Origin: an uncultured Parcubacteria group bacterium
GTDB taxonomy: Bacteria; Patescibacteriota; Patescibacteriia; UBA9934; CAMTUG01
Assembly (NCBI GenBank): GCA_947084965.1
Contig: CAMTUG010000003.1
Location: 360 to 64,359 of the forward strand
DNA length: 64,000 bases
Direction of reading: 5' to 3'
Part shown: piece by piece, positions 1 to 64,000 of the stretch
How the letters are laid out: each line of letters opens with the position of its first letter
Position numbering within the stretch: position 1 is the first letter of the stretch
Translations under genes and position numbers: made by a program
Notes under the pieces: model-generated
What the model was told of the DNA's origin: nothing
The model's input: the letters and a program-made list of their open reading frames with translations, nothing else
Databases searched by the model: none

Positions 1-1046
1 GCGCCGACAGATCGATCATCAGCGAAAAGACGTTGACCCGTCCTTTTTCTGCCATACCGAGCGTTTCATAGAATGCTCGGGTGATGTAGGAAAAACCGAC
101 GTCACTCATAACAGCAAGCTTGCCCGGATTCTGACAGTGCCCCGGATAAATCCCTTGCGGCACCTGGACGACCGAACCAAAGACGTCAAAGCTCTCCAAA
201 GACTGAGATGACCCCCCAACGGCCGGCGTCCACGGCTGATAGGTGATCGGTGCGCCCGGAGAAACATGCACAACAAACCCTAAGTCGTGAGCGACTTCAA
301 AGATACGACCAAACGACCCGCCGTCTGCAAACGTGACGACTGAACAATCACAGAGCGCCTCCGCGTCAATTTGAAATTCGTGTAACACGAGCAACCAAGT
401 GCCGTACGGGATCTCAGCATCGGGCTCACTTTGCGGAAACAACTCAGTGCGGTCGACGTTCAGCCCGATTTCGTGTCCACCCTCGGCCCACGTCGCAAGT
501 TCGGTAACTATCTGAGTGTTGGCTGCAGAAACAAACGTCGGAGAAACAAGGATGGTGAGTTTAACTTTGTGCGCATCAGCAATATCTACAAGTTCTGTAA
601 GCGTTGAAAGATCCTCGAGACGATCAATCGCTACGATTACCACGAGCGAAGTCTTTTCATCGACCACGGCCGGACGTTCTATCGTTGGAGACAGGGCGTT
701 GGTCTCCGCGTTAAAACACTCTTCGGTAATGCCGGTATAATGCGCGGATGAAACCACCTCGCGCGAAACAGAGGTGTAAGAGTAGACCGGCAGAGACTCG
801 CTCGCGTCCGGACCAGTGAAGGCCTCCTCGGAAGCGCGTTCATCCTTTGATGTGTCCGTCATTTCGACCGCGCTCGTTGCTGCCTGCTCCTCGATCAGTC
901 GAGAACGGTAGAGAGTGACAAAAAGGGCGAGGAGTGTGCTGAAAATAAAGAGAGCGATCAAGACGTAGACCCAAGGAGCCGGTCGGGCCTTTGGTGGCTC
1001 GACCGGACCAGGCGTTGCCGGGATCGGCAACGGTTCGACCTCCATG
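1..1046 (-). CDS. membrane-anchored hypothetical protein, possibly polysaccharide-deacetylase (NodB)-like; 5'-partial in window (C-terminus runs off the left edge)
   Basis: Minus-strand ATG at 1046 with GGAGG 9 nt upstream. My by-eye translation stays open to position 1 (MEVEPLPIPATPGPVEPPKARPAPWVYVLIALFIFSTLLALF... with a GGHEIGLNVD motif). It is absent from the ORF track, which is expected for an ORF with no in-window stop. Confidence 0.4.
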
Positions 1047-1123
1047 ATCTTTTTCCTCCGTGGGGGTGAAGCAGACCGTATTGTGGTACGCTTCTTCTCA
1101 GACATAACGCTATTTTATCACGT

Positions 1124-1528
1124 ATGCTACCGATTCGCATCATCGCCGTCAGTAAAATGCCACGTGGGCCGTATCAAGAAGTCACGGAGCAATATAAAAA
1201 GTATTTAAAGGCATTTGCTCGTCTGGAGATTCTCGAAGTGAAAGAGCTCGCAGAGCTCCCTGCAGGGGCGATTCTCCTCGACGAGCGCGGCAAAGAGATG
1301 GAATCAAAAGCGTTCGCCAAGTTCGTCGGTGGATTCGAAGATCGCGGCGAGCCGATCACGTTTGTCATCGGCGGGCCGTTCGGGTTTGAAGAAGCGACCA
1401 AAAAACAGGCGCGACACACCCTACGCCTGTCCACCATGACCCTCCCCCATGACCTCGCCCGCATCGTCCTCCTGGAGCAGCTCTACCGTGCCTTCACTAT
1501 TTTGCGAGGTAAAACGTACCACTATTAG
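1124..1528 (+). CDS. rlmH: 23S rRNA (pseudouridine1915-N3)-methyltransferase RlmH (SPOUT family)
   Basis: 134 aa with the IGGPFGF motif and C-terminal LRLSTMTLPHDLARIVLLEQLYRA, typical of RlmH/YbeA. Confidence 0.8.
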   Translation: MLPIRIIAVSKMPRGPYQEVTEQYKKYLKAFARLEILEVKELAELPAGAILLDERGKEMESKAFAKFVGGFEDRGEPITFVIGGPFGFEEATKKQARHTLRLSTMTLPHDLARIVLLEQLYRAFTILRGKTYHY

Positions 1529-1530
1529 CT

Positions 1531-3093
1531 ATGTCGGAATTAAAAGAAGCACGGGGACACCAAACAGATACAGCGAAACAACAAACCACACCCGCCTCAC
1601 AAGAACGAACCCCCGTCCTTGATCGTGAAACAAATACCTTTGATGTTCCAAAAATCGAACGACAGATGGGCTATCTCACCATGATCGTCGCTGAAGAGAT
1701 GCGTAAAGATGAAGCACTCCGCGATGCGATCATGACCTTTGCCGCCACTCCCCTTACCGAAGAACTCCCAAACGCTTTTGTGGAGCAGATCGAGGCGACG
1801 GGAAACGAACGCATCGCTGCCTTTCTTTCAAGCGAAGGTCTGGAATTGAAGCCGTTTATTGCCCTACCCGCTGTGCCCGAAGAACTACTCACACCAGACA
1901 TTGTGAACGCCCCGAGTTATGAAAAATCAGGGACAAGTACCTGGAGTCCTGAAGGACGCGCCGGAGTCACCTCCGAAGAACGCAAACTCGTCGGATCTCG
2001 TTTTGTTTTCGCTCGCTACGTAAAACGTTTGGCGCTTGGAGCTGAACTATTAGCTAACCCGCAACTAACCAAAGGGAACACATCCGGACGGGTTGAACTA
2101 CCGAGCGGGATCAAAGTCACGTTCGACCCAAAAAAGACCAACGAGGCACAATCACTTATGGATCCGACGGGTTGGAAAACCAATCGCCAGATTAAAGATC
2201 GGGTCTATGAAGTTTCAGCAGGGAATGAACGCCATATTCTTAAGGAACGAAAGACAAATAGACACCTGCACGTGAAAAAGAATGGGCACACCGACGGATT
2301 AACGACCAAGCAGGAGTATGCGACGGCTCGGTTTTTCGAATCGATCAGCCCCATCACGGAAGGTGACGTCCGCGTTCGTTTTGAGGAGGCTGTCGGGTAT
2401 GTAGAATTTCCAGACGGCTATTCGTTCACCTTATTCAGAAATGAAGAGGGGCTTTGGCCGATCGGAGAACACGGAACAGGGAGCAACCGCGTGACCGCGC
2501 GGTTCGCTCAACTGATCGAAGAACATCCAGAATCGTTTCAGCAGGAGTTCAAGGAAGCTGTCACTGAAGTGGAGATGATTATGAAATCAAAAACGTTTGC
2601 TGGACAACGTGTCCAGTTACCGTTTCGACTGTTCTCGAAATTTCCTCCCCTTACGTTCAAACAGTTTGCCCGCGTCCAAGCCATTTCCGATATGGAACGC
2701 GCCCAAGCCCTACTCGATGAAACACAGATCAAGCACGGGTTCCGCAACACCGACCATGACGGCTTTGCCTACAAGCTCTATCGCGGCGATCAAAAACGCC
2801 GTCCATCGCTTGAGCTTGTCGGATTCGACTTTGAATACTTCTCATTCAATCGCCCGCCCGAACAACGCAATCAGGAGATCGGGCGTCTACGCCGCTTCGA
2901 TGTCATGGGCAAACTCCAAATGCTCGTCAACCATCTCCGCTACTACGCCGCAGATGAGGAACCCCTCTCTCCCCAAGAAGTGATTTATTACTTGGCCGTC
3001 ATGCAAAAAACGTATCCTGAAATGACCGAGATTGTTGAGGAGATGAAACGCGAAGATCCGGATTTCATCTTCGACTTGCAGTACGTGCGCTAG
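1531..3093 (+). CDS. hypothetical cytoplasmic protein (520 aa, no recognisable domain)
   Basis: Long uninterrupted ORF with no signal peptide and no motif I can assign. It sits tightly behind rlmH. Confidence 0.55.
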   Translation: MSELKEARGHQTDTAKQQTTPASQERTPVLDRETNTFDVPKIERQMGYLTMIVAEEMRKDEALRDAIMTFAATPLTEELPNAFVEQIEATGNERIAAFLSSEGLELKPFIALPAVPEELLTPDIVNAPSYEKSGTSTWSPEGRAGVTSEERKLVGSRFVFARYVKRLALGAELLANPQLTKGNTSGRVELPSGIKVTFDPKKTNEAQSLMDPTGWKTNRQIKDRVYEVSAGNERHILKERKTNRHLHVKKNGHTDGLTTKQEYATARFFESISPITEGDVRVRFEEAVGYVEFPDGYSFTLFRNEEGLWPIGEHGTGSNRVTARFAQLIEEHPESFQQEFKEAVTEVEMIMKSKTFAGQRVQLPFRLFSKFPPLTFKQFARVQAISDMERAQALLDETQIKHGFRNTDHDGFAYKLYRGDQKRRPSLELVGFDFEYFSFNRPPEQRNQEIGRLRRFDVMGKLQMLVNHLRYYAADEEPLSPQEVIYYLAVMQKTYPEMTEIVEEMKREDPDFIFDLQYVR

Positions 3094-3683
3094 CGAAAGG
3101 ACTTATAGGCGTCGGGAAGGGTGGCGCCCGGTTGAATTTCAGGAAGCGGTTCAGATTTTTTGAGAACCGTATCAAGCAGGATTTTGTATTCGGCATCCAT
3201 GTAGTGATCGTTGCCTGTCGACTCCACCAACTCGGCTTGGAGCATCTTTTGATACTTCTGTGCATGATCAAATGGGACGAGTTTGTCGTCCTTATCGTGG
3301 ACGACGACAAATTCTTTCGTCTTCCACATCACCACTTCATAATCAAATTCAGACAGGAACATGTTGCGCGTCTTTTCACTCTTCGTCTGGTACGGCGCCC
3401 CGACCAAAATAACGGCGCGCGGGGTAGCCATCGCTTCGGCCGCTTCGAGGTAGCGCAGAGCGAGCACCGCACCGAGCGAATGACCGAGGAGAATCGTTTC
3501 ATCGTCCAGCTGACCGACCTCTTTGATCAACGCATCGATACAAGCGAGCACATCGACTTCGCCTTCGAGCGGAATCTTCGGGGCGATCACTTCAAACCCG
3601 CGCTCGCGCAGTTCGTTGGCGAGCCACGGATGGAAGTTTTGATCTGGGCCTGAATTGTATCCGTGAATCAGGACGATTCTCAT
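3090..3683 (-). CDS. alpha/beta-fold serine hydrolase (YdeN/RBBP9-like)
   Basis: MRIVLIHGYNSGP N-terminus and a GHSLGA nucleophile elbow. Confidence 0.65.
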   Translation of the reverse strand: MRIVLIHGYNSGPDQNFHPWLANELRERGFEVIAPKIPLEGEVDVLACIDALIKEVGQLDDETILLGHSLGAVLALRYLEAAEAMATPRAVILVGAPYQTKSEKTRNMFLSEFDYEVVMWKTKEFVVVHDKDDKLVPFDHAQKYQKMLQAELVESTGNDHYMDAEYKILLDTVLKKSEPLPEIQPGATLPDAYKSFR

Positions 3684-4114
3684 AATCCTTTGATGTAGAA
3701 CGTTTCCTTGCGAGACTTCTTGAACGCTTCGAGTCGAGCGTGAGACGTTTCTGAAATAGGACTCGGCAGCTCGTTAAGTGGGAACCACTGGATCCTATCT
3801 ATTTCGTCGTTCTCTGTCCACTCTCCCCCGGTGATCGTTGCTTCGAAAATGAACATCGATTGGCCTTTGTCGACAAACCGATCATGCATGCCGGCAAGTC
3901 GCACAATCTCCACGTCAAACCCCGTTTCTTCTTTTGTCTCCCGCACCGCGGCTTGTTCAGCCGACTCCCCCACCTCGATCCCGCCACCCGGGAGCATCCA
4001 CACGTGCCGCTCTCCCTGAAAGCCGAGAAGCACCTCATCGCGATCATTCACCATGATCGCGTATGCTCCCGCTCCATAAACGTGCGGCCACTGTGATTGC
4101 TGTACAACGGACAT
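3680..4114 (-). CDS. NUDIX hydrolase
   Basis: Nudix box GGGIEVGESAEQAAVRETKEETG. Confidence 0.8.
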   Translation of the reverse strand: MSVVQQSQWPHVYGAGAYAIMVNDRDEVLLGFQGERHVWMLPGGGIEVGESAEQAAVRETKEETGFDVEIVRLAGMHDRFVDKGQSMFIFEATITGGEWTENDEIDRIQWFPLNELPSPISETSHARLEAFKKSRKETFYIKGL

Positions 4115-4115
4115 A

Positions 4116-4613
4116 TTAACTTAGTTCGTTACCGCACTCTAAATAAAGACATGTTTTTCTTCGCATCGCTTTGAGACACTTTGGGAGCCGATGAGCCAGG
4201 CGCGGATTCAACACTTTTAGTGCTCGCTTCGTCGTTACAAAAGCAAACTCTGCGTGTTCTGCTGGATCAAGTTTAATCCGTTTAATCTGTGCATCTGTCA
4301 AACGCCCACCATTAAAGATAAATTGAAACGAATCATCTTTGATAACTTTATCTGTGACTCCTTTGTAATCTACGCATAATAAATTCCCGAGACGTTTAAT
4401 CTTCAGACCAAGCTCTTCCTTGATCTCACGTATACATGCTTCAGTCGGGGATTCACCTTCGTCCACAATACCGCCAGGGATGATCCACCCGTCACGATAC
4501 GTCGTTTTTAAAATCAACACCCGCCCTTGTCGATCAAAAAACAGGACCCCTGAACCGCTTGGCTTGCGGTGCAGGCTTCTGAAGTATTGCGCATACGGCA
4601 GAATCTTTTTCAT
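4116..4613 (-). CDS. NUDIX hydrolase
   Basis: Nudix box GGIVDEGESPTEACIREIKEELG. The start is taken at the internal Met (MKKILPY) so that it abuts the upstream NUDIX gene. Confidence 0.7.
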   Translation of the reverse strand: MKKILPYAQYFRSLHRKPSGSGVLFFDRQGRVLILKTTYRDGWIIPGGIVDEGESPTEACIREIKEELGLKIKRLGNLLCVDYKGVTDKVIKDDSFQFIFNGGRLTDAQIKRIKLDPAEHAEFAFVTTKRALKVLNPRLAHRLPKCLKAMRRKTCLYLECGNELS

Positions 4614-5032
4614 ACTTCGGCGAGCAAAGCTCCCATCCCCGCTTGGAGGACGTGACCATCTTTTAGCGGAATCCAGAAACATTCGAAACGGGTCGGGGGG
4701 TGCTGACCATCATGTTGCTCCTCGCTCGACCAGCGTTCTGGAAGCTCGGCGGTTGGTCGTACTAGAAAGAAATGACGTTCGTGGATTTCGTCACGGCTCG
4801 GGGCCATGTTGTACATTGCGGTTCCGACTTCGCGCACGATTTCGAAGCAATCACGCCCCGTTTCCTCGATGAGTTCTCGCAATGCTGCAGCTTCGATCAA
4901 TTCCCCGTCTCGGACGGAACCTCCTGGCACCTGAATCCCCACCTGTTCATAGGAGAAATCAACATGCCGCAAGACGAGCAGCTCGTCATCCTTCACAACA
5001 TAGACCAAAACTTTTAATTTGATCTCCGCCAC
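4610..5032 (-). CDS. NUDIX hydrolase
   Basis: Nudix box GGSVRDGELIEAAALRELIEETG. Confidence 0.75.
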   Translation of the reverse strand: MAEIKLKVLVYVVKDDELLVLRHVDFSYEQVGIQVPGGSVRDGELIEAAALRELIEETGRDCFEIVREVGTAMYNMAPSRDEIHERHFFLVRPTAELPERWSSEEQHDGQHPPTRFECFWIPLKDGHVLQAGMGALLAEV

Positions 5033-5037
5033 AACTG

Positions 5038-5280
5038 TTACTTCGCTTTGCGGATCCCGGCCACGCCGCCAAGAATCGTACCGACGATCGAGCCCATGGC
5101 CATCGCGGGCCAGTAAACATCACCGACGTCCGCCGGCATCATCTCCGGTCCGTTTCCACTCAAATACCCAACCAATGAGATGAAGTAAATCATGATCAAT
5201 CCTCCAATCGATCCGACAAAAGCGCCGATGAAGGCATGGACGAGCATGGAAACGAACGGGTCTTTCATATCGACAGTCAT
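5038..5280 (-). CDS. small 2-TM glycine-rich membrane protein (hypothetical)
   Basis: 80 aa with two hydrophobic helices carrying GxxxG-type motifs. Confidence 0.4.
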   Translation of the reverse strand: MTVDMKDPFVSMLVHAFIGAFVGSIGGLIMIYFISLVGYLSGNGPEMMPADVGDVYWPAMAMGSIVGTILGGVAGIRKAK

Positions 5281-5305
5281 AAGGTGTGTGGGTTAATAAT
5301 TTACT

Positions 5306-5391
5306 TGGTGCTGGGGGGGAGAATCGAACTCCCACGACCTTGCGGTCACATGGTTCTAAACCATGCGTGGCTACCATTACACCACCCCAGC
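5306..5391 (-). tRNA. tRNA-Leu (anticodon UAG), CCA encoded
   Basis: Minus-strand cloverleaf: acceptor gctgggg/ccccagc, anticodon stem catgg/ccatg with loop tttagaa, long variable arm gacc-gcaa-ggtc, T-arm gggag-ttcgatt-ctccc, then A-CCA. Confidence 0.7.
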
Positions 5392-6039
5392 TTGCAACAA
5401 AAGAATTCTACTTGCGATCTCCCGCTTTCTTGGGAGGAAGTACTTTACATCATCATAATACATCGACTTTAGCAAACTTAATGAATCTTTATTACCAAAA
5501 CACAGATAATAGCAAAATTCCCCAGAATGACATTTTGATGAGCTGATCCAGCCGCGGTTAATCTGAAAGATTGTCTTTATCTTTCCGTGGATCCACTCCA
5601 GAAAGTCACGACTAGCCGACGCAAGCCTCAGACGAATTTGAGGACGGGTGGTCTCCGGATGACTAAATGTTCCGATGGTGCCATCTCCATCGATGCATCC
5701 ACGAAAGAAATCAACGAAGTAATCATCTGGAACCTGGACTGATTTGAGCTTCCTCGACTTAGCAGCCATTAATCCAATGGACGTTAGAAATTTATAAAAA
5801 TTCTTGTCTCCGAACTGAACAATAAAATATCTTTTCTCGGTTTCTCCACCGCGGACTCTCCGACCAATAGCATTATCGAGATTGAGACATCGCTTAAAAG
5901 TCCTTGCCAATTCTCCATCCTTTGAAACGAATACTATATGCCTGCCGTCGGTCGATAAATTTCCATCAGACGTGATTAACCCAATTGCATATGCCAATTC
6001 AGGTCCCCAGTTGATGTTAACTTTAGATCTTCGTTTCAT
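5377..6039 (-). CDS. LAGLIDADG homing endonuclease (two-motif, single chain)
   Basis: Motifs LAYAIGLITSDGNL and FFRGCIDGDGTIG. The last 5 codons and the TAA stop lie inside the tRNA-Leu 5' acceptor stem and D-arm. Confidence 0.8.
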   Translation of the reverse strand: MKRRSKVNINWGPELAYAIGLITSDGNLSTDGRHIVFVSKDGELARTFKRCLNLDNAIGRRVRGGETEKRYFIVQFGDKNFYKFLTSIGLMAAKSRKLKSVQVPDDYFVDFFRGCIDGDGTIGTFSHPETTRPQIRLRLASASRDFLEWIHGKIKTIFQINRGWISSSKCHSGEFCYYLCFGNKDSLSLLKSMYYDDVKYFLPRKREIASRILLLQAGVV

Positions 6040-6155
6040 GTCTTCGTTTTTACAGATACAAGGTCATTTTAGCAGAAAAGACAGGTGACATAAAGGGGGA
6101 GAAAGCGATCTTTGAATCACCAATCCTTTCTGTCAAGCATCAATCCACAGATCAA

Positions 6156-6236
6156 TGTCAGCGCGTTCTGACAAACGCACTTCTGTCAGAAATACCTGAC
6201 AAAACCGTTGACAAAGATGCTTTTTTGCGATACGAT
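6156..6236 (+). promoter_or_regulatory. putative promoter (TTGACA-17-TACGAT) preceded by two TGTCAG-N6-CTGACA palindromes
   Basis: tgtcagcgcgttctgaca at 6156-6173 and tgtcagaaatacctgaca at 6184-6201. ttgaca at 6208-6213 is followed by a 17-nt spacer and tacgat at 6231-6236. Confidence 0.4.
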
Positions 6237-6450
6237 GGACTGTACATTAAATTGATTTCATGGAGGCAATGTACAACAGAGGAAGAACAAAACGGCCACC
6301 AACAAACAGGTGCACGACCCGGCAAAATCCGCCACACGTGCGCAACAATCAAGCTCGCAAAAACCATCTCACTCGCCAATCGGCGGGTGAGATTGTTTGT
6401 TGTCACGAACGTGTGACAATCCGCGCGCCGCCGCATCAAACGTTGTATCA

Positions 6451-8868
6451 ATGGAAACTAATTCAGAACGTATGAAGCAACAGAAAAAACTGAGCGAGAT
6501 CTTTTCCTGGATCCTCCTCGCAACGATGGTGCTTCCAAGACAAGCCTTAGCAGAAGAAGCGCCACGGGTGGTGATCAGTGAAGTGAACTGGGGCGGATCC
6601 GTCACAAGTAACGCGGACGAGTGGCTCGAACTGCAAAACCTCTGGGAGGAGGCGATCGACCTATCCAGCTGGTCGATCGAAGGAGCAGGTGCGAGTGGCG
6701 GCACAATCATTTTGCCAGAAGGTGCGGTGATCGAACCGTACGGCACATATCTCATCAGCAACTATGCATCGAGTGATTCCACCCTTGCCGTCGCCCCAAA
6801 CTACGTCACCACGAACGTCTCGTTATCCAATTCCGCACTGCGCCTTGTGTTACGCGCTGGAAACGGGGAGGTGGTTGACGAGGCGGGTGACGGAGGACGG
6901 CCCATGGCCGGATCCAGTCCAGGAAGCGGAGATAGCGGAACGGGCGGAGCTTCAATGATCAGAACTTCGGACGGTTGGGAGACAGCGGCCACGTCGATCG
7001 GATTCGATGACGGGGTGGAACAACTTGGCACGCCTGGCGTCGGCGATCTCCCAGTAACACGCACCATCGTCGAACCAGAACCGGAAGTTGTGACGGAAGA
7101 AACGCCTGCCACGGAAGAAGTTACTCTATCTGATGATCTTGATACGGCGGAAGAACTATCTCTGATCGAAGATGAAGTTCCAGACGCGGAGGAGCCTATT
7201 GCCGAGGAGACTTCAGCCGATGAAGAAACACCAGAATCCGTTGATGAACCTGAGGTGCTCACACCTGCGAGCTACACACGCGGCACTCTGATCATCAACG
7301 AAGTCTTCCCTGCTCCAACGGAAGGGAATGAATGGGTCGAGATCTATAATCCCTTTAACAACGTGATCCCACTTGAAGGATGGCAGTTGATCGAGGGAGG
7401 CGGAACAAAAGTTACCCTCAGGGGCTACCTCGGCTTTGGACAGTTCACGACCTTTGAGTTCGTCAGTCGGTTGAACAACAGCGGCGACACCGTGCGGCTT
7501 GTTGATCCAACAGGGGCGACGATCGATACCCTCACCTACGGTAAAGAGGTAAAGTCCGGGATGTCGGCCGCACGCGATGATGAAGGCCGCGTCGTGGCCA
7601 CGCTGACACCGACGCGCTACTCGGCAAACGTCATTACGGTGGAAGTTGTCGAGGTAAAAGAGGAGGCGGCAAAGGAAGTGAAAGTCGAAAAGAAAGCGAC
7701 TTCCGAGGAAGTTCTAGAAACAGCAAAGTCTGGACCGACAACGCTGTGGATCATCTCCCTTCTCCCTAACCCGAACGGAGCGGATGAGGAACTCGAAGAG
7801 ATTATCATCGAGAACTTTGGCGATGATCCGGTTCCTCTCGCCGACTGGATCCTGACGGACAGCGCAACCGCCTACAAACTCGTCGGCGAACTCGGGCCCG
7901 GACTCAAACTCATCCTGCCACGACCAACCACACGCATTGCTCTTAACAATACGTCGGACACACTTTCCCTCAACGCACCGAGTGGTGAGGTGATCGACAC
8001 CATTACCTATGAAGACCCAAGCGAAGACGCTCACTATGCTCGAAGTGATGAAGGATGGACGTGGACGGGAATACCTACGCCAGCTGAACCAGAAGATGTT
8101 TCGGACCCTGCCTGTGAAGGAACTGCTCCAGAGGGAGCTCGGGCAAATTCGATAACGACCACGCCCACAACGCGCACCAAAAAGAGCTCCCAAGCCACTG
8201 CCGTATTTGAAGGAGTGGTGATCGCCCCACCAGGCATCTTTGGCACCCAGGTTATGTACGGTGACGGGCTCCAGCTCTACCAGTACAACGGGGACTTTCC
8301 GATCCTCTCCGTCGGTGACGTTGTCCGGGCGCGCGGCACGCCAAGTACAAATCACGGTGAGGGTCGACTCAAACTATCGAGCGCTGATGACCTCACGGTG
8401 ATCGGTCACGAAGAGGTCGAGGCCACAGAGCAGACTCTCAACGACCTCACCGCGTTCGTCGGTCGACTCATCGTCGTCGAAGGGATGATCGTGGGACGCG
8501 CGAGCGATCGGTTTACGATCGAACAGGACGGCGCTGAGCTCGTCGTGATCGCCAAGGAATCGACCGAAATCTCACTCAATGGATTGACGATCGGGCAAGC
8601 GGTGCGCATCACCGGGGTGCTCTCGAGCTATGACGGCAAGCTGCGATTGCTCCCCCGTTTCCAAACAGACGTCGTTAACACCGTCGAACAGGAGGCGACA
8701 ACTACGTCAGCCGGAACGATCGAAGAACCAACGACACCTGCCTCGCCTCTGCGCCCGATCGGGATCGGGCTCGTCGGGTCAACCACCCTCGCCCTCGCCT
8801 GGCGCTGGATCGCTTTCCACCGCAAACAACGGATCGCCAAACTCGTCCCTCAACCCAACATCGCTTAG
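6451..8868 (+). CDS. surface protein with three lamin-tail domains (LTD), N-terminal signal peptide and C-terminal TM anchor
   Basis: Three LTD-like units (VISEVNWGG...EWLELQN; INEVFPAPTEGNEWVEIYNP; ISLLPNPNGADEELEEIIIEN). Signal peptide MKQQKKLSEIFSWILLATMVLP and a C-terminal hydrophobic helix followed by FHRKQR. The start may be 6451 or 6472. Confidence 0.7.
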   Translation: METNSERMKQQKKLSEIFSWILLATMVLPRQALAEEAPRVVISEVNWGGSVTSNADEWLELQNLWEEAIDLSSWSIEGAGASGGTIILPEGAVIEPYGTYLISNYASSDSTLAVAPNYVTTNVSLSNSALRLVLRAGNGEVVDEAGDGGRPMAGSSPGSGDSGTGGASMIRTSDGWETAATSIGFDDGVEQLGTPGVGDLPVTRTIVEPEPEVVTEETPATEEVTLSDDLDTAEELSLIEDEVPDAEEPIAEETSADEETPESVDEPEVLTPASYTRGTLIINEVFPAPTEGNEWVEIYNPFNNVIPLEGWQLIEGGGTKVTLRGYLGFGQFTTFEFVSRLNNSGDTVRLVDPTGATIDTLTYGKEVKSGMSAARDDEGRVVATLTPTRYSANVITVEVVEVKEEAAKEVKVEKKATSEEVLETAKSGPTTLWIISLLPNPNGADEELEEIIIENFGDDPVPLADWILTDSATAYKLVGELGPGLKLILPRPTTRIALNNTSDTLSLNAPSGEVIDTITYEDPSEDAHYARSDEGWTWTGIPTPAEPEDVSDPACEGTAPEGARANSITTTPTTRTKKSSQATAVFEGVVIAPPGIFGTQVMYGDGLQLYQYNGDFPILSVGDVVRARGTPSTNHGEGRLKLSSADDLTVIGHEEVEATEQTLNDLTAFVGRLIVVEGMIVGRASDRFTIEQDGAELVVIAKESTEISLNGLTIGQAVRITGVLSSYDGKLRLLPRFQTDVVNTVEQEATTTSAGTIEEPTTPASPLRPIGIGLVGSTTLALAWRWIAFHRKQRIAKLVPQPNIA

Positions 8869-8885
8869 TCACACAATGAACTTTT

Positions 8886-9113
8886 ATGGACACGCAAGAA
8901 ACGAACGCTCAGCAGGACCCAAAAGGTGAATCCTGGTACTCACGCATGATGCAGGCGATCACCAAGATGGGCGATCAGCTCGAATTGGCCGGAGAAAAAC
9001 GCGACGACTTCCGCGCCTTCGTGGAAATGGTCGCTCGTGAACAATTCAAGGCCGGGAATCGTTCAGGAATTATCTGGCTACGCAAGCAGATCGGACCAAC
9101 ACCAGCGGCCTAG
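8886..9113 (+). CDS. hypothetical small protein
   Basis: 75-aa ORF followed by a hairpin (gcgcaac...gttgcgc). Confidence 0.35.
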   Translation: MDTQETNAQQDPKGESWYSRMMQAITKMGDQLELAGEKRDDFRAFVEMVAREQFKAGNRSGIIWLRKQIGPTPAA

Positions 9114-9193
9114 CAGATGACCTCGATGGGGGCGCAACAGGCAAAAAAACAGGCCGTTGCGCCCTTGTCCGGGGGTCGGTATAATTCGCTTGT

Positions 9194-9472
9194 ATGAAGC
9201 GTATGCCAGCAAAAATCACGATCGACGATTTGGCGGTGATGATGAATCAGCAGTTTGATCGAATCGAAAAAAGGTTTGAACAGGTCGATAAGCGATTCGA
9301 TCAAGTTGATCGTCGTTTCGAACAAATTGAGCAACGACTGGACCGTCACGATAAACAATTCACGATCATTAACCATAAACTTGACGATCTTTCGAGCGAA
9401 ACGGTGATTAATCGCGAATTTCGTGTTCTAACCGAAGCACGACTGCGCATTCTCGAAGCCAAAATCGCCTGA
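9194..9472 (+). CDS. hypothetical coiled-coil protein with five heptad (21-nt) tandem repeats
   Basis: Repeats FDRIEKR / FEQVDKR / FDQVDRR / FEQIEQR / LDRHDKQ. Confidence 0.4.
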   Translation: MKRMPAKITIDDLAVMMNQQFDRIEKRFEQVDKRFDQVDRRFEQIEQRLDRHDKQFTIINHKLDDLSSETVINREFRVLTEARLRILEAKIA

Positions 9473-9523
9473 GATGTACGGACTTGCACGGCAGGGATGA
9501 CTTTGTTATAGTCCTCGCTGTCT

Positions 9524-9597
<74 letters not shown>

Positions 9598-9670
9598 AGA
9601 AAAGACATCTGACTCGTTCAGGTGTTTTTTCTTTGTGTTACAATAGAATGGCAAAACTCATCATCATTCT

Positions 9671-10708
9671 ATGTCTACGGCTCGCTGGTTTTTTGTCCTC
9701 TTGGCACTGACTGTCTCCTTCCTTATGTGGGAGATCATCTCGCCGTTCGTCCTGACCTTGATCACCGCCGCCGTGGTGGCGATCGTCGTCGCTCCGTATG
9801 AAGAGCGACTCCGTGCGCACATCCATCATCCGCATCTGAGCGCCTTCCTCACGACCGTCCTAGTCTTCTTTTTAATCTTTATCCCACTTCTCCTCGCTTC
9901 GATCGTCATGGTGCAACAGGTCATTGACTTGGTCCGTGGCGCGCTCATCAACGGCGGAACTTGGCCGACAACGGTAGACCTCGCTACCAATCCACTCATC
10001 AGCCGCCTCCCTGATTTTATTCGCGATCAAATTCTCAGCGTTGACTTTGTCGCTCTCTTCCAAAACGTCACCGTGTGGTTCGCTCAAAATATTGGTGCGG
10101 TCGCGGCCAGCACTCTGTCTTTCACCGCCAAGTTCTTCCTCAATACCGTCCTCTTCTTCATCTCCCTCTACTACTTCCTTTCAGACCGCGAAAAAATCAC
10201 CAAGGAGATGCTCGTGCTCTCCCCGCTTAAAGACAAGGATGACCGCACGATCATCGCCCGCGTGGTCAAAACGGTACGCGCCGTCGTCTTTGGCTCGCTC
10301 ACCGTGGCAACGGTCCAAGGGATCATGGCCGCGATCGGCATGGCGATCTTCGGCGTCCCAGGGTTCTTAGTCTGGGGGGCGCTAACGATCGTCGCTTCAC
10401 AAGTACCGCTCATTGGGGTTTCGGTGGTGATGGTGCCAGCAGTCTTATATCTCCTTATCACCAGTTCGCTTGGTGCGGCGATCGGGCTTGCTGTCTGGGC
10501 GGCGGTGATGGTCGGTTTGGCTGACAACTTCCTTTCTCCGTTCCTGATTAAAGGCAAAACGAATATGCATGCCTTGTTAATTCTCCTCTCCATCCTCGGC
10601 GCCATCCAGCTCTTCGGACCTATTGGCCTCGTGATCGGCCCGACCGTTTTGGCCGCCTTTTTGGTGGTCGTCGAAATGTACAAAGCGGGCATTCTTGAAA
10701 AACGCTAA
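9671..10708 (+). CDS. AI-2E family transporter (PerM/YhhT-like, UPF0118)
   Basis: 345 aa with about 8 TM helices. Its layout is typical of AI-2E family transporters. Confidence 0.75.
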   Translation: MSTARWFFVLLALTVSFLMWEIISPFVLTLITAAVVAIVVAPYEERLRAHIHHPHLSAFLTTVLVFFLIFIPLLLASIVMVQQVIDLVRGALINGGTWPTTVDLATNPLISRLPDFIRDQILSVDFVALFQNVTVWFAQNIGAVAASTLSFTAKFFLNTVLFFISLYYFLSDREKITKEMLVLSPLKDKDDRTIIARVVKTVRAVVFGSLTVATVQGIMAAIGMAIFGVPGFLVWGALTIVASQVPLIGVSVVMVPAVLYLLITSSLGAAIGLAVWAAVMVGLADNFLSPFLIKGKTNMHALLILLSILGAIQLFGPIGLVIGPTVLAAFLVVVEMYKAGILEKR

Positions 10709-10732
10709 CCGTGCAGAATAATTTGAACGTCG

Positions 10733-10765
10733 AAAGGGGCTCTCCAGAAACGGAGAGCCCCTTTG
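10733..10765. terminator. bidirectional rho-independent terminator
   Basis: aaaggggctctcc-agaaac-ggagagcccctttg, between convergent genes. Confidence 0.7.
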
Positions 10766-10775
10766 CGCGCAGGGA

Positions 10776-11267
10776 TCAGATCGCGGTGTCGTCCTCGGCC
10801 GGGTCGAACGGTTGGAGGGTCAGCTCGCCGATCTTGGCCGGGACTTCGAGCAGGACCACCCGGGCGTCGATCTCGAGATCGGTGTCGATGAACCGGCCCT
10901 TGATGCTCAACTCCCAGCCGGCGATGACCTCCTCGAAGACGACCTCGTTCCCGTCGACCACCACCCCCTCGACCACGTAGTCGAGCGGGCCGGTGATGGT
11001 CGCATCGCCCTCGACCTCGGGGTCGTCAGCGATCGGGAAGTAGAGCTCGCCTTCGAAGTGAATCTCGACCGTGGTGTCGTCGTCCGGGCCGGTGAAGACG
11101 AGCGACAACGTCGACGCCTCTGACACGACGACCAGGTCGGTCAGGCGCTCGGGGTCGAACTCACCGCGGTACCCGGTCTCGCTGACCACCGCGAGCGGAT
11201 CCTGAAAGCCGATCGTCGCGCAGCCGGTGAGGGACGCGAACAGGACGAGGGAAGAGATGGTTCGCAT
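10776..11267 (-). CDS. lipoprotein, hypothetical, acidic; lies in a GC-rich patch
   Basis: Lipobox in MRTISSLVLFASLTGCA. GC-rich third codon positions, unlike neighbouring genes. The ORF is open further upstream to 11453, but the Met at 11267 gives a proper signal peptide. Confidence 0.5.
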   Translation of the reverse strand: MRTISSLVLFASLTGCATIGFQDPLAVVSETGYRGEFDPERLTDLVVVSEASTLSLVFTGPDDDTTVEIHFEGELYFPIADDPEVEGDATITGPLDYVVEGVVVDGNEVVFEEVIAGWELSIKGRFIDTDLEIDARVVLLEVPAKIGELTLQPFDPAEDDTAI

Positions 11268-11613
11268 GGGGACCTCGGGGTGGATGGGTAAGGATAGAAT
11301 GGGGGGATTGTGTGCACATTGGGAGATGTGCCGCGTGAAGTCACGAGGCTCGCTCGCGCGCTCACGTGGCCTGCCAGCTCCAGCTAGCAAAATCAGAAAC
11401 CGACGGCTCTGCATATTCCCTTGGGAGAATACGAATAACCGTCGGCCTTTCACCCCTTTACCGCGGGTGTGACGTCCTCTCTCCCAAGAGGTTGTTTGTT
11501 TGGATGGGCTCGTAACCCTTCTAAAAGGACGTTCTGGAACCGTCTAAAATAGCATACTTTGGACACTTTGTCAATCCTCCTGCGCTAACTTTAGCTAAAA
11601 ATAAGACCGAAGT

Positions 11614-11642
11614 CTGATACCGGCTTCAGAAGCCGGTATCAG
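11614..11642. repeat. perfect palindrome (14-bp arms) ctgataccggcttc/agaagccggtatcag
   Basis: Read directly; intergenic, upstream of tRNA-Leu(UAA). Confidence 0.5.
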
Positions 11643-11690
11643 AAGACGGCGACTTGTAGAAACTACAGAAAATGTTATTCTTTGGCCCAC

Positions 11691-11774
11691 GGGCCGGTGG
11701 CGGAATGGTATACGCGGAGCGCTTAAACCGCTCTCCCGCAAGGGTTGTGGGTTCGAGTCCCACCCGGCCCACCA
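11691..11774 (+). tRNA. tRNA-Leu (anticodon UAA), CCA encoded
   Basis: gggccgg acceptor, anticodon loop cttaaac, long variable arm tcccgcaagggtt, T-arm gtgggttcgagtcccac, then ccggccc-a-cca. Confidence 0.8.
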
Positions 11775-11780
11775 AAGAGT

Positions 11781-12308
11781 ATGCAGCCGTGGCAAAAGCT
11801 GAGTGAAAAAAATGTTTACAATGGGTTTCGAAAGGTTGTAAGAAAAATCTTTCGAGCACCAGATGGCCGCGAAGTCTCATTTGATATCTATCAGGACGGC
11901 GCGGCTGTTTGTATTTTGCCGATCACATCCAACGGAAATGTTGTCATGGCCAAGCAGTTTCGTCCTGGGCCGGAACGGTGTGTGATCGAACTCCCTGGTG
12001 GGGGCATCGAATCAGGCGAACTGCCAGAGACGGCCGCAGCCCGTGAACTCCTCGAAGAAACCGGTTATGTGGGGGAGCTCGCGTTCGTCGGTACTTCCCT
12101 TCACTCCGCCTACTCAACGCTCATTCGCTATAACTTCGTGGCTACCAACTGCACCCGTATTCAAAATCCTACCCCTGATGAAAATGAATGCATTGATGTT
12201 TGCGAATTGCCCCTCGATGACTTTCTCGTCCACCTGCGAAGCGGCCAGCTCACGGACGTCACGACAGGATACCTCGGGCTCGTGCATCTGGGGGTATTAA
12301 AACAGTAA
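11781..12308 (+). CDS. NUDIX hydrolase (ADP-ribose pyrophosphatase-like)
   Basis: Nudix box GGGIESGELPETAAARELLEETG. The start is moved to the Met downstream of the tRNA. Confidence 0.7.
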   Translation: MQPWQKLSEKNVYNGFRKVVRKIFRAPDGREVSFDIYQDGAAVCILPITSNGNVVMAKQFRPGPERCVIELPGGGIESGELPETAAARELLEETGYVGELAFVGTSLHSAYSTLIRYNFVATNCTRIQNPTPDENECIDVCELPLDDFLVHLRSGQLTDVTTGYLGLVHLGVLKQ

Positions 12309-12310
12309 GA

Positions 12311-12328
12311 CGGGGCACTGTGGCCCCG
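12311..12328. terminator. compact bidirectional hairpin cggggc-actgtg-gccccg between convergent genes
   Basis: GC stem. It shares the motif cggggcNNNgtggccccgcctat with the hairpin at 49091. Confidence 0.45.
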
Positions 12329-12354
12329 CCTATACGTTTACGTTTGTGTATCTG

Positions 12355-12918
12355 TTATGACGCCGGTGTCGCTGTCGCCACCCGTTCGTGGCGGGCGCGA
12401 TCTTCTTGCATCAGTCCAAGCACTAGCTGCCGCACGCTATCAGGGTTCGGAACTTCCCTAAAGACGAGTTGCCCGCGCTCCCCAGCCGTCTGCACCGTAA
12501 CATTTCCGTAGCGCAGCAACGTTTGAATGACCCCTTTCATCTCGCTCGTCACGTCAACGATCGACGCCAGATGACACTCCGTCGTCTCGCGTCGAAACAG
12601 CCCGAACTGTTCAACGTCGATCACTCGCTCCGTGGTGACGATCCAGGTGTCGAGATAAAAATCGATCACCTCTTGGAAGACCAGAACCCACAAGATGAGA
12701 TAGTAAAAGCTGGTGAACAGCGTCAGGAGTGGAGCGGCAATCGGATGCGAGAGAAGGATCGGATATTCTGTGTTGATGAAAAAGTAGGCGCCGATCGGGA
12801 TCAATCCGGAGAAAAAAAGGGCGACGATAATCTTGGTCGGAATCCACCAATGACGCCGAACAACGAGCTTTGTTTTTTCCTCCGGCAGACGATTTGGAAG
12901 TTGATCGATATTAATCAT
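12355..12918 (-). CDS. membrane protein with bacterial PH (YdbT/DUF304-like) domain
   Basis: Two N-terminal TM helices, then a soluble domain. Confidence 0.45.
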   Translation of the reverse strand: MINIDQLPNRLPEEKTKLVVRRHWWIPTKIIVALFFSGLIPIGAYFFINTEYPILLSHPIAAPLLTLFTSFYYLILWVLVFQEVIDFYLDTWIVTTERVIDVEQFGLFRRETTECHLASIVDVTSEMKGVIQTLLRYGNVTVQTAGERGQLVFREVPNPDSVRQLVLGLMQEDRARHERVATATPAS

Positions 12919-13178
12919 AAAGGAGAGATAATGCGTTCAGGAAAGAAAACCTGTTGAATCGCCTCGACGTCGATCGACTGTGACCAGTCAAATTCCATCA
13001 GCAGAATCGCCGAAACAAAAAGGATCGCCCCCGTCCCAACGACGTAAATAGAAACGACCGCTGTTGTGCCTGCGCCGCCGATCGCAAAATGCTTCAAGTG
13101 ATAGATATTGAAGAAAACGAAGATAAAGTAAAAGACGAGAAACAATGCGTAAGGGATAAGAAAAAGGGAGATGGTCAT
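12915..13178 (-). CDS. small membrane protein (hypothetical, YdbS-like partner)
   Basis: 87 aa with two hydrophobic helices. Its start overlaps the downstream gene by 4 nt. Confidence 0.4.
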
Positions 13179-14215
13179 AACTTTAAATGTTCATAAGCGC
13201 GCGTAGTCGCCATGCGGCCGCGCGGGGTGCGTTCAAGAAGGCCGAGTTGAATCAGGAACGGCTCGACAACCTCTTCGATCGTCTCAAGTTCTTGTGCCGT
13301 CGCAGCCGAGATCGTGGAAAGACCAACGGGGCCGCCTGAAAACTTTTCAATAATCGTCGAAAGCACATGACGGTCGGTAGCATCGAGGCCGACTTCGTCG
13401 ATCTTCAGCATTTCCAGAGCCGCACGGGCAGAAGGAAGGGAAACGTTGCCATCCCCTTTGACCTGAGCAAAGTCACGAACGCGGCGCAACAGACGGTTGG
13501 CGATGCGCGGAGTACGGCGTGAACGGCGAGCGACTTCTCCCTCTGCTTCGCTATCGATCGCGATATTCAATCGAGCCGCATTCCGGCGAACGATCTCGCC
13601 GATCTCCTCGTCATTATAAAAATCAATCTGATGCACCATTCCAAAACGATCACGCAGTGGCGAGGAAAGGAGCGACAGACGCGTCGTCGCACCGATGATC
13701 GTGAAACGCTCAAGGTTGATGCGCAAGGTACGCGCGGTCGGCCCCTTACCCACGACGATGTCGAGAGCAAAGTCTTCCATCGCCGGGTACAACACCTCTT
13801 CAATCGTACGGTTCATGCGATGAATTTCGTCGATGAACAGGACATCCCCCGGGCCGAGATTGGAAAGAATCGCAGCCAAGTCTCCGACGCGCTCGAGTGC
13901 CGGACCGCTGGTCACCCGGATCTGTGCTCCCATTTCGTTTGCTAGCACGTGGGCGAGAGTCGTCTTTCCGAGCCCTGGATTTCCATAAAACAAGACGTGC
14001 TCCAGAGGCTCGCCGCGGCCTTTAGCTGCATCCAAAAAGACGCGCAGGTTATCCTTCAGCGCCTGCTGGCCAACAAAATCTTCCAGTGTTTTCGGGCGCA
14101 GCGTCACTTCGAACGAGCGTTCCTCCTCGGGTGCCCCAGGGGAAACAAGCCGTTCCAAAAGCTGTGGATCTTGTTCAATCATACATGCTTCAAGTATAGC
14201 ACGACCCTTATCCAA
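13175..14215 (-). CDS. ruvB: Holliday junction branch migration helicase RuvB
   Basis: Walker [20 protein letters not shown], with the RuvB N and C domains. Confidence 0.9.
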
Positions 14216-14284
14216 GCCCCATCGCTCCGCAGGCTTCGACCTGCGCCATCTTGTTGGTCATTTAATGTCGCAGGCCGAACCCTG

Positions 14285-14395
14285 CTCCGCGCTGGGGCCA
14301 GCTTGTGCCTTCCGAACCGCGAAGCGGAATCACGTCCGCGACATTAATAGCCAAAAATCTATGTCGCGGCGGGATTCTGCGAAGCGGTGAGGAGG
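14285..14395 (-). repeat. intergenic repeat element, copy A (about 85-90% identical to the copy at 27150-27260 in reverse orientation)
   Basis: The reverse complement of 14341-14395 is cgcagaatcccgccgcgacatagatttttggctattaatgtcgcg. This matches 27165-27205 with 3 mismatches and contains a 9-bp stem ccgcgacat/atgtcgcgg. Confidence 0.6.
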
Positions 14396-14438
14396 GCGCG
14401 AGGAAAACAAAGACGAGAGCGTTTGCTCCCGTCTTGTT

Positions 14439-16526
14439 TTACTTCCATCGTTTCTCTAAGTCGATGCCAGTGTAGAAATAGTGGAGAATCTTTTTATAGT
14501 CATCGCCGTCGTTGGCCATACAGAGTGCGCCCGATGCGCTCATCCCAACCCCGTGCCCCCAAAGGGTCTTTCCCACGTCGCACGGCACGGCTACAGACTT
14601 AGACCACGGGACCGATCCGCCCCACACTTCGCTCCAGTCACGCGTGCGCCCGTCCGAGCGCGAGAAGTAGGCAGTAATTGCCGTCTCCCCTTTATAGGTA
14701 ACGGTCACCCCACGAGTCAGATCAACCGCTTCAGACATTTTCGGGGTGCGTAATTCTTGGCCGTAGCCTTTGTACACTTGGTCGTAGTACGCATCGACGT
14801 GATAATACTCATCGTCGTGCTTCGTCGCCCGTTGCCAGTGATAATAGGCATAGGTGCGAGCCGAAACGATCAACGTTTTTTGGAACTCGATATGTGAATC
14901 GTTAGACGTTTCAGCCAGCCCTTTTAGGTACCATTCCATCGGCAGTTCGTTGATCATCCAGATGCGATCTTTCGAGTCGTTGTAGCGAATCTCCAAAATA
15001 TTACGGAATTGGTTGTCGGCATACTTCGATCCGCGTGTGACTCGACGATCAAAGTTCGTGATCGTGAGAATGCTGTTCGCCAAATCTGGAACGAAACGCA
15101 GAGCCTTTTTCGAAACTTGTTCACCGTCGCCAAGATCGTAGTAATATTTGCCGTTTTCATACCAAGCCGTGACCTTCTTGCCCTTGGCCACCTCGGCTAA
15201 TGCTTTTCCGTCGATATCCGTAACCTTCATACCAGACTCGTCGGCACGAATGACGATCTCATCATCTGTCTCTTCGTCGACCGTCAGGATCCCGACACGG
15301 ATCGTCGGCTCATCAATCACAAGATTTTGTACGATTCCGTCGCTCGTCGTTTCTTTTGTCGTCTTCTTTTCTTTCACCTTTTTCTTCGGTGTATCTTTGG
15401 CCGTACTCGCCCCACTTGTGACCTCGACGGGGATATTAATCATCCCCCCCTCGATCGATTCTCCGTCGACTTCGACCTGGAACGAGACCGTAAAGTTTCC
15501 TTTCTTGTTTGGGGTTTTGAAAGCAAACGTGAACGTATCCGTCGCCCCTGGCTTTACCGTCCCACTATTTTCAACAACGACACTCGAGGACTTCCAAGAT
15601 GGGTGTTTAAAATCCGCGGTTGAAACACCAGCGATCTTCACATCAGATGAATTGAGCGTCCGCGCTCCCCAGGTTGTCGTCCCTGTGTTCTTGACCTGTA
15701 CCGTATATAAAACAGAAATTCCGCCCTTGGCCTTGATGGAAGGGGCGGTGGTCGCTACGACCTCGGCTTCATGTCCGCTCGTACTGGTCGATGTACCTGT
15801 CGTCGATGTGGGAGACGTCCCTGTTACATCGATCGTGATCGTAAACTCTCCGCCCGGGATCCAGGCTAAATTTTCAGCGGCCAAGTTAAACGTTTCCTTG
15901 TACGTTCCGGCGGTCTTCGGGGCTTTTAACGTAAAGGTGAGTGAGCCTTTCCCCCCGACCTTCACCGCTGATTCGGAAAGCTTGGCCGGCTGATCGGATC
16001 GATACCACGAACCGCTTTGAAAAACGCTGGTACGGTACTTCGGACCGTAGGTGTAAATAGAAACGAATCGCTCTCCGCCGTTTGACCAGTCCTTTTCGCC
16101 GATGTTTTGGAAGGTCACGGTGACTTCCTTAGATTCCCCCGGCGCCATCGTCACCTTGCTTGGGATCTGCACCTGCATCGCTTCATATCCTTTGAGAGGC
16201 GCGGCGTGCGCTGTTTTGATTCCAAATACCGCGTTCAACCAAGGAGCACGAGCCTGTTCGTCGCTCGCCATAACCGGTGGAGCCGCTTCGCGCGAGCGGA
16301 TCACCCCCTCGACCGTAGACAACACAAGCGCCGAGGCGACGACTAAAAAAACGACCAGGGCACTATCAGCAAGCACCCCTGCGTAGGTGCGCAGTGCCTG
16401 CCGGAATGCCGGCCGCTCAGGAGTCACCACCAACGGTTCGGCGGGCGCTCCGATATTGTCTTCAAGCGATGGAAACAACATGTTGTCAGGCTTTTTAGAG
16501 AACTTTTGATAAATCAATGATAGCAT
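14439..16526 (-). CDS. SpoIID/LytB-domain protein (N-terminal TM, S/T-rich linker)
   Basis: The C-terminal region is SpoIID-like (...YYDQVYKGYGQE...GHGVGMSASGALCMA...). Confidence 0.65.
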   Translation of the reverse strand: MLSLIYQKFSKKPDNMLFPSLEDNIGAPAEPLVVTPERPAFRQALRTYAGVLADSALVVFLVVASALVLSTVEGVIRSREAAPPVMASDEQARAPWLNAVFGIKTAHAAPLKGYEAMQVQIPSKVTMAPGESKEVTVTFQNIGEKDWSNGGERFVSIYTYGPKYRTSVFQSGSWYRSDQPAKLSESAVKVGGKGSLTFTLKAPKTAGTYKETFNLAAENLAWIPGGEFTITIDVTGTSPTSTTGTSTSTSGHEAEVVATTAPSIKAKGGISVLYTVQVKNTGTTTWGARTLNSSDVKIAGVSTADFKHPSWKSSSVVVENSGTVKPGATDTFTFAFKTPNKKGNFTVSFQVEVDGESIEGGMINIPVEVTSGASTAKDTPKKKVKEKKTTKETTSDGIVQNLVIDEPTIRVGILTVDEETDDEIVIRADESGMKVTDIDGKALAEVAKGKKVTAWYENGKYYYDLGDGEQVSKKALRFVPDLANSILTITNFDRRVTRGSKYADNQFRNILEIRYNDSKDRIWMINELPMEWYLKGLAETSNDSHIEFQKTLIVSARTYAYYHWQRATKHDDEYYHVDAYYDQVYKGYGQELRTPKMSEAVDLTRGVTVTYKGETAITAYFSRSDGRTRDWSEVWGGSVPWSKSVAVPCDVGKTLWGHGVGMSASGALCMANDGDDYKKILHYFYTGIDLEKRWK

Positions 16527-16530
16527 TTTT

Positions 16531-18003
16531 TTGACCTTCCGTCAATTCGCAATTGGGTATATGATGAACACAATTATGGCTCATGAGTCCGGGAAACTCG
16601 CACGCAACACCGCTCTGCAGATCGCCGGAAAGGCGATCGGTATTCTTTTGGGACTCGCGACCGTCGCCGTTCTCTTCCGTTATTTGCAAGAAACGGGATT
16701 CGGAGAGTTCACGACGGCGATCACCTATCTTTCGATCTTTGCGGTGATCGTGGACTTCGGTCTGACCCTCACCACGGTCCAGATGATCTCGGAACCGGGA
16801 GCTGATGAACCGAAGATCCTCGGCAACATCTTTGCCTTACGCATTCTCTCCGGCCTCGTCGTCTTCACCCTCGCTCCGATCATCGCTCTCCTCTTCCCTT
16901 ACAGCCCAATCATCAAGTTAGCGATCGCCGTCGGTTCGATGGCCTACTTCTTCTCCTCCACTTCGCAGATGCTCGGAGGGGTTTTCCAAAAACGCCTCGA
17001 GATGTGGCGCGTCGTTCTGGCTGAGTTGGTCGGACGGTTGATCCTGCTTGTCGGTTCCGTCTTCGTTGCCCTGACCGCCGGATCGATGATCGAAGTCGTC
17101 CTCGCGATCGTCATCGGCAACTTCGCCCAACTAGCCATCACCCTCCTCCTCGCCCGGCCGTTCGTGCGCATCAAATCTGCGATCGACCTCGCTATCTGGA
17201 AGATGATCCTTAGCCGTAGCTGGCCGATCGGAGTCAGTATTATCTTCAACGTCGTCTACCTGCGCGGCGACATCCTCTTCCTTTCTTTCTTCCGCGATGA
17301 CGCCGAAGTCGGTTTCTACGGCGCGGCTTACAAAATCATCGACACCCTCACCGCCATTCCAGTTCTCTTCATGGGGCTGATCCTTCCCATGCTCGTCTCG
17401 GCCTGGTCGGACCACAACAGAGAGCGATTTGCCGCACTGATGCAGAAAAGCTTTGATTTCTTCGTTCTCCTCGGTCTCCCGATCGCCGTTGGTGCCTATG
17501 CCCTCGCTACCCCGCTCATGGTTTTGTTTGGTGGCGAGCGCTTCGCCCCGTCCGGCGCGATCCTTCAAGTCCTCGCCCCGACGATCTTCATCGTCTTTGT
17601 GGGCGCTCTCTACGGCCACGCGATCGTCGGGATCCGCAAGCAAAAACCGATGGCCTTTGGCTATGCCATAACCGCGGTCGTTTCGATCGCCGCCTACCTC
17701 TACTTCGTCCCTCGCTTCGGCGGGATCGGCGCCGCCTGGGTAACGTTCATCTCCGAAGCCCTTCTGGCCGCGATTACCTACATTGTTGTCGTCAAAACAT
17801 CCGGTGCCTCACCGCGTCTCACGATCCTTTGGAAGTCAGCTCTTGCCTGCCTGATCATGTTTGTCACGTTGACCGCAACTCCTGACATGCACGTCCTCCT
17901 CCAGGTGGTCCTTGGCGTCCTCGCTTATACCGCGGCCGCGATCGCCCTTAAGATGATCTCGGTGCGCGAAGTCCGTAACCTCTTCTTAAAGCGCGCCGTA
18001 TGA
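16531..18003 (+). CDS. MOP-superfamily polysaccharide/lipid-II flippase (Wzx/MurJ-like)
   Basis: 490 aa with about 14 TM helices and a polysaccharide-biosynthesis-protein-like layout. The true start may be a few codons downstream. Confidence 0.6.
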   Translation: MTFRQFAIGYMMNTIMAHESGKLARNTALQIAGKAIGILLGLATVAVLFRYLQETGFGEFTTAITYLSIFAVIVDFGLTLTTVQMISEPGADEPKILGNIFALRILSGLVVFTLAPIIALLFPYSPIIKLAIAVGSMAYFFSSTSQMLGGVFQKRLEMWRVVLAELVGRLILLVGSVFVALTAGSMIEVVLAIVIGNFAQLAITLLLARPFVRIKSAIDLAIWKMILSRSWPIGVSIIFNVVYLRGDILFLSFFRDDAEVGFYGAAYKIIDTLTAIPVLFMGLILPMLVSAWSDHNRERFAALMQKSFDFFVLLGLPIAVGAYALATPLMVLFGGERFAPSGAILQVLAPTIFIVFVGALYGHAIVGIRKQKPMAFGYAITAVVSIAAYLYFVPRFGGIGAAWVTFISEALLAAITYIVVVKTSGASPRLTILWKSALACLIMFVTLTATPDMHVLLQVVLGVLAYTAAAIALKMISVREVRNLFLKRAV

Positions 18004-19241
18004 TCTTTCCTATCCTCCTCGGCCTCGTCGCCTTCCTCTTTGCCTACATCGCCTTTAACGACTTGCGCCAGGCGATCATCCTCCTTCTCGGCCTCCTCCC
18101 CACCTACCTCATCCGTTTTTCTATCGGCCCATTCCCGACGACCCTCCTGGAAGTACTCCTCCTTATTCTGATTCTCGTTTGGGTCGTTCGATTTCACGGC
18201 ATCCCTGCGGCCACAACCCTCCACGGACACTGGATCTGGGCGATCCTGCTCCTCATCGCCGCCGCATCGATCGGCGTGAGCGTAGCCCCAGACACCATGG
18301 CCGCACTCGGAATCTGGAAGGCGTACATCATCGAACCGATCCTCCTCTTCCTTATCATTCGAACGACGATTAAAACAAAAACAGATATCGAGTGGGTCTT
18401 TATTGCTCTCGGGATCAGCGCAATCGTTGTCTCTATTTTTGCGATCATCCAATTCCTGACCGGCATCGGCCTCCCGATCCCCTGGGACATCGAACGCCGC
18501 GTCACCAGTTTCTATGATTTCCCAAATGCGGTCGGGTTATTCTTGGGGCCTGTTGTGACGATCGGGCTCGTGCACCTATTTCGTCCAGTCAAAGAAATCA
18601 CGTTCTCTGCCACAGGCCAGCGCTGGTTCTGGGGATTGGTCTCTGCCCTCGGGCTCGTAACGGTCATCCTCGCCAAAACCGAAGCGGCACTCGTTGCGAT
18701 CCCAGCGGCGATCCTGCTCGTTTCCTTCTTATGCAAATCGACACGCAAGTTCACGATCCCGTTCGCGATCCTCCTGGCGATCGTCGCCTTCGCGATCACT
18801 CCGGTCAAAGAAAAACTCCTCCTAGAAGACTACTCTGGCGGCATCCGCCTTTCCCAGTGGCGCGAAACGGCTGAGCTCCTCAAAGACCACGCGCTCTTCG
18901 GCACTGGCCTCTCGGGGTATCCAACAGCTCTCGCTCCGTACCACCAAGACACTTGGATCGAGATCTTCCAATACCCGCACAACATCTTCTTAAACATCTG
19001 GGTAGAATTAGGCCTCCTCGGCCTCGTTGCTTTTGTCCTCCTGGCAATCACCGTCCTGCGCAACTTCCTCCAAAACCGCAATGACCCAACGACGATCATC
19101 GCCTTCACCGCCCTCCTCGAAATGCTGATCCACGGCTTGGTCGACGTCCCCTACTTTAAAAACGACCTGGCCGTTCTAACCTGGGCACTCCTCGCCATCC
19201 TCTCCCTTTCCTCGGTTAAGATTGAACGGAAAAACCCCTAA
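18000..19241 (+). CDS. O-antigen ligase (Wzy_C)-family membrane protein
   Basis: Multi-TM protein with the periplasmic loop motif YPHNIFLNIWVELGLLGL. Confidence 0.6.
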   Translation: MIFPILLGLVAFLFAYIAFNDLRQAIILLLGLLPTYLIRFSIGPFPTTLLEVLLLILILVWVVRFHGIPAATTLHGHWIWAILLLIAAASIGVSVAPDTMAALGIWKAYIIEPILLFLIIRTTIKTKTDIEWVFIALGISAIVVSIFAIIQFLTGIGLPIPWDIERRVTSFYDFPNAVGLFLGPVVTIGLVHLFRPVKEITFSATGQRWFWGLVSALGLVTVILAKTEAALVAIPAAILLVSFLCKSTRKFTIPFAILLAIVAFAITPVKEKLLLEDYSGGIRLSQWRETAELLKDHALFGTGLSGYPTALAPYHQDTWIEIFQYPHNIFLNIWVELGLLGLVAFVLLAITVLRNFLQNRNDPTTIIAFTALLEMLIHGLVDVPYFKNDLAVLTWALLAILSLSSVKIERKNP

Positions 19242-19250
19242 TATGAATGA

Positions 19251-19280
19251 AAAAAACCGAGCGCTTGCTCGGTTTTTTTC
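19251..19280. terminator. bidirectional rho-independent terminator
   Basis: aaaaaaccgagcg-cttg-ctcggttttttt. Confidence 0.75.
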
Positions 19281-19281
19281 A

Positions 19282-19371
19282 TGGCGGAGAGGGAGGGATT
19301 CGAACCCTCGATACCCTTGCGGGTATGCGGCTTTTCGAGAGCCGTCGTTTCGACCACTCACGCACCTCTCC
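19282..19371 (-). tRNA. tRNA-Ser (anticodon CGA), CCA encoded
   Basis: Minus strand: ggagagg acceptor, anticodon loop ctcgaaa, long variable arm, T-arm gagggttcgaatccctc, then cctctcc-g-cca. Confidence 0.75.
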
Positions 19372-20359
19372 TTGTTGTGACGAAATTATTATAACGACAG
19401 ATATGCTTTGGATTATCTGACCCTATTTCGTCGAAGAACTTTTTCACATCTTGCTGTCGCCTCAGAAACACGGAATGTTGTGTCACCTTGTATGAAGGCT
19501 TGAACCCTAATCGTCGAAGCGTAGTAAAGATATCTTGAAGGAACTCCGGCGCATGACTAGTAATCGTCAGCCCGATGTGCGCGTAAAGTTTATGCTTTAT
19601 TTGGTGTTTGTCAAGGAACACGCAACCGTCCGTATCGAATAGTCCTCGAAGGAACGCCCGCTCGAATGACGGCTTGGCGTGAACCCATTCTGGAATACAT
19701 AATCCGTTATCGATCTTCTTTCCTTTTGGAACCCCGAGAGTACGGAGATGCTCAACCATCTGTTTTGAAGAAAACAAAACGAGTGTTGATTTCTCGCCTG
19801 AACGCGATCTGACGGATGCCTTAACCGAAAACAACTCCTCTCCAAGTTCTGCAACAAACTTGGCATGGTCTCCGTCCGTTTCAGAGTTTGTGACCATGAG
19901 AACTTGGTACCTAGCCAGATGACCGTCACCCGCAATAATTCCGACAAACTCTGCCAAGGCCTCGTTCTTCATGGGCATTGAGACTTGTTTCTTCAACCTA
20001 AACCCAGTTTTCAAATTTCGTTGAGCCGCAACCGATTGTAATCCGCCCTTTCGCCGACCTTCCGGAGTACCAAGATCACCATACAATTCCGCCCGGCGTT
20101 GTGCGCCCTTCCTGGCCGCGCCCTGAATATGCCAATAGTCATCAAGATACGTTGGTTGAAATGATTCTGGCTTTTTGTTGACTATAGCAGCAAGCACACG
20201 GAACGCTTCTTCTGAAATCAGATACTTACCTCGCTTCCAATCGCGCATCGTTCGTTCACACACGCCAGCCAACTCACTGAGTTGATGGCAATTAAAACCA
20301 CGCTCCTTCAACTTTCGAAACAGCTCTGTTCGCAAGGTGTCTGATAGTTTGATGCGCAT
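19358..20359 (-). CDS. LAGLIDADG homing endonuclease with N-terminal helix-turn-helix domain
   Basis: Motifs LAEFVGIIAGDGHL and FLRGLFDTDGCV, with an N-terminal HTH (LSELAGVCERTMRDW). The last 4 codons and the TGA stop lie inside the tRNA-Ser 5' end. Confidence 0.8.
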   Translation of the reverse strand: MRIKLSDTLRTELFRKLKERGFNCHQLSELAGVCERTMRDWKRGKYLISEEAFRVLAAIVNKKPESFQPTYLDDYWHIQGAARKGAQRRAELYGDLGTPEGRRKGGLQSVAAQRNLKTGFRLKKQVSMPMKNEALAEFVGIIAGDGHLARYQVLMVTNSETDGDHAKFVAELGEELFSVKASVRSRSGEKSTLVLFSSKQMVEHLRTLGVPKGKKIDNGLCIPEWVHAKPSFERAFLRGLFDTDGCVFLDKHQIKHKLYAHIGLTITSHAPEFLQDIFTTLRRLGFKPSYKVTQHSVFLRRQQDVKKFFDEIGSDNPKHICRYNNFVTTRRGA

Positions 20360-20373
20360 GATACAAATGTATC
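20360..20373. promoter_or_regulatory. perfect 14-bp palindrome GATACAAATGTATC abutting the endonuclease start codon (candidate operator)
   Basis: Read directly; immediately 5' of the ATG at 20359. Confidence 0.4.
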
Positions 20374-20541
20374 ATTTCGTAGCAGTCCTAACTATCTACT
20401 ATGCCACCTCTCCGTATATACAAAACGATGTCATGATATACTTTTATTATTACATCTAACCCACACATGTATGGCCAAGGGAAACAATGCCCAGAGCAAG
20501 AACAAGAATAAGAAGAAGCCGAAGCAGAACAAAAAGAAGTA

Positions 20542-20793
20542 ATGGCTTCTTGGACTGTCTACATTCTGAAGTGCGGCGACGGATCGCTCTACACCGGGAT
20601 CACTAACGATCTCGAGAAGCGAATCGAAAAACATAACGCTGGCACCGGCGCCAAGTACACGCGGTCGCGATTGCCCGTCCGCCTCGCCTGGTCCGAATCG
20701 GTCGAGAGCGAAAGCGCAGCCAAAGTGCGGGAGGCGCAGATCAAACGTCTGCCGCGGAACAAAAAATTATCCCTGGTAAAAGCGGCCCCTTAG
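20542..20793 (+). CDS. GIY-YIG nuclease-domain protein (YhbQ/UPF0213-like)
   Basis: WTVYILKCGDGSLYTGITNDLEKRIEKHN. Confidence 0.7.
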   Translation: MASWTVYILKCGDGSLYTGITNDLEKRIEKHNAGTGAKYTRSRLPVRLAWSESVESESAAKVREAQIKRLPRNKKLSLVKAAP

Positions 20794-20839
20794 GCCGTTT
20801 TTACTTTTCACATTATTTTCAGTAAGGTGAACGCACTCT

Positions 20840-21757
20840 ATGCATATCGTCACCGCAGGAAAAGCCTTTAATGATATTGATGCGTTCGGGTGTGCGATTG
20901 CCTACGCCGAGTTGTTGCGATTGGAAGGAAAGGATGCGAAGGCAGTGTTTGTAGGGCCGCTCAATCATTCGGTCACTCCGCTCGCGCTCGAACAGCCGGT
21001 CGAATACCTCACGAAATACGCGTTAAAACCCGAAGACCGCATCGTCTATGTCGACCTCTCAGGCCCGGACCATCTCGCCTTCCCGGACACGGAGGATCAG
21101 ATCGACGAACTGTACGACCATCACTACGGGCACGAGGGGTATTGGAATGAACGCCTGGGTGATCGATCCCACATTGAACGTGTCGGCGCGGCCGGGACGC
21201 TTATTTGGGAAGAGTTTGTGAAGCGCGGGTTCGCCGATAAGATCTCCGCGCCGAGTGCCAACGTGTTGCTCCTCGCGATCCTTCAAAACACCCTCAACTT
21301 TACCTCGACAGAAACAGTCGATCGCGATCGAGTGGCATTCGACGAACTTTTGAAGCACAGCGACCTCCCTTCCGGCTGGCAGGAACGATACTTTGCGGAG
21401 TCAGCAGCAGCGATGGAGCATGACTTCCGCGATGTCCTCGTAAACGACACCAAGATTCTCACTAACTTCTTCGACGATCAGCAGTTTGTCTTCTCCCAAC
21501 TCGAAATCACCGAGAGTCCGCGTGCATTTCTTAATCGTCACAAAGAGCAGATCAACACTTTCTGGAACACACTCCAAAATAGACGCTGTCTAATCAACAT
21601 CGCGGACATAGCCTCGAAAAAGTCTTTGCTGTACTCTGATGATAAGAGATGGCTCGAGACAACAATCAAACCACTGTTTTCTGAAGCACGCGACGAAGCA
21701 GACGCGATCATGATCCCCATCCACCAACGCAAACAGATCTTAAAACTCATGCACTAA
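20840..21757 (+). CDS. DHH-family phosphoesterase (NrnA-like)
   Basis: N-terminal H..NDIDAFGCA and a DHH motif at LYDHHYGH. I did not see a clear DHHA1 GGGH motif. Confidence 0.5.
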   Translation: MHIVTAGKAFNDIDAFGCAIAYAELLRLEGKDAKAVFVGPLNHSVTPLALEQPVEYLTKYALKPEDRIVYVDLSGPDHLAFPDTEDQIDELYDHHYGHEGYWNERLGDRSHIERVGAAGTLIWEEFVKRGFADKISAPSANVLLLAILQNTLNFTSTETVDRDRVAFDELLKHSDLPSGWQERYFAESAAAMEHDFRDVLVNDTKILTNFFDDQQFVFSQLEITESPRAFLNRHKEQINTFWNTLQNRRCLINIADIASKKSLLYSDDKRWLETTIKPLFSEARDEADAIMIPIHQRKQILKLMH

Positions 21758-21759
21758 CT

Positions 21760-22197
21760 ATGGCTCGTGTCAGCACCTACCTCAACTTCCCGCGAACGAC
21801 CGAAGAAGCATTCACCTTTTATAAGTCCGTCTTTGGCGGCGAGTTCCAAGGCGGAATCCACCGCATGGGTGAAGTGCCACATCAGGAAGGGACGCCGGAT
21901 ATGGCCGAGGCAGATAAGAATCTCGTGATGCATATCGCCCTCCCCCTCCTTGGTGATCACGTGCTCATGGGCACGGACGCACCAGAGTCGATGGGGTTCA
22001 ACGTGAAGTTTGGTAACAACATCTACATCAACCTCGAACCAGACACCCGTACGGAAACAAAGCGTCTCTTTGACGGCTTGTCCGCGGGCGGAAAAGTGGA
22101 GATGGCGCTTCAAGAGATGTTTTGGGGCGACTACTTTGGCTCCTGCACGGACAAGTTCGGCGTCCAATGGATGTTCAACTGCGCAAGTAAGGAATAG
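21760..22197 (+). CDS. VOC/glyoxalase-fold protein, PhnB-like
   Basis: YLNFPRTTEEAFTFYKSVFGGE...MHIALPL...FWGDYFGSCTDKFGVQWM. Confidence 0.7.
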   Translation: MARVSTYLNFPRTTEEAFTFYKSVFGGEFQGGIHRMGEVPHQEGTPDMAEADKNLVMHIALPLLGDHVLMGTDAPESMGFNVKFGNNIYINLEPDTRTETKRLFDGLSAGGKVEMALQEMFWGDYFGSCTDKFGVQWMFNCASKE

Positions 22198-22282
22198 AAA
22201 AGGGGAAAACTGGGCTAGGACACCCAGTTTTTCTGTTGTATACTGTGAGAAATTCAATAGGGCGCTGTGGCTCTGTTCTCCT

Positions 22283-23146
22283 ATGCAAATCCGTAAAGTT
22301 GTCATTCCGGTCGCCGGGTACGGGACGCGTTTTTTGCCGGTCACCAAAGCGATGCCGAAAGAGATGTTGCCGATCATCGATAAGCCGGTGATTCAGTACG
22401 TGGTTGAAGAGGCGGTCGCTTCTGGAATCACCGACATTATTCTCGTGACCGGTGCGTCCAAACGGGCGGTTGAAGATCACTTCGACTACAACTACGACTT
22501 GCAGAATTGGCTCAAAAAGCAAGGCAAGCACGAACTGCGCGAGCGGATTAAGTACATCGCCGACATGGCCAACTTTACCTACATCCGCCAAAAAGGTCCG
22601 TACGGCAACGGCACGCCAGTTTTGAACGCCGAACATGTGATCGGTGACGAGCCATTTGCTGTTGTCTGGGGCGATGAATTCTTCTCAAGCAAAACTCCGC
22701 GCCTCAAGCAGTTGATCGACGTTTGGGACAAATACCAGGATCCGGTTTTGACCGGGATGAAGGTCGATAGAGCGGGATTGGATCGCTTTGGGATCGTGAG
22801 CCCGGTCGCTGAAGTTGAAAAAGGCGTTCTGCAAGTCGACGGGATTGTAGAAAAACCGGGGGCCAAAGATGCTCCATCCAACATCGCCGCACTCGGTGGA
22901 TACATTCTCCCTCCAGAAATTTTCGGTGCTCTGAAAAAAACAAAACGCGGCAAAAGCGGCGAAATCTGGCTGGCAGACGCCATCAGCAAACTGACCAAAA
23001 ACCGCCCGATGTACTGCAAGATCGTCGAAGGCGAATACCGCGACACCGGCACCAAGGAAGCCTGGCTCAAAACGAACATCGCCTTGGCTCTCGAAGACAA
23101 GGCCCTCGGACCAGACCTCAGAAAGTACATTAAGACCCTTCTCTAA
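22283..23146 (+). CDS. galU: UTP--glucose-1-phosphate uridylyltransferase
   Basis: MQIRKVVIPVAGYGTRFLPVTKAMPKEMLPIIDKP. The ORF is open upstream, but the conserved N-terminus begins at 22283. Confidence 0.85.
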   Translation: MQIRKVVIPVAGYGTRFLPVTKAMPKEMLPIIDKPVIQYVVEEAVASGITDIILVTGASKRAVEDHFDYNYDLQNWLKKQGKHELRERIKYIADMANFTYIRQKGPYGNGTPVLNAEHVIGDEPFAVVWGDEFFSSKTPRLKQLIDVWDKYQDPVLTGMKVDRAGLDRFGIVSPVAEVEKGVLQVDGIVEKPGAKDAPSNIAALGGYILPPEIFGALKKTKRGKSGEIWLADAISKLTKNRPMYCKIVEGEYRDTGTKEAWLKTNIALALEDKALGPDLRKYIKTLL

Positions 23147-23149
23147 CGT

Positions 23150-24523
23150 ATGCGCCGACTTCTCCCCATCATTCTTCTTACTCTCACCTTAACTGGCCTT
23201 GGCTGTGGCGATGCCGATCAGGCGATCAACACCCCGGTGGCGCTTGAAATTTGGGGCGTGTTCGATAGCGAGCGCAACTACCGCGAAGTCATCGAGGCGT
23301 ATCGTCTCTTGCACCCGAACGTTTCGATTAATTTCCGCCAATTCCGCGCTGAGGAATATGAAACAGAACTTGTGCGCGCTTTGGCCGAAGGGTCCGGCCC
23401 AGACATCTTCCTCGTCCATAACGACTCGATGCGCGAATTTCAGTCTCTCATGATGCCAATGCCAAAAACGCTCACCATCGCCTACCAAGAGGTGCGCGGC
23501 ACGATCAAAAAAGAGATCGTCAACGTGTTGCGCACGGAGCAGACGATTAGTATGCGTTCTTTTGCCGACAAATTTGTCGATGTGGTGGAAGACGACGCTA
23601 TCCTCCCCTACCAGCCCGACCCGAAAGTCGCTCCTGAGGATCGCATCTACGGGCTTCCAACCGGACTCGACACTCTCGCTCTCTACTGGAACAAAGATCT
23701 GCTGAATGCCGCTGGCATCGCCGCCGCACCAACGACCTGGACGGAATTTCAAGAGGCGGTTACGTTGTTGACCAAAATCGACACCGCCGGGACGATCACC
23801 AATTCAGGAGCTGGCATCGGAACGAGTGCGAATGTGGAACGCGCGGTCGACATTCTGGCGCTCCTGATGATGCAAAACGGGACGGTCATGACTGACGAAC
23901 GCGGCCGAGCCACCTTCCACGAAATTCCAGAAGGGCTCTCGCGCAATGAACTCCCCGGCCTTGACGCCACGCGCTTCTACACCGATTTTGCCAATCCGAC
24001 CAAAGCGGTTTACACCTGGAACGCGAGCCGTCCAAATTCTTTCGACGCCTTTGCGAATGGCAGCTCGGCGATGTACTTCGGCTACGCCTATAGTCTCCCG
24101 CTGATTCGCACCGCCGCACCAAAACTCAACTTTAATATCAGTGAAATGCCCCAAATCGAAGGGGGCCGCGAGGTCAATTTCGCCAATTACTGGTTGATGG
24201 CTGTTTCCAAAGACTCCGCCGATTATAACTACGCCTGGGACTTCATTCAGTTCCTCACAACCGAAGAAGAACAGAACGCCAAGTACTTGGGTGCGGCCGG
24301 AAAACCACCGGCCCTGCGCGGCCTGATCGCTTCGCAACTTGAAGACGAAGAGCTCGCGCCGTTTGCTGCACAAGTATTAACGGCTGAATCGTGGTATCGT
24401 GGTAAGGATGCAACCGCGGCAGAGTCAGCCCTGCTCCAGTTGATCGACGCCATTCTCGCCGGGACGATCGATCCAGGCGATGCGATTGATCAAGCCGCAA
24501 GCAAAGTCAATCAAACGTTATGA
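23150..24523 (+). CDS. extracellular solute-binding protein (family 1) lipoprotein
   Basis: Lipobox LTGLGCG and an SBP_bac_1-like length and profile. No cognate permease or ATPase lies adjacent. Confidence 0.6.
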   Translation: MRRLLPIILLTLTLTGLGCGDADQAINTPVALEIWGVFDSERNYREVIEAYRLLHPNVSINFRQFRAEEYETELVRALAEGSGPDIFLVHNDSMREFQSLMMPMPKTLTIAYQEVRGTIKKEIVNVLRTEQTISMRSFADKFVDVVEDDAILPYQPDPKVAPEDRIYGLPTGLDTLALYWNKDLLNAAGIAAAPTTWTEFQEAVTLLTKIDTAGTITNSGAGIGTSANVERAVDILALLMMQNGTVMTDERGRATFHEIPEGLSRNELPGLDATRFYTDFANPTKAVYTWNASRPNSFDAFANGSSAMYFGYAYSLPLIRTAAPKLNFNISEMPQIEGGREVNFANYWLMAVSKDSADYNYAWDFIQFLTTEEEQNAKYLGAAGKPPALRGLIASQLEDEELAPFAAQVLTAESWYRGKDATAAESALLQLIDAILAGTIDPGDAIDQAASKVNQTL

Positions 24524-25146
24524 TCGGAGGAAATTGGAAAGCGGTAAGTGGTAAGTGGAAACGACCTGTCATGATTGGCGTCTCCGCTTTCTTCTTACTG
24601 CTTACTACTTTCCAGGCCCAACCGGCTAAAGCCGATTCCCCCGAAACATACTACGACCAGATCCAACGCTACGGGATCGTCTTTGCTGGGATCTGTACCG
24701 GAGACGACTGTGCCTGCCGCGATCAAGGCAACTGCACCCTCGAAGATGTGTTGCAGGTGTTCGTTAACATCAGCAACTTCATTCTGTCGATCAGCGGGTC
24801 GCTTGTACTCCTCTTCTTTGTCTATGGCGGGTTCATGTTCCTCACCTCCCAAGGGAGCCAGGAAAAAATTCAGACCGGGATGGGGTCGATGAAAGGGGCG
24901 GTCATTGGACTGCTGATCATCTTTGGGGCCTTTGCCGCAATCAACTTCCTGACCGGCGTGCTGCGCGGAGGGACGTATAGTCAAACAAACTACTGCGAAC
25001 TCGTCGCCCCGCCGGACGGCAAAGCCGGACTCGGTTGGGCCTGTCTCGATCTCGATAACCTCGACGAGGATCTCTACACCTGCGAAAGCGGACTCTGCCC
25101 CGGCCCCGCGACTCAAGTCTGCTGTATCGCCACAGAAACTGAATAA
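24520..25146 (+). CDS. pilin-like small secreted protein, paralog 1 (two-TM hairpin core plus Cys-rich C-terminal extension)
   Basis: Signal-anchor, then the core LVLLFFVYGGFMFLTSQGSQEKIQTGMGSMKGAVIGLLIIFGAFAAINF, then a tail with 7 Cys. Its start overlaps the SBP gene stop by 4 nt. Confidence 0.6.
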   Translation: MIGGNWKAVSGKWKRPVMIGVSAFFLLLTTFQAQPAKADSPETYYDQIQRYGIVFAGICTGDDCACRDQGNCTLEDVLQVFVNISNFILSISGSLVLLFFVYGGFMFLTSQGSQEKIQTGMGSMKGAVIGLLIIFGAFAAINFLTGVLRGGTYSQTNYCELVAPPDGKAGLGWACLDLDNLDEDLYTCESGLCPGPATQVCCIATETE

Positions 25147-25149
25147 TCT

Positions 25150-25488
25150 ATGCGCCAACTTTTTTTCCTTACCGTTGCCTCTGCCCTTACCTTGCCGTCT
25201 GCGGCCCTCGCCCAAGACGGCGTCACCCTCGTGAATCCCCTCGCCACGACCGACATTCGTGACATTATCGGGATCGTTATCAAGGCTGCGCTCGGCTTGT
25301 CCGGCTCGATCGCCCTCGTCATGTTTATCTGGGGTGGATTTCTTTGGTTGACGTCGCAAGGAAATACTGAGAAAATTGATGCAGGAAGAAAAACGATGAC
25401 CTGGGCCGCAATCGGATTGGTCGTTCTTTTCTCGGCGTACACGATCGTCAACGCTGTCTTCGAAGCTGCCACCGCGGCTGCCGGATAA
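25150..25488 (+). CDS. pilin-like small secreted 2-TM protein, paralog 2
   Basis: Signal peptide, then ...ALVMFIWGGFLWLTSQGNTEKIDAGRKTMTWAAIGLVVLFSAYTIVNAVF. Confidence 0.65.
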   Translation: MRQLFFLTVASALTLPSAALAQDGVTLVNPLATTDIRDIIGIVIKAALGLSGSIALVMFIWGGFLWLTSQGNTEKIDAGRKTMTWAAIGLVVLFSAYTIVNAVFEAATAAAG

Positions 25489-25513
25489 TTCAAAAAATAA
25501 CTTTAACCAAACT

Positions 25514-25918
25514 ATGACTTACGCACGTGCTCTGCGATTTGGCGTCGGGATCGTCCTCGCCTTCGCCGCCGCCTTCGCTACGATTGGGCTCACGTTACCG
25601 GCCCAGGCCCAGGACGAACTGACTACCGATGATCTCCTTCCAGAAGAATTTGGTAGCGCGACCGGTCTCGGACAGGGTGACCTGAACGAAACGATCGGGG
25701 CGATCATTCGCGCCGCGCTCGGATTCCTCGGGGTGGTCGCGGTCTGTATCATCCTCTTCGGTGGCTTTAAGTGGATGACCGCCGGTGGAAACGAAGAGAA
25801 GGTCGACGAAGCGCGCAAGTTGATCATCGCCGGGATCATCGGTCTGGCGATCATCTTGTCTGCTTACGCTATCGCCTCGTTTGTTATCGATCAACTTGTT
25901 GGAGCAACAACGGGTTAA
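25514..25918 (+). CDS. pilin-like small secreted 2-TM protein, paralog 3
   Basis: ...VCIILFGGFKWMTAGGNEEKVDEARKLIIAGIIGLAIILSAYAIASFVI. Confidence 0.65.
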   Translation: MTYARALRFGVGIVLAFAAAFATIGLTLPAQAQDELTTDDLLPEEFGSATGLGQGDLNETIGAIIRAALGFLGVVAVCIILFGGFKWMTAGGNEEKVDEARKLIIAGIIGLAIILSAYAIASFVIDQLVGATTG

Positions 25919-25989
25919 CCAAAGATCTTTCCCCCGAGGCAACTCGGGGGATGACGTGAGCGGAACTCCAAGAGATCCATTCACGCCAT

Positions 25990-26328
25990 ATGAAACTTGC
26001 ACAAGGAATTGAAGTCGGTGACACCGGCCTCAGCGACACCGCTGGCGCAGCTGGATACGGGACCGCTGGCGATTTGAACGTCATTATCGGCGACATTATC
26101 CAAGTCGCCCTCGGATTCGTCGGCTTCATCTTCTTTGCCTACGTCCTCTACGGCGGATTCCTCTGGATGACCGCCCAAGGAAAGGAAGAGCAGGTACAAA
26201 CCGCGACCGGGATTCTAAAAAACGGGATCGTCGGGCTGATCATCATCAGCGCGTCCTACGCCATCGCTGATTACGTGGTGGGCGCGATCGCCGGCCTCGG
26301 GGCGACCACGGCAACACCAGCCGGATAA
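25990..26328 (+). CDS. pilin-like small secreted 2-TM protein, paralog 4
   Basis: ...FFAYVLYGGFLWMTAQGKEEQVQTATGILKNGIVGLIIISASYAIADYVV. Confidence 0.65.
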   Translation: MKLAQGIEVGDTGLSDTAGAAGYGTAGDLNVIIGDIIQVALGFVGFIFFAYVLYGGFLWMTAQGKEEQVQTATGILKNGIVGLIIISASYAIADYVVGAIAGLGATTATPAG

Positions 26329-26331
26329 CGT

Positions 26332-26694
26332 ATGAATATTCTTCTCGCACAAGCGGACATCGGCGGATTCCTCGACGACGTAGGTCCAGAAGCGGGCCTC
26401 GCTTCGGCCACTGGCGACCCGAACGTCGCCCTGCTTCCCCTAGTCGGTGACATCATCGCGATCGTCCTCGGTCTCCTCGGCGTCGTCTTCCTTCTTCTCA
26501 CCATCTATGCCGGGATCATCTGGATGACGGCTCAGGGAAATGAAGAGAAAGTGGAGAAAGCGATCGGGATTATGAAAACAGCAACGGTCGGACTGATCGT
26601 CACCCTCGCCGCCTACTCCATCGCCAACTTCGTCGTCAGCCGAGTCGGAGACGCGACCGGAACAGCCTCGACGACGACCGGTGGTTCACAATAA
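26332..26694 (+). CDS. pilin-like small secreted 2-TM protein, paralog 5
   Basis: ...LLLTIYAGIIWMTAQGNEEKVEKAIGIMKTATVGLIVTLAAYSIANFVV. Confidence 0.65.
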   Translation: MNILLAQADIGGFLDDVGPEAGLASATGDPNVALLPLVGDIIAIVLGLLGVVFLLLTIYAGIIWMTAQGNEEKVEKAIGIMKTATVGLIVTLAAYSIANFVVSRVGDATGTASTTTGGSQ

Positions 26695-26725
26695 ATCCAA
26701 TTATCATCAAAAATTAAACATCACT

Positions 26726-27091
26726 ATGATCAAATACGCGATTTACGGTGCGGCGATCCTCCTTCCGCTCGTCGGACACGCCCAAGGGGTTACGGGACTG
26801 GAAACGAACCTGGACACGCTCGGCGGTGAAGCCTACGGCACGAGCTCCCCAACCGACCTGTTGACCCTTATCGGTACGGTCATCAACGTTCTCCTCGGGC
26901 TGCTCGGTGTGATCTTCCTTCTTCTCACCATCTACGCCGGTTTCATCTGGATGACGGCACAAGGGAACGAAGAAAAGGTGGAGAAAGCGATCGGTATTTT
27001 GAAAACCGGTATCATCGGGATGATCGTCACGCTCGCCGCTTACTCCATCGCCAACTTCGTGGTGGGAGAAGTCTCGGACGCGACCGCGTAA
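26726..27091 (+). CDS. pilin-like small secreted 2-TM protein, paralog 6
   Basis: MIKYAIYGAAILLPLVGHAQG signal peptide, then ...LLLTIYAGFIWMTAQGNEEKVEKAIGILKTGIIGMIVTLAAYSIANFVV. This is the closest copy of paralog 5. Confidence 0.65.
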   Translation: MIKYAIYGAAILLPLVGHAQGVTGLETNLDTLGGEAYGTSSPTDLLTLIGTVINVLLGLLGVIFLLLTIYAGFIWMTAQGNEEKVEKAIGILKTGIIGMIVTLAAYSIANFVVGEVSDATA

Positions 27092-27106
27092 TCAGACAAA
27101 ATGTTG

Positions 27107-27139
27107 GGGCGAGGTCTTCGGACCTCGCCTTTTGGTTTA
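27107..27139 (+). terminator. rho-independent terminator ending the galU-SBP-pilin-like gene string
   Basis: ggggcgaggtc-ttcg-gacctcgcc-ttttggttt. Confidence 0.8.
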
Positions 27140-27149
27140 GGCCACCTGT

Positions 27150-27260
27150 TTCCTCGCCGCTCCGCAGAATCCCGCCACGACATAGATTCTTGGCCATTAA
27201 TGTCGTGGACGTGATCCTGACTCCGCGGTTCGGAGACAGGTCGCCGTCGAGCAGATCGCC
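27150..27260 (+). repeat. intergenic repeat element, copy B (matches 14285-14395 on the opposite strand)
   Basis: cgcagaatcccgccacgacatagattcttggccattaatgtcgtggacg. The stem is ccacgacat/atgtcgtgg, a compensatory G:C to A:T change relative to copy A. Confidence 0.6.
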
Positions 27261-27331
27261 AGGTTTTATAATAGCGTATAAATGCAGACGTCCTGGCCAC
27301 CGTAGTGTGACCAGGACGTTCGCGGTGAGAA

Positions 27332-28093
27332 CTACTCGCAGCCGCGGCCGGGAAGGCAGGTGTACTGTCCCTGCGTCCGGCCGATGACGGAGTAGCTGTA
27401 GTTGTCGCTATCGGTGATGGTGTAGATGCCGGTGGGGAGCCGGGTCAGCTCGTAGATCTTGAGGGTCCCACCGGTGGCCCCGAGAAACGTCCGGCTGACG
27501 TCCCCGGGCTCGACGACCGAGAGCCACGTGCCTCCCATGCCGTCGACGCGAGCGCCGAGCCGCCTGAGCGCCGCCGGGTCGCCCGTGACCTGGACCGCGG
27601 AAGCTTGCGCCCCGCGGTACTGGACCTGCACGTCGTCATCGAAGACGATCGCGTACGCCTTGCCGGAGGATTCCGGGTTGACGAAGGTCCAGGCCATCGG
27701 GTTCGCCGGCCGGTAGTGCCGCTCGTCCCAGCAGTCGTTCCCCCACACGTCGGACATGGAGTTGAGGGTGGAGCGACCTTCCCAGCCGGCGAAGTTCTCG
27801 CACCGTCCGACCGGGGTCGGGGGCGGCGCGATGTACTGCGTCTGCGGGGCGGGCTGGGCGACGGGGGCCGGGGGCGGGACGGCCGGGGCGGGGATCTCGT
27901 GGACCTTGCATCCGGTCACCGACCCGGTCGCCTGGTCGTACTTCTCGCAGGTGTACACCTGCGAGGTTGCGCAGTTGTACAGGGCGTAGCCGCCGCCCTC
28001 GATCGTGGCGATGTCCTGGCAGGCCAGGGAGACCGCGCGGTCGAGGGTCGTGTCGGCAGAAGCGAGAGAGGCGAAGAGGGCGATGGCGATCAT
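27332..28093 (-). CDS. secreted hypothetical protein (signal peptide, Pro-rich linker, Cys pairs); GC-rich island
   Basis: MIAIALFASLASA signal peptide. Strong G/C third-position bias in this frame. Confidence 0.5.
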   Translation of the reverse strand: MIAIALFASLASADTTLDRAVSLACQDIATIEGGGYALYNCATSQVYTCEKYDQATGSVTGCKVHEIPAPAVPPPAPVAQPAPQTQYIAPPPTPVGRCENFAGWEGRSTLNSMSDVWGNDCWDERHYRPANPMAWTFVNPESSGKAYAIVFDDDVQVQYRGAQASAVQVTGDPAALRRLGARVDGMGGTWLSVVEPGDVSRTFLGATGGTLKIYELTRLPTGIYTITDSDNYSYSVIGRTQGQYTCLPGRGCE

Positions 28094-28184
28094 GGGGGAC
28101 TCCGTAGGTTTTGGGCGATCGCCGGACCCTCACGGGCCGGCGGGGTGTGTGTCTTGTCCGCGACAGGAACACCCCGCCGACGAA

Positions 28185-28790
28185 CTACTTGCTGGCTTCG
28201 GTGTCGAGGACGCGCCACTGGCGCGCGTTCTCGAGCTCGACCGCGGCCAGGCGCGCATCGACAGCGGTCGTGGTCGGCGTGGTGCTGGCGGTGACCACCG
28301 TGCCCGGGGCGGCCCCGTAGCGCGGCATCATGTCGTACCCCGGCACCACGGTCCCGTAGGACGTGTAGCCGGAGCCGGTCACGACGGTCGGCCCGCGGTA
28401 GGGCATCGACCCGCCACCGCTCGCCTGGCCCGGGTACACCGGGTTGACCGAGGAGTAGATGGGGCGGCCCTGCGCGTCGTAGGACAGCACCGTCTGCGCC
28501 GGCACGGCCGAGGTCACCGTCTGGCTGCGCCCGTCCTGGGCCGCCGTCACGGTGTTGTCGCGGTCCATGGCGCGGGCGGTCGCCCCGGCCACGACCAGAC
28601 GGCCGGCGGCGTCCATGCAGGACGTCCCGCCGAGCCCGAGGACGGTGTTGCACGGCACGGTCGCCGTGACGCTGCCGTCGCTCGAGATGGTGACCACCGC
28701 CGACTTCGCGCTGGGGGTGGCCGGCGGGGGCCGGGGGGTGGAATCCTGGGCGAACGCGAGTCCGGCCAGGACGAGGATGAAGATGGACAT
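28185..28790 (-). CDS. secreted hypothetical protein (S/T/G-rich); GC-rich island
   Basis: MSIFILVLAGLAFA signal peptide. GC3-rich frame. Confidence 0.5.
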   Translation of the reverse strand: MSIFILVLAGLAFAQDSTPRPPPATPSAKSAVVTISSDGSVTATVPCNTVLGLGGTSCMDAAGRLVVAGATARAMDRDNTVTAAQDGRSQTVTSAVPAQTVLSYDAQGRPIYSSVNPVYPGQASGGGSMPYRGPTVVTGSGYTSYGTVVPGYDMMPRYGAAPGTVVTASTTPTTTAVDARLAAVELENARQWRVLDTEASK

Positions 28791-28930
28791 GAGAGCCCTC
28801 CTGTGGTGAATTGGGGCGTCTTAGATCTGATCAGTTTGGTGGAAGCAAGATGCTTCCGACCATAAGTCCGAACCAAAACGCCCAAATTCACGGGGCTTTC
28901 CAATCATTTGTTGCCTTAGAGCAACGTACA

Positions 28931-29012
28931 AAGATAGCACAAAAATGGCTTTTTGTCAACCGTCTTCGGGTGCGTCGATGGATTGACAAAATCGCATTTT
29001 TGTGCTATTTTA
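28931..29012 (+). promoter_or_regulatory. sigma70-like promoter TTGACA-17-TATTTT flanked by two related palindromes (candidate operators) in the divergent intergenic region
   Basis: atagcacaaaaatg at 28934-28947 and catttttgtgctat at 28995-29008 are reverse complements. ttgaca at 28983-28988, a 17-nt spacer, and tatttt at 29006-29011. Confidence 0.45.
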
Positions 29013-29141
29013 CTAGGTCCCGTTTGAGCCAGAAATAAGGCCAAATACGGGAAATCCTTGCTCTCTCACAACTGAATAAACCCTGTTGTAAGAGAAATCG
29101 TTTCTCGCGAATCCCAACCTATCACCAATTAGGAGGCCACC

Positions 29142-30368
29142 ATGGCCATTTCCGCTGAAGCCCGCTCGTTCCTCACGGCCCTGGGCCTCGGAGCGATCGG
29201 CGAGTCGGTCTCCGGACCGCTCATCGACGCGATCAAGTCGGCGGCCGGCACCGCCGCGCAGTACGACGCGATCGGGAATTTCCTCGCCGAGACGATCGGT
29301 TCGCTCCCGGAGCCCGCCCGCAAGGCGCTCGCCGGGAAGTTCAAGGTCGTGGCCCACATCGCCTTCGAGGCGATCGAGCTGTGGTTGAAGAACATCCTGC
29401 GCAAGCGGGGCGTGAACCACGTCACGCGCGACGCGATCGTCAACGTCCTCGACGATGTCGGGGATGCGCTCATCACGAGTGCGGCGACGGCGATCACCGA
29501 AGCCGAGTTCAAGCAGATCATCCGAGACGCGGCCGCGGCCCGCAAGGCCAACCCGACCGCGCCCCAGAAGTACCCCCATCCCACCATCACCGCCGCCGAG
29601 CGCGGCACCGGAGCCCCCATGACCATTCACCCCTGGATGACGGAGGTCTGCCCGGCGCTGGTGGGGATCTCCCCGCTCGCGTCCGAGCGCCTCGCGGCGA
29701 TCTTCAAGAAGTACAAGCTCGCGGCGGCGCGGATCGGGGGCGACGACCCGAACGAGCCCCCCTTCGCCCGCAACAGCAAGAAGAACATCCTGGCCCTCCT
29801 GCGAGTGGACCCGGAGCGGGCGCTCGCGATCCTCGAGGATCCGGACATCGACGACGACGAAGCGGAGGAGAAGTTCCTGCTCGCGGGGGAAGTGATCCGC
29901 GACAAGCAGGGCATGGACGCCGACGACATCCTCGACTACCTGGACCACGGCCGCTACCAGATCATCAGCGGGCAGAAGGGCAAGGCGGCGCAGTGGTTGT
30001 ACAAGGGCGGGATCGGACTGATCTCCGCCTACGTGCTCCTCTGCGTGTTCTCCGCCCTGATCCTGGTCATCGGCACGCCCGTGTCGCTGATCGCGACCAT
30101 CTACTTCACCCACTTCCTCGATCCGGTCGTCGAGATCAACGGAGTCCCCCACGTCGCCCTCCCCGAGACCGGTTGGCTGGCGATCTCCTTCGCGATGCTC
30201 GTGTTCTCCCTCGGACAGCTGATGATCCTCAGCGTCCTGTGGGGGCCCATGCGTGCCCTGAAGGCGATCGTCGCCAAGCCGATCCAGATCCTCGTCGACG
30301 CCGCCGAAGCAGTGATGCCCGGCGGCGAACCCGAAACCACCACTACCACCACCGGCGCCGCTCACTAG
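29142..30368 (+). CDS. hypothetical protein with C-terminal TM helices; GC-rich island
   Basis: ATG preceded by aggagg. GC3-rich frame; the other long ORFs overlapping this region are high-GC artefacts. Confidence 0.5.
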   Translation: MAISAEARSFLTALGLGAIGESVSGPLIDAIKSAAGTAAQYDAIGNFLAETIGSLPEPARKALAGKFKVVAHIAFEAIELWLKNILRKRGVNHVTRDAIVNVLDDVGDALITSAATAITEAEFKQIIRDAAAARKANPTAPQKYPHPTITAAERGTGAPMTIHPWMTEVCPALVGISPLASERLAAIFKKYKLAAARIGGDDPNEPPFARNSKKNILALLRVDPERALAILEDPDIDDDEAEEKFLLAGEVIRDKQGMDADDILDYLDHGRYQIISGQKGKAAQWLYKGGIGLISAYVLLCVFSALILVIGTPVSLIATIYFTHFLDPVVEINGVPHVALPETGWLAISFAMLVFSLGQLMILSVLWGPMRALKAIVAKPIQILVDAAEAVMPGGEPETTTTTTGAAH

Positions 30369-30386
30369 GGCGCCACGGAGACTTCC

Positions 30387-31208
30387 ATGAGTTCTACCCC
30401 CACCCCCCCGGCCGGTGGCGCCCCCGCCCCGGCTTCCCCCACCCCCAAGCCGATCGGCGAGGAGCCCGCGGTCCGCAAGGCCCGGGTCGCCCTCGCGGTC
30501 GCCCGACTCGACAAGGAGCGTCGGGCCGCGGAGGAGCCCGACGATCCGGACCTCAAGCGCAAGCCCCTCAGCGCCGCCGAGTCCACCTGGTGGGTCTGGG
30601 GTGTCTGGGTGACCCTCGGAGCCCTGGCCTTCATCGGCCTGGTGCTCCGAGCGGTCTCTCCGCACCTCTCGCTGCACCCGGCGGCCACCGGCGTCGCGAT
30701 GCTGGTGGTCACCATCTCCCTGTTCATGGCCGGACTCAGCCTGCGCAAGACGTTCCCCCACCGCATCGTCCTGGGGAAGTCGCTGAACTACCTGTTCTGG
30801 GGGATGATGATCCTGACGGTCTGGAACGGAACGCGCATCGTCTACGGCTTCGGTGGGATCCCCGTGGACCCCGACCCGCGCAACTGGGCCTGGCCGAGCG
30901 CGGTGGCGACGACCGTCTCGGGCTGGATGACCCCCGAGAGCGACGCGGCGAAGCTGGCCAAGATCGAGGCCGACTTCAAGGCCTGCGCTGCCACGACCGA
31001 CGCGGAGATCCTCAAGGCGTGTGGCGAGATCCGCACGCAGAAGATCGACGCGCTGGCCGGCCGCAAGCCCCCCGCGACGGCCGCCGTGACGCCCACGACC
31101 CCCCCGCCCACGAAGAAGCCGGGGAGCGGGTCGAAGAAGGCGACGGTGAAGCCGGCCTACTGCAGCGACCCGGCCATCGCTGCCCAAATGCCCTCGACCT
31201 GCGGCTGA
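30387..31208 (+). CDS. hypothetical multi-TM membrane protein with Pro/Ala-rich N-terminus; GC-rich island
   Basis: GC3-rich frame. About 4 TM helices and a C-terminal Cys pair. Confidence 0.5.
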   Translation: MSSTPTPPAGGAPAPASPTPKPIGEEPAVRKARVALAVARLDKERRAAEEPDDPDLKRKPLSAAESTWWVWGVWVTLGALAFIGLVLRAVSPHLSLHPAATGVAMLVVTISLFMAGLSLRKTFPHRIVLGKSLNYLFWGMMILTVWNGTRIVYGFGGIPVDPDPRNWAWPSAVATTVSGWMTPESDAAKLAKIEADFKACAATTDAEILKACGEIRTQKIDALAGRKPPATAAVTPTTPPPTKKPGSGSKKATVKPAYCSDPAIAAQMPSTCG

Positions 31209-31241
31209 GCGCTCACGCGCAAAATAGCGGGTCAACGTAAA

Positions 31242-31271
31242 GCGCCCCCGGACATTCTGTTCCGGGGGCGC
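31242..31271. terminator. strong bidirectional rho-independent terminator
   Basis: gcgcccccgga-cattctgt-tccgggggcgc, then ctacttttctc. Confidence 0.8.
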
Positions 31272-31282
31272 CTACTTTTCTC

Positions 31283-32284
31283 TTATTTTTTCATCTGCGC
31301 CTTAAACCAATTGACCCACTGAATCTGTTCCGGATCTGTCTTCATGATCGAGGAGATTTCTGCGGTCACATACGCCCCGAGCTGGATCAGTTCAAACGCT
31401 TGCTCGAGCTTCGTCTTTCCATTCAACGTTATACGCACGATCTGTCCCCCGTTCTTTTTGACGATCTGTTGAGTCAACGGATAACGCTTCTGCACGCGCG
31501 GATGATAAAACTTCGACTCAATAAAGATGAACGACATCTCTTTGATAAGCGTTTTTGGAAACGCCAATCCTTCCATCAGGTGATGATTCAATTCCGGGAT
31601 CGGGAATCGCGCCGCGAACTGCTTAGCACTTTCGTTCATCTGATTGGCAAAGACGTGTGCCGATCCTTCCAGGTGCTCGGAGGCGACCATGACCGGAACG
31701 CGATTCACCAGCTTACGGGCGATCTGCTTCCCTGTCTTGGCTCGTGCCGAATTCTTTCCAAGGTAGGTCACGAGATCAAACACTTCGCGATCAGAAAGTT
31801 TTAAGACTTTGAGCTGCACCAATGCTCCGACGATTCCGAATGTCATGAATCCCGTTCCGTATCGCGGCTGAGGGGCAAAGTCCATTGGGTTGAAAAAATA
31901 TCCTGGCACTTTGTCGCGCTTGGCCCATTTGGCCAGGTCGCCGCCCGCGGCGATCACGAAGATGTTCAGCTTCTTCTTCCGTGCCTCAGCATAAGCCGTG
32001 AGAATCTCCTCCGTCGTACCAGAAAAACTGGAGAGAATCACAAGCGCGCTCTTGTTGGCTGTGGCGGGAAGCTTGTACCCGTTGACCACCTCGATCGGCA
32101 CGGTCAATTGATCAGCAAACACGGATCGTACAACGTGCGCCCCGAGTGCTGAGCCGCCCATGGCGACGACGACCACGTGATTGATCTTGCGGTACGACGC
32201 GGGCAAACGGATCGCTTTTGTTTGCATCCACGCTTCGGTTACCTGTTCATGCATTCGGCTAATCGAGTGAACCAAATTAGACAT
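31283..32284 (-). CDS. bifunctional phosphoglucose/phosphomannose isomerase (SIS-domain, archaeal type)
   Basis: 333 aa SIS-domain protein (HVVVVAMGGSALGAHVV...LVILSSFSGTTEE). Confidence 0.65.
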   Translation of the reverse strand: MSNLVHSISRMHEQVTEAWMQTKAIRLPASYRKINHVVVVAMGGSALGAHVVRSVFADQLTVPIEVVNGYKLPATANKSALVILSSFSGTTEEILTAYAEARKKKLNIFVIAAGGDLAKWAKRDKVPGYFFNPMDFAPQPRYGTGFMTFGIVGALVQLKVLKLSDREVFDLVTYLGKNSARAKTGKQIARKLVNRVPVMVASEHLEGSAHVFANQMNESAKQFAARFPIPELNHHLMEGLAFPKTLIKEMSFIFIESKFYHPRVQKRYPLTQQIVKKNGGQIVRITLNGKTKLEQAFELIQLGAYVTAEISSIMKTDPEQIQWVNWFKAQMKK

Positions 32285-33392
32285 ACGGGATTTTTTCTTT
32301 AATCAATCTGGTTAGGTCCGCCCGCTCGCTATTGCGATTGACGAGCGTTGCTCCAACCATTCTACCACCGCGGATAAATTTCTGAACGACCCCGCCGTCC
32401 GCGTCCGATCCTTCGACGACGACCCGCTCTGCTGCCGCTCGGTCCGTGTCCCCGATAAAAATCACTTCCATCCCCCGGCAGTTCGTGGCGTACGAACTGA
32501 CCAGTTCAAACTTGGTGCGTTCCCCGAACATCGTTTTGGCCACGGTGCGACCCTGCATCGTAGCGCTCATCCAATTGCCGACGATCAATTGACGATCCGC
32601 AATGACATCAAAAAACTCAGCAACGTCGCCGGCGGTGAAAACGTCTGAAATATTCGTCTCGAGATACTCGTTTGCTTTGATCCCTTCGCCCACTTCGATC
32701 CCGGCTTCAGAGATCCACTTAAGGTCAGGAGTAATGCCGATCCCGACACCAAGAAGCGCGAACTCTTCTGGTGACTCGACGGTCGTCTTGGTGTGTACCG
32801 TGATTCCATCCGCTTCGGCCTTCCGTCGAATCAACTCCGAAGAATCACGATCGAGCGCGCGACCAAAAAATGTTTCGCCGCGCAAAAAGAGATCCGCTTT
32901 CAGTTTGCGCTCAGCAAAGATGTTGATGTACTCAAGAGCGATGAACCCTCCGCCAACGATGCCGACGCGGCCGCTTTCGTATTCGTTCATCAGCTGGAGC
33001 AGATGATCCGCATCGTCAAGCGTGCGGAAGTACGAAACTCCGCGCGCGTCACCAGAAACGAGCTTCACTTCCCCGCCAGTCACCAGAAGCAATTTGTCGT
33101 ATTCGTATTCACGACCGTCGGACGCGGCGACAAACTTATTTTTAACGTCAAGCGACTCCGCGATCACTCCGGGCAACCAATCGATCTTCTGCTCGTCGTA
33201 CCACTCCGGCTTTTTCAAAAAAACGCGTTCGCGCGGAACTTTGGCTTTGATGTAGTGCGGCAACAAGACGCGAGAATACAAACGGTGTTGTTCTTCACTC
33301 AAAATCGTAATCTCTGATTCGGGGTCTAGCTTGCGGAGTTCTTCGGCCGCGCTGGTGCCAGCAATCCCTCCGCCGATGATGAGATAGCGCAT
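32277..33392 (-). CDS. FAD/NAD(P)-binding pyridine-nucleotide-disulfide oxidoreductase (ferredoxin reductase-like)
   Basis: Two Rossmann motifs: YLIIGGGIAGTSAA and RVGIVGGGFIALE. Confidence 0.7.
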   Translation of the reverse strand: MRYLIIGGGIAGTSAAEELRKLDPESEITILSEEQHRLYSRVLLPHYIKAKVPRERVFLKKPEWYDEQKIDWLPGVIAESLDVKNKFVAASDGREYEYDKLLLVTGGEVKLVSGDARGVSYFRTLDDADHLLQLMNEYESGRVGIVGGGFIALEYINIFAERKLKADLFLRGETFFGRALDRDSSELIRRKAEADGITVHTKTTVESPEEFALLGVGIGITPDLKWISEAGIEVGEGIKANEYLETNISDVFTAGDVAEFFDVIADRQLIVGNWMSATMQGRTVAKTMFGERTKFELVSSYATNCRGMEVIFIGDTDRAAAERVVVEGSDADGGVVQKFIRGGRMVGATLVNRNSERADLTRLIKEKIPYV

Positions 33393-33397
33393 AGATT

Positions 33398-33517
33398 AAA
33401 AATTCGAAAACCGAAATACGAAACTCGAAACATATTTAAATCGGAAACAGAAAATTTTCAAACTTTCCTTTTTTGATTTCCGATTGTTTCGTATTTCGAT
33501 ATTCGTATTTCGTATTT
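33398..33517. repeat. intergenic inverted-repeat element built of (A)AATACGAAAT units, locus 1
   Basis: The reverse complement of 33487-33517 is aaatacgaaatacgaatatcgaaatacgaaa. This is identical to 55290-55320, and the flanks are also similar. Confidence 0.6.
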
Positions 33518-33782
33518 AAAGTTCCGGATACAACTGCGCCCCGGCTTCGTCGTAAATAAAAATCGCCAGCGTGGGACAGGACTGCGCACCAAGGATGATG
33601 TTTTCTTTTTCGTCTTCAGTCACTTCGACCACACGCTCGTAAGTGCGGCCGCCCGGTTCGGTCGAGTGATCAAGAACGTACGCTTTGTTTTCATCGTTCA
33701 ACTGGAACGTCTCTGGAGCGATCGTCACGCAGGACGCGGCGCCGATGCACAAATCTGGGTCAACTTTGATCGTCAATTTCAT
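33516..33782 (-). CDS. ferredoxin (single-cluster 3Fe/4Fe-4S type)
   Basis: DPDLCIGAASCVTIAPETF...AQSCPTLAI. Confidence 0.75.
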   Translation of the reverse strand: MKLTIKVDPDLCIGAASCVTIAPETFQLNDENKAYVLDHSTEPGGRTYERVVEVTEDEKENIILGAQSCPTLAIFIYDEAGAQLYPEL

Positions 33783-33796
33783 AATATGGCTACAGA

Positions 33797-34435
33797 TTAC
33801 CCAAAATACTTCTCGCTGTAAAACCGGATCAGCTCCTCCACGGCCGGCAGAACGCTCGGATTCCCGATCCCCACTTTGGTCTTCGTTTGCACCGCTTCCA
33901 GCGTCCGCGCCCCTTCGAGCACCGCTTCTTCGATGTCGTGGTCCGTAACTTTGGCGATCGGGTCGATCACCCGCGACGCCTCGACCACGATCTTGTCGAA
34001 CTTCTCGGCACGACGATAAAAATCATTGATCGCATCACGAAGCGCTTTATCGCACAGGACCGAACAGTGAAACTTGCGCGGCGGCAGTCCACCGAGACGC
34101 GCCATAATGTCTTGAGGCTTTAGCTTGCGCGCTTCGTCGAGCGTCATTCCCCCGTTCTCGGTCACCATCACTGAGGCGATGCTGGTCGAAGCGATAGCGC
34201 TTCCGCATCCAAAGGTCTTCCACCAAAATCCGGTGATCTTTTCCGTCGCGGGCTCGACCATCAGCCAGACGCGCAACTCATCACCACAAGCCGGCGAGCC
34301 GACTTTGCCCATGGCGTTATATTCGCTCTCTTCTGGGTCATGATCAAGAAAGTTTTTCGGATGAAAAAAATGCTCTTTGACCACGTCAGAGTAAAACCAG
34401 TTCTGCTTTTTGTCGATAGAGGAAACGTCGGCCAT
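33797..34435 (-). CDS. nifU: Fe-S cluster assembly scaffold NifU (IscU-like N-domain plus C-terminal domain)
   Basis: GSPACGDELRVWL...FGCGSAIASTS, with a Cys-containing C-terminal region. The ORF is open to 34459. Confidence 0.75.
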   Translation of the reverse strand: MADVSSIDKKQNWFYSDVVKEHFFHPKNFLDHDPEESEYNAMGKVGSPACGDELRVWLMVEPATEKITGFWWKTFGCGSAIASTSIASVMVTENGGMTLDEARKLKPQDIMARLGGLPPRKFHCSVLCDKALRDAINDFYRRAEKFDKIVVEASRVIDPIAKVTDHDIEEAVLEGARTLEAVQTKTKVGIGNPSVLPAVEELIRFYSEKYFG

Positions 34436-34436
34436 A

Positions 34437-35615
34437 TTAGGCGTAATATTTCGGATCAACCCGGACCGGGCTCATAGAACGCAATTTCTCAACAAGCGGG
34501 GGGAGCACTTCAAGGACGTAATCGATGTCCGCTTCTGTCGTCGAACGGCCGAGCGTAAAACGAATGCTTCCGTGGGCCACTTCGTACGGCATCCCAAGCG
34601 CCAAAATCACGTGCGATGGATCGAGCGAAGCGCTGGTGCAGGCTGAGCCGGTCGAAGCGTAAACCCCCTGCGCGTCGAGATACAGGAGGAGCGCTTCGCC
34701 TTCTAAGTCCATGAACGAAATGTTCACATTGTTCGGGAGGCGGTCGGTTGCATGTCCGTTCAAGCGGGTCTTCGGGATCGTGGTCAGAATGCCATTAATC
34801 AACTTGTCGCGGAGCGGCACGAGCCGGGAGCCCTCTTCCGACCTCCCTTCATCAGCAATTTGCAGAGCGGTCACAAATCCGACGATCCCCGCCACGTTCT
34901 CGGTCCCTGGACGGAGGCCTTTCTCCTGCGCCCCACCAAATTGCAGAGGCATGATCTTCACCCCACGCTTTACGTACAATGCACCCGTTCCTTTCGGGCC
35001 GTAAATCTTCCCTGCGTTCAACGTCATCAAATCAACGTGCAACTTTTCGATATTCAAATCGAGTACGCCACTCGCTTGGCAGGCGTCCGTGTGAAAAAGC
35101 ACGTTTGGTCGCGCTTTCTTCAACGCGTTTCCGATCTCGCCGATCGCCTGCACCGTGCCGATTTCGTTATTGGCGTAAATGAGTGAAACCAAAATCGTGT
35201 CGTCGCTAAGTGCGGCGACCACATCACTCGCGCTCACCTTCCCGTCGCGATCAACGGGCAGGTAGGTCGCACGAAATCCTTCCTTCTTTTCCAAATGCTC
35301 GATCGCCTCAAGAACAGACGGATGTTCGATCGTTGTGGTGATGATGTGCCCTTTCCCGGCCGAACGGGCCACGCCAAGAAGCGCTAAGTTGTTCGCTTCC
35401 GTGCCGCCGGAAGTAAAAAGGATCTCGTCCGCCCGAGCCGAAAGAACCTTGGCGACCTGGTCGCGTGCTTCATCAATCGCGTCTTTGGCCGCTTTACCCA
35501 TCATATGAAAACTCGATGGATTTCCGTAGTTCTCTTGAAGGTACGGCAACATCGCCGCGACAACGCGAGAATCAACCGGGGTGGTGGCGGCGTGATCAAG
35601 ATAAACAGACCTCAT
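34437..35615 (-). CDS. nifS: cysteine desulfurase NifS/IscS
   Basis: MRSVYLDHAATTPVDSRV...FTSGGTEANNLAL..., a class V aminotransferase fold. Confidence 0.9.
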   Translation of the reverse strand: MRSVYLDHAATTPVDSRVVAAMLPYLQENYGNPSSFHMMGKAAKDAIDEARDQVAKVLSARADEILFTSGGTEANNLALLGVARSAGKGHIITTTIEHPSVLEAIEHLEKKEGFRATYLPVDRDGKVSASDVVAALSDDTILVSLIYANNEIGTVQAIGEIGNALKKARPNVLFHTDACQASGVLDLNIEKLHVDLMTLNAGKIYGPKGTGALYVKRGVKIMPLQFGGAQEKGLRPGTENVAGIVGFVTALQIADEGRSEEGSRLVPLRDKLINGILTTIPKTRLNGHATDRLPNNVNISFMDLEGEALLLYLDAQGVYASTGSACTSASLDPSHVILALGMPYEVAHGSIRFTLGRSTTEADIDYVLEVLPPLVEKLRSMSPVRVDPKYYA

Positions 35616-35684
35616 AGGACCTCCAACCTACCACCGAAAAGCCCCTCAGTCAACGCGCGAAAACGACGTACAAACCAAGAAAAT

Positions 35685-36227
35685 CTAGACGACGGAGATC
35701 CCAAAAACGTTCGAAACAAGCCGCCCGATCAGATACCCGAGAAAAGCCGCGGTCATGGAGACAGCCATCATTTCAAGTCCGCTCTTCACCCATGAACGGC
35801 GCGTAAACGAGGCCTTCCAGGCACCAACCAAAAAGAGCACCACCAGGGTAATAATGACCGACGGCAGAATCGCCCGCTCGATCGGAAGCAAAAGGTACGG
35901 CCCGAGCGGAAAGAAGCCGCCGAGGATGTAAGCAAAAAACATCACGACCCCGGCGCGCAAAGGGAATACGTGAGGCAAGCGCCGCCCTTCGGTGCCGTGG
36001 GTCTCTTCTACTTCCGCCGCCGCCTTGCTCGACAGGTAGCTCCCCGCCGACATGGAGATCGATTCCACAACGATCAACACAAGCCCGGAAAGAATGACGA
36101 CGTAGGAGTTATGCGTCCCGGCGGCGATACCGGTCACGGCCCCCAGCGTTGAAACCAAACTATCTTCAAGTCCAAAAACGATCTCGCGCATTGAATGGGC
36201 CACCCCGTCGCGAAGTTTCTTCTCCAT
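35685..36227 (-). CDS. VIT1/CCC1-family iron/manganese transporter
   Basis: 180 aa with 5 TM helices. N-terminal ...EIVFGLEDSLVSTLGAVTGIAAG... is typical of the VIT family. Confidence 0.65.
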   Translation of the reverse strand: MEKKLRDGVAHSMREIVFGLEDSLVSTLGAVTGIAAGTHNSYVVILSGLVLIVVESISMSAGSYLSSKAAAEVEETHGTEGRRLPHVFPLRAGVVMFFAYILGGFFPLGPYLLLPIERAILPSVIITLVVLFLVGAWKASFTRRSWVKSGLEMMAVSMTAAFLGYLIGRLVSNVFGISVV

Positions 36228-36304
36228 ACGGCATTAGTTTACCGCATTGCCCCGAAGTTGCCGAGGCGCTACAATGCGAGCGTTAATCGCGAACAGTTGC
36301 CTGT

Positions 36305-36751
36305 ATGCAAATTCCTGCTGACAAACGTCTCTTTGATCGCCCGACCGCGGTGATGGTCATCGCCACGACCAAAGCCAAACTCTTTGTAGGAACCGAAACC
36401 GACCTGACCTTTATCGAGAATATCGAGATCGATGACTCTTTCGAGCACGGGGGCGAAGGGCACGCCCCGAGCCAACCGGGGATCGTCGGCACGCCGGCTT
36501 ATGCCACCGACACCATGCACTGGGACGAAAACAACCGTAAGCACCTGTACGCCCTGATCGAGGATCGCCTCCATCACGGCCTTCAAAACGGTGAGTTTGA
36601 AACGATCTGGCTGACCGTCCCGCACGAGCACAAAAATCAGTTGCACGAAGCCCTTTCGCATATCGTTGAAGATCACGAAGCCCGCACGATCCCGAAGAAC
36701 TTGTACAACATGGATGACGCGCATCTGCTTGATGCCTTGGCTGAGGTTTGA
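36305..36751 (+). CDS. hypothetical protein
   Basis: 148-aa ORF with no confident domain. Confidence 0.4.
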   Translation: MQIPADKRLFDRPTAVMVIATTKAKLFVGTETDLTFIENIEIDDSFEHGGEGHAPSQPGIVGTPAYATDTMHWDENNRKHLYALIEDRLHHGLQNGEFETIWLTVPHEHKNQLHEALSHIVEDHEARTIPKNLYNMDDAHLLDALAEV

Positions 36752-36767
36752 TACCCTCCGCCCACCG

Positions 36768-36842
<75 letters not shown>

Positions 36843-36889
36843 AATGAAAGACAGAACACCGCTCCGATTCTATCGGGGCGGTGTTTGCA

Positions 36890-37441
36890 TTAGCGGTAAA
36901 CTTCGATTTCAACTGTGCGAACGCCGAACTGCCTAGCCTCAGCCCGCGTTTCCATCCAGATATCGACACGGTTCTGATAGCGAGGATGCATACGATCTTC
37001 AACGACGAAGATCTGATCTCCGTAGTACTTTGGAATTTTCACTTGGGTGCCGATCGGTAAAAAATTGGCGGCGATGACCCCATGGCGGGTCGTTGTCCCG
37101 GAGGCGGTAATAAAGGGGGTTGCGTCTGTCTGCCCAACTTCTGAATTATAGGCCGTGGCGACTACCCGAAGGGTGTGTGGAATCAGGCGGTCGTCTGATT
37201 CGGGCAGGATGCCGTATTCTGCGTACGTATTTTGTATGGCGGCGACTTGTAGATCTACTGACCGCGCTTCAGATACGGTCGGGTGTGGCAGAGCGTCCGC
37301 TCGTACATTCTCTGGAGTGGCGGCAAACAGAGTAACAGCAAGGACAAAGATGATCAGGCCAAGGTTCGCTCGATGTTTTTTGGCGTACACCCCGATCTCT
37401 TTGAATTGTTCCCTAACCTCGTGTGCGTTGAGTTGCGTCAT
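36890..37441 (-). CDS. 3D-domain (MltA/RlpA-like DPBB) cell-wall protein with N-terminal TM
   Basis: TAYNSEVGQTDATPFITASGTTTRHGVIAAN...FVVEDRMHPRYQNRVDIW. Confidence 0.65.
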   Translation of the reverse strand: MTQLNAHEVREQFKEIGVYAKKHRANLGLIIFVLAVTLFAATPENVRADALPHPTVSEARSVDLQVAAIQNTYAEYGILPESDDRLIPHTLRVVATAYNSEVGQTDATPFITASGTTTRHGVIAANFLPIGTQVKIPKYYGDQIFVVEDRMHPRYQNRVDIWMETRAEARQFGVRTVEIEVYR

Positions 37442-37664
37442 ATGACGTCAGGCGGTCTCCTCCAAGATCCCGTATGGCGTCATCTCCGCAGATGCAAAAC
37501 AGCAAAACAAAAATCCCCTCTTGGGGACGGCAACAGGGTACCATTTCCCCGCTGTTTTGTCTATCAAAAATCTGAAGGATTCCCTATTGACAGCAGCTAA
37601 CGTTAGCCAAAAAGTTGATAGGACCTGTCCACAGGCCGTTTCCCAAGGTATCATTGAATGCACT

Positions 37665-40586
37665 ATGAGTTACGAATACATCCGACCGTCCTCATCGTGG
37701 AAAAAACGTCGTTTTAAGTGGCCCTTTAAGCCGTCTAAACAACTCTGGAAAAATGTCGCTTTGGCCTGTCTGGCCTTGGTGGTCGGTGGATCCTTGTTTG
37801 GTTTAGCTGCGTTTGCTTGGGTCTCGCGTGATCTCCCTGATCCGAACAAGCTCTTGGACCGCGAAGTGGAGCAAAGTACCAAAATCTACGACCGCACGGG
37901 CGAACATCTGCTCTATGAAATCCACGGCAACAAAAACCGCACCCTCGTCAAACTCGACGACATTCCGGACGTCATGGTGAACGCGACGCTCGCCGTCGAA
38001 GATCAACAATTTTTTAAACACTCAGGATTCAATCCCGTGCGCATTTTAAAAGGGGTCGTCCTCGGGGTGATCTTTAAAGGCCGGGCTCAGGGGGGATCGA
38101 CGATCACTCAACAGCTTGTCAAAAATGCCATCCTCACCAACGAGCGCAGTATTACCCGCAAGCTCAAGGAGATCATCCTCTCGATCGCTCTGGAACAGCG
38201 CTACACCAAAGAGGAGATCCTCCAGCTCTACTTCAATGAAATCCCGTACGGCTCAACAAATTACGGCGTTGAGGCTGCCGCCCAGGCGTACTTTGGTAAA
38301 TCTGTCCGCGACCTGACCCTTGCTGAAGCAGCAACGTTAGCCTCGCTCCCTAAAGCACCGACGACCTACCTCAACAATCCAGACAAGCTCGATGCCCGCC
38401 GCGACACCGTCCTCGAGCTCATGTGGGGGGAAGGATATATTACCAAGGAAGAGAAAACCGCTGCCCAGGACGAGGAGGTGTCGATTCGTGAAAAAGTGGA
38501 TGGAATCACCGCCCCGCACTTCGTTTTTTACATCAAAGAACAGCTCGTTGAAAAATACGGCGAGCGCCAAGTGGAAGAGGGGGGCTTAAAGGTCACCACC
38601 TCGCTTGATTACGACAAACAGCTGATCGCTGAAGAGGCGGTAAAGGCGGGGGTCGAGGCACGTAAAGACTCCTACGGCTTTGAAAACGCCTCCCTTGTGG
38701 CGATTGATCCCAAAACCGGCCAGATTCTGTCGATGGTCGGATCGATCGATTATTTTAGCGACACGATCGACGGGGCGGTCAACGTCTCGACCCGCCCGCG
38801 CCAACCCGGTTCGTCGATGAAACCGTTTGTGTACACGGCAGGATTTCTGGCCGGCTATACCGCCAACACGATTTTGTACGACGTCGAAACGGTATTTAAA
38901 ACGGAAACAACGGATTACACGCCGCGCAACTACTCGCTCAATGAAGCGGGGCCGGTGACGATCCGCAAGGCGCTGCAAGGGTCGCTCAACATCCCGGCGG
39001 TCAAAATGCTCTACCTCGTTGGTGTTCAAAACTTTCTCGACTTTGCAGAGCGCCTGGGTTACACCACCCTCGGTGATCGCTCGCGTTTCGGACTGTCCCT
39101 CGTCCTCGGCGGCGGCGAAGTGACGCTCCTTGAACACACGGCCGCTTACGGGGCGCTGGCCGGAGAAGGAAAACAATACCCGACTGTTTCGCTTTTGAAA
39201 GTTGAAGATCATGACGGAAACGTGCTCGAAGAATGGAAGCAGGAGAGCCCGCGCGAAGTGATTGAGCAGAACGCCGCACGCGAAATAAACAACGTTCTTT
39301 CTGACAACGGCGCTCGCGCCTACGTCTTTGGGGCGAGTAACTATCTGACGCTCTCCGGCCGAGCGGCGGCGGGCAAAACCGGCACGACCAACGACTACCG
39401 CGACGCCTGGATGATCGGTTACACCCCTTCGCTCGTTGCGGGCGTCTGGGCCGGCAACAACGACAACTCGGAGATGGTGCGCGGCGCCGATGGGTCAAAA
39501 ATTGCCGCGCCGATCTGGCAGGACTTTATGAATCGCGCTCTCGCCACCACGCCAGCCGAAGCGTTCACCGCTCCAGAAATCCCCGTGACTGGCAAACCGA
39601 TTCTTGATGGTCAGCTTCCAAGCACAACAGTGACGATTGACCGGGCGTCTGGCAAGCTGGCGACTGAGGAAACACCAGAGTCACAGCGCCAAGAGATCGT
39701 CTGCGGCGAATACCACAGCATCCTGCACTACGTGAACCCAAGCGACCCGCTCGGACCGGCACCAACAGACATGTCGAGTGACCCGCAATACCTCAGCTGG
39801 GAAGCAGGGATCGCTTCCTGGGTCGAGCGCACGCGTCTCACCGATCCAACCAAGCTCCCCTTCGAGCAATGCACCGTGCCTACAGAAACGGATGACGTCC
39901 ACACCCGCCAAAACGAGCCGGATATTTCCATCCTCTCCCCTGACAAAAATGACGAGGTTGGGCGAACGATCCGTGTTGAAATTGAGGCCGATGCCCCCCG
40001 CGGCGTTGAGCGCGTTGAGTATGCGATCGACGGCCGCTTTGTGAAGTCTTCTGATTCGCGTGCTGGCACCATGCTGACCCTCCCGAGCTGGGTCGACGTA
40101 GGCGATCACACCCTCCAAGTTACCGCTTACGACGACGTTGATAATGCAGGGAGCGATTCCGTCAAAATTAAGGTGACGGAAGAGGCGGGCGAGGCCAATG
40201 TGGGCATCCTCGAACCGCTCAACGGACAGACGATTGAAAAGACAACGGACACATTCGCTGTTACCGTCCAGCTTAAACATCCAACAAATCTCACAAACGT
40301 TTCTCTGTTTGTAGAGCCACTACGCGGAGGAACAACGACGCTCGTGGGAAGCATCGACTCCCCTTCCTCGCCATTCGCCACCTTCAACTGGACCCTCGGT
40401 TCTGCCGATGATTATGTCCTCTGGGCCCGCATCGACTCCGAAGATGGCGACCGTGAAGAATCCGCATCCATTTTGGTCACGGTGACTGACACGGGATCCT
40501 CGCTCCCGCCCGTCCTCGACATCACCGAGAGTGAAGAATCTGACACGGACGCTGAGCCCGAAGGGGCAGCCGAAGGTGTGCTATAA
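37665..40586 (+). CDS. bifunctional penicillin-binding protein 1A (glycosyltransferase plus transpeptidase) with C-terminal Ig-like extension
   Basis: GT51 motifs (EDQQFFKHSGFNP, RKLKEIILSIALEQ) and a transpeptidase with an SxxK-type site (PGSSMKPF). The ORF is open from 37521, but the TM segment follows the Met at 37665. Confidence 0.85.
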   Translation: MSYEYIRPSSSWKKRRFKWPFKPSKQLWKNVALACLALVVGGSLFGLAAFAWVSRDLPDPNKLLDREVEQSTKIYDRTGEHLLYEIHGNKNRTLVKLDDIPDVMVNATLAVEDQQFFKHSGFNPVRILKGVVLGVIFKGRAQGGSTITQQLVKNAILTNERSITRKLKEIILSIALEQRYTKEEILQLYFNEIPYGSTNYGVEAAAQAYFGKSVRDLTLAEAATLASLPKAPTTYLNNPDKLDARRDTVLELMWGEGYITKEEKTAAQDEEVSIREKVDGITAPHFVFYIKEQLVEKYGERQVEEGGLKVTTSLDYDKQLIAEEAVKAGVEARKDSYGFENASLVAIDPKTGQILSMVGSIDYFSDTIDGAVNVSTRPRQPGSSMKPFVYTAGFLAGYTANTILYDVETVFKTETTDYTPRNYSLNEAGPVTIRKALQGSLNIPAVKMLYLVGVQNFLDFAERLGYTTLGDRSRFGLSLVLGGGEVTLLEHTAAYGALAGEGKQYPTVSLLKVEDHDGNVLEEWKQESPREVIEQNAAREINNVLSDNGARAYVFGASNYLTLSGRAAAGKTGTTNDYRDAWMIGYTPSLVAGVWAGNNDNSEMVRGADGSKIAAPIWQDFMNRALATTPAEAFTAPEIPVTGKPILDGQLPSTTVTIDRASGKLATEETPESQRQEIVCGEYHSILHYVNPSDPLGPAPTDMSSDPQYLSWEAGIASWVERTRLTDPTKLPFEQCTVPTETDDVHTRQNEPDISILSPDKNDEVGRTIRVEIEADAPRGVERVEYAIDGRFVKSSDSRAGTMLTLPSWVDVGDHTLQVTAYDDVDNAGSDSVKIKVTEEAGEANVGILEPLNGQTIEKTTDTFAVTVQLKHPTNLTNVSLFVEPLRGGTTTLVGSIDSPSSPFATFNWTLGSADDYVLWARIDSEDGDREESASILVTVTDTGSSLPPVLDITESEESDTDAEPEGAAEGVL

Positions 40587-40591
40587 AATTG

Positions 40592-41299
40592 CTAAGACAA
40601 AAACGCCCCGTGCATCACTTCGGGTTTGCTGAGCTCTTCAGACGAGGAGCTCAGTTTGATTTCCCCGTTGACGAGCAGGTAGCCGCGATCGGCGTAGCGC
40701 AAGACAAGACGAACGTTTTGTTCCACGCACAGGATCGTCGTACCCAAGGCTTGCAGCTCCTTAAGCTTCTCAAACACCTCGGTTTGAAGTTTTGGGGAAA
40801 GACCGAGCGACGGCTCGTCGAGCATCAGCAGTTTTGGTGCGAGCATCAGGGCCCGGCCGATGGCGAGTTGTTGCTGTTGGCCGCCGGACAAGGTGCCCGC
40901 TTTTTCTTTCTGCTTTTCGCGCAACACCGGGAAACGATCAAAAACTGCGGCGATGTTTGCCGCGACCGTCTTCTTGTTGTTTAACAAGTAGCCGCCCATC
41001 TCCAGGTTTTCATAAACCGTAAGCGAAGGAAAAACGATGCGGCCTTGAGGAACGTAGGAAATCCCCTGCTCAAGAAGCGCGTGGGTTGGAAGTTTGGTGA
41101 CGTCTTTGCCGTCAAACTGAATCGTCCCGTTGGTTACACCCGCCTGGCCATAAGTTGATTTGAGGACCGTCGACTTCCCGGCCCCGTTCGGACCGATGAG
41201 CGCGATGAACTCTCCCGGCTCAACCGAAAGCGAAACGTCGCGCAGAACGCGCAGCTCTCCGTATCCGGCGTGTAATTTGTTGATTTCGAGAAGGGGCAT
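40592..41299 (-). CDS. livF: branched-chain amino acid ABC transporter ATP-binding protein
   Basis: Walker A GPNGAGKST, signature LSGGQQQ, Walker B LLMLDEPS. Confidence 0.8.
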   Translation of the reverse strand: MPLLEINKLHAGYGELRVLRDVSLSVEPGEFIALIGPNGAGKSTVLKSTYGQAGVTNGTIQFDGKDVTKLPTHALLEQGISYVPQGRIVFPSLTVYENLEMGGYLLNNKKTVAANIAAVFDRFPVLREKQKEKAGTLSGGQQQQLAIGRALMLAPKLLMLDEPSLGLSPKLQTEVFEKLKELQALGTTILCVEQNVRLVLRYADRGYLLVNGEIKLSSSSEELSKPEVMHGAFLS

Positions 41300-41300
41300 A

Positions 41301-42047
41301 TTATGCGCCGAGATAGGCTTCGAGCACACGCGGGTCTGATAGAACGTCGGCAGGGGCGCCTTCGGCGAGCACCGTGCCCTGATCCATCACGATCACATGA
41401 TCAGCAACAGAGCGGACAAAGTCCATATCGTGTTCGATCACCAAGATCGTTTCGCCTTTGGCTTTCAAATCTTTGAGCAACGTTTTGAAGCGATCGCGCA
41501 GAACCGGGTTGACCCCCGCGACCGGTTCGTCGAGCATGAGCAGCTGGTGTGGTTTGGTGATCGCGCGGGCGAGATCGAGAAGTTTTTGTTGGCCGTAAGA
41601 CAGATCAAGACCGAGCGTTTCCGCTGGCTTATCAAGACCGACGAGTCTCAGCACCTCGTGCATGCGATCCTCGAACACGGCCGGGTCTGCGCCAAGTGCT
41701 GAGCGAAAAAAGACGTCGTCGTATGCATGCATCGCCAAATACAGATGATCGCGGATCGACAAGTTCTTAAACAATCGCACGATCTGGAACGTGCGCGACA
41801 ATCCCGTCTTAGCACGTCGATGAGCCGAGAGGTTTGTGAGGTCGGTTCCATCAAGGACGACCGTCCCCGCGTCCGCGCCCGTGAGACCAGAGATCAATCC
41901 AAACGCGGTCGTCTTCCCTGCTCCGTTGGGGCCGACGAGTGCGGTAACCTCTCCGGCCTGCACATCAAACGAACAGTCGCGCACTGCCGTGACGCCGCCG
42001 TACGATTTGGAGAGGTTGCTAACGTTGAGCAGCGCCATATTATTCAA
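41301..42047 (-). CDS. livG: branched-chain amino acid ABC transporter ATP-binding protein
   Basis: GPNGAGKTT...LSYGQQKLLDLARA...LLMLDEP. Confidence 0.8.
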   Translation of the reverse strand: MNNMALLNVSNLSKSYGGVTAVRDCSFDVQAGEVTALVGPNGAGKTTAFGLISGLTGADAGTVVLDGTDLTNLSAHRRAKTGLSRTFQIVRLFKNLSIRDHLYLAMHAYDDVFFRSALGADPAVFEDRMHEVLRLVGLDKPAETLGLDLSYGQQKLLDLARAITKPHQLLMLDEPVAGVNPVLRDRFKTLLKDLKAKGETILVIEHDMDFVRSVADHVIVMDQGTVLAEGAPADVLSDPRVLEAYLGA

Positions 42048-42900
42048 GCTCCACCTTACCGAGTAGCCCTTTCGGTCGATAGAGAATCACTAACAAAAGC
42101 GCCCCGGCGAAAACTATTTCACGAAAGGCCCCAACGAGCTCTGGAGAAAATGGCAAGAAGCGCAGCCCTTCCCGAACGGCGAGTAACGACACCACACCAA
42201 GCACCGTCCCGGGGAGCGAGGCGAGCCCGCCAACGACCAAAAAGACAAGCAGTAGTACGAGGAGTGGCAAACCAAACGTCCCCGGATCGATAAATCGCAA
42301 AAATGACGCGAGGAGCGCCCCGGAAAGCCCGGCGATTCCGCCGGCAATCGCGCTGACCGTGATCTTCATGGCAACGACGTTCTTGCCAAGCGTCGTTGCC
42401 GCCACTTCATCATCACGCATCGCTCCGAGCGCCCGCCCCCAGGGCGAGCGCGTGAGGCGATCGACCACCAGATAGACAAGTGTGGTGATCGTGAGCACGA
42501 GCAACAGGAACGGAAACTCTTCGGCAAAACCCGCAGGTCGGGCGATCCCAGGAATCCCCAACGCCCCGCGCGTTAGTTCGCGCCAGTTCATAAGGACAGC
42601 AGCGATCACAAATCCAAACCAGAGCGTCAGTACAGAATAGGTGTGGCTCGTAATTTTCCTCGACAATACGGAAAATCCGGCGGAAAGGGCTCCGGCCAAA
42701 CAGACCCCGGCGAGCAGAGCAATGAAATAGGGCGCGTCCGTGTGGCGCAATAGCAAAGCGAGGGTGTAGCCGCCAACCCCCATCATCGCCGCATGGCCAA
42801 GAGACAACATCCCGGCCCAACCGGTTTGTAAGTTAAACGCCAAGGTGGCGATGAGGAAGATCGCCGCCAGAGTCACAACGTGGATAACATACGCTTCCAT
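42040..42900 (-). CDS. livM: branched-chain amino acid ABC transporter permease
   Basis: Multi-TM permease. The start is placed at MEAYVIHV to abut livH; the ORF is open to 43008. Confidence 0.7.
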   Translation of the reverse strand: MEAYVIHVVTLAAIFLIATLAFNLQTGWAGMLSLGHAAMMGVGGYTLALLLRHTDAPYFIALLAGVCLAGALSAGFSVLSRKITSHTYSVLTLWFGFVIAAVLMNWRELTRGALGIPGIARPAGFAEEFPFLLLVLTITTLVYLVVDRLTRSPWGRALGAMRDDEVAATTLGKNVVAMKITVSAIAGGIAGLSGALLASFLRFIDPGTFGLPLLVLLLVFLVVGGLASLPGTVLGVVSLLAVREGLRFLPFSPELVGAFREIVFAGALLLVILYRPKGLLGKVELE

Positions 42901-42901
42901 A

Positions 42902-43774
42902 CTACAGACGCTTTTTTCCAAGCAACCCCTCTGGTCGCACGAGCAAGATAACGAACGCGGCCAAAAACGCAAAGACGGACTTAATCGCCGTGGCCCCATA
43001 AAATCCACCGAGCGTAGAAAGGGTGGTCAGAAGGTAGGTGCCAAAAAGCGCCCCCGGAATAGAGCCGATCCCGCCGACGATCGCATAAGAAAACGCATCA
43101 ACGGCATAGGTGACCGTTCTGCTTGGATCCAGGTTATACAGCATGGCAGCGAGGATACCGGCAACCCCCGCGACCACCGACCCGACAAAAAAAGTTATCT
43201 GACGCACGCGTCTGGCGTTGATTCCAACAACCTCAGCCACATCTTCTTGGTCTGACACCGCCCGCATCGCCTTTCCTAAACGCGTTTTGTGCATCAACCA
43301 AAATATCCCAAGGAACATGATAGTGCTCGTGACAAAAATCAGCACCGACAGCGGCGAAACGAGCGCGCCCCAAACGGAGTAGGGAGGAAGGTGCAAAAAC
43401 GGAAGGTCAATCGTTCTTGTCTGCGACGACCAGACGGCGAGCAAGGTGTTCTGCAGGATAATAAGAAGTGCCACCGAGGCGATCATCATCCCCGTCCCCA
43501 CCCGCCGCCGTCGCCGCAGTGGTTCGTACACCAGAATATTCAGAATCACTCCGAGGGTTCCTGCGGCGAAGATCCCCGCCGTCGCCGCTGCTAAGGCCGG
43601 CACACCCAGTTCAACAAACGAATAGAAAATATACCCCGCGGCCATGATCACCCCGCCATGAGCAACATGGACGACGCCGGTCACGGAAAAAATAACCGAA
43701 AACGATGCGGCCATTAAACCAAACAGCGCTCCGAGCGTTAGAATGTTCCAGGCGAGCTGAACGTAAATCTCCAT
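42902..43774 (-). CDS. livH: branched-chain amino acid ABC transporter permease
   Basis: 290-aa multi-TM permease. Confidence 0.75.
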   Translation of the reverse strand: MEIYVQLAWNILTLGALFGLMAASFSVIFSVTGVVHVAHGGVIMAAGYIFYSFVELGVPALAAATAGIFAAGTLGVILNILVYEPLRRRRRVGTGMMIASVALLIILQNTLLAVWSSQTRTIDLPFLHLPPYSVWGALVSPLSVLIFVTSTIMFLGIFWLMHKTRLGKAMRAVSDQEDVAEVVGINARRVRQITFFVGSVVAGVAGILAAMLYNLDPSRTVTYAVDAFSYAIVGGIGSIPGALFGTYLLTTLSTLGGFYGATAIKSVFAFLAAFVILLVRPEGLLGKKRL

Positions 43775-43783
43775 AAACGAAAG

Positions 43784-43802
43784 CGGGCCCCGAAAGGCCC
43801 GC
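43784..43802 (-). terminator. intercistronic hairpin (partial terminator/attenuator) between livJ and livH
   Basis: On the minus strand: gcgggcc-tttcgg-ggcccgc followed by tttcgttta. Confidence 0.5.
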
Positions 43803-43819
43803 CTATCATAGCATGTTTA

Positions 43820-45025
43820 TTATGGGGTGACCTTGACCTGTTCGTACCTGCTGTCCACCGCTTTCTTAATCGCGTATTGAGTCACGACGTCGCCCATCTC
43901 GTTAAAGCTAATCGTCCCCAGCGCCCCTTCCCAGTTTTTAAGTCCGGTCAGGTAGCGGGCAACGGCGGTACTGTCATAACCGACGGCAGTGATCGCTTCG
44001 GCCAACAGATAGACGTCTGAATACCCGCCAGCGGCGAAGAACGGGAAGGTCGGGCCGTTCCCTTGCTTTGCGGTATATGCCGCCAAGAAGGCCGCAGCTT
44101 TGGCGGACTCTTGGTTATAGTATGGCTCGATCGCCACAACCCCCTGCAGATCAACCGGGTTGTCCTTCAAGATGTCATCGGACGCCAACACCTCGGCGGT
44201 CAAGACCTGTGCCAAGACGCCGTTAGCGCGCAACTGCTTAATAACTTGAATCCCTGCCGTTGGGGTATTTGGCACAACGTAGATCACCTCTGGGTTCTTG
44301 TTCTTCACTTTGAGCGCCTGAGCCGTAAAGTCGACGTCCCCAGTTGCGAATCCTTCGTCTACGACGACCTCGCCTCCCAATTCAGCAAAGCGGGCAGCAA
44401 ACGCTTTTTCGAGACCCTGGCCGTAGTCCGTTGTTTCGTAAATGATCGCGGCGCTCGCTGCCTTCAGGTCGTTGTAGGCGTAGTCTGCGGCGATCGATCC
44501 AGCCAGCGCGTCCGACGGAGCGGTGCGGAAGGTGTAATCTCCAGCCGTGGTGATATCCGGACTCGTCGCTGATGGCGAAATGGAGACAACTTTGGCTTCA
44601 TTAGCAAGAGGAGCAAAGCCGAGCGTTTCGCCAGAGCAAGCGCCCCCGACGATGAAATTCACCTGGTCAACATTGATCAGTTTCGTTCCGGCGGCAGCAC
44701 CCCCTTCTGGGTTACATTTGCCGTCCTCAACCACAAGTTTGATCTGGTGACCATCAACTCCACCGGCGGCATTGATCTCCTCAACAGCCAACTCGATCCC
44801 CGGCAGGAAATCCTGACCATACACCGCGGCGTCGCCAGATAATGGCAACACTACCCCGATCTTGAGATCCCCTTCCGGGATTTCTACGCGCTCCGTTTCG
44901 GTTTCTGTTTCGTTTTCAACCACGCCGTTATTTTCGGCCGGTTTTTGGGTTCCCCAGTAGACGAGCCCCGCGACGACGAGGACCGCAAGGATCACCCAGA
45001 CTAAGGCATTGCCGCGCTGATTCAT
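43820..45025 (-). CDS. livJ: branched-chain amino acid ABC transporter substrate-binding protein
   Basis: N-terminal TM/signal, then a periplasmic-binding-protein type I fold. Confidence 0.75.
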   Translation of the reverse strand: MNQRGNALVWVILAVLVVAGLVYWGTQKPAENNGVVENETETETERVEIPEGDLKIGVVLPLSGDAAVYGQDFLPGIELAVEEINAAGGVDGHQIKLVVEDGKCNPEGGAAAGTKLINVDQVNFIVGGACSGETLGFAPLANEAKVVSISPSATSPDITTAGDYTFRTAPSDALAGSIAADYAYNDLKAASAAIIYETTDYGQGLEKAFAARFAELGGEVVVDEGFATGDVDFTAQALKVKNKNPEVIYVVPNTPTAGIQVIKQLRANGVLAQVLTAEVLASDDILKDNPVDLQGVVAIEPYYNQESAKAAAFLAAYTAKQGNGPTFPFFAAGGYSDVYLLAEAITAVGYDSTAVARYLTGLKNWEGALGTISFNEMGDVVTQYAIKKAVDSRYEQVKVTP

Positions 45026-45051
45026 AGAAATGCAGTTAGAAATTCTTTAAC

Positions 45052-46194
45052 TTACTGTTTAATCGGCATGACGATGTACTGCGATCGCTTTTTGGCCGCG
45101 TCCGAGGCCGGCAAAAGGAGGCACGGGTTGCCTCCGTCGATCACCTGAAGCGTTGCTTCTGGCTCGGCAAGCGCTTGGAGGCCATCTAGTAAGTAACGAT
45201 AATTGACTGTGACCGCGTTGTCCACCCCCGCCAATTCTGCCGGGCACTCGCCGACGTTTTCTCCACGGGTTGTGTCTGCTCCGCGCACGCTGATCACCTT
45301 TTTACTCGGCGTAAACGTGAGGGTAATGTCAAAGAGCCCGGTGCGCGAAAAAAGCGAGGCGGTCTTGATCGCTTTGATAAGCGTGCCGACCTCAAACTTA
45401 GCGTCCGTCTTAAAGGCAGTCGGAATAATCTGCCGATAATCTGGATAGCGCCCGTCGATCGTGCGCGAAACGATCTCGATCGATCCAAACCGGAAGAGGA
45501 TCTGGTTTTCAGCGATCGTCACTTCGATCTGCTCCGGGGTGTCCACATCATCTTTAGAAACACTGATAACGCGGGACACTTCGGCCAAGGTGCGGGCAGG
45601 GATAATCACCGCCCTCGCTTCCGATGAGCCTTGGACATCGACGATTCGTTCTGAGAGACGATAGCTGTCTGTGGCCGCGAGCGTCGCCTTGCCTGTACCG
45701 ACCGCGGCGTCGTGGACTCGTAAACTTACCCCAGAAAGCTCTGGCCGCGATTCGTTCGTTGAAACAGCAAAGAGGGCCCCGGTAATCCCCTCACGCAGCT
45801 CAGAGGCGCTGAATTTGTACATCTGCCCGTCCTGGAGCGTCGGGATGAGGGGGAACTCTGAGGCCGACAGCCCATTAATCTTCGTCGAGAACCCCCCTGA
45901 ACGGACCTGGAGGACGTCGTCGACCACCTCGAGGTCTACCTGCTCGCTTGGGAGCAAAGAAACGAAGTCAAAGAAGAGCTTGGCCGGGACAGTAAATTCC
46001 CCGTCACGGTCTACCTTCCCACGGACCAAGCACGAGCTGGCGATTTCAAGGTTGGTCGCGGTTAAGGTCAGCGATCCGCCCCCCGCTTTCATAAGCACGT
46101 TCCCGAGAATCGGGAGATCAACTTGTTTTCCTCCAAGATGACTTGTGACGGACAGGCCCCGATAGAGGTTGTCACGTGTGCAGGTGAGCTTCAC
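45052..46194 (-). CDS. dnaN: DNA polymerase III beta sliding clamp
   Basis: MKLTCTRDNLYRGLSVTSHL...; 380 aa with a three-domain clamp layout. Confidence 0.9.
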   Translation of the reverse strand: MKLTCTRDNLYRGLSVTSHLGGKQVDLPILGNVLMKAGGGSLTLTATNLEIASSCLVRGKVDRDGEFTVPAKLFFDFVSLLPSEQVDLEVVDDVLQVRSGGFSTKINGLSASEFPLIPTLQDGQMYKFSASELREGITGALFAVSTNESRPELSGVSLRVHDAAVGTGKATLAATDSYRLSERIVDVQGSSEARAVIIPARTLAEVSRVISVSKDDVDTPEQIEVTIAENQILFRFGSIEIVSRTIDGRYPDYRQIIPTAFKTDAKFEVGTLIKAIKTASLFSRTGLFDITLTFTPSKKVISVRGADTTRGENVGECPAELAGVDNAVTVNYRYLLDGLQALAEPEATLQVIDGGNPCLLLPASDAAKKRSQYIVMPIKQ

Positions 46195-46428
46195 ACTTAC
46201 TTGTAGTTAAATTTTTTCCTTAAAGGATCCGGTATCGATAGTAAGGGTGTGGATGGCGTGGGTAAGTCGATTCGGTGTTGGTCGGCCGGAACATTTTTGT
46301 GGACGAACCCTGTGTGAAAGAGACGGACAGTCGATCTAAAACAGTGGATGATTTTTTTCTTCTGTTTCTGTCCACACTCCGTCCACCACGATTCTCACAG
46401 ATCCTCCGGTTGGTTTTCCACCGCTCAT
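46195..46428. other. oriC part 2: DnaA-box cluster between dnaA and dnaN
   Basis: Boxes tgtggatgg 46248, ttgtggacg 46297, cagtggatg 46342, tgtccacac 46369, cgtccacca 46380. Confidence 0.6.
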
Positions 46429-47823
46429 CTACAGAGCAAAGATCCGTTGTTTGATGAGCTCCATATCACGCTGTAGCTTTTCGTCCGAGGCGAGTTCTGT
46501 GCGAATTTTGCTATGGGCGTGCATGGCGGTGGTGTGGTCGCGCCCGCCAAGTTCCGAGCCGATCGACGGGAACGAAGATTTCATCTCTTCGCGCATAATG
46601 TACATGATGATCTGGCGCGGAAAGGCCAGGCGCTTTTCGCGGCTTTTTCCGAGGAGATCTTCAAATTGGAGGTCATAGTAGGAGGCCACGGTCTGGATCA
46701 GCTGGCGCGGGGTGATCGTTTTGCGCATCTGGGCCGGTTGGTAGGAAAGGAGAATCGGGGTGATCGTCTCCATCGACGGCTCGACGTTCTTGAATTGGTG
46801 GTAGGCGATGACTTTGATGAGCGCCCCTTCGAGTTCACGAACGTTTGATTGAATCGTATTGGCGATGTGGGTCAGCATCTCGCGGCCCATACAGAACCCC
46901 TTTTCATTGCATTTGGTTTCGAGAATCGCCACGCGTGTTTCTACGTCCGGGGCACCCACATCGGCCATCATGCCAGACTCGAGGCGGGACAAAACACGTT
47001 GCTCCAGGGTCGGAATCGCCTTTGGCGGGCGGTCAGAGGAAACAACGATCTGTTTATTGTGTTGGTGGAGGTGGTTAAAGGTGTGGAAGAACTCTTCCTG
47101 GGTGCGTTCCTTGTTGGTAATGAACTGAATGTCGTCCATGAGCAACACGTCGACGTTGCGATAGCGGTCCTTGAATTCGTTGGCGCGGCCGCTTTTGACC
47201 GATTCGATAAAATCGTTGGTAAAACGCTCGCAAGAAACGTACATGATGCGCGAACGGGGGTTCGTTTGGATCAGTTGGTTACCGATCGCCTGCAAAAGGT
47301 GGGTTTTTCCGAGCCCCACACCGCCGTAAATGAAGAGTGGGTTGTAAGCCTGCCCTGGTTGAGTAGCAACGGCCTGGGCTGCGGCGTGCGCCAGCTCGTT
47401 GTGCTTGCCAACGACGAAGCAGTTGAAGGTGTATTTGGGGTTGATAGTGATGTCCCCCATGACCGTCGGCTGTGAGGAAAAGTTCTGGGGTGCGTAAGAC
47501 GGCTCTTCAACCGGTTCTGGGGTGCTCTGGGTGCGCATCGCCTCTTCGATGTTGATCGTCTGCGCGTCCGGGGCTTTTGTTTCAACGTTGTAGGAAATAG
47601 CACGGATCGTGCCGCCAGTAATATTTTGCAACGAAGCTAAAATATCTTTGTGATATTTTTTCTCAAGCCAGGTTTTTGTAAAAGCGTTCGGTACCGCGAC
47701 CGTTATCTGCCCATTTTCAAATTGAGCGATAAACGTCTGTTTAAACCACGTCGTAAAGTTTGCTTTACTCAGTCGGAGCTCAAGTTCACCGAGCGCGGAC
47801 TGCCAAAGTTCGTTAGTGGTCAT
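46429..47823 (-). CDS. dnaA: chromosomal replication initiator DnaA
   Basis: AAA+ with GGVGLGKTHLLQAIGN and a C-terminal DNA-binding domain. The start is at MTTNELWQ; the ORF is open to 47901. Confidence 0.9.
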   Translation of the reverse strand: MTTNELWQSALGELELRLSKANFTTWFKQTFIAQFENGQITVAVPNAFTKTWLEKKYHKDILASLQNITGGTIRAISYNVETKAPDAQTINIEEAMRTQSTPEPVEEPSYAPQNFSSQPTVMGDITINPKYTFNCFVVGKHNELAHAAAQAVATQPGQAYNPLFIYGGVGLGKTHLLQAIGNQLIQTNPRSRIMYVSCERFTNDFIESVKSGRANEFKDRYRNVDVLLMDDIQFITNKERTQEEFFHTFNHLHQHNKQIVVSSDRPPKAIPTLEQRVLSRLESGMMADVGAPDVETRVAILETKCNEKGFCMGREMLTHIANTIQSNVRELEGALIKVIAYHQFKNVEPSMETITPILLSYQPAQMRKTITPRQLIQTVASYYDLQFEDLLGKSREKRLAFPRQIIMYIMREEMKSSFPSIGSELGGRDHTTAMHAHSKIRTELASDEKLQRDMELIKQRIFAL

Positions 47824-48234
47824 AGATTGGGAAGCTGACAAGCATGGGATTAATGAGACTTTGCAAAACCTGCGATCTGTCGGTTTGTGGGGCCCCGCCA
47901 CCTCTTCGTCGTACTTTTTTTGTACGTCTCAGAGGCTGGCCGTCCCCACGCACCGACATCTCATCACGTTTTGCAGAAGTCTCAGGGACCTCTCGAGACA
48001 GAATCATAACTCACTTATCCACAAGCCCGCAAGTGTGTGGATAGCCCCCAATATTCCGTACAGGGTGTTGATTATTTGTGGGTAAGATGTTATCCTTTTG
48101 GATGCCTGAAAAATTGTTGGATTTTCGTTGATTGGGCTGTCGGCCCGTGAGGCGTACTGAAACGTACGACGAACGGGCGGACGGGTGCCCAAGAAACGAA
48201 AAGACTCAGTTTTGCTGGCATCCAATATTTCACT
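47824..48234. other. oriC part 1: DnaA boxes and AT-rich stretch upstream of dnaA, divergent from rpmH
   Basis: Perfect TTATCCACA at 48015-48023, tgtggatag at 48036-48044, tgtgggtaa at 48077-48085, followed by an AT-rich segment. Confidence 0.65.
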
Positions 48235-48387
48235 ATGCCAAAGCGTACATACCAACCGAAGAAGCGCCGCGCGGTAAAGGTGCACGGGTTTCGTTCCCGG
48301 ATGAGCACCAAGAACGGCCGGGCCGTGCTCAAGCGACGAGCACGCAAGGGCCGCGCCCGCCTGGTTGTTTCGATCAAAAAGAAATAG
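48235..48387 (+). CDS. rpmH: 50S ribosomal protein L34
   Basis: [50 protein letters not shown]. It is under 60 aa, so it is not in the ORF track. Confidence 0.9.
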
Positions 48388-48391
48388 GAAA

Positions 48392-48520
48392 ATATCGAAA
48401 CACACGCCTTTTCGCTTCATGGGCCCCGTCGACCCCACTCAACGTAGGTTTCCCCTACGTCTCGCGGGGCTCGACAGCCCATTCAGCGAAAATCCATCGC
48501 GTTTCGATATTTTCCACAGC
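48392..48520 (+). repeat. long inverted repeat / nested stem-loop between rpmH and rnpA
   Basis: ggaaaatatcgaaac at 48392-48406 pairs with gtttcgatattttcc at 48506-48520 as a perfect 15-bp pair. The interior is GC-rich and self-complementary. Confidence 0.55.
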
Positions 48521-48521
48521 T

Positions 48522-48866
48522 ATGTTAACCACATCTTCGCGACTTCGGAAAGATGCGGATATCAAGCGCCTGTTTCAGAAGGGCAAGTCCGTTTTTGATG
48601 AGATTTGCTCACTGAAATATGCGCCAAACGGGATGAAATACTCCCGTTTTGCTGTTGTTGTCGGTACAAAGGTGTCGAAAAAGGCGGTCGAGCGCAACAG
48701 GATTAAACGCAGGGTTCGCGCGGTCTTGGCGAAAAAGGTTCCGTGCGTACCTCCTGGGTTTGACTTGGCCTTCATGGCACGGAAAGAGGCGATGACGATC
48801 CCGTTCCCCGAACTTGAACAGAGGATCGCGCGAGCGCTAAAAAAAGCAAAGCTGTGCGAAGGTTAG
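48522..48866 (+). CDS. rnpA: RNase P protein component
   Basis: MLTTSSRLRKDADIKRLFQKGK...; classical rpmH-rnpA-yidD order. Confidence 0.85.
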   Translation: MLTTSSRLRKDADIKRLFQKGKSVFDEICSLKYAPNGMKYSRFAVVVGTKVSKKAVERNRIKRRVRAVLAKKVPCVPPGFDLAFMARKEAMTIPFPELEQRIARALKKAKLCEG

Positions 48867-49090
48867 CGATCTTTTTCATCCGTGGCTATCAGCTGAGCGT
48901 CTCGCCGGATCACGGGATTCTGCGATTTTTGTATCCGAATGGGTACTGCCAGTTTCACCCAACGTGCTCACAATATGCTTTGGGTGTCTTTGAGCGCCAC
49001 GGAACGATAAAAGGCGCTGTGCTTAGCACAAAACGCCTTTTGCGTTGTCACCCATGGAGCAAGGGCGGGATCGATGAAGTTCCGCGTTAG
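48854..49090 (+). CDS. yidD: membrane protein insertion efficiency factor YidD
   Basis: FIRGYQLSVSP...CQFHPTCSQYALGVFERHG...RLLRCHPWSKGGID. Confidence 0.85.
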   Translation: MRRLAIFFIRGYQLSVSPDHGILRFLYPNGYCQFHPTCSQYALGVFERHGTIKGAVLSTKRLLRCHPWSKGGIDEVPR

Positions 49091-49109
49091 CGGGGCGCGG
49101 TGGCCCCGC
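49091..49109. terminator. compact bidirectional hairpin cggggc-gcggtg-gccccg filling the yidD/recA convergent gap
   Basis: Shares cggggcNNNgtggccccgcctat with the hairpin at 12311. Confidence 0.45.
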
Positions 49110-50153
49110 CTATTCCTCCGATGAGGCCGAACCGATTACTGCGTCCCCGGCCTCAACCTTTTTAATGATTTCTTTGCGAATCGTGGCCAACATTTTTGGA
49201 TTTGCCTTAAGGGCGATTCGCGAATTTTCGCGGCCAATACCGATCTTTTCCTCTCCAAAAGAATAGCTGTTGCCGCTCTTGCCGATCACCCCAAACTGAA
49301 CACCAACATCCAGCACATCGCCAGCGACAGAGATCCCTTCGTTGTACATGATGTCGAATTCACAGGTGCGGAACGGCGGCGCGACTTTGTTTTTGACGAT
49401 TTTAAGCTTCGTTCTGTTCCCGATGATCTGTTCCGCCTGCTTAATTTGGGCCGAACGACGGATTTCGATGCGAATGGAAGCGTAAAATTTTAGCGCGTTT
49501 CCTCCCGGGGTCGTTTCCGGGTTACCGAACATAACCCCGATCTTGTGGCGGATTTGGTTGATGAAGACGACGATCGTATTGGACTTCGAGACGATGCCGG
49601 CCAGCTTGCGCAGCGCTTGTGACATAAGTCGGGCCTGCAGCCCCATATGGCTGTCACCCATATCCCCTTCAATTTCTGCCTTTGGAGTAAGGGCCGCGAC
49701 CGAGTCGATAATGATGACGTCGACCCCGTTGCTGCGCACCAGCGTTTCCACGATTTCGAGCGCCTGCTCCCCGGTATCTGGCTGGGAGATGAAAAGGTCA
49801 TCGATCTTCACCCCAATTTTGGCTGCATATTCTGGGTCGAGGGCGTGTTCGGCGTCGACGTAGGCGGCAATTCCACCCACTTTCTGCACCTCAGCGACGA
49901 TATGTTGGGCCAGAGTCGATTTACCAGAGGATTCTGGGCCATAAATCTCGATAATACGGCCGCGCGGCACCCCACCGATCCCGAGCGCCAAGTCGATCGA
50001 CAAACACCCCGTAGAAACGGAATCGATCGACATCGTTTTGGCCTCACCCAGACGCATGATAGACCCTTCTCCAAAACGGGTCTTAATTTGGCTGATCGCT
50101 TCGGCTGCCGCTCGCCCCCGGCCCTCCTCAATTTTTGATTCAACTTTTGGCAT
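49110..50153 (-). CDS. recA: recombinase RecA
   Basis: [20 protein letters not shown]...; 347 aa. Confidence 0.95.
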
Positions 50154-50384
50154 AAAGCAGGAAGATTTATGAGTAATAGAAAACCCCGCAACTGCGAGGC
50201 CTCCTTAAATGTGCGGGCATTATAGCATATCAGTGGAACACGTTTGTGAATCGGCCTTTGCGTAAGGATGTGTTTTTGATTCGCTCGTCGAGTTTGGGTG
50301 GGTTGAATTTTCGAGGCGCCGGCTCCGTTCATGGTTGACCCTTCGTCACTTTTCTGTAAGAATCGGACAAGCCAGAGGTCAGAC

Positions 50385-50948
50385 ATGTTCAACCTGTTCT
50401 TCCCCAGCATCTCGTGGATCTACACCCGGGTTCCGGTCCTGTCGCTCCGTGCGGCTTGGGTGTACTACGCCGCGGTGCGCCCGTCCGAAGAGAGGCTCCG
50501 GGAGTTCGAGCGGCTCGAAGCCGAGGGCTTCGTCATCCACACGCCACGCACGCTGCTCGTGAAGGAGTTCCTGCAGAACGTGGTCGACTCCTACTACGAG
50601 GTCACGTGCCCATCCGCCACCAAGTTCGATCGGGCCATCCGGAACCTCTTCGAGCTGGCGTGTGTGATCCTTTCCGATGCCGACACGAAGGCGCGCCACC
50701 TCGATTATCGGCTGTTCATCGCGCGGCTCAACACCCGGTCGTCCGTCTGGTCCATCTGGTGTCGCCGGCCACGCCTGCGGATTCCGCCGACGGCGATCGT
50801 GATCACGGCTCTTTCTGTCGCGGTCTCCTCGGTCGTTTACGTCGGCCATAGCCACACGATGGCCTACGTCTGGGTCGCGCTCGCCGCCACCCTCGTGATC
50901 GTCGACACGATCGTCGAGACCGGCCGCCGCCGCGCCCTCTGCGCCTGA
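50385..50948 (+). CDS. hypothetical membrane protein in a GC-rich islet
   Basis: GC3-rich frame (MFNLFFPSISWIYTRVPVLS...). TM helices at both ends. Confidence 0.4.
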   Translation: MFNLFFPSISWIYTRVPVLSLRAAWVYYAAVRPSEERLREFERLEAEGFVIHTPRTLLVKEFLQNVVDSYYEVTCPSATKFDRAIRNLFELACVILSDADTKARHLDYRLFIARLNTRSSVWSIWCRRPRLRIPPTAIVITALSVAVSSVVYVGHSHTMAYVWVALAATLVIVDTIVETGRRRALCA

Positions 50949-51004
50949 GGCGCTTCGTCTCTTCCGCTCCGCGCCTGTCCGAACTGGACCGGCGCGGTTG
51001 ATGT

Positions 51005-51514
51005 TTAATGGGGCTTGAATCCTATCTCCTCTCTTGACGACGCTTCATCATTCAAGAGCCGGCGCATCGCATCAAAGACAACTTTAAAGTTTTCGTCATA
51101 CTGCTTTTCCATCGCTTCGGCTTTTCGCCTCAAGGAATCATTGTCGGCCAACAGCTCGCGCATTCGAGTGAAGGTGCGGATGATCTGGATGTGTACTAGG
51201 ATCGCACGCTGGCTCCTTAGTACCCCCGAGAGCATAGCAATACCCTGCTCGGTGAATGCTGACGGCATTTTTCTCAGGCCCATGCGGTCGGAATTGGAAG
51301 TCACAATTTGTGACTTCCAATTTTCGAATTCTTCTCGATTCAACTTAAACACGAAATCAGCTGGGAATCGTTCAAAGTTACGATTAACTGCCTGGTTCAA
51401 TGCCTTCACACTTACACCATAGATAAACGCAAGGTCGCGGTCGAGCATGACATTGCGGCCACGCAGGAAGTAAATCTTCGTTTCGATGCGTTCGGACGGA
51501 ATGACAGTGCTCAT
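51005..51514 (-). CDS. ORF6N (KilA-N-like) domain protein
   Basis: IYFLRGRNVMLDRDLAFIYGVSVKALNQAVNRNFERFPADFVFKL. Confidence 0.6.
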   Translation of the reverse strand: MSTVIPSERIETKIYFLRGRNVMLDRDLAFIYGVSVKALNQAVNRNFERFPADFVFKLNREEFENWKSQIVTSNSDRMGLRKMPSAFTEQGIAMLSGVLRSQRAILVHIQIIRTFTRMRELLADNDSLRRKAEAMEKQYDENFKVVFDAMRRLLNDEASSREEIGFKPH

Positions 51515-51614
51515 AAAACAAAACCTCCAGCACCATATTGGTACTAGAGTCATTGTTGATCACATTACATCACGATTTTCCGTTTTTGTCAACGGCGTTT
51601 TGTGGAAAAATCGA

Positions 51615-52307
51615 CTAATGACGCACCGAAACGGCCGATCCTTCATCGAGCACGACGCGCAGATATTCTGTCGAAGTGTTGGAGTAGCGCTTTTTGGCTT
51701 CAACGGTGATTAAATTAAGCCCGCGGCGCAGATCGACCTCAGCGATAAACGTTCCGTCCTTGTTTAAGAGGATCGATTCGCCGTTGACGCTGACTTGGGA
51801 CTCTTCAAAAACGCGCCCACGTACGCTGACGATCGCTGAATCGGTTGAAAGGCCGTCCGTCGGGCTGATGATTTCAATCGTCGGTGGAGTAACGATGGCG
51901 TGCACCTGAAATCCAAGGTACACAAGGACGAGCGACATCGCCGCGCCAAGCGAAAGGAATTTAAGGATCCGCGGGGTAACCAGGAATCGTGCTCGGCGCA
52001 CTTTTTGTCGCGGCACAAGCATTGGGTCAACAAAATCACAGCTTCCACGCTCTGTCTCAAAGCACTCCAAAAAATACTTCTCGTCGCCGCCCAAGAAGCG
52101 GATGTACGTTCGCAGGAACTGGCGGCTATAAATACCTTGGGGGAGGCGGCAGTAGTCGTTCTCCTCGAGCGCCTCGATAATCGATGGGTGCAGATGTGTG
52201 GCCGCTGCCACCTGTTCAATGTTGTAGGTACGATCATGTCGAAGCGCCTTGAGTTTTTCACCCAAGCTCGCTCCGGACTGTTCAATTTTCCGGATCGTAA
52301 ACCCCAT
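51615..52307 (-). CDS. HTH-domain plus TM protein (RodZ-like)
   Basis: N-terminal XRE-type HTH (LGEKLKALRHDRTYNIEQVAAATHLHPSII), a central TM helix, and a C-terminal beta-rich domain. It lies immediately upstream of ftsK. Confidence 0.5.
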   Translation of the reverse strand: MGFTIRKIEQSGASLGEKLKALRHDRTYNIEQVAAATHLHPSIIEALEENDYCRLPQGIYSRQFLRTYIRFLGGDEKYFLECFETERGSCDFVDPMLVPRQKVRRARFLVTPRILKFLSLGAAMSLVLVYLGFQVHAIVTPPTIEIISPTDGLSTDSAIVSVRGRVFEESQVSVNGESILLNKDGTFIAEVDLRRGLNLITVEAKKRYSNTSTEYLRVVLDEGSAVSVRH

Positions 52308-52309
52308 AG

Positions 52310-54652
52310 TTAGGCCTTTTTCGTCTCGTCGATAAACCAGTCTCCCCCCTCATCTTCTGCTTCTTCAGCCTCGGCGTCAACGAGGACCTCTTCCGGTTCG
52401 GTCGGTGCGGGCGGGACGATCTCTTCCTCTTCTGCTGCGTCTTCGTCCATCTCCTCTGCTGCTTCATCCATCATCTCTTCGTTTGCGCTGATCATCTGTG
52501 TTCCCGCCGGCGGCCATTCGGTCATCAGAATTTCGCGTGGCTTGGCACCGTCAGCAGGTCCGACAACCCCGGCGTCTTCCAGCATATCAATGACCCGGGC
52601 GGCACGGGCGTAGCCGAGCTTCAAGCGGCGTTGCAGGAGAGAGGTCGATGCCTTTCCCGCCTCGATGACAACGTGAATCGCCTCTTCAAGCATTGGATCT
52701 GAATCCCCCTCGGCGCCGTTGAACATATCAAGGACGGTGCCGGTCTTTTGCTTTTGGGTGATGGTGTAGTTGTAATCTGGTTCCCCCGCCTGACGCAGGA
52801 ACTTGGTGACGCGCTCGATCTCTTCGTCGGAAACGAACGGACCTTGCAAACGTTTTGGTTTGCCAAGTTCAGCGCTCGTGTAGAGCATGTCGCCGCGGCC
52901 GAGAAGTTTTTCTGCGCCCGCCCCGTCAATGATCGTTCGCGAGTCGATCTGCGAGGCGACAGCGAAAGCGATACGCGCCGGAACGTTGGCCTTAATGAGC
53001 CCGGTGATGACGTCGACGCTCGGGCGCTGGGTGGCAAGGACCAGGTGAATACCGACCGCACGGGCCATCTGAGCGATGCGTACAATCAATCCTTCCACTT
53101 CATTACGTGAGGTAGCCATGAGGTCGGCCAACTCATCGATGATAACGACCAGTTTTGGAATTTTGGCCTCGGCCTTAGCGTTGTAACCGGCTAAGTCGCG
53201 CGCCCCAAACTTGGCGAGGACGTCGAGACGGCGTTCCATTTCGCGCACCGCCCATTTGAGGGCGTTGACCGTTTCATCCACCTTCGTAATCGGCGGGACG
53301 AGCATATGCGGAATGCCGGCGTAAGCGGTTAGTTCCACGCGCTTCGGATCGACCATCACAAACTTCAGGTCGTCCGGGCCGTTTTGGTAGAGAAGTGACA
53401 AGATGAGGGTGTGCAGACAGACCGATTTTCCAGAGCCGGTCGCACCAGCAACGAGCAAGTGCGGCATTTTATCCAGTCGGGCGATCCAGGTCTGGCCAGC
53501 GACGTCCTTTCCGAGGGCGACCGCCATGTTGCTGTCTCGATTCTTGAAATTTTTTGATTCGAGCAGATCGCGCAGAGCGACCATCGCCACCGTTTGGTTC
53601 GGCACCTCGATTCCCACAAGTGATTTACCTGGGATTGGCGCTTCGATGCGAATCGGGTGGGCGGCGAGCGCGAGCGCCAAGTCGTTTTGCAAGCCAACGA
53701 TCCGGGCGAGTTTTACCCCAACGGGGGGGTGCAGGGCGTATTGAGTAACGGTCGGACCGACCGATGTGTCAGCCATTTCCACATCAATACCAAACTGCTG
53801 GAGCGTCTTTTGAATGACTTCGCGGTTGCGATCAATGTCCCCGGCTGCCGCTTTTGTGCCCCGTGAATCTAAAAGGTCGCTCGGAATCTCCATCTTGCGC
53901 GGGTGCTTGCTCGAAAGAACTTGTTCTGCAGCAACGGGGGCCGCAACCGCAGATTTGTGGAACGGTCTTGCTTCTGTCGTGGGTTCTTCGTCCTCCTCTG
54001 TCTCCTCCTCGGATTCCGCCATCGTCTCATCGTCCTCGGCTCGATCATCCGCCTCTTCAATAACCCGTCCGGATTCTTGGCGCCGGAAGTGGAAACGTTC
54101 AGTAAGTCGTCCGAATAGGTGGGTGTGGACGGTAAAGATCGATCGGAGCGAAGTGTTAAAAAGGAGGAGGATCGAAACGACCAAGAGGGCACCGAGGATC
54201 ACAAAGGCCCCCCAGAACCCGGCGATCGCGGTCAGGATCTGATACAAGAAAAGTCCGACATACCCGCCGGCCTCGGCGAGCGTTTCGTGAGAGGTGGGAG
54301 GAACGAGACGGAACGCTGCTAAGTTGGTCAGGGCGTTGAAAGAGAGGAAGAAAAAGAAGAGCCCGATGTAATTGAATCCGGAAAGCCGCACCCGTTCAAA
54401 CGTGAGCGAGGCGCCGATTAAGATGGCGACGAACGGGAGAAGAAATCGATCCCAGCCAAACATCTTGGCGGCGGCGTCATCGACGAACATCCCGGCTTGT
54501 CCGGCCAGGTCCAGGAGCGACAAAAATAGGATGCCAGCAACGGCAAAACAAAGGACAACGAGAACCCCACGCTTCGTCTCCCCGGACAGCTCTACTTTGA
54601 ACCCTTTGTTTTCTCCCTGATCGTGTTTGCTGCGTCGTTTGCGTCGTGCCAT
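52310..54652 (-). CDS. ftsK: DNA translocase FtsK/SpoIIIE
   Basis: N-terminal TMs, an acidic linker, and a motor with VAGATGSGKSV, plus a C-terminal winged-helix domain. Confidence 0.9.
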   Translation of the reverse strand: MARRKRRSKHDQGENKGFKVELSGETKRGVLVVLCFAVAGILFLSLLDLAGQAGMFVDDAAAKMFGWDRFLLPFVAILIGASLTFERVRLSGFNYIGLFFFFLSFNALTNLAAFRLVPPTSHETLAEAGGYVGLFLYQILTAIAGFWGAFVILGALLVVSILLLFNTSLRSIFTVHTHLFGRLTERFHFRRQESGRVIEEADDRAEDDETMAESEEETEEDEEPTTEARPFHKSAVAAPVAAEQVLSSKHPRKMEIPSDLLDSRGTKAAAGDIDRNREVIQKTLQQFGIDVEMADTSVGPTVTQYALHPPVGVKLARIVGLQNDLALALAAHPIRIEAPIPGKSLVGIEVPNQTVAMVALRDLLESKNFKNRDSNMAVALGKDVAGQTWIARLDKMPHLLVAGATGSGKSVCLHTLILSLLYQNGPDDLKFVMVDPKRVELTAYAGIPHMLVPPITKVDETVNALKWAVREMERRLDVLAKFGARDLAGYNAKAEAKIPKLVVIIDELADLMATSRNEVEGLIVRIAQMARAVGIHLVLATQRPSVDVITGLIKANVPARIAFAVASQIDSRTIIDGAGAEKLLGRGDMLYTSAELGKPKRLQGPFVSDEEIERVTKFLRQAGEPDYNYTITQKQKTGTVLDMFNGAEGDSDPMLEEAIHVVIEAGKASTSLLQRRLKLGYARAARVIDMLEDAGVVGPADGAKPREILMTEWPPAGTQMISANEEMMDEAAEEMDEDAAEEEEIVPPAPTEPEEVLVDAEAEEAEDEGGDWFIDETKKA

Positions 54653-54710
54653 AAGCGGCTCTATTGTAACGCAAAAAGACGTGGAACGTCCACGTCCTCT
54701 TACTCACCCT

Positions 54711-55280
54711 TTACTGCTGAACGCGTTCGGCGTACAGGCCCGTTTCGGTGTTGACCAGGATGTGGTCCCCCTCTTTGATGAAAATAGGCACGGCGACCTT
54801 CAATCCGTTGTCGCACTCGACTTCCTTGGTGACGTTTCCGCCCGAGGTGTCTCCCTTAACGGCCATCGGCGAGGATTTCACGATATATTCAATCTTTTTC
54901 GGGAGTTCGATCGAGATCGGCGATTCGTTGTGCAGCATGATCGACACCTCGAGCCCTTCTTTGAGGTATTTGACGTCGTCGCCGATCATATCGGCAGAGA
55001 GGGTCACCTGTTCATAGTTCCCGTTATCCATGAAGGTGAAGCCGGTCTGGTCTCCAAAGAGAAACTGCATTTTGCGGTAGCTCACCTCTTCAAAGGTCAA
55101 CGACTCGGCAGACTTAAATGCCTGCTCCATGATCTTGCCAGACTTGATGTTGCGCATGCGGGTGCGCACGAACGAGCTCCCCTTGCCTGGCGAAACACGC
55201 TGAAAATCAACGACAATCCACAAGTCGCCATTGTTTAAGTTGATCACGGTCGATTTCTTGATGTCGTTTGGTGAAGCCAT
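54711..55280 (-). CDS. efp: elongation factor P
   Basis: 189 aa with the lysine loop SPGKGSSFVRTRMRN. Confidence 0.9.
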   Translation of the reverse strand: MASPNDIKKSTVINLNNGDLWIVVDFQRVSPGKGSSFVRTRMRNIKSGKIMEQAFKSAESLTFEEVSYRKMQFLFGDQTGFTFMDNGNYEQVTLSADMIGDDVKYLKEGLEVSIMLHNESPISIELPKKIEYIVKSSPMAVKGDTSGGNVTKEVECDNGLKVAVPIFIKEGDHILVNTETGLYAERVQQ

Positions 55281-55285
55281 AGTGG

Positions 55286-55395
55286 GTGAAAATACGAAAT
55301 ACGAATATCGAAATACGAAATTTTTTATTTTTCCGATCTCCTGATTCGCGTGTGTTTCGGATTTCGAGTTTAGGATTTCGGATTTACAAATAATT
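55286..55395. repeat. intergenic inverted-repeat element of AATACGAAAT units, locus 2
   Basis: 55290-55320 aaatacgaaatacgaatatcgaaatacgaaa is a perfect 31-mer shared with 33487-33517. The distal arm is tttcggatttcgagtttaggatttcggattt. Confidence 0.6.
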
Positions 55396-56341
55396 CCTTT
55401 GCCGGAAAGACCAGCACTTCCTCGAGGTTTTCTTTGCCCATGGCGAGCATGAGCAGGCGGTCAAGGCCGAGGGCATTGCCGAAGGTCGGCTGGCGCAGGG
55501 ATGGTAGCAGCCGCAAAAGCTCCTCGTCAATGGGGTAGACGGTCTTGCCGATCCTCACCCGTTCGGCCGCTTCTCCTTCGAAACGGCGACGTTGTTCGGT
55601 GGCATCGGTCAGTTCTCCAAAGGCGTTACAGAGCTCAACTCCGCGCACATACAGCTCAAACCGCTCGGCGTACTTTCCATCCGGCGTCGTACGAGCCAGA
55701 GCTGCCTGCTGTAGCGGAAAGTCATACAAGAATGCACCTTCTGGTGGAAGATGTGGCTCGATCTGGGTGACGACGATGCGATGAAAGTAGTCAGACCAGG
55801 TGTCTGTAGGATCTGTTCCGAGATTAAGCCTCTTGCACGCGGCTTTGAGATCCTCTTCCGTTGCATCACAGAGCTCTAGCCCAGTGACCTCTTTGAATTG
55901 TGTCGGCAGGTGCACGCGGGCGAACGTTTTTTCACCAACGCCACATGTGCGCACGAGCTCTTCGGTTTCGTTCATCCCGCCCTGGTAGTCCATCCCCTGC
56001 TGATACCACTCGAGCATCACAAATTCCGGGTTGTGCTGGGAGGGGCCTTCAGGATAGAAGTCTCCGTTGCGAAAGACTTTGGTGATCGTAAAGATCCGTT
56101 CCAGGCCGAGGCCTAAAAGCTTCTTCATCGAAAACTCCGGCGAAGTAATCAACCCAGCAAGCCGGCGCGATCCATCTGCGCCGACGAGGGTTGTTTCAAA
56201 TGGGGTCAGGTTTGGCGACATGTCGGGACTGGCTACGAGGATTGGGGTTTCAACGTCGAGGTAGCCGCGTCCGGCAAAAAACGCACGGATCGTCTCGTAC
56301 ATCTTGTTTCTGGCGATGATAACTTTTTCAATATCTTTCAT
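55370..56341 (-). CDS. epmA: EF-P--(R)-beta-lysine ligase EpmA (GenX/PoxA; class II LysRS-like core)
   Basis: Class II motifs FRNGDF and HNPEFVMLEWY...GLDRLLML. It is adjacent to efp. Confidence 0.75.
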   Translation of the reverse strand: MKDIEKVIIARNKMYETIRAFFAGRGYLDVETPILVASPDMSPNLTPFETTLVGADGSRRLAGLITSPEFSMKKLLGLGLERIFTITKVFRNGDFYPEGPSQHNPEFVMLEWYQQGMDYQGGMNETEELVRTCGVGEKTFARVHLPTQFKEVTGLELCDATEEDLKAACKRLNLGTDPTDTWSDYFHRIVVTQIEPHLPPEGAFLYDFPLQQAALARTTPDGKYAERFELYVRGVELCNAFGELTDATEQRRRFEGEAAERVRIGKTVYPIDEELLRLLPSLRQPTFGNALGLDRLLMLAMGKENLEEVLVFPAKELFVNPKS

Positions 56342-56389
56342 AAAACAATAGACGGGCGCTTGCGCACCCGCCTAGAATTTCCTTCTCAA

Positions 56390-56617
56390 TTACTTTTGGA
56401 CAAACGGCAGAAGGGCCATGGTGCGGGCACGTTTGATCGCGTTCTGCAGTTTGCGCTGGTGCCAATCGCAAACGCCACTGCGCTTGCGCGGAACGATTTT
56501 GGCAAAACTCGAAATGTAGCGACGAAGGGTCATCGTGTCTTTGTAGTCGATCTCCTGGCCTTTGTTGACACAGAAGAAACAGTGACGTTGCTTCTGGAGT
56601 TGTGTTGGTTTGCGCAT
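56390..56617 (-). CDS. rpsR: 30S ribosomal protein S18
   Basis: CFFCVNKGQEIDYKDTMTLRRYISSFAKIVPRKRSGVC...IKRARTMALLPF. Confidence 0.9.
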   Translation of the reverse strand: MRKPTQLQKQRHCFFCVNKGQEIDYKDTMTLRRYISSFAKIVPRKRSGVCDWHQRKLQNAIKRARTMALLPFVQK

Positions 56618-56620
56618 ACG

Positions 56621-57076
56621 TTAAAAAGGGATGTCTTCAACTTTGATTTCATCGTCAGGATTCATACCCGGATCGTCGTGTGGGGTGGATGGAGCCGGGC
56701 GGGATGAGGACGGTGCGTCAAAACCTCCGGCGGACGGGGCACCGGCACGATCGAGCATCACCATGTTTTCACCGATGATCTCGGTGCGGTAGCGCTTGAT
56801 CCCATCTTGGCCTTCCCAGTCGCGTGTTTGCAGGCGGCCTTCGATGTAGACCTTCTTTCCTTTGTTCAAGTACTGACCGCAGATTTCCGCGAGCTTTCCC
56901 CAAACAACGACGTTGTGGTATTCAACCTGTTCCTGCTTTTGGCCGGCGGCATCTTTCCAGGTGCGATTGGTAGCAACACCAAAAGAACAGACCGACTGCC
57001 CGCTCGGAATCTTTTTCAATTCCGGGTCGCGGGTCAGGTTGCCGATCAACATCGCTTTGTTAAGTGAGCCTGCCAT
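56621..57076 (-). CDS. ssb: single-stranded DNA-binding protein
   Basis: OB-fold N-terminus, a Gly/Pro-rich tail and C-terminal [11 protein letters not shown]. Confidence 0.9.
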
Positions 57077-57079
57077 AGA

Positions 57080-57577
57080 TTAAACGTTTTCTGAAGCGCC
57101 TTCCAAAATCTGATCGAGCTTCTTATCCAATTCTTCGACCGTCATTTCCGGTCCGCGAGGAGCGACCTGGCTCGTAGCAGCCGGAGCGACTTCGCCCGCC
57201 TTGCGACGCGGTTTTTCTTTGCGGGTAGCAAAGCCTTCTTCGCTGATCGGGCTGACATACGCCTCGAGCTGGAAGCGTGCTTTGTCAGCGCCTTCGGCAC
57301 GTTCGGTCAGCATGTGACGCAAGACGTGCTCGGACAAGCGAAGGTCGTTTTCGATCTTGGCAACGACAGCGCCTTCGGCATCAAACTGCACCAGCCAGTA
57401 GTAGCCGTGCTTCTGGTGCTTAATCGGGTAGGCAAGTTTCAACTTGCCGAGGTTCTCGGACCGGACGATCGTTCCGCCAGCGGCGGTGACGATCGCGACC
57501 ACCTTGTCAGCAATCGCCGGGACTTCGGTGTCCGTGTGGATCGCTGGGATAATCGCGAGAAGTTCGTACTTCTGCAT
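57080..57577 (-). CDS. rpsF: 30S ribosomal protein S6 (with C-terminal extension)
   Basis: MQKYELLAIIPAIHTDTEVPAIADKV..., a classic S6 N-terminus; rpsF-ssb-rpsR order. Confidence 0.85.
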   Translation of the reverse strand: MQKYELLAIIPAIHTDTEVPAIADKVVAIVTAAGGTIVRSENLGKLKLAYPIKHQKHGYYWLVQFDAEGAVVAKIENDLRLSEHVLRHMLTERAEGADKARFQLEAYVSPISEEGFATRKEKPRRKAGEVAPAATSQVAPRGPEMTVEELDKKLDQILEGASENV

Positions 57578-57739
57578 AGTTCTTCGCCCCGGTTTCGCTC
57601 CGGGGACCCCCGAAGGGGTTTGGACAAAGTAATGATTTATGGGCGTACCTTAGCGGAAAGGGCGATTTTGGTCAATATCGGGGCGGTAGGATTGACAAAA
57701 GCCTTGGGAATAGGTAGTTTGATCGGTCCCGGAGGACCC

Positions 57740-58144
57740 ATGATTACCGTGCTTCTCACCGCTCTCGCCCTGGCCGATGACACCGTCAACATCCAAGTTC
57801 GGGTGACGGGAGGCAGCAACGTCACGGTCACGACCGTCAGCGAGGACCCCCTCCCACCGCCGTGGGTCCACCCCGCGCGCTGGCTCGCCGTCCAAGGGGT
57901 GGACGATTCGTCGAAGATCATGGGCGTGATCGAGCCTCACCGCAAGCGGCTCGACGCCTGCATGTCCGGGTCGGGTTTCCTCGGCCTGAACGCCCAGGTC
58001 ACGGTCGCTCCGAACGGGCACGCCTCTGGCCCGACGATCGCTCAGGGGCGACCGGTCGAGTGCATGCTCGACATCCTGACCGGGATCACCTTCCCGACCA
58101 ACTCGACGACGTACACGGTGCAGTACCTGTACTTCGCCTACTGA
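57740..58144 (+). CDS. small secreted hypothetical protein in a GC-rich islet
   Basis: GGAGG 4 nt upstream of the ATG. Signal peptide MITVLLTALALA. GC3-rich codons, unlike rpsF next door. Confidence 0.45.
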   Translation: MITVLLTALALADDTVNIQVRVTGGSNVTVTTVSEDPLPPPWVHPARWLAVQGVDDSSKIMGVIEPHRKRLDACMSGSGFLGLNAQVTVAPNGHASGPTIAQGRPVECMLDILTGITFPTNSTTYTVQYLYFAY

Positions 58145-58208
58145 CGGTCGCTGATGCCCCGCGAGGAACGCTCGCGGGGTCTCGCATTTCTGCTATACTC
58201 TTCTCACT

Positions 58209-59309
58209 ATGGTTTTCTTTGTCCTCGGATCACACCCAGAACTTTCTGTCGCTGAAATTGAAGCGGTCACAGGTAAGGCCGGCGTGCGCGTTGGCGATAT
58301 TTTTTTAATGGACAACGTGGATCAGCCGCTTTCCTATTTGCAATCGCGCTTGGCAGGAACGATTAAGATCGGACGGATCGTCGGATCATTCGATCATTAT
58401 AATAAAGATGAAGCTGCAGCATTGGTACGAGCGATGATCACGGACACAGACGGTAAAGTGCACTTTGGGATCTCGGCCTACGGCAAAGGGATCGCTCATC
58501 ACACCCAACCGCTCGGATTAACCGTGAAAAAGTTGTTGAAGGCCGATGGTGTTTCGGCGCGTCTGGTGACGAGCAAGGAACCAGAGCTTTCGAGCGTTGT
58601 TGTTTCCAAGAATAAGCTGCTCGAATCCGGCGGTGAGTTTGTGATCCTGGAGTACCGCAAAGAGTTTTTGGTCGGCCAGACAGAAACGGTGCAGGATTTT
58701 GAAGCCTGGGGGGATCGCGACTTCGGTCGCCCGGCGCGCGATGCCAAGAGTGGGATGTTGCCACCAAAGCTTTCGCGCATGATGATCAATCTTTCCGGGG
58801 CAGATCCGTTTAAGAGCGTGCTGCTCGATCCGTTTTGCGGATCCGGCACCGTACTCATGGAGGCGTTGGTCCTGGGATTTAAAGGGGTCATCGGATCGGA
58901 CATTTCTGAACAGGCCGTGAAGGACTCGGAAAAAAATATCGATTGGCAATTTGCCTCTGGAAAGGCAAATTCAGAACGGCCGATTATTTTGAAGAGCCCG
59001 GCAGAAACACTGAAACTCGATACGCACGTTGATGTCGTTGTGACCGAGCCGTACCTCGGCCCCCCACAACGCGGAGGTGAGAACCTGAATCAGCTAGTCC
59101 TTGATCTTACCTCACTCTACATCAAGGCATTTGGGAACATCGGTCAGCACATGAAACCCGGAGCCAAACTCGTTGCCGCGATCCCTGTTTTCTACGGCGG
59201 AAAAACGATCACCAAACCGCTCCCTGGATTCAATCGCCTGAAAGCATACCGTTACAGCCGCCCGAGTCAGCGTGTTGAGCGCGACATTACCGTTTTCGAG
59301 AAAGCCTAA
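58209..59309 (+). CDS. SAM-dependent RNA (guanine-N2/adenine-N6 type) methyltransferase, Trm11/RlmL-like
   Basis: Motif I LDPFCGSGTVLMEA and motif IV-like VVTEPYLG. Confidence 0.55.
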   Translation: MVFFVLGSHPELSVAEIEAVTGKAGVRVGDIFLMDNVDQPLSYLQSRLAGTIKIGRIVGSFDHYNKDEAAALVRAMITDTDGKVHFGISAYGKGIAHHTQPLGLTVKKLLKADGVSARLVTSKEPELSSVVVSKNKLLESGGEFVILEYRKEFLVGQTETVQDFEAWGDRDFGRPARDAKSGMLPPKLSRMMINLSGADPFKSVLLDPFCGSGTVLMEALVLGFKGVIGSDISEQAVKDSEKNIDWQFASGKANSERPIILKSPAETLKLDTHVDVVVTEPYLGPPQRGGENLNQLVLDLTSLYIKAFGNIGQHMKPGAKLVAAIPVFYGGKTITKPLPGFNRLKAYRYSRPSQRVERDITVFEKA

Positions 59310-59521
59310 AACAAAAACCCGAGGCGCGAGCCCCGGGTTTTTGTTTACATTGCTTCTTCTTCCTCTTCCTCGCCCTCTTCGTCCTCATCGCCGTCCTCGT
59401 CCATTTCGTCTTTTTCTTCTTCGTCTTCCACGTCCCCGGTCTGGTCCCAGCTGTCTCCGTCGTCCATGAACATCATAGATGCTCCGTTAATGATAGTGAC
59501 CTTGCGGTCGTGGGAATATTT

Positions 59522-60595
59522 TTACACACCGACTTTAAAGTGACAAGTATCCCCATCTTGCATCACGTATTCTTTCCCTTCGGTTCGCAGTTTTCCTGCC
59601 GCTTTGGCCCCGGACTCACCCAGCTCGACGAAGTCCTTCCAATTAATGACGTCGGCAAAGATGAAGGCGCGTTCGAAGTCGGTATGGATGACTCCGGCGG
59701 CCTGTGGGGCTTTCGTTCCTTTGACGATCGTCCAGGCTCGGGTCTCTTTTTCGCCGCTCGTGAAGTAGGTGATCAGGTTCAGAAGCTCGTAGCACTTTTT
59801 GATCACGCGATCGAGGCCGGATTCTTTCAGCCCGAGCTCTTGCATGAAGGCAGACGCCTCCTCTTTCGAGAGATCGACCAGTTCAGATTCAATTTTGACG
59901 CTGATCGGGATCGCCAGACGCTCCGGTCCAAGCGGCGAAACCCAGTTCGGATCCGCAGCCGAGGCTTCATCAACGTTCACAATGTAAAGGATCGGTTTGA
60001 GTGTCAGAAGGGTCAGTGTTTTGGTCTGCTTCTTTTCTTCATCTGTCAGTTCGACCGTGCTAGCCATTTTTCCAGCTACCACAGCGGTACGGATTTTCTC
60101 GAGCGCGGAGATTTCATTTTCGAGGTCGGCCGTCTTCCCCGCCTTCATTTTGGAGTTAGCGTTATCGAGAAGTTTTTCGACCGTGGCGAGGTCGGCGGTT
60201 GCTAATTCGATTTCAATCACCTCAACGTCGCGGATCGGATCGACCGAGCCTTCAACGTGCACAACGTTCGGATCAGCAAAGGCGCGCACGACGTGAGCGA
60301 TCATGTCCACTTCGCGAATGTGAGACAAAAATTTGTTGCCGAGCCCTTCCCCTTTGCTGGCACCGCGAACGATTCCAGCGATATCCACGAATTCAATGGC
60401 GGTCGAGATCGTTTTTTCGGACTGAGACTTTTCCGACAACTGGTGCAGCCGCTCGTCCGGGACCTCGACGATCCCGACGTTCGGTTCAATCGTGCAGAAC
60501 GGAAAGTTCTCGCAAGGCACCTGTTTTTTGGTGAGCGTTTTGAATAACGTAGATTTTCCGACGTTCGGTAAACCGACAATTCCAACTTGAAGCAT
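59522..60595 (-). CDS. ychF: ribosome-binding ATPase YchF
   Basis: MLQVGIVGLPNVGKSTLF...; 357 aa with a TGS C-terminus. The ORF is open to 60664. Confidence 0.9.
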   Translation of the reverse strand: MLQVGIVGLPNVGKSTLFKTLTKKQVPCENFPFCTIEPNVGIVEVPDERLHQLSEKSQSEKTISTAIEFVDIAGIVRGASKGEGLGNKFLSHIREVDMIAHVVRAFADPNVVHVEGSVDPIRDVEVIEIELATADLATVEKLLDNANSKMKAGKTADLENEISALEKIRTAVVAGKMASTVELTDEEKKQTKTLTLLTLKPILYIVNVDEASAADPNWVSPLGPERLAIPISVKIESELVDLSKEEASAFMQELGLKESGLDRVIKKCYELLNLITYFTSGEKETRAWTIVKGTKAPQAAGVIHTDFERAFIFADVINWKDFVELGESGAKAAGKLRTEGKEYVMQDGDTCHFKVGV

Positions 60596-60654
60596 AGATA
60601 ATAGATAGGCGGGGCCGCTGCGCCTCGCATCATAGCGGAAGCGTGGAAAAAAGT

Positions 60655-60687
60655 CGAAAAACATAAAACATCCGCCAAAGCGGATGA
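60655..60687 (-). terminator. rho-independent terminator downstream of tRNA-Ala (minus strand)
   Basis: Minus-strand read: catccgc-tttg-gcggatg followed by ttttatgttttt. Confidence 0.7.
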
Positions 60688-60701
60688 TTTATGGTGGACC
60701 G

Positions 60702-60777
60702 TATCGGGTTCGAACCGATGACCTTCTGACTGCCAGCCAGACGCTCTACCAACTGAGCTAACGGCCCGCGTGCCGAC
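60702..60777 (-). tRNA. tRNA-Ala (anticodon GGC), CCA encoded, G3:U70 present
   Basis: Minus strand: gggccgt acceptor with a G3:U70 wobble, D-arm tagctcagttggtagagc, anticodon loop ctggcag, T-arm atcggttcgaacccgat, then acggtcc-a-cca. Confidence 0.8.
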
Positions 60778-60854
60778 AAAGATACGAGATTTGAGAGCGA
60801 ACGTCAAGGCGGGGCTGTGTCGCCCCGCCCATGCGTGCGTTCGTGCAGAGACGA

Positions 60855-63311
60855 TTAGTTCTCTGGCTGACCTTCGGTTACATCGACCGCGGTTTCTTCT
60901 CCGGCCTCGACCGGTTCAGGGATCACACTTTCAACTTGGCCGGACTTCAGCCGTTCGAGTTTGGCAGCAACGAGCTGGTTGTCCGGGTTTGTTTCAAGAA
61001 CACCCTGTACCTGGGCGATCGCCTCCTCGATCTTCCCTTGCTGTTCGTAGATCGCGGCTAAAAACCAGCGAGCATTTGAATAGGTTGGGACAAGCTCCAC
61101 GGCGCGGGCGAGTTCGACCTCGGCTAAGTCATATTTTCCTTGGCGCAAGTAGAGCAATCCTAGCTGGAAGGCGACGCCTACATCGAGCGGGTTATAGCGC
61201 TTCACGGATTCCATCTTAGCGATAGCGTCAGCGAGTCGACCTTCGCGTTCGTAGACGATCGCTAGATAATAGTGGGCCGGGGCGTAGTCTGCTTTGAGTT
61301 CAATCGAACGCAACAGAACGTCCTCGGCTTTTTTGAGATTGTCACTTACGGTCGCTTGGGCCGCGTCCGCGGTCGCCTGGTCCTTGGACCCAGTTAGTAC
61401 TCGGGCATTTTCCGCAAAGACAAGGTAGCTGCGCCCGAGATCGGTCAGGTGTTTTGGAGATGCTGGTTCAAGGGCGTTCGCTGTTTCAAAGGACATGACT
61501 GCAAAGGCGTCGGCTCCTCCAACAACGGCGGAAACTTCACGATAGATCGCTCCGCGTACTTCCCAGTTGGCGACGTTGTTTGGTGATAAATCCGTGGCCC
61601 GTTTGGCGGCGTTGATGGAAGTAGCCACCAATGCCTGGACGAGTTGAGTCTTGTCTTCCGGGATCTGTCCTTCGGAAAGCTCCTCGCGCACTTTGAGCAG
61701 GAGCGCTTGTGACAAGTTGCGGTAATAGACATCGCTTAGGCGATTGAATGTTGCGGCGGAGTCGAGTTTTTGGATCACGGTATCGAGTGACTCCCCTGCC
61801 GCTTCAGCACGGACCGCTTGGGCAAAGGCGATTTCTGCGGCATAGCGTTGACCGGTCACAAAGAGGCCGGTCACAATCCCAACCGCCACAACGACGAAGA
61901 GGAAGGAAAAGGCCAGACCCATGCGGGGGGACTTGTTAAAGCTAACCGTGCGGACCCTCAACATAACTTGAGCGGCCAATACCCCACCAAGTCCAAAGAG
62001 GAGGAAGGTTAGGGTGAGGTTGCTGGAGTACAGGAAGGAACCGACAACGAGGGCGAACCAGGAGGCGAAGAGGACAAAGGTCGCCTTCCACTCAGCGTGA
62101 TCTTGTTCGCGCGTCAGACGGCCGAGCGCGCGCAAGGCGAGCGAGAGGATGAAGGCGAGGTAGATGATCGTCCCCACGATACCGAGGGTTGCGATCACCG
62201 TGAAGATGTGGGACGTAGCCCGATCAAAGCGCACGGCCCAGAATCCTGTTGTGTTGAGGTCGGTGCTGTGATATTTGGCGTAGTCGATCGCAAACGTCCC
62301 TGGGCCTGAGCCAAAGAGTGACGAGGTGTTTGTCAGTGTTTGGGAGGTGATATCCCACGAAGCGCTGTAGGACGGAAGGATTTCCACCGGCAAGCGGAAG
62401 TTGATCGGGGTCGGGAGGAAGAGCAACAGGAGAGCGACAACGAAAAGAGCCATCGGCAGGATAAATCGGCCCGTTTCTGGAAATTCCCCGGCTCGCACTA
62501 AGGCGAAGGCAAAGAGGATAGAGATCCCGGTCAAGAGGATGACCCAAAGCACCCAGTAATCCAGGGCGCTGGCGATGACGATCGTCGAAAGGGTCAAGAC
62601 AACGGTCGCGACGGACAGGAGAGCCCCGGCCGTTTTTTTGAACGCTAGTTCGCCGGCGCGGGCTTTGCCTACGAGCCATAGGCCGTTGGCGAGTAAGGTG
62701 ACGGCGATTAAAAAGATCGTCGCGGCGTTGATCGTTCCGATCGGGTTAAAGACGCGCGTATCTCCGCCGAGGTATCCGAAGATCGGAACGTTAAAGAAGT
62801 GGAAGAGCATACCGACGGCGATGATCGTAGCCGAGAGGATCAGCGCCCCGAAGATGCGGCGTTGGACACGCGATTCGCTGGCGTTGTTGACCAGCAGGTA
62901 GAAGAGCACGCCGAGCGAGACCGCCGTTAGGAAGGACATGTATTCTTGCGATGTCTGTCCAACCCAGGAGGTGAATCCAGTAAGAGACGTGACCGCCGAG
63001 ACGCCGACCGTGACGACGTACATCAGTGGGAAGAAGTTTAGCCAGCCGCGACGGAACGTCAGTTCGCGTTTGCTGACCATTTGGCCGAGCCAGGCAAGCG
63101 CGGCGACAAACGTGACTAAGACAAGCAGCGTTTGCTTGTTGACTTCGAGGGCATCGATCGTAACCGGCAGGACGAATAACGGGACGAAGAAGAAGAGGCC
63201 GATGATTGACCACTCAACGATCGCCCCATACGCTTTGGAAAGCCCACGGAAGCGACTCGCTCCCTGAGCTTGCCCAGGAGCGACTCGCTCCGAGGAGGAC
63301 AATGTGTCCAT
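60855..63311 (-). CDS. large polytopic membrane protein, Wzy/O-antigen-ligase-like core with C-terminal TPR repeats
   Basis: More than 12 TM helices, then at least 4 TPR units (YYLAIVYEREGRLADAI..., AFQLGLLYLRQGKYDLA..., ARWFLAAIYEQQGKIEEAI...). The start is placed at MDTLSS; the ORF is open to 63353. Confidence 0.6.
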   Translation of the reverse strand: MDTLSSSERVAPGQAQGASRFRGLSKAYGAIVEWSIIGLFFFVPLFVLPVTIDALEVNKQTLLVLVTFVAALAWLGQMVSKRELTFRRGWLNFFPLMYVVTVGVSAVTSLTGFTSWVGQTSQEYMSFLTAVSLGVLFYLLVNNASESRVQRRIFGALILSATIIAVGMLFHFFNVPIFGYLGGDTRVFNPIGTINAATIFLIAVTLLANGLWLVGKARAGELAFKKTAGALLSVATVVLTLSTIVIASALDYWVLWVILLTGISILFAFALVRAGEFPETGRFILPMALFVVALLLLFLPTPINFRLPVEILPSYSASWDITSQTLTNTSSLFGSGPGTFAIDYAKYHSTDLNTTGFWAVRFDRATSHIFTVIATLGIVGTIIYLAFILSLALRALGRLTREQDHAEWKATFVLFASWFALVVGSFLYSSNLTLTFLLFGLGGVLAAQVMLRVRTVSFNKSPRMGLAFSFLFVVVAVGIVTGLFVTGQRYAAEIAFAQAVRAEAAGESLDTVIQKLDSAATFNRLSDVYYRNLSQALLLKVREELSEGQIPEDKTQLVQALVATSINAAKRATDLSPNNVANWEVRGAIYREVSAVVGGADAFAVMSFETANALEPASPKHLTDLGRSYLVFAENARVLTGSKDQATADAAQATVSDNLKKAEDVLLRSIELKADYAPAHYYLAIVYEREGRLADAIAKMESVKRYNPLDVGVAFQLGLLYLRQGKYDLAEVELARAVELVPTYSNARWFLAAIYEQQGKIEEAIAQVQGVLETNPDNQLVAAKLERLKSGQVESVIPEPVEAGEETAVDVTEGQPEN

Positions 63312-63390
63312 ACGTGATGGGAAAGGAATAATGCGAAGATTATAACACAACACCCGCAGTTTATTTACTGCAGGTGTTGTTTTTTTGTTT

Positions 63391-63951
63391 TTATATCACC
63401 GGTTCTTCGGTTGCGGGAGTCTCTCCCGGAGTTTCCTCGACCGGAGCCTCTTCGGTTGGGGCTTCTTCGGCAGGAGTGGCTTCGACAGGGACTTCCTCGG
63501 TGACCGGCTGTTCATCGATGATCGCCTCAGCGATCGGTTCCTCTACGACCAGTTCTTCGGCGGCGGTTTCCTCAACAGGGACTTCCTCGGCCGGAGTTTC
63601 TACAGTCGCCTCCTCCTCTGCAGGGATTTCTGAGGACGTCGGAGCTTCGAGTTCAAGCGCTTCAGCAGGTTCGTAGCCGTTGCGATAGGCGATCACCAAC
63701 CAGTCAAACGAAACACCGCTCGTATTGCTTCCTAGCTCCGTGACAGTGAATCCATTATTGTCCTTTTCGTTAACGTAGAGCATGCCGGTGGCGCCGTTTG
63801 GTGTGAGGAGGACACGGATCGGGGCTACCGTTGAGATAATATCGTTGAATGCTGGATCGACATCTTCGAAACGGATGACCGCCTGTCCGTTGGAAAGCTC
63901 GGCTGTGCCTGAGAGTTGCAAGACGACTTCCCCAGACATGACCGCACTCAC
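63391..63951 (-). CDS. hypothetical protein with acidic E/P/A/T-rich repeat C-terminus
   Basis: Repeats such as EEAPTEEAPVEETPGETPATEEP. The N-terminus may extend past the window edge. Confidence 0.4.
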   Translation of the reverse strand: MSAVMSGEVVLQLSGTAELSNGQAVIRFEDVDPAFNDIISTVAPIRVLLTPNGATGMLYVNEKDNNGFTVTELGSNTSGVSFDWLVIAYRNGYEPAEALELEAPTSSEIPAEEEATVETPAEEVPVEETAAEELVVEEPIAEAIIDEQPVTEEVPVEATPAEEAPTEEAPVEETPGETPATEEPVI

Positions 63952-64000
63952 TTCCGCGACGTCACCTTGGGTTGTGGTGATCCGTGTCTTGTATACGGTT

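Follow-up and report, generated by a model that had tools for sequence, protein, structure and literature searches.

The window, by which we mean the whole 64,000-nt stretch of DNA that was analysed, contains two LAGLIDADG genes, ORF1 and ORF2, whose reading frames run into the 5' ends of tRNA-Leu(UAG) and tRNA-Ser(CGA), respectively (Table 1). Each gene is probably a free-standing, site-specific homing cassette that resides in the 5' leader of one particular tRNA, is co-transcribed with it and is separated from it by RNase P. Both are members of large groups of mobile nuclease cassettes from Patescibacteria, apparently undescribed so far; in the literature searched, which was not covered exhaustively, LAGLIDADG genes abutting tRNA 5' ends in Patescibacteria were not found described.

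Table 1. Coordinates of the two ORF-tRNA units in the window
Feature	Position	Strand	Basis
tRNA-Leu(UAG), intact type II, CCA encoded	5306..5391	-	ARAGORN; Rfam RF00005, 56.1 bits, model positions 1-71
ORF1, gene for a 220-aa monomeric double-motif LAGLIDADG endonuclease (predicted)	5377..6039	-	ORF list; Pfam LAGLIDADG_3, E 3.6e-9
Overlap of ORF1 3' end with tRNA-Leu positions 1-15, 15 nt	5377..5391	-	Direct sequence reading
Intergenic region upstream of ORF1	6040..6396	-	Sequence reading
Intrinsic-terminator-like hairpin CCGAGC-AAGC-GCTCGG + T7, directly after tRNA-Ser	19250..19279	-	By reading; unlisted in consensus scan
tRNA-Ser(CGA), intact type II	19282..19371	-	ARAGORN; Rfam, 53.9 bits, model positions 1-71
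ORF2, 333 aa, N-terminal helix-turn-helix-like region followed by double-motif LAGLIDADG core	19358..20359	-	Pfam LAGLIDADG_3, E 9.6e-12
TG-extended -10-like box TG-A-TACATT (20366-20374), then 6 nt and ORF2 ATG	20360..20374	-	Sequence reading
Degenerate tRNA-Ser(CGA) 5' half, acceptor strand GGAGAGGTG to anticodon loop CGAAA	20375..20413	-	Local alignment

The 5' end of tRNA-Leu(UAG) was placed at position 5391 of the minus strand by both ARAGORN and Rfam. Across this point, the C-terminus of ORF1, ...LLLQAGVV-TAA, was shown to take its codons for A, G, V and V together with its stop from tRNA positions 1-15 (gctggggtggtgTAA), the TAA (5377-5379) coinciding with positions 13-15. The overlap of about 15 nt given in the preliminary description was thus borne out, except that the tRNA encodes the last four codons and the stop rather than five codons. 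The closest relative of ORF1 (L171) possesses an identical ...AGVV-TAA junction. The same geometry had also been claimed for tRNA-Ser, and indeed ORF2 ends with ...RRGA-TGA, its stop lying inside the tRNA with an overlap of 14 nt (19358-19371).

LAGLIDADG homing endonucleases are known to introduce site-specific double-strand breaks into long targets (about 20 bp), and the monomeric fold consists of two alpha-beta-beta-alpha-beta-beta-alpha domains. ORF1 and ORF2 are bona fide double-motif proteins of this kind, for which the sequences predict nuclease activity, and both matched Pfam LAGLIDADG_3 above the curated cut-off. The motifs are intact, as had been stated initially, reading GLITSDG and GCIDGDG in ORF1, with the acidic residue kept in both, and GIIAGDG and GLFDTDG in ORF2; in the family alignment (A1), the catalytic residues D25 and D119 of ORF1 were invariant. 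The AlphaFold model of ORF1 (pLDDT 90.8) retrieved, on a Foldseek search, the archaeal intron endonuclease I-Tsp061I first, followed by WhiA, intein endonuclease domains and I-DmoI, and a PDB profile match was obtained with 2dch (E 1.3e-8). Across the three tRNA-linked families considered here, the acidic residue of both motifs was retained in 116/120, 114/120 and 114/120 members, the ORF2 family showing 114/120. These families comprise >1000, about 300 and about 720 homologues, respectively, so that free-standing LAGLIDADG genes are not uncommon in this lineage, contrary to the preliminary description; the ORF1 family was represented by 387 loci among species-representative genomes. Nor do the two genes constitute two independent copies, as had been supposed, since their alignment (26% identity) revealed distinct families, each specific to its own tRNA.

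Both ORFs are free-standing, with no host protein reading frame flanking either of them. In the two regions, no group I or group II intron was detected with Rfam at gathering or E<=1 thresholds, including RF00028, and the other families gave at E<=1 only tRNAs and chance sub-threshold matches. A group I intron-encoded endonuclease was rejected on the grounds that a ribozyme core was not detected and that both tRNAs are complete and uninterrupted.

Comparison with relatives demonstrated that the ORF-tRNA geometry is recurrent beyond chance. The stop codon lay inside the tRNA in 91 of the 110 (83%) non-redundant ORF1-family loci having a same-strand tRNA-Leu within about 100 nt, the other 19 ORFs ending before the tRNA, and it lay inside tRNA-Ser(CGA) in 7/8 non-redundant ORF2-family loci, window included; a further ORF2 relative, L173, overlapped by 1 nt. 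Overlap lengths among relatives ranged from -84 to +98 nt, and the commonest in the ORF1 family were 10 nt, in which U8-A9-G10 of the tRNA is read as TAG, and 24 nt. In addition, hundreds of database homologues terminate in translated tRNA 5' sequence (e.g., GRVAELV, GEVPKWS and GPMVKR), and a third LAGLIDADG family exhibited the same geometry at tRNA-Cys(GCA). Each family is tied to one tRNA. Among ORF1-family ORFs beside a same-strand tRNA 5' end, 111 were located at tRNA-Leu(UAG) and 3, a sub-clade, at tRNA-Leu(GAG), and the ORF2-family ORFs adjoined tRNA-Ser(CGA) without exception (11/11), all eight ORF2-family loci other than that of the window abutting this tRNA. A minority of family members are situated 3' of the tRNA, or are convergent or divergent with respect to it, indicating that the leader position is not obligatory.

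The overlaps could in principle reflect artefact or coincidence, in which case a frameshift, an assembly error or over-extension of the ORF would have carried the reading frames beyond real genes that end before the tRNAs. The variable overlap length among relatives and the absence of conservation, as protein, of the tRNA-encoded C-terminal residues would be compatible with this explanation. However, in assemblies produced independently by many projects the conserved protein core ends a few nt from tRNA +1, and the geometry is repeated in 91 of 110 ORF1-family loci, in all eight other ORF2-family loci and in the third family on tRNA-Cys. A sequencing frameshift that would put the true stop before the tRNA, a possibility raised at the outset, was excluded, as frames that continue into the tRNA are the rule in the family. 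The comparative data thus effectively refuted the artefact, to which we assign next to no probability.

Upstream of the ORF, the ORF1 family shares a promoter with the consensus ATTGGCAGACGCTATATGKTTTAGTATAAT, the ATG lying 6 nt past the -10 box. By strict criteria, a consensus TTGGCA-17-TATAAT promoter preceded the ATG in 67 of 107 loci, and it was the dominant promoter-like site in the unit. This promoter proved to be the 5' half of the cognate tRNA in degenerate form, in which the D loop gives TTGGCA and the TATAAT directly follows the anticodon. A tRNA-Leu 5'-half profile matched the promoter in 48/79 loci, as against 3/790 shuffles, and in five loci (E 2e-6 to 5e-4) the acceptor and D stems were covered by the match as well; at the level of sequence, these matches demonstrated that the promoter derives from a pseudo-tRNA. 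In two unrelated families the pseudo-half breaks off in the anticodon loop (...CTTAG/TATAAT in Leu and ...CGAAA/TGA in Ser, the slash marking the break), and it is mostly foreign to the host's own tRNA type (e.g., L029, L055, L016 and L171). A 3' pseudo-half, which would be expected if the whole tRNA travelled with the cassette, was looked for downstream of the tRNA and was not systematic, the 1 to 5 weak matches among 109 loci probably being neighbouring tRNAs. An integrase-type tRNA island was rejected as well, inasmuch as the unit contains no integrase and the duplicated part is the 5' half with no systematic 3' counterpart.

In the window itself, the promoter-like elements are limited to -10-like boxes, and ORF2 displays the full cassette architecture. 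Its pseudo-half aligned locally with tRNA-Ser positions 1-40 with a score of 22, which was reached by 19 of 5000 shuffles, and equivalents were found in L161, L164, L170 and L173. The spacing of the -10 box, about 6 nt and the ATG recurs in family relatives and would fit a leaderless mRNA; owing to its weak -35, the ORF2 box was not listed by the promoter scan. At the other end, the terminator-like hairpin appears to close the ORF2-tRNA unit. At ORF1, the ORF-tRNA junction is kept and the upstream element has diverged beyond recognition. The sole promoter-like feature of the upstream intergenic region is a TG-extended -10-like site, TGCTAAAAT, at 6066-6074, 26 nt before the ATG, which is weaker than that of ORF2; the promoter scan gave no site there, and alignment of the region to the tRNA-Leu 5' half or to the family promoter consensus remained at shuffle level, revealing no pseudo-tRNA promoter. 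Two TGTCAG-N6-CTGACA palindromes were noticed upstream of ORF1 (6156-6203). The remnant in L171 resembles the ORF1 upstream region by eye only.

Comparison of orthologous tRNA-Leu loci disclosed that endonuclease-free alleles exist. Of 77 metagenome contigs with a common 27-nt tRNA-Leu 5' end, 42 carried the ORF1-family gene and 35 lacked it. At the same locus, the spacing from tRNA-Lys to tRNA-Leu was 37-63 nt in empty alleles and 646-734 nt in occupied ones, identical full tRNA-Leu sequences occurred in both states, and the 954 nt upstream were 100% identical between an occupied (L082) and an empty (L135) allele. Furthermore, truncated or frameshifted gene copies were observed in place (L104, L130, L142 and L143), 3' ORF footprints persisted in three empty alleles (L081, L084 and L154), and the cassette promoter was present without the ORF in two others (L128 and L152). 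The lack of any empty allele would have counted against the preliminary description; since empty alleles do exist, mobility is the best reading, and presence and absence, decayed copies and footprints together correspond to the expected life cycle of selfish homing endonuclease genes, which would spread by double-strand-break repair into endonuclease-free alleles and then decay and be lost. Among hosts with identical tRNAs, endonuclease identity ranged from 56% to 100%, and the pairs with 56-58% identity fit either repeated invasion or long vertical residence. Meanwhile, viral contigs scanned with the tRNA 5' pattern gave no match, and synteny with the infB-rbfA / tRNA-Cys-Leu-Lys-Leu cluster was widely conserved.

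These alleles also bear on the target. Immunity of occupied alleles through tRNA sequence variation was rejected, as identical full-length tRNA-Leu occurs in both states and no alignment column separates them; a site wholly inside the tRNA would accordingly not give self-immunity. The leader/tRNA junction is the sole sequence unique to the empty allele, and the leaders of virgin alleles are not conserved. The tRNA 5' end, proposed earlier as the homing site, is only one possibility; the candidate targets are the junction of the leader with tRNA +1 and the D-loop-to-anticodon segment, which the ending of the pseudo-half in the anticodon loop suggests as an alternative or ancestral target.

The same ending hints, taken by itself, at intron ancestry, and insertion into the anticodon loop has to be weighed against insertion into the leader. 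The endonuclease would then cut near tRNA positions 36-38, the mobile unit would be composed of a linker, the ORF and new tRNA positions 1-36, the upstream pseudo-half would be the displaced 5' half of the resident tRNA, and the ORF-tRNA overlap would be a tight junction within the cassette; in a variant, the unit would descend from an endonuclease-bearing anticodon-loop intron that lost its ribozyme. The exact break in the anticodon loop in both the Leu and the Ser families agrees with this, as does the anticodon triplet of the pseudo-half, which equals that of the tRNA it accompanies (CTTGAG in L071, L072 and L078 of the Leu(GAG) clade). Its position agrees too, since the pseudo-half, behind an identical leader motif (TTTCAAC), takes the place that the tRNA has in empty alleles. 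A few lineages have a pseudo-half resembling the host tRNA type (e.g., L028 and L040), and the anticodon loop is the classic home of tRNA introns with endonuclease genes (PMC13011429). Nevertheless, the pseudo-half has a family-wide consensus of its own that is usually foreign to the host tRNA, no locus was seen to have a fresh pseudo-half that matched its resident tRNA exactly, and the occupied allele, its tRNA being the same in both states, would retain an intact cleavable site. Considering in addition that no systematic 3' pseudo-half and no intron ribozyme were detected, we regard insertion into the anticodon loop as rather unlikely.

It is also conceivable, though improbable in our judgement, that the proteins are domesticated, WhiA-like host regulators that bind the pseudo-tRNA element in their own promoter and control the ORF-tRNA operon, being inherited vertically with sporadic loss and no current mobility. 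The promoter spacer, with a conservation of 70-100% in a family whose proteins share only about 50% identity, looks like a site of protein binding; the ORF2 family has an extra N-terminal helix-turn-helix region, some of its homologues carrying precomputed HTH Pfam domains (PF01381 or PF13384); WhiA was the second-best structural match of the ORF1 model; and the synteny described above would suit a resident gene. A precedent is offered by I-TevI, an endonuclease that is also an autorepressor acting on a homing-site-like operator (PMC2988022). On the other hand, presence and absence alternate among identical tRNAs and 100%-identical flanks, pseudogenes in place and deletion derivatives exist, foreign-type pseudo-halves indicate horizontal movement, and repression of the promoter would throttle the essential tRNA too. 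WhiA and maturases typically lose the catalytic acidic residues, both of which are kept in >=95% of members here. Assignment to the WhiA-like class was rejected in view of these residues, the patchy distribution and a WhiA Pfam match below the cut-off (14.6 vs 23.2 bits).

Returning to the leader cassette, a typical unit is made up of a strong predicted sigma-70 promoter, for which the degenerate tRNA 5' half provides the -35, the spacer and the flank, and the endonuclease ORF. With the ORF starting about 6 nt past the -10 box, the mRNA would probably be leaderless, and the reading frame, lacking a stop of its own, continues until the tRNA provides the first one in frame. The tRNA would most likely originate from the same transcript as the ORF and be released by RNase P. 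Because neither a terminator nor a conserved promoter lies between the ORF and the tRNA, co-transcription with tRNA-dependent 3' processing, as envisaged from the outset, is plausible. A tRNA promoter internal to the ORF is possible; promoter-like matches were present within the final 120 nt of the reading frame in 34/107 loci, and they were scattered, many arising from conserved Tyr-Tyr-Asp codons, with no positionally conserved site among the 107. Release by RNase P would render the insertion harmless, as self-splicing does for an intron, and the cassette families probably stay harmless through tRNA processing. The same cut would also remove the stop of the ORF, so that non-stop mRNA rescue should limit the output of endonuclease; removal of the stop codon by RNase P is not essential, given the 19 of 110 ORFs that stop before the tRNA. 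After insertion, the essential tRNA would depend on the cassette promoter, so that keeping at least the promoter would be favoured.

The usual view is that homing endonuclease genes survive by being hidden inside self-splicing introns or inteins, or by lying between phage genes. The present loci suggest another strategy in cellular genomes, in which the leader of an essential tRNA is occupied and the insertion is removed from the functional RNA by the universal 5'-processing enzyme. More tentatively, as a possibility rather than a probability, the tRNA 5' leader may be a third phenotypically silent harbour of such genes beside self-splicing introns and inteins, with RNase P as the excising activity, an ORF kept deliberately stopless so that a non-stop message caps nuclease dosage, and a pseudo-half that doubles as addiction promoter and homing-site-mimic operator, in at least three large families of Patescibacteria at tRNA-Leu(UAG)/Leu(GAG), tRNA-Ser(CGA) and tRNA-Cys(GCA). 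If the leader cassette is real, it would account for many unannotated or "hypothetical" LAGLIDADG genes of Patescibacteria, provide a natural setting for competition among translation, RNase P processing and non-stop mRNA rescue on a single transcript, serve as a source of new monomeric meganucleases targeting conserved tRNA-gene regions, and improve genome annotation, as gene callers routinely give such ORFs a tail that the tRNA encodes. How the target is recognised and how self-immunity arises is a concrete puzzle raised by the conserved pseudo-tRNA promoter, and one that can be tested.

Among known systems, the intronless homing of T-even phages is comparable in that the gene lies outside any intron or intein and has its own promoter, a putative one in the present families (PMC2988022, PMC2330249). 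The T4 tRNA cluster holds the free-standing SegB, and embedded promoters favour retention of the endonuclease gene (PMC2988022); like the present genes, SegB lies between or beside tRNA genes and is inherited with a flanking conserved gene, the embedded promoters making its deletion costly to the host. SegB is, however, a GIY-YIG enzyme of a phage, whereas the families of the window are LAGLIDADG_3 proteins of cellular Patescibacteria genomes with predicted cleavage activity. Unlike SegB, the Patescibacteria ORF usually lacks a stop of its own and continues into the tRNA; a given family keeps to a single tRNA identity in many host lineages, and a pseudo 5' tRNA half forms part of the cassette.

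The archaeal intron-encoded I-Tsp061I and I-DmoI share the fold and the Pfam family, I-Tsp061I being the closest solved structure, and the LAGLIDADG genes of CPR rRNA insertions (PMC11270868) share the host phylum and the site-specific persistence at one conserved RNA gene. In contrast to both, the tRNA-linked genes are found neither in an intron nor in an rRNA insertion, they leave the RNA gene uninterrupted, and excision is proposed to occur by RNase P at the tRNA 5' end instead of by splicing; the paper on rRNA insertions makes no mention of tRNA (PMC11270868). Group I introns in bacterial tRNA anticodon loops (PMC13011429) likewise have a tRNA gene as their home site, and it is in the very loop occupied by such introns that the upstream pseudo-half ends, but at the window loci no ribozyme was detected and the tRNA is intact. 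The survey of these introns recorded HNH, PD-(D/E)XK and LAGLIDADG (PF03161) genes inside introns, and none upstream of tRNA-Leu(UAG), tRNA-Ser(CGA) or tRNA-Cys (PMC13011429).

In the autorepression of I-TevI, a homing-site-like operator covers the gene's own promoter (PMC2988022), and here a conserved tRNA-like sequence, from D loop to anticodon, spans the -35 to -10 region as a putative binding site. Unlike in I-TevI, repression would also lower the expression of an essential tRNA, and the element demonstrably stems from a tRNA half instead of being a short mimic. A further parallel is offered by the E. coli secG-leuU mRNA-tRNA co-transcript, on which RNase P acts (PMC2241853). There too, a coding gene immediately precedes a tRNA-Leu on the same transcript, and RNase P creates the tRNA 5' end, an arrangement that we infer for the present loci. 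Whereas the housekeeping gene secG has a stop codon of its own, the stop here lies inside the tRNA, so that processing would yield a non-stop mRNA.

The overlap between the 3' end of ORF1, a LAGLIDADG gene, and the 5' end of tRNA-Leu(UAG) was confirmed by ARAGORN, Rfam and the reading frame to span 15 nt, and positions 1-15 of the tRNA were found to encode the four final ORF1 codons and the stop, rather than the five codons counted in the preliminary description. The equivalent geometry at tRNA-Ser was likewise verified, with the ORF2 stop lying 14 nt inside tRNA-Ser(CGA). Both proteins exceeded the Pfam cut-off for LAGLIDADG_3. The two genes had been regarded as copies; however, their aligned products shared only 26% identity, and thus they are distant paralogues. 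No further family member was found in the whole 64-kb window.

Coordinates of the features in the window and, where an L-number is given, in comparison loci
Feature	Position	Strand	Remarks
NUDIX hydrolase genes (two, adjacent, overlapping) and 80-aa membrane-like ORF	4116-5032	-	downstream of tRNA-Leu(UAG)
tRNA-Leu(UAG)	5306-5391	-	ARAGORN and Rfam; full tRNA model matched
ORF1	5377-6039	-	220 aa; C-terminus ...LLLQAGVV-TAA
-10-like box from Tyr-Tyr-Asp codons	5455-5460		about 50 nt upstream of tRNA +1; also e.g. L007, L103, L114
Two palindromes TGTCAG-N6-CTGACA	6156-6203		28 nt apart
Lamin-tail-domain protein gene	6397-8868		divergent from ORF1
tRNA-Ser(CGA)	19282-19371	-	ARAGORN and Rfam; full tRNA model matched
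ORF2	19358-20359	-	333 aa; C-terminus ...RRGA-TGA
Pseudo 5' half of tRNA-Ser(CGA)	20375-20413		upstream of ORF2; alignment score reached by 19/5000 shuffles
Stand-alone GIY-YIG domain protein gene	20542-20793	+	83 aa; Pfam E 2.6e-18
Third-family ORF, L153	136-951		reads into tRNA-Cys(GCA)
Third-family ORF, L174	1201-1932		reads into tRNA-Cys(GCA)
Third-family ORF, L175	1201-1929		reads into tRNA-Cys(GCA)
Degenerate LAGLIDADG ORF, L037	4119-4748	-	second motif absent; directly downstream of tRNA-Leu(UAA)

Homologues of ORF1 number more than 1000, at 50-60% identity; those with a source name are labelled as MAGs of the Patescibacteria group (Harrison-, Lipton-, Yanofsky-, Kaiser- and Niyogibacteria), and record titles add Nomura-, Magasanik- and Peribacteria. 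In species-representative genomes, relatives are encoded at 387 loci. Throughout the fetched DNA, a same-strand ORF1-family ORF lay directly upstream of tRNA-Leu(UAG) in 111 cases and of tRNA-Leu(GAG) in 3; L071, L072 and L078 form a sub-clade at the latter tRNA. Eleven apparent exceptions mostly still adjoined tRNA-Leu(UAG), but in convergent, downstream or divergent arrangement. In 110 non-redundant loci, a same-strand tRNA-Leu lay no more than about 100 nt from where the ORF ends; in 91 of these (83%) the stop codon fell inside the tRNA, the most frequent overlaps being 10 nt (with U8-A9-G10 serving as the TAG) and 24 nt. The conserved C-terminus, RK-x-x-x-A-x-x-F/Y-L, stops within a codon of tRNA +1, and the residues beyond it (GE, RV, GRVAELV, AGVV and others) are translated tRNA. 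In the ORF2 family (about 300 homologues), all 8 independent loci examined adjoined tRNA-Ser(CGA); the overlap ranged from 0 to 67 nt, and the tails of the family (GEVPKWS, GGVA, ...SGHNGAVSKTAV) are translated tRNA-Ser. A third family of LAGLIDADG_3 genes, with about 720 homologues and tails GPMVKR, GPVVKG or GPVAK, has no member in the window; its ORFs extend over the first 18-21 nt of tRNA-Cys(GCA), which opens a Cys-Leu(UAA)-Lys-Leu(UAG) cluster lying downstream of infB-rbfA. The degenerate ORF of L037, whose open frame starts inside tRNA-Leu(UAA), may be a decayed member of another tRNA-linked lineage.

The preliminary description had named a lack of endonuclease-free alleles among the findings that would count against it; such alleles were found. 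A metagenome scan with one 27-nt tRNA-Leu(UAG) 5' sequence retrieved 80 contigs, in which the gene was present in 42 and absent in 35, the remaining 3 being too short to tell. Occupied and empty alleles shared the same Cys-Leu(UAA)-Lys-Leu(UAG) cluster, with a Lys-to-Leu spacer of 646-734 nt in the former versus 37-63 nt in the latter, and some carried identical full-length tRNA-Leu sequences. L082 (occupied) and L135 (empty), from sister samples, shared 954 nt of upstream sequence at 100% identity but diverged from tRNA-Lys onward, a difference that may also reflect an assembly chimera. Across L081-L160 generally, tRNA-Lys(CUU) stood beside tRNA-Leu(UAG) in either orientation, even between contigs 100% identical up to tRNA-Leu(UAA), such as these two, which suggests that single tRNAs were inverted or that a recombination boundary lies at the endonuclease locus. 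Decay products of several kinds were observed: ORFs with truncations or frameshifts (L104, L130, L142, L143), empty alleles retaining 3' ORF footprints (L081/L093, L084, L154) and loci that had lost the ORF and kept the cassette promoter (L128, L152). In virgin alleles, an ordinary promoter (TTGTCA-17-TATAAT) preceded tRNA +1 by 8-13 nt. Taken together, these sequence patterns are what a selfish homing endonuclease gene would be expected to leave as it invades, degenerates and is lost.

By anchoring the upstream regions of genome-derived ORF1-family loci, we found a 29-mer, ATTGGCAGACGCTATATGKTTTAGTATAAT, in 50 of 80. It has the form of a near-consensus sigma-70 promoter (TTGGCA, 17 nt, TATAAT) and was by far the dominant promoter-like site of the ORF-tRNA unit (67/107 loci under strict criteria). 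The ATG start usually lies 6 nt past TATAAT, a spacing that would yield a leaderless mRNA. The 17-nt spacer was 70-100% conserved, against a protein identity of only about 50%. The element was revealed to be a degenerate tRNA-Leu(UAG) 5' half that covers the D loop through anticodon G36. When genuine tRNA 5' halves were used as a profile, it was matched in 48/79 loci versus 3/790 shuffles, and in L029, L043, L055, L016 and L028 the similarity continued through the D stem into the acceptor strand (E 2e-6 to 5e-4). Its type usually differs from the host's own tRNA (L029, L055, L171), which argues that the pseudo-half travels with the cassette. Its anticodon triplet agrees with the cognate tRNA, as in CTTGAG of the Leu(GAG) clade. 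An equivalent design was seen in the Ser family, the order at the ORF2 start being pseudo-half, TG-A-TACATT, 6 nt and ATG. Upstream of the window ORF1, alignment detected neither a pseudo-half nor the family promoter, and the only -10-like site was a weak TGCTAAAAT 26 nt before ATG. The palindromes between ORF1 and the divergent gene, whose motif recurs upstream of the endonuclease gene of ORF1's closest relative (L171), are probably an operator for some regulator.

Since occupied and empty tRNAs are identical, a target site wholly inside the tRNA would leave the occupied allele unprotected. Only the leader/tRNA +1 junction differs between the two alleles, and virgin alleles show no conservation of their leaders. 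The strong conservation of the pseudo-half and the covariation of its anticodon with the cognate tRNA suggest the D-loop-to-anticodon segment as the recognition sequence of the protein. On one reading, the pseudo-half could be an operator that resembles the homing site, of the kind shown for I-TevI (PMC2988022), but autorepression would throttle the tRNA too; on another, it would be what remains of an ancestral insertion or intron in the anticodon loop.

Because the ORF abuts or overlaps the tRNA, there is no room for a terminator between them, and no positionally conserved internal tRNA promoter was found in ORF1-family loci; these points most simply argue for co-transcription from the cassette promoter. 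The tRNA of the occupied allele would be transcribed within an ORF-tRNA precursor and freed by RNase P; in E. coli, the secG-leuU mRNA-tRNA co-transcript is resolved by RNase P (PMC2241853). Given such release, tRNA function would be unaffected by the insertion. The cleavage would strip the ORF stop codon in 83% of loci, so that released protein would arise only from unprocessed transcripts, possibly providing a built-in limiter of nuclease dosage. Insertion displaces the resident promoter, which decays. The essential tRNA would then come to depend on the cassette promoter, which would account for the promoter-only derivatives (L128, L152) and parallels the embedded-promoter retention effect of T4 endonuclease genes (PMC2988022). 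In roughly a tenth of ORF1-family loci, conserved Tyr-Tyr-Asp codons (TATTATGAT) form a -10-like box near the ORF 3' end, which may serve as an embedded promoter for the tRNA or be an accident of the codons.

The GIY-YIG gene is divergent from ORF2 and about 180 nt from its start, and thus one intergenic region is flanked by two nuclease-family genes. The NUDIX and membrane-like genes lie on the same strand as tRNA-Leu(UAG) and only 25 nt downstream, so the endonuclease-tRNA unit may head a longer operon; ORF2-family members in L168 and L173 also have NUDIX gene neighbours.

The acidic residues of the two LAGLIDADG motifs of ORF1 (D25, D119) were invariant among 20 diverse homologues, and both were retained in at least 95% of the best 120 members of each of the three tRNA-linked families, which fits active nucleases under purifying selection. 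Against solved structures, the ORF1-family profile gave one match, the archaeal 16S rRNA intron endonuclease I-Tsp061I (2dch, E 1.3e-8). A confident AlphaFold model of ORF1 (pLDDT 90.8) best matched I-Tsp061I, WhiA, intein endonuclease domains, bI3 maturase and I-DmoI. ORF2 has an extra N-terminal helix-turn-helix-like region, and precomputed HTH Pfam domains are present in some of its homologues. The genes are not WhiA-like, in that the catalytic residues are retained and the distribution is patchy, nor are they intron-encoded, the tRNAs being intact and no ribozyme having been found.

The tRNA-linked proteins are ordinary LAGLIDADG_3 members. We found no precedent, in literature whose coverage was incomplete, for the combination of large families dedicated to individual tRNA identities, stop codons inside the tRNA and a promoter from a pseudo 5' tRNA half; surveys of tRNA introns in Patescibacteria (PMC13011429) and of CPR rRNA insertions (PMC11270868) do not mention the ORF-tRNA combination. 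Judged from their sequences, the elements appear to act as free-standing homing endonuclease genes do; their closest analogue is T4 SegB, which is located in a tRNA cluster.

Follow-up and report, generated by a model that had tools for sequence, protein, structure and literature searches.

A LAGLIDADG endonuclease gene ending inside tRNA-Ser(CGA) in a Parcubacteria group bacterium: a probable mobile cassette with a tRNA 5'-half remnant upstream

In the 64,000-nt stretch of DNA analysed here (the window), from an uncultured Parcubacteria group bacterium, a predicted LAGLIDADG endonuclease gene runs into the 5' end of tRNA-Ser(CGA). We consider the unit to be, with fair probability, an endonuclease cassette, mobile now or until recently, that inserted into a tRNA-Ser gene together with a replacement for the gene's 5' part and is co-transcribed with the tRNA. 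One of the main points absent from the first-pass annotation of this DNA is a remnant of a tRNA 5' half upstream of the gene. In cellular genomes, homing endonuclease genes are believed to survive chiefly within self-splicing introns or inteins. The large family described here sits in neither; it abuts tRNA genes, seems to draw part of its promoter from a tRNA half, and the tRNA apparently rides on the endonuclease transcript.

The endonuclease gene, the tRNA and the terminator

The gene, its protein motifs and the elements downstream of it are as follows.

19358-20359, minus strand: ORF of the HTH-LAGLIDADG endonuclease, 333 aa, ATG to TGA
20150-20359, minus strand: N-terminal XRE-like helix-turn-helix (HTH), residues ~1-70 (AF2 helices, Pfam in relatives, weak PDB profile matches)
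19916-19957, minus strand: LAGLIDADG motif 1, LAEFVGIIAGDGHL, with predicted catalytic Asp145, read off the sequence
19619-19654, minus strand: LAGLIDADG motif 2, FLRGLFDTDGCV, with predicted catalytic Asp244, read off the sequence
19282-19371, minus strand: tRNA-Ser(CGA), complete, class II, CCA encoded (ARAGORN; Rfam RF00005)
19247-19282, both strands: bidirectional intrinsic terminator, perfect 16-nt arms (19247-19262 and 19267-19282) and a 4-nt loop

The first-pass annotation had placed here a LAGLIDADG endonuclease gene with an N-terminal HTH that ends in the 5' end and D-arm of tRNA-Ser(CGA) with about 14 nt of overlap, lies upstream of a bidirectional terminator and matches the arrangement of a first locus in the window. 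All of this holds. The Pfam model LAGLIDADG_3 (PF14528) matches residues 232-313 with E=9.6e-12 and 45.4 bits against a cut-off of 22.5, and it matches 29/29 family members tested. In the alignment of 29 family sequences, G144, D145 and G146 are invariant at motif 1 (GIIAGDG), and so are R238, G239, D242, T243, D244 and G245 at motif 2 (GLFDTDG). The AF2 model of the 333-aa protein (pLDDT 90.9) contains the alpha-beta-beta-alpha-beta-beta-alpha double-domain fold. Its best Foldseek matches are I-Tsp061I, VMA-intein endonucleases and I-DmoI (E=1e-10 to 1e-6, probability 1.0), with a TM(target) of 0.76 and E=1e-10 for I-Tsp061I and of ~0.68 for I-DmoI. A profile search of the PDB likewise matches 2dch and the VMA inteins. 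These results point to a two-motif (monomeric-type) LAGLIDADG endonuclease. Homologues of the 333-aa protein number 301 at E<=0.001, and the linker GTPEGRRKGG is conserved in the family.

In the AF2 model the N-terminus forms a compact 5-helix bundle with pLDDT >90, in which helices 7-19, 24-31, 35-43 and 50-59 reach 92-97; the predicted recognition helix is at about residues 35-43 (ERTMRDWKR). Modelled alone from a single sequence, the HTH domain had a pLDDT of only 54. No Pfam HTH was found in the window protein itself at E<=1, and NCBIfam gave a weak VC1465 match (E=0.011). Among 29 family members HTH_3 was detected in 10 and HTH_23 in 11, and the family profile had weak PDB matches to HigA2, lambda-repressor-like and PbsX proteins, with an E of about 0.01 for both HigA2 and DBP48 (8tac). 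Homologues of ~260 aa without the HTH domain exist, and core-only forms also occur. The recognition-helix consensus, RTxxDWxxG, is conserved across the family, which argues for a conserved DNA target and against a genome-specific palindrome. The target of the HTH is more likely to be conserved DNA, such as the tRNA-Ser gene or its remnant in the promoter, than a private palindrome.

At its 3' end the ORF encodes the C-terminus ...TTRRGA*, and its TGA (19358-19360) occupies tRNA positions 12-14, at the start of the D-arm, so that the overlap is 14 nt. The tRNA scores 53.9 bits with Rfam RF00005 against a gathering score of 29, and its 5' half is well paired. The terminator hairpin folds with -22.8 and -23.3 kcal/mol on the two strands (z = -7.0 and -5.5) and is flanked by A7 and T7 runs. 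It serves both the plus-strand ligase gene and the minus-strand endonuclease-tRNA unit. A consensus terminator scan did not list the hairpin at 19247-19282, owing to pairing between its A and T runs. At the first locus a 220-aa LAGLIDADG ORF (ATG at 6039, stop at 5377-5379) runs in the same way into the 5' end of tRNA-Leu(TAG) (5306-5391), with 15 nt of overlap. It represents a second LAGLIDADG family, 26% identical and with >1000 members, which likewise abuts tRNA-Leu(TAG).

The overlap is a rule of the family, a point that the first-pass annotation did not make. A same-strand tRNA, in almost every case tRNA-Ser, begins at the end of the homology in 73/80 genome loci and in 70/72 evaluable metagenome loci. 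The hosts are Patescibacteria and DPANN archaea, and the adjacent tRNAs are Ser-CGA, GCT, TGA or GGA, with two Tyr, and Gln in archaea. In 112/146 loci the ORF stops within the tRNA, with all three reading frames represented, and protein ends such as GEVPKWS and GGVA are read from the tRNA. This layout is kept in >140 independent loci. Family members are 30-55% identical to one another, and the closest homologue of the window protein is 54% identical. The family comprises at least 481 encoding matches in GTDB species genomes and at least 514 in metagenome contigs. A LAGLIDADG gene abutting a tRNA gene in Patescibacteria/CPR was not found described in the searchable literature. If confirmed, the arrangement would explain a recurrent annotation oddity of CPR and DPANN genomes, namely ORFs that end inside tRNA genes.

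The upstream tRNA half and the promoter

Two elements lie immediately ahead of the gene.

20375-20413, minus strand: decayed tRNA-Ser(CGA) 5' half, GGAGAGGTGGCATAGTAGATAGTTAGGACTGCTACGAAA (tRNA-Ser 5'-half HMM, alignment A3)
20366-20374, minus strand: predicted extended -10 element, TG-A-TACATT (TAnnnT offset shared with relatives)

The tRNA remnant, or scar, spans tRNA positions 1 to about 38 and takes in the acceptor 5' strand, the D-arm and CGAAA of the anticodon loop. It is identical to real tRNA-Ser(CGA) 5' halves at 28-29 of 39 positions, and its start is identical at 15 of 16 positions to the endonuclease-free tRNA of the relative L084. In alignment A3, which sets it beside 17 other loci and two real tRNAs, the match runs through the anticodon loop. 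Its match to the 5'-half HMM is weak by itself (nhmmer 4.4 bits); it lies above the 99th percentile of shuffles, with tRNA position 1 at -54, in the family register. Across the family, 28/135 upstream regions exceed the shuffle 99th percentile, against 1.35 expected, and 16 of the 28 have tRNA position 1 at -53 to -58 relative to the start codon. The scar of locus L094 is identical to positions 1-22 of the endonuclease-free tRNA of L039 (22/22). The stems of the window's scar are decayed, and it overlaps the promoter; the Rfam tRNA model, run on the truncated slice, did not call it.

Alignment of each upstream region with its own downstream tRNA was mostly non-significant (6/72 at p<=0.01, some of these being neighbouring real tRNAs), which led us to the 5'-half HMM test, and this worked. 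In sequence the scars are closer to a generic tRNA-Ser, or to one of another type, than to the adjacent tRNA. Clear scars are limited to the Ser-CGA subfamily, and the GCT, TGA and GGA loci showed no remnant of a cognate anticodon in their upstream regions. Upstream of the tRNA-Leu family the only hint was GGTTTAG+TATAAT, which was not significant. Since the scar pattern is common to distant hosts, it may travel with the gene and not form at each insertion.

The predicted -10 element ends 6 nt ahead of the ATG. A TAnnnT hexamer is present at -12 in 55/135 related loci, compared with about 5 per other offset, and 26 of these 55 loci have TG at -15/-14, while an SD-like sequence is present in only 10/135 loci. 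The shared position of the -10 element 6 nt before the ATG implies a leaderless mRNA, with the transcription start deduced from that position. A consensus promoter scan of the window found no -35/-10 pair before the ORF, and no comparable positional promoter peak was seen before tRNA +1 across the family loci. We also considered a dedicated tRNA promoter in the 3' end of the ORF; the lone candidate, TTGACA-16-TAAACT (19614-19587, minus strand), is within chance expectation and was rejected.

The inverted repeat at the start codon

The predicted -10 element and the start codon are overlapped by one further feature.

20358-20375, no strand assigned: 8+2+8 inverted repeat, ATGATACA-AA-TGTATCAT

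Within it, the first-pass annotation had read GATACAAATGTATC as a perfect 14-bp palindrome that abuts the ATG. Its central AA is not self-complementary, so it is instead a 6+2+6 inverted repeat, which extends to 8+2+8 and takes in the first two bases of the start codon. The repeat is beyond local chance, as 8-nt arms were reached in only 0-1 of 200-300 shuffles of the 42-nt region. Nor is it a widespread unrelated motif: it is a single copy in the 64-kb window, and a search of 168 other fetched loci found it in none except L081, which is the same genome.

The same annotation had called the repeat an obvious autoregulatory operator. An HTH dimer would then bind ATGATACA-nn-TGTATCAT over the -10 box and the start codon and repress its own gene, which is compatible with the cassette model. 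The local non-randomness and the placement, where a repressor would block RNA polymerase, are in line with such a role. So are the typical autorepressor function of HigA2, Aca2 and DdrO, the XRE-type weak PDB relatives of the domain, and the precedent of I-TevI, a homing endonuclease with autorepression. Arms of at least 8 nt occur in 3/41 HTH-bearing loci, against 0.23 expected, and in 0/94 other loci, against 0.36 expected; the window was chosen on account of its repeat, however, and without it the count is 2/40. Locus L169 has a 5+4+5 repeat across its -10 box. On the other hand, such arms are absent from 38/41 HTH-bearing loci, and L168, which is the nearest relative (54% identity), shares the architecture but has no repeat. 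The three repeats are unrelated in sequence despite the conserved recognition helix, A/T-rich -10 regions are prone to self-complementarity, and the layout of the -10 element with its 6-nt gap, with which the window's repeat coincides, is found in 55/135 relatives, HTH-bearing or not. We regard self-repression through this repeat as unlikely; as an operator the repeat is possible but unsupported. Most simply, the 18-bp repeat is a -10 box, a 6-nt spacer and a start codon that are self-complementary by chance in this genome. In practical terms, the palindrome is most probably promoter sequence and not a demonstrated operator.

An RNA hairpin at the start codon was considered as well and set aside: its folding energy of -7.7 kcal/mol (z = -1.2) is unexceptional and, should the mRNA be leaderless, the hairpin would not be in the RNA.

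Origin of the unit and relation to known systems

Three relatives, L082, L084 and L086, have the SpoIID / Polysacc_synt / Wzy_C synteny of the window and a tRNA-Ser(CGA), and the endonuclease gene is absent from them. They are not close relatives, their ligase proteins being 51-78% identical to that of the window, and the block in the window is inverted relative to all three, so that an extra rearrangement is needed; no convincing inverted repeats that could account for the inversion were found flanking the block. The base composition of the gene is foreign, with a GC of 47.2% and a GC3 of 0.47 against a window mean of 54.9% and a GC3 of 0.63-0.74 for its neighbours. Its 1-kb stretch has the 5th-lowest GC of 252, and the four lower ones all belong to the first endonuclease locus. 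As the closest homologue is only 54% identical, any transfer was not recent. A D-arm variant, TACCGAAG, is carried by 40/88 endonuclease-adjacent tRNA-Ser(CGA) genes and by 0/10 endonuclease-free ones, the latter a small and taxonomically uneven set. The scars are of the ordinary type, and so is the D-arm of the functional tRNA-Ser(CGA) in the window.

On the minus strand the unit reads, in order, as the scar of an older tRNA-Ser 5' half, the extended -10 element, the endonuclease ORF, which probably begins a leaderless mRNA, the complete tRNA-Ser, whose first 14 nt supply the last codons and the stop of the ORF, and the terminator. A plausible course of events can be proposed. The cassette would have inserted close to the anticodon loop (about position 38) of a resident tRNA-Ser gene through endonuclease-triggered repair, the target site being suggested by the scar boundary near that position. 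With it would have come either a substitute 5' part or a complete variant tRNA, so that the essential tRNA stayed intact, and the displaced 5' half would have been left upstream. In relatives, the D-loop GGTTGA of the scar may have been turned into a TTGACT -35 box. Endonuclease and tRNA would be co-transcribed, which would make the endonuclease mRNA in effect a tRNA 5' leader; cleavage by RNase P at tRNA +1 would free the tRNA and leave a stop-less endonuclease mRNA, and the enzyme would be kept low.

It counts against a homing cassette that a target wholly inside the tRNA would persist in the complete downstream tRNA at the resident locus, which leaves self-immunity unexplained.

More tentatively, and with somewhat less than even probability, the family may represent a new mode of hiding. 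A cassette that combines a -10 box, the endonuclease gene and either a substitute tRNA 5' half or a variant tRNA would home into the anticodon-loop region of tRNA genes with long variable arms (Ser, Leu and Tyr in Patescibacteria) and of tRNA-Gln in DPANN. The displaced half would become the -35 and spacer of a hybrid promoter, the tRNA would be transcribed only through the endonuclease gene, RNase P would do the 'splicing', and the operator of the endonuclease or its HTH may be the tRNA-like scar, as with I-TevI, and not the palindrome. With the tRNA transcribable only in this way, the host could not drop the gene without losing the tRNA. If confirmed, removal of a 5' leader by RNase P would be a third 'phenotypically silent' niche, horizontally moving tRNA variants would be identified in minimal-genome organisms, and natural meganucleases with tRNA-gene specificity would be at hand.

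Two other origins have to be weighed against a mobile cassette. The protein could be a domesticated, WhiA-like LAGLIDADG-HTH protein that is inherited vertically with tRNA-Ser and acts as a regulator or host factor of the tRNA-Ser unit, and not as a mobile nuclease. In WhiA the HTH is C-terminal and the catalytic residues are gone. The extremely tight linkage to one gene class over deep lineages, the old divergence of the members (30-55% identity) and the apparent dependence of the tRNA on the promoter of the gene would fit vertical descent, and the domain content is that of WhiA, with weak Pfam WhiA-LAGLIDADG matches in 13/29 members. Yet both predicted catalytic Asp residues (D145 and D244) are invariant here, unlike in WhiA, and the top structural matches are to genuine homing endonucleases. 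The absence of the gene from syntenic relatives, its foreign base composition, the spread of the family over four Ser isoacceptors, Tyr and archaeal Gln, and the HTH-less and core-only forms also speak for mobility, and we consider domestication unlikely.

Alternatively, the ORF could lie within a degenerate intron of tRNA-Ser, the upstream half being the 5' exon and the downstream 'complete' tRNA partly intron. The scar does stop at the anticodon loop, the usual site of tRNA introns, and tRNA genes of Patescibacteria often contain group I introns (PMC13011429). However, Rfam detected no group I or II intron, either at the gathering threshold in the whole window or at E<=10 in 19200-20560, where only the tRNA and chance matches appeared. 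The tRNA downstream is whole and has a well-paired 5' half of its own, the upstream half has decayed stems and overlaps the promoter, and the ORF enters the tRNA at position 1 and not at a 3' exon. An intron origin has next to no probability. By sequence, the endonuclease gene appears to be free-standing, with its own start, outside any self-splicing intron or intein.

The mobile cassette shares features with several known systems. With I-Tsp061I, I-DmoI and the VMA intein (PI-SceI) the enzyme has in common the fold and the two LAGLIDADG motifs, each with a catalytic acidic residue. Unlike in those cases, no ribozyme was detected and there is no host protein frame; the gene abuts a tRNA gene, the tRNA 5' half is duplicated, and an N-terminal HTH and the GTPEGRRKGG linker are added. 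As in T4 SegB and in 'intronless homing' (SegF, SegG, MobE), a free-standing endonuclease gene lies by its presumed conserved target, and spread would likewise be through repair-mediated co-conversion of flanking markers. SegB sits in, and cuts, the T4 tRNA gene region. Such systems differ in their GIY-YIG class and phage genome, in having neither an ORF-tRNA overlap nor a tRNA-half scar, and in showing no evidence of tRNA dependence on an endonuclease promoter. SegB and tRNA are also discussed in PMC13096335.

Free-standing endonuclease genes of mitochondria, for example at Allomyces atp6, insert near the end of a gene and carry a duplicate of the displaced terminus. There, as proposed here, the element supplies the replacement segment, the host gene is whole and a pseudo-fragment remains. 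The mitochondrial case concerns 3' ends of protein-coding genes in organelles, whereas here it is a tRNA 5' half in free-living CPR/DPANN, with the relic apparently re-used as promoter. For tRNA-integrating genomic islands and phages, too, the conserved target is a tRNA gene, which is made whole again by sequence that the element carries; they use tyrosine or serine recombinases and attP/attB and restore the 3' end, whereas the present unit is a 1-kb cassette without a recombinase, on the 5' side. Precedents for an endonuclease-type protein with an HTH at a promoter are I-TevI and WhiA, of which WhiA shares both domain types. I-TevI differs as a GIY-YIG enzyme whose operator resembles its homing site and is not a private palindrome. 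LAGLIDADG endonucleases have been described in rRNA introns of CPR (PMC11270868), in the same general hosts as the present family.

The endonuclease-tRNA unit

The features of the locus, in window coordinates, are as follows.
18000-19241, plus strand: O-antigen-ligase-like gene
19247-19262 / 19267-19282, both strands: hairpin with perfect 16-nt arms and A7 and T7 runs at its flanks, directly after the tRNA CCA
19282-19371, minus strand: tRNA-Ser(CGA) (ARAGORN; Rfam tRNA, 53.9 bits)
19358-20359, minus strand: endonuclease ORF, 333 codons, ATG to TGA (ORF call)
about 20042-20107, minus strand: glycine/arginine-rich linker motif LYGNLGTPEGRRKGG, residues 85-106, joining the HTH to the LAGLIDADG core
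20358-20375: 8+2+8 inverted repeat, ATGATACA-AA-TGTATCAT, reaching two bases into the start codon
20366-20374, minus strand: predicted extended -10, TG-A-TACATT, followed by TGTATC and then the ATG
20413 to 20375, minus strand: putative tRNA-Ser(CGA) 5'-half remnant, GGAGAGGTGGCATAGTAGATAGTTAGGACTGCTACGAAA, upstream of the ATG
20473-20541, plus strand: tiny lysine-rich ORF (MAKGNNAQSKNKNKKKPKQNKKK) ahead of the GIY-YIG-only gene
20542-20793, plus strand: GIY-YIG-only protein, 83 aa (Pfam E=2.6e-18)
5377-5379 (stop) to 6039 (ATG), minus strand: LAGLIDADG ORF of the first locus, 220 aa, overlapping tRNA-Leu(TAG) at 5306-5391 by 15 nt

The endonuclease ORF ends with ACA ACA AGG AGA GGT GCG TGA. 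The second base of the AGG codon is the first base of tRNA-Ser(CGA), giving a 14-nt overlap, and the stop codon lies at the start of the D-arm. The first-pass annotation had described a stop within the D-arm and an overlap of about 14 nt, which the count confirmed. The bidirectional terminator that it placed next to the tRNA also stood. The hairpin folds at about -23 kcal/mol on either strand (z-scores -5.5 and -7.0) and is shared by the plus-strand ligase-like gene and the minus-strand endonuclease-tRNA unit. The 83-aa GIY-YIG-only gene adjoins the cassette. It is probably a host gene rather than part of the element, because L082, a syntenic relative without the endonuclease gene, has it too.

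The ORF was rightly described as an HTH-fused LAGLIDADG endonuclease. Pfam LAGLIDADG_3 matches residues 232-313 (E=9.6e-12), the two LAGLIDADG motifs, LAEFVGIIAGDGHL and FLRGLFDTDGCV, keep their catalytic aspartates, and D145 and D244 do not vary across an alignment of 29 sequences. The AlphaFold model built from this alignment (pLDDT 90.9) has I-Tsp061I, VMA-intein endonuclease domains and I-DmoI as its best Foldseek PDB matches; by sequence, the family profile also matches 2dch and VMA inteins. The model shows residues 1-70 as a confidently predicted helical bundle. Pfam called no HTH in the window protein itself; HTH_3 or HTH_23 was matched in 10-11 of the 29 family members, and the N-terminal domain profile gave weak matches to XRE-type HigA2, a lambda-repressor-like protein and PbsX. 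Homologues fall into three size classes: HTH-bearing proteins of about 333 aa, HTH-less ones of about 260 aa and core-only forms of about 200 aa. HTH-less homologues keep the linker, in which G85, T98, R102, G105 and G106 are invariant. The model is less confident there (pLDDT 63-81), and the linker may make additional contacts with DNA.

In many homologues the C-terminus (GEVPKWS, GGVA, GGVG) is a translated tRNA 5' end. Related loci were therefore collected from two independent sources, 80 from GTDB species genomes of Patescibacteria, with a few of DPANN archaea, and 80 from JGI metagenome contigs, 72 of them evaluable. A same-strand tRNA begins at the end of homology in 73 of the 80 genome loci, and the endonuclease-then-tRNA arrangement is found in 70/72 evaluable metagenome loci. 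The ORF-tRNA overlap is a family rule. The linked tRNA is almost always tRNA-Ser, with CGA commonest, followed by GCT, TGA and GGA; the exceptions are two loci with tRNA-Tyr and archaeal loci with tRNA-Gln. Of 146 loci, 112 have their stop codon inside the tRNA; all three frames are used, and the stop offsets span -78 to +209. What is conserved is thus the junction, and the protein tail is a by-product.

The first-locus LAGLIDADG ORF has the same arrangement, as the first-pass annotation had proposed. It is 26% identical to the tRNA-Ser endonuclease, and three fetched homologous loci (L170, L174 and L175) overlap tRNA-Leu(TAG) by 10-24 nt. The tRNA-Leu endonuclease family has more than 1000 members, whose C-termini (GRVAELV, AGVV) come from translation of the 5' end of tRNA-Leu. 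Two of the three loci, L170 and L174, have a TATAAT -10 immediately after GGTTTAG, an anticodon stem-loop sequence, which is not significant and only a hint of a tRNA-Leu scar. The bacterial endonuclease-linked tRNAs (L001-L167 and window 5306-5391 and 19282-19371), namely Ser, Leu and Tyr, are exactly the three class II tRNAs with a long variable arm; in DPANN archaea, related genes sit on tRNA-Gln.

No positional promoter signal was found before the tRNA +1 (at most 13 of 131 loci), and no terminator between the ORF and the tRNA. The simplest inference from these two absences would be one transcript that begins at the ATG, reads through the tRNA and ends at the 19247-19282 terminator. Cleavage by RNase P would presumably free the tRNA and thereby remove the ORF stop codon. 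A promoter-like TTGACA-16-TAAACT (10 of 12 matches; 19587-19614, minus strand) occurs inside the ORF about 215 nt upstream of the tRNA +1; it is within chance expectation and could be an independent tRNA promoter in the window genome.

An upstream tRNA half and signs of mobility

Upstream of the ATG, GGAGAGGTGGCATAGTAGATAGTTAGGACTGCTACGAAA resembles tRNA-Ser(CGA) positions 1-38. It is identical to real tRNA-Ser 5' halves at 28-29 of 39 positions, and 15 of its first 16 nt agree with the tRNA of L084, another endonuclease-free relative. The Rfam tRNA model made no call on it; weak alone, the putative remnant becomes convincing through its family register. When 135 non-redundant upstream regions were scored with a tRNA-Ser 5'-half HMM, 28 exceeded the 99th percentile of shuffles (1.35 expected); 16 of these 28 place tRNA position 1 between -53 and -58 relative to the start codon (-54 in the window). 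Eighteen upstream regions align with two real tRNA-Ser genes, the match starting at position 1 and extending through the anticodon loop, with the consensus GGAGGGGTGGCAGAGTGGTTGA-n10-CTCGTAT. The stems have decayed to A/T-rich sequence, and the spacing of the D-loop and anticodon-loop motifs is kept. The L094 remnant is identical across 22 nt to the tRNA-Ser(CGA) of endonuclease-free L039, and archaeal L069 has a comparable tRNA-Gln remnant followed by a TATA box. No scars were found in the non-CGA subfamilies. The scars look co-inherited with the endonuclease gene.

In 55 of 135 loci a TAnnnT hexamer begins at precisely -12 from the start codon, against about 5 at each other offset, with TG at -15/-14 in 26 of the 55. 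Only 10/135 loci have an SD-like sequence. This pattern predicts leaderless endonuclease mRNAs with the A of the start codon as their first base. In close relatives the remnant D-loop is GGTTGACT, 17 nt upstream of the -10 box, and in L002 a near-consensus TTGACT-17-TATAAT promoter arises from it.

The window stems from an Uhrbacteria-like patescibacterium. Three relatives (L082, L084 and L086) share the SpoIID / Polysacc_synt / Wzy_C order and have tRNA-Ser(CGA) right after the ligase with no endonuclease gene (L082:2260-2400, L084:5260-5379 and L086:4780-4930); the L082 ligase is 78% identical to that of the window. Ligase and tRNA are both on the plus strand in the relatives, whereas the remnant-endonuclease-tRNA-terminator block of the window (19247-20413) is inverted relative to the ligase; no inverted repeats were found flanking it. 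The endonuclease gene has 47.2% GC and a GC3 of 0.47, against a window mean of 54.9% GC and neighbours' GC3 of 0.63-0.74, and the two endonuclease loci are the lowest-GC kilobases of the window. A distinctive D-arm (TACCGAAG..., GGAGAGGTACCGAAGTGGTCATAACGG) occurs in 40 of 88 endonuclease-adjacent tRNA-Ser(CGA) genes, from several distant CPR classes (L001, L002, L006, L012, L022, L025, L044 and L051 among them), and in 0 of 10 endonuclease-free genes, a small control set. The upstream scars are of the ordinary GTGCCAGAGCGGTTGA D-arm type, as is the window tRNA. The restriction of the distinctive D-arm to endonuclease neighbours, with the ordinary type in scars, suggests that the gene carries a variant tRNA part along with it; horizontal transfer of a tRNA variant may be under way.

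A probable homing cassette, its alternatives and the inverted repeat

We consider it fairly likely that the locus is a homing-endonuclease cassette of the LAGLIDADG type, free-standing and specialised for tRNA-Ser genes. The cassette would enter near the tRNA anticodon loop and supply a replacement 5' part; the displaced old 5' half would stay as a scar, turned promoter material, and the cassette would now be co-transcribed with the tRNA. Self-immunity is a difficulty for a homing cassette, the downstream tRNA being intact, and so are the lack of scars outside the CGA subfamily and their apparent co-inheritance with the gene. A domesticated WhiA-like factor is quite unlikely, given the invariant catalytic residues, the empty sites in relatives and the foreign base composition. 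An undetected intron around the ORF is very improbable, as the Rfam searches, which returned no group I or II intron, and the alignment of upstream regions disfavour it. LAGLIDADG genes are known in CPR rRNA insertions (PMC11270868, PMC11809585), and group I introns occur in Patescibacteria tRNA genes (PMC13011429). In that tRNA-intron survey the endonucleases of Patescibacteria tRNA introns are HNH genes, and LAGLIDADG-bearing introns are found only in Cyanobacteriota tRNA-Arg(CCU) (PMC13011429). We found no description in the searchable literature of LAGLIDADG genes abutting tRNA 5' ends, nor of tRNA-half scars. The kind of enzyme is already known; the niche and architecture of the unit appear new.

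An HTH autorepressor acting on the palindrome is compatible with a homing cassette, and we regard it as unlikely. The first-pass annotation had reported a perfect 14-bp palindrome at the start codon as an obvious candidate operator. An inverted repeat is present; it is not perfect, having an AA centre, 6+2+6 extending to 8+2+8. The window fits the family promoter layout, and the repeat therefore takes in the TG and most of the -10 hexamer, together with the 6-nt spacer and the first two bases (AT) of the start codon. It is non-random locally, and a search for further copies left it single in the window. None of the other 168 loci contains it; the nearest relative, L168, has the whole architecture and no such repeat. 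Among HTH-bearing loci, 3 of 41 have arms of at least 8 nt (0.23 expected), and among the others 0 of 94 (0.36 expected), the three being unrelated sequences and one of them the ascertained window itself. The operator is possible but unsupported, the least supported part of the original finding. The HTH recognition helix, RTxxDWxxG, is conserved across the family, and a conserved DNA partner, the tRNA gene or its remnant, would fit it better than a palindrome peculiar to one genome. What is of interest is the conserved endonuclease-tRNA architecture behind the palindrome claim. Around the start region we also observed a 20-nt direct repeat of 75% identity (20432-20451 and 20357-20376; CATGATATACTTTTATTATT and CATGATACAAATGTATCATT), which places a second CATGATA-type sequence 75 nt upstream of that region, just past the scar.

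What the first reader, a model, noticed from the sequence alone, without database searches (positions are those of the whole stretch)
24520..27139. Tandem array of six diverged paralogs encoding VirB2/TrbC-like (two-TM-hairpin) secreted mini-proteins, co-directional with galU and an orphan solute-binding lipoprotein
Six consecutive plus-strand genes of 112-208 aa each encode a signal peptide, a variable N-terminal region, and a conserved C-terminal core of about 60 aa. The core has two hydrophobic helices joined by a charged loop, with consensus (Y/F)(G/A)GF(L/I)W(M/L)T(A/S)QGNEEKV(E/D)KA ... G(L/I)(I/V)...(A/S)AY(S/A)IAN(F/Y)VV. This is the architecture of conjugative/T4SS pilins (VirB2/TrbC): a short, signal-processed, two-TM hairpin. 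No VirB4/VirD4 ATPase or other T4SS gene is in the window. Paralogs 5 and 6 are about 85% identical at the DNA level over the core, which points to a recent duplication. Paralog 1 is the most divergent and carries an extra Cys-rich tail with 7 Cys. The array is translationally coupled to the upstream gene through a 4-nt overlap with an orphan family-1 solute-binding lipoprotein, itself 4 nt after galU, and it ends at a strong terminator. A diversified multi-copy surface or pilus subunit family of this kind suggests a surface appendage or host-contact structure, possibly glycosylated given the link to UDP-glucose synthesis. I know of no described system with this layout.
Basis: partly seen in the sequence, partly recalled or inferred. 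Interest (0 to 1): 0.85.

Follow-up and report, generated by a model that had tools for sequence, protein, structure and literature searches.

The report
VirB2-like pilin gene array, Patescibacteria
Six neighbouring small genes encode known VirB2-like type IV secretion pilins of ultra-small Patescibacteria; such arrays are already described, but its conserved operon with a sugar-binding lipoprotein and GalU appears unreported.

Summary
The six tandem genes are real (24520-27091, + strand). All six reach the curated threshold of Pfam PF18895 (T4SS_pilin). Tandem arrays of 2-11 VirB2-like pilin genes are reported in 383 Patescibacteria assemblies, and a six-pilin array is essential in Southlakia epibionticum.

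Corrections:
- Only four of the six have a signal peptide.
- The P1 tail has 6 Cys, not 7.
- P5/P6 core DNA identity is 84%.

No type IV secretion (T4SS) machinery gene was found in the ORFs scanned in the window, nor among the recurrent or large genes sampled within 10 kb of 80 related loci.

What I add:
- The galU-SBP-pilin operon is conserved across about 70 species-level genomes, mostly Candidatus Uhrbacteria.
- The six array positions are orthologous between species, so this is a fixed set of distinct subunits rather than a recent expansion.
- A strong RNA hairpin after the third pilin is conserved.
- The lipoprotein SBP plus a Cys-rich P1-type pilin is the most persistent pair.
- A fast-evolving, GC3-rich gene block follows the array in most relatives.

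Verdict: new member of a known kind, with an undescribed conserved operon context. The function (pilus or conduit of a T4SS encoded elsewhere) is inferred.

The parts
22217..22244 (+). Promoter-like site (AGGACA-16-TATACT) about 40 nt upstream of galU; candidate operon start
   Evidence: Consensus scan. The number of such sites is not above the shuffle expectation, so this is weak. A hairpin at 22206-22231 closes the upstream gene.
22283..23146 (+). galU-like UTP--glucose-1-phosphate uridylyltransferase (287 aa), first gene of the operon
   Evidence: NTP_transferase 106.6 bits. TIGR01099 galU scores 311.7 bits against a cut-off of 326.8. It lies adjacent upstream of the SBP gene in 59 of 74 related loci.
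23150..24523 (+). Family-1 (carbohydrate-type) solute-binding lipoprotein (457 aa) with no partner permease nearby
   Evidence: SBP_bac_1 97.8 bits and SBP_bac_8 95.4 bits. The nearest solved relatives are sugar or oligosaccharide SBPs (4qrz, E 2.8e-14). A signal peptide followed by G-x-G-C was seen in all 59 orthologue N-termini that my script could anchor, and in the others I read. 378 species genomes encode a relative.
24520..25146 (+). Pilin P1 (208 aa): leader, Cys-containing N-terminal ectodomain, hairpin, and a Cys-rich C-terminal beta mini-domain
   Evidence: PF18895 32.8 bits. It overlaps the SBP stop by 4 nt. Cys66 and Cys72 are conserved in 72 and 67 of 74 orthologues; the tail is present in about half of them. 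AF2 model: helices 74-108 and 114-148, strands 174-204, pLDDT about 90.
25150..25488 (+). Pilin P2 (112 aa), with signal peptide
   Evidence: PF18895 48.5 bits; TrbC PF04956 25.3 bits, below the GA of 27.9. AF2 hairpin, helices 36-68 and 73-111.
25514..25918 (+). Pilin P3 (134 aa), with signal peptide; the most conserved position between species
   Evidence: PF18895 37.9 bits. Median 59% identity to orthologues, against 42-47% for the other positions.
25931..25989 (+). Two adjacent RNA hairpins in the P3-P4 spacer. The second pairs the region just upstream of the P4 ATG
   Evidence: MFE -34.6 kcal/mol, z -5.5, and 0 of 200 shuffles fold as well. Across 36 six-gene arrays, the 60 nt after pilin 3 fold with median -20 kcal/mol. 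That is close to the value after pilin 6 (-22.3) and far from the -5 to -8 seen after pilins 1, 2, 4 and 5.
25990..26328 (+). Pilin P4 (112 aa), no signal peptide
   Evidence: PF18895 26.6 bits, exactly at the gathering score. No N-terminal hydrophobic segment, and an in-frame stop upstream.
26332..26694 (+). Pilin P5 (120 aa), no canonical signal peptide
   Evidence: PF18895 31.8 bits. Its best match anywhere is P6 of the same array, at 68.8% aa identity.
26726..27091 (+). Pilin P6 (121 aa from ATG 26726), with signal peptide
   Evidence: PF18895 35.3 bits. Public gene calls use the 121-aa form.
27106..27139 (+). Intrinsic terminator closing the operon
   Evidence: An 11-bp stem with 7 GC pairs, a TTCG loop and a T-run.

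Best explanation
The region is a chromosomal operon: galU, a sugar-type solute-binding lipoprotein, then six VirB2-like pilins (Pfam T4SS_pilin). The host is a Patescibacterium related to Candidatus Uhrbacteria.

Proposed mechanism:
1. Each pilin inserts into the cytoplasmic membrane as a two-helix hairpin. P1, P2, P3 and P6 use a cleaved Sec leader. P4 and P5 have no leader.
2. A VirB4-driven, monoderm-type type IV secretion system encoded elsewhere in the genome extracts the subunits and assembles them into a pilus or short cell-envelope conduit. That structure is used in the epibiotic contact with a host bacterium.
3. The six genes are distinct, position-conserved subunit types rather than interchangeable variants. 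P1 carries Cys-rich ectodomains and always follows the SBP gene, so it is probably a specialised subunit (tip, base or adhesive). P3 is the most conserved and is followed by a conserved hairpin, so it is a candidate major subunit.
4. The hairpin probably sets different transcript levels for the genes before and after it.
5. The lipoprotein SBP and GalU are co-transcribed. They probably act in carbohydrate recognition and in the supply of UDP-glucose for surface or pilin glycans.

Shown here: family membership, hairpin architecture, operon structure, conservation and positional orthology. Inferred: pilus assembly, subunit roles, and the roles of the SBP and GalU.
For: - All six ORFs reach the PF18895 gathering score. 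88 of 88 relatives hit PF18895 and 21 of 88 also hit TrbC/VirB2. There are sub-threshold hits to the Mycoplasma ICE pilin-like family NF045849.
- AF2 gives confident helical hairpins.
- Literature: VirB2-like arrays in 383 Patescibacteria assemblies, and pilins detected in 1,948 assemblies that also carry VirB4 (PMC12102498). The six-pilin array and the T4SS are essential in S. epibionticum.
- Operon structure: gaps of -4 to 71 nt, one flanking terminator, and a hairpin closing the upstream gene.
- Conservation: in 70 of 74 SBP-orthologue loci with at least 1 kb of downstream sequence, a pilin starts within 700 nt of the SBP stop. galU is adjacent in 59 of 74. Other neighbours recur in at most 25 of 80 loci.
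- Positional orthology: the best non-self hit of position i is position i of another genome (27/27, 29/29, 29/29, 31/31, 28/34, 29/32).
- The hairpin after pilin 3 is conserved.
- The SBP is a conserved lipoprotein of sugar-binding type.
Against: - No VirB4, VirD4, VirB6 or other T4SS domain was found in the window, in about 48 ORFs scanned. None was found among the 20 representative neighbour genes (recurrent or large families) scanned from within 10 kb of the related loci. The rest of the genome could not be read.
- In the papers I read, the pili of these systems are called 'predicted' or 'potential'.
- Two of the six genes lack a leader.
Confidence: 0.75

Rival explanations
1. Variation cassette. 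The paralogs are interchangeable major pilins kept for antigenic variation or host-range variation, as proposed for Patescibacteria arrays and for the Bartonella and Anaplasma virB2 paralogs.
For: - The idea is suggested in PMC12102498.
- Low pairwise identity of 25-38%.
- Positions 4-6 are less cleanly resolved against the window paralogs.
- P5 and P6 are locally homogenised, and the copy number varies from 4 to 10 between genomes.
Against: - Every position has its closest relative at the same position in other species. The set is old and fixed, not turning over.
- Positions 1-3 are strictly orthologous (35/35, 35/35 and 29/35).
- I looked for no inversion or recombination signals, and none came up in passing.
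Confidence: 0.12
2. Uptake or channel module independent of a T4SS. The hairpin proteins form a membrane pore or scaffold that works directly with the orphan sugar-binding lipoprotein. In effect this would replace an ABC permease, or tether the SBP.
For: - The SBP-pilin linkage is near-universal (70 of 74 loci). The SBP plus one P1-type pilin persists when the rest of the array is absent.
- No MalFG-type permease was found in the window among the ORFs scanned, and no T4SS genes were found within 10 kb.
Against: - The family is homologous to VirB2/TrbC pilins.
- In other Patescibacteria classes the same family sits next to virB4 (1,135 assemblies).
- There is no precedent for an SBP working with two-TM hairpin proteins.
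Confidence: 0.08
3. Unrelated small membrane proteins (holin-like, bacteriocin-immunity-like or similar) that only mimic the two-TM layout.
For: The fold is a generic helical hairpin that also matches the ATP-synthase c subunit and designed hairpins. There are weak chance hits to various membrane-protein Pfams.
Against: All six pass the curated PF18895 threshold. No holin or immunity family hits appear at E <= 0.1. No phage or toxin context is present.
Confidence: 0.03

Closest known systems
VirB2-like pilin arrays of Patescibacteria (Quinonero-Coronel et al. 2025, PMC12102498): 441 arrays of 2-11 genes in 383 assemblies
   Same: The same Pfam family (PF18895), a tandem layout, low identity within the array, a chromosomal location and no relaxase context.
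   Different: - That paper does not mention galU, a solute-binding protein, positional orthology or an internal hairpin.
- It reads the arrays as possible host-range variation.
- P5/P6 here are 69% identical, above the 54% maximum it reports.
Essential six-pilin cluster inside the T4SS locus of Southlakia epibionticum ML1 (Wang et al. 2023, PMC10633639; review PMC12857230)
   Same: Six sequence-divergent, structurally similar VirB2-like pilins in one cluster, in a monoderm epibiont.
   Different: - In S. epibionticum the pilins lie within the VirB4/VirB6 gene cluster.
- Here no T4SS gene was found in the ORFs scanned, which lie up to about 24 kb upstream and 36 kb downstream of the array.
- Here the array is fused into an operon with galU and an SBP gene.
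- The class differs: Saccharimonadia there, against Uhrbacteria here (class ABY1 from my own knowledge of GTDB).
VirB2 / TrbC / TraA conjugative pilins of diderm T4SS (Pfam PF04956)
   Same: A leader peptide plus a two-helix hydrophobic hairpin with a short polar loop. There is sub-threshold profile similarity (P2 25.3 bits; 21 of 88 relatives hit).
   Different: - The scores are below the PF04956 gathering score.
- There are multiple subunit types.
- Two of the six have no leader.
- The host is a monoderm.
- No VirB5 or other VirB gene lies nearby.
Tandem virB2 paralogs of Bartonella and Anaplasma phagocytophilum T4SS (cited in PMC12102498)
   Same: Several diverged VirB2 copies side by side.
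   Different: Those are read as surface-variation sets in pathogens of animals. Here the copies are position-orthologous across species.
Mbov_0395 / MMCAP2_0565 pilin-like conjugal transfer protein of Mycoplasma ICEs (NCBIfam NF045849)
   Same: A pilin-like hairpin protein of a monoderm T4SS. All six ORFs hit this model at E 2.5e-10 to 3.8e-4.
   Different: All scores (20-40 bits) are below the 40-bit cut-off. The Mycoplasma protein is a single gene in a mobile element, not a chromosomal array.

Membership tests
Pfam PF18895 T4SS_pilin | Whole-protein score at or above the curated gathering score (26.6 bits) | tested here: met
   32.8, 48.5, 37.9, 26.6, 31.8 and 35.3 bits for P1-P6. P4 is exactly at threshold. 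Precomputed PF18895 hits exist on the public copies.
Pfam PF18895 T4SS_pilin | A core of about 70 aa made of two hydrophobic helices joined by a short polar loop | tested here: met
   Hydropathy segments. AF2 helices 36-68 and 73-111 in P2, and 74-108 and 114-148 in P1, with pLDDT above 90.
VirB2/TrbC conjugative pilins (PF04956) | Score at or above the gathering score (27.9 bits) | tested here: not met
   Best is P2 at 25.3 bits (E 1.8e-5); P1 scores 15.2 bits. 21 of 88 relatives hit at E <= 0.01. This indicates homology at superfamily level only.
VirB2/TrbC conjugative pilins (PF04956) | Cleavable N-terminal leader before the hairpin | tested here: inconclusive
   Present in P1, P2, P3 and P6; absent in P4 and P5. 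Judged from hydropathy and AxA motifs only, because no SignalP-type tool was available.
VirB2/TrbC conjugative pilins (PF04956) | Encoded with, or in a genome that has, VirB4 and the other mating-pair-formation genes | tested here: inconclusive
   None in the window. None among the 20 representative neighbour genes (recurrent or large families) scanned from within 10 kb of the related loci. The rest of the 134,912-bp contig and of the genome could not be read.
VirB2/TrbC conjugative pilins (PF04956) | Polymerises into an extracellular pilus | not testable with these tools
   This needs microscopy or biochemistry. No multimer prediction was available.
Patescibacterial VirB2 arrays (PMC12102498) | Two or more pilin-family genes in tandem, or separated by one non-pilin gene, in a Patescibacteria genome | tested here: met
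   Six genes in tandem. The closest SBP and pilin relatives are Candidatus Uhrbacteria, Magasanikbacteria, Buchananbacteria and 'Patescibacteria group' MAGs.
Type IV pilins (T4P, N_methyl PF07963) | Prepilin-peptidase leader and a conserved N-terminal hydrophobic helix | tested here: not met
   No PF07963 hit at E <= 0.1. I see no G/FTLIE-type motif in the sequences.
Sortase-assembled Gram-positive pilins | C-terminal LPXTG sorting signal | tested here: not met
   Reading the six sequences, I see no LPXTG in any of them.
ABC-transporter family-1 solute-binding proteins | SBP_bac_1/8 domain with a lipoprotein or secretory signal | tested here: met
   97.8 and 95.4 bits. A conserved leader plus G-x-G-C.
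ABC-transporter family-1 solute-binding proteins | Adjacent MalFG-type permeases and an ATPase | tested here: not met
   The only ABC genes found in the window are a LivHMGF-type set with its own Peripla_BP_6 SBP at 40.6-45.0 kb. None appeared among the neighbour families scanned from the 80 related loci.
GalU (TIGR01099) | Equivalog score at or above the cut-off (326.8 bits) | tested here: inconclusive
   311.7 bits over the full model, E 4e-93. This is slightly below the cut-off, as can be expected for a divergent lineage. I call it GalU-like.

The most novel reading that the evidence does not exclude
The galU-SBP-pilin operon is a single functional machine specific to class-ABY1 Patescibacteria. 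It would be a heteromeric T4SS pilus or conduit built from six fixed subunit types. Its Cys-rich P1 subunit would work with a membrane-anchored sugar-binding lipoprotein to recognise or harvest host cell-wall carbohydrate. GalU would feed UDP-glucose for pilin or surface glycosylation, or process the captured sugar. The internal hairpin would set subunit stoichiometry. The fast-evolving GC3-rich secreted and membrane proteins encoded just downstream would be its substrates or partners.
Probability: 0.2. Interest if true: 0.65.

Novelty: new member of a known kind. Interest (0 to 1): 0.35.

Why it matters
The T4SS and its pilins are essential in the only genetically tractable Patescibacterium, yet their function is called 'completely unknown' (PMC11665869). 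A conserved operon that ties the pilins to a carbohydrate-binding lipoprotein and to UDP-glucose synthesis gives three concrete, testable handles:
- the SBP ligand;
- pilin glycosylation;
- subunit stoichiometry across the internal hairpin.

The array positions are orthologous over dozens of species. That argues for a heteromeric structure with specialised subunits rather than antigenic variation. The array itself is not new.

Tried and rejected
- A PDB sequence search with the pilin profile returned only artefactual sums of weak repeats in designed 'Pizza' proteins.
I give it little weight.
- I tried to read beyond the window with proteins near its ends. Only short Logan contigs came back, with no T4SS genes.
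- I considered the GC-rich block after the array as foreign DNA or a prophage. I rejected that as the simple answer. There are no PHROG hits. The same GC excess of 2-13 points occurs at the same place in 30 of 37 related loci and tracks each genome's own GC. The closest relative has positional homologues.
- I considered type IV (T4P) pilins, sortase pilins and holins. The sequence features rule them out.
- Literature searches for a galU/SBP-pilin link found nothing. The library is incomplete, so this is not proof of novelty.

Full report
**1. What is in the sequence**

The six + strand ORFs exist as described:
- P1 24520-25146 (208 aa)
- P2 25150-25488 (112 aa)
- P3 25514-25918 (134 aa)
- P4 25990-26328 (112 aa)
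- P5 26332-26694 (120 aa)
- P6 to 27091. The first possible start is GTG 26681. Public gene calls use ATG 26726, which gives 121 aa with a normal leader.

Upstream lie a GalU-like gene (22283-23146) and a family-1 solute-binding protein (SBP) gene (23150-24523). The gaps between successive genes are:
- galU to SBP: 3 nt
- SBP to P1: -4 nt (an ATGA overlap)
- P1 to P2: 3 nt
- P2 to P3: 25 nt
- P3 to P4: 71 nt
- P4 to P5: 3 nt
- P5 to P6: 31 nt

(All.) A strong terminator follows at 27106-27131. A hairpin at 22206-22231 and a promoter-like site at 22217-22244 precede galU. The unit therefore looks like one operon of eight genes.

The six proteins share a core of about 70 aa: two hydrophobic helices and a polar loop (W-M/L-T-A/S-x-G-N-E-E-K). 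Identity to P1 is 25-33%.

**2.

- P1, P2, P3 and P6 have an N-terminal hydrophobic leader ending in an AxA-like site. P4 and P5 do not.
  - An in-frame stop lies 11 codons upstream of the P4 ATG, and P5 starts 3 nt after the P4 stop.
  - This is not a local defect. In 36 related six-gene arrays, 13 of 34 position-5 genes and 5 of 28 position-4 genes also lack such a segment.
- P1 has 10 Cys: 4 before the first helix and 6 in the tail.
- P5/P6 DNA identity is 83.6% over the two helices and 78.5% over 219 nt.

**3. What the genes are**

- All six reach the curated threshold of Pfam PF18895, 'Type IV secretion system pilin'.
- P2 also matches TrbC/VirB2 (PF04956) over nearly the whole model at 25.3 bits, just under the threshold of 27.9. 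21 of 88 relatives match that model.
- All six give sub-threshold hits to the pilin-like conjugal transfer protein of Mycoplasma ICEs.
- AlphaFold2 with an 88-sequence alignment gives a helical hairpin for P2 with pLDDT above 90 in the core.
- Fold searches cannot tell this hairpin from any other. The assignment therefore rests on the sequence profiles.
- Relatives are numerous. They come from Patescibacteria MAGs, and some are named 'pilin' by NCBI.

**4. What is already known**

- Quinonero-Coronel et al. 2025 (PMC12102498) searched 3,035 Patescibacteria genomes with PF18895 and other profiles. They report VirB2-like pilins in 1,948 assemblies that also carry VirB4. The pilins lie near virB4 in only 1,135 of these. 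They also report 441 arrays of 2-11 pilin genes in 383 assemblies, with a mean identity of 25%.
- Wang et al. 2023 found a series of predicted pilins inside the essential T4SS cluster of S. epibionticum. A 2025 review counts six of them and calls them essential.
- The statement 'no described system with this layout' therefore does not hold for the array itself.

**5. T4SS machinery**

- About 48 window ORFs were scanned against Pfam. They include every non-spurious ORF of 400 aa or more; the 740-aa and 619-aa ORFs in the GC-rich block were judged spurious and not scanned.
- They are housekeeping or unknown genes, including dnaA, dnaN, recA, ftsK, PBP1a, ruvB, Wzx, Wzy_C, SpoIID, NifS/NifU, PGI and a LivHMGF ABC system. 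No VirB4, VirD4, VirB6 or VirB8 domain appeared.
- The rest of the source contig could not be read.
- Whether the genome has a T4SS therefore remains untested here. The literature says most pilin-bearing assemblies do.

**6. The operon context is conserved**

Using the SBP as a probe, 378 species-representative genomes encode a relative. The best 80 are mostly Candidatus Uhrbacteria, plus Buchananbacteria and unnamed Patescibacteria. A Magasanikbacteria locus has the same layout.
- In 70 of 74 loci with at least 1 kb of downstream sequence, a pilin-family ORF starts within 700 nt of the SBP stop.
- In two of the four exceptions the array lies inverted a few kb away.
- galU is the adjacent upstream gene in 59 of 74 loci.
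- Every other neighbour family recurs in 25 loci or fewer.
- Twenty representative neighbour genes (recurrent or large families) were scanned against Pfam, and none is a T4SS gene.
- Where at least 4.5 kb of downstream sequence is available, 27 of 55 loci have exactly six pilins. The full range is 0-10. Eleven loci have only one, a long Cys-rich P1-type pilin.
- In the SBP N-termini I examined, a leader is followed by G-x-G-C, which is a lipoprotein signature.
- The nearest solved relatives of the SBP bind sugars or oligosaccharides.
- I found no paper that mentions this linkage.

**7. The six positions are orthologous**

- In all-against-all comparisons, the best non-self match of a gene at position i is a gene at position i of another genome:
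  - position 1: 27/27
  - position 2: 29/29
  - position 3: 29/29
  - position 4: 31/31
  - position 5: 28/34
  - position 6: 29/32

- The array is therefore an old, fixed set of six distinct subunit types, not a recent or ongoing expansion.
- The window's P5 is an exception. Its best match is its neighbour P6 at 68.8% aa identity, which points to local gene conversion or re-duplication.
- P3 is the most conserved position, with a median 59% identity.

**8. P1**

- The P1 group has a near-invariant Cys pair in the motif C-x-C-R-D-x-G-N-C-x-L-x-D just before helix 1 (72 and 67 of 74 sequences).
- Its C-terminal Cys-rich extension is variable. It is present in about half of the orthologues and reaches 64 Cys in a 935-aa protein.
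- AF2 predicts the hairpin plus a small three-stranded domain for the tail, with pLDDT about 90.
- With a VirB2-like topology both ends face outward. That fits disulfide-bonded surface modules. This step is inference.

**9. Internal hairpin**

- The P3-P4 spacer folds into two hairpins (-34.6 kcal/mol, z -5.5).
- Across 36 arrays, the 60 nt after pilin 3 fold about as strongly as the terminator region after pilin 6 (medians -20.0 and -22.3 kcal/mol). After pilins 1, 2, 4 and 5 the median is -5 to -8.
- I infer a conserved partial terminator or 3' stabiliser that sets different levels for the genes on either side. The pap pilus operon is a known analogue (from my own knowledge).

**10. Mechanism and confidence**

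The best-supported explanation is a set of VirB2-like subunits for a monoderm-type T4SS encoded elsewhere, organised in a lineage-wide operon with a carbohydrate-binding lipoprotein and GalU.
- Shown: family membership, hairpin architecture, operon structure, conservation and positional orthology.
- Inferred: assembly into a pilus, the division of labour among subunits, and the roles of the SBP and GalU.

Rivals, with my confidence in each:
- a variation cassette (0.12), weakened by the positional orthology;
- an SBP-linked channel independent of a T4SS (0.08), which has no precedent;
- unrelated small membrane proteins (0.03), contradicted by the profile hits.

**11. Verdict**

This is a new member of a known kind. 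The family assignment is right, and the claim of novelty is wrong for the array. The operon context, the fixed six-subunit set and the internal hairpin are apparently undescribed. They give modest but real added value. Interest: 0.35.

Noticed in passing
window 27150-31250: Four ORFs directly after the array terminator have GC3 of 0.92-0.97, against 0.64 in the flanking genes. They are 27332-28093 (-), 28185-28790 (-), 29142-30368 (+) and 30387-31208 (+). They have no Pfam or PHROG hit. The 408-aa ORF has no detectable homologue among 5.8 billion proteins. Two have signal peptides and two have multiple TM segments. The same GC excess (2-13 points) occurs just after the array in 30 of 37 related loci and tracks each genome's own GC. 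Positional homologues exist only in the closest relative, L011. This is a position-conserved, fast-evolving, GC3-elevated gene set, and it is unexplained.
   Followed up: partly
window 25931-25989; related loci L010-L088: A strong double RNA hairpin between the third and fourth pilin genes, conserved across 36 six-gene arrays. It is as stable as the operon terminators.
   Followed up: partly
loci L060, L062, L066, L067, L069, L070, L073, L074, L077, L081, L083-L085: More distant genomes keep only the SBP gene plus one long, very Cys-rich P1-type pilin (up to 32 Cys). In the 10-13 of these loci with enough downstream sequence, a HTH_25/Glucodextran_B protein and recA follow. The same two genes lie at 49110-52307 in the window.
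   Followed up: partly
window 16531-19241: A Wzx-type flippase (Polysacc_synt) and a Wzy_C/O-antigen-ligase-family gene lie 3-6 kb upstream of galU. They recur near the operon in 23-25 of 80 related loci. From my own knowledge, the Wzy_C family includes pilin O-glycosyltransferases, so a glycosylation link is conceivable but untested.
   Followed up: no
window 19282-20359 and 5306-6039: A LAGLIDADG_3 ORF (19358-20359, -) overlaps the end of tRNA-Ser (19282-19371). A second ORF with a faint LAGLIDADG hit (5377-6039, -) overlaps tRNA-Leu (5306-5391). These are homing-endonuclease-like genes abutting tRNA genes.
   Followed up: no
window 63391-64000 and beyond (L090 2-4654): An ORF of at least 1,550 aa with no Pfam hit runs off the right end of the window, next to an 832-aa TPR protein.
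   Followed up: no
window 45052-48866: dnaN, dnaA and rnpA, together with a minimum of cumulative GC skew near 44-46 kb, mark the replication origin about 19 kb from the pilin operon. PMC12102498 notes that T4SS genes often lie near the origin in Patescibacteria.
   Followed up: no
window 26332-27091: P5 and P6 are 68.8% identical in protein and 84% in core DNA. That is above the 54% maximum reported for Patescibacteria arrays, and 20 of the 36 differing core codons are synonymous. It looks like local gene conversion or re-duplication within an otherwise ancient set.
   Followed up: partly
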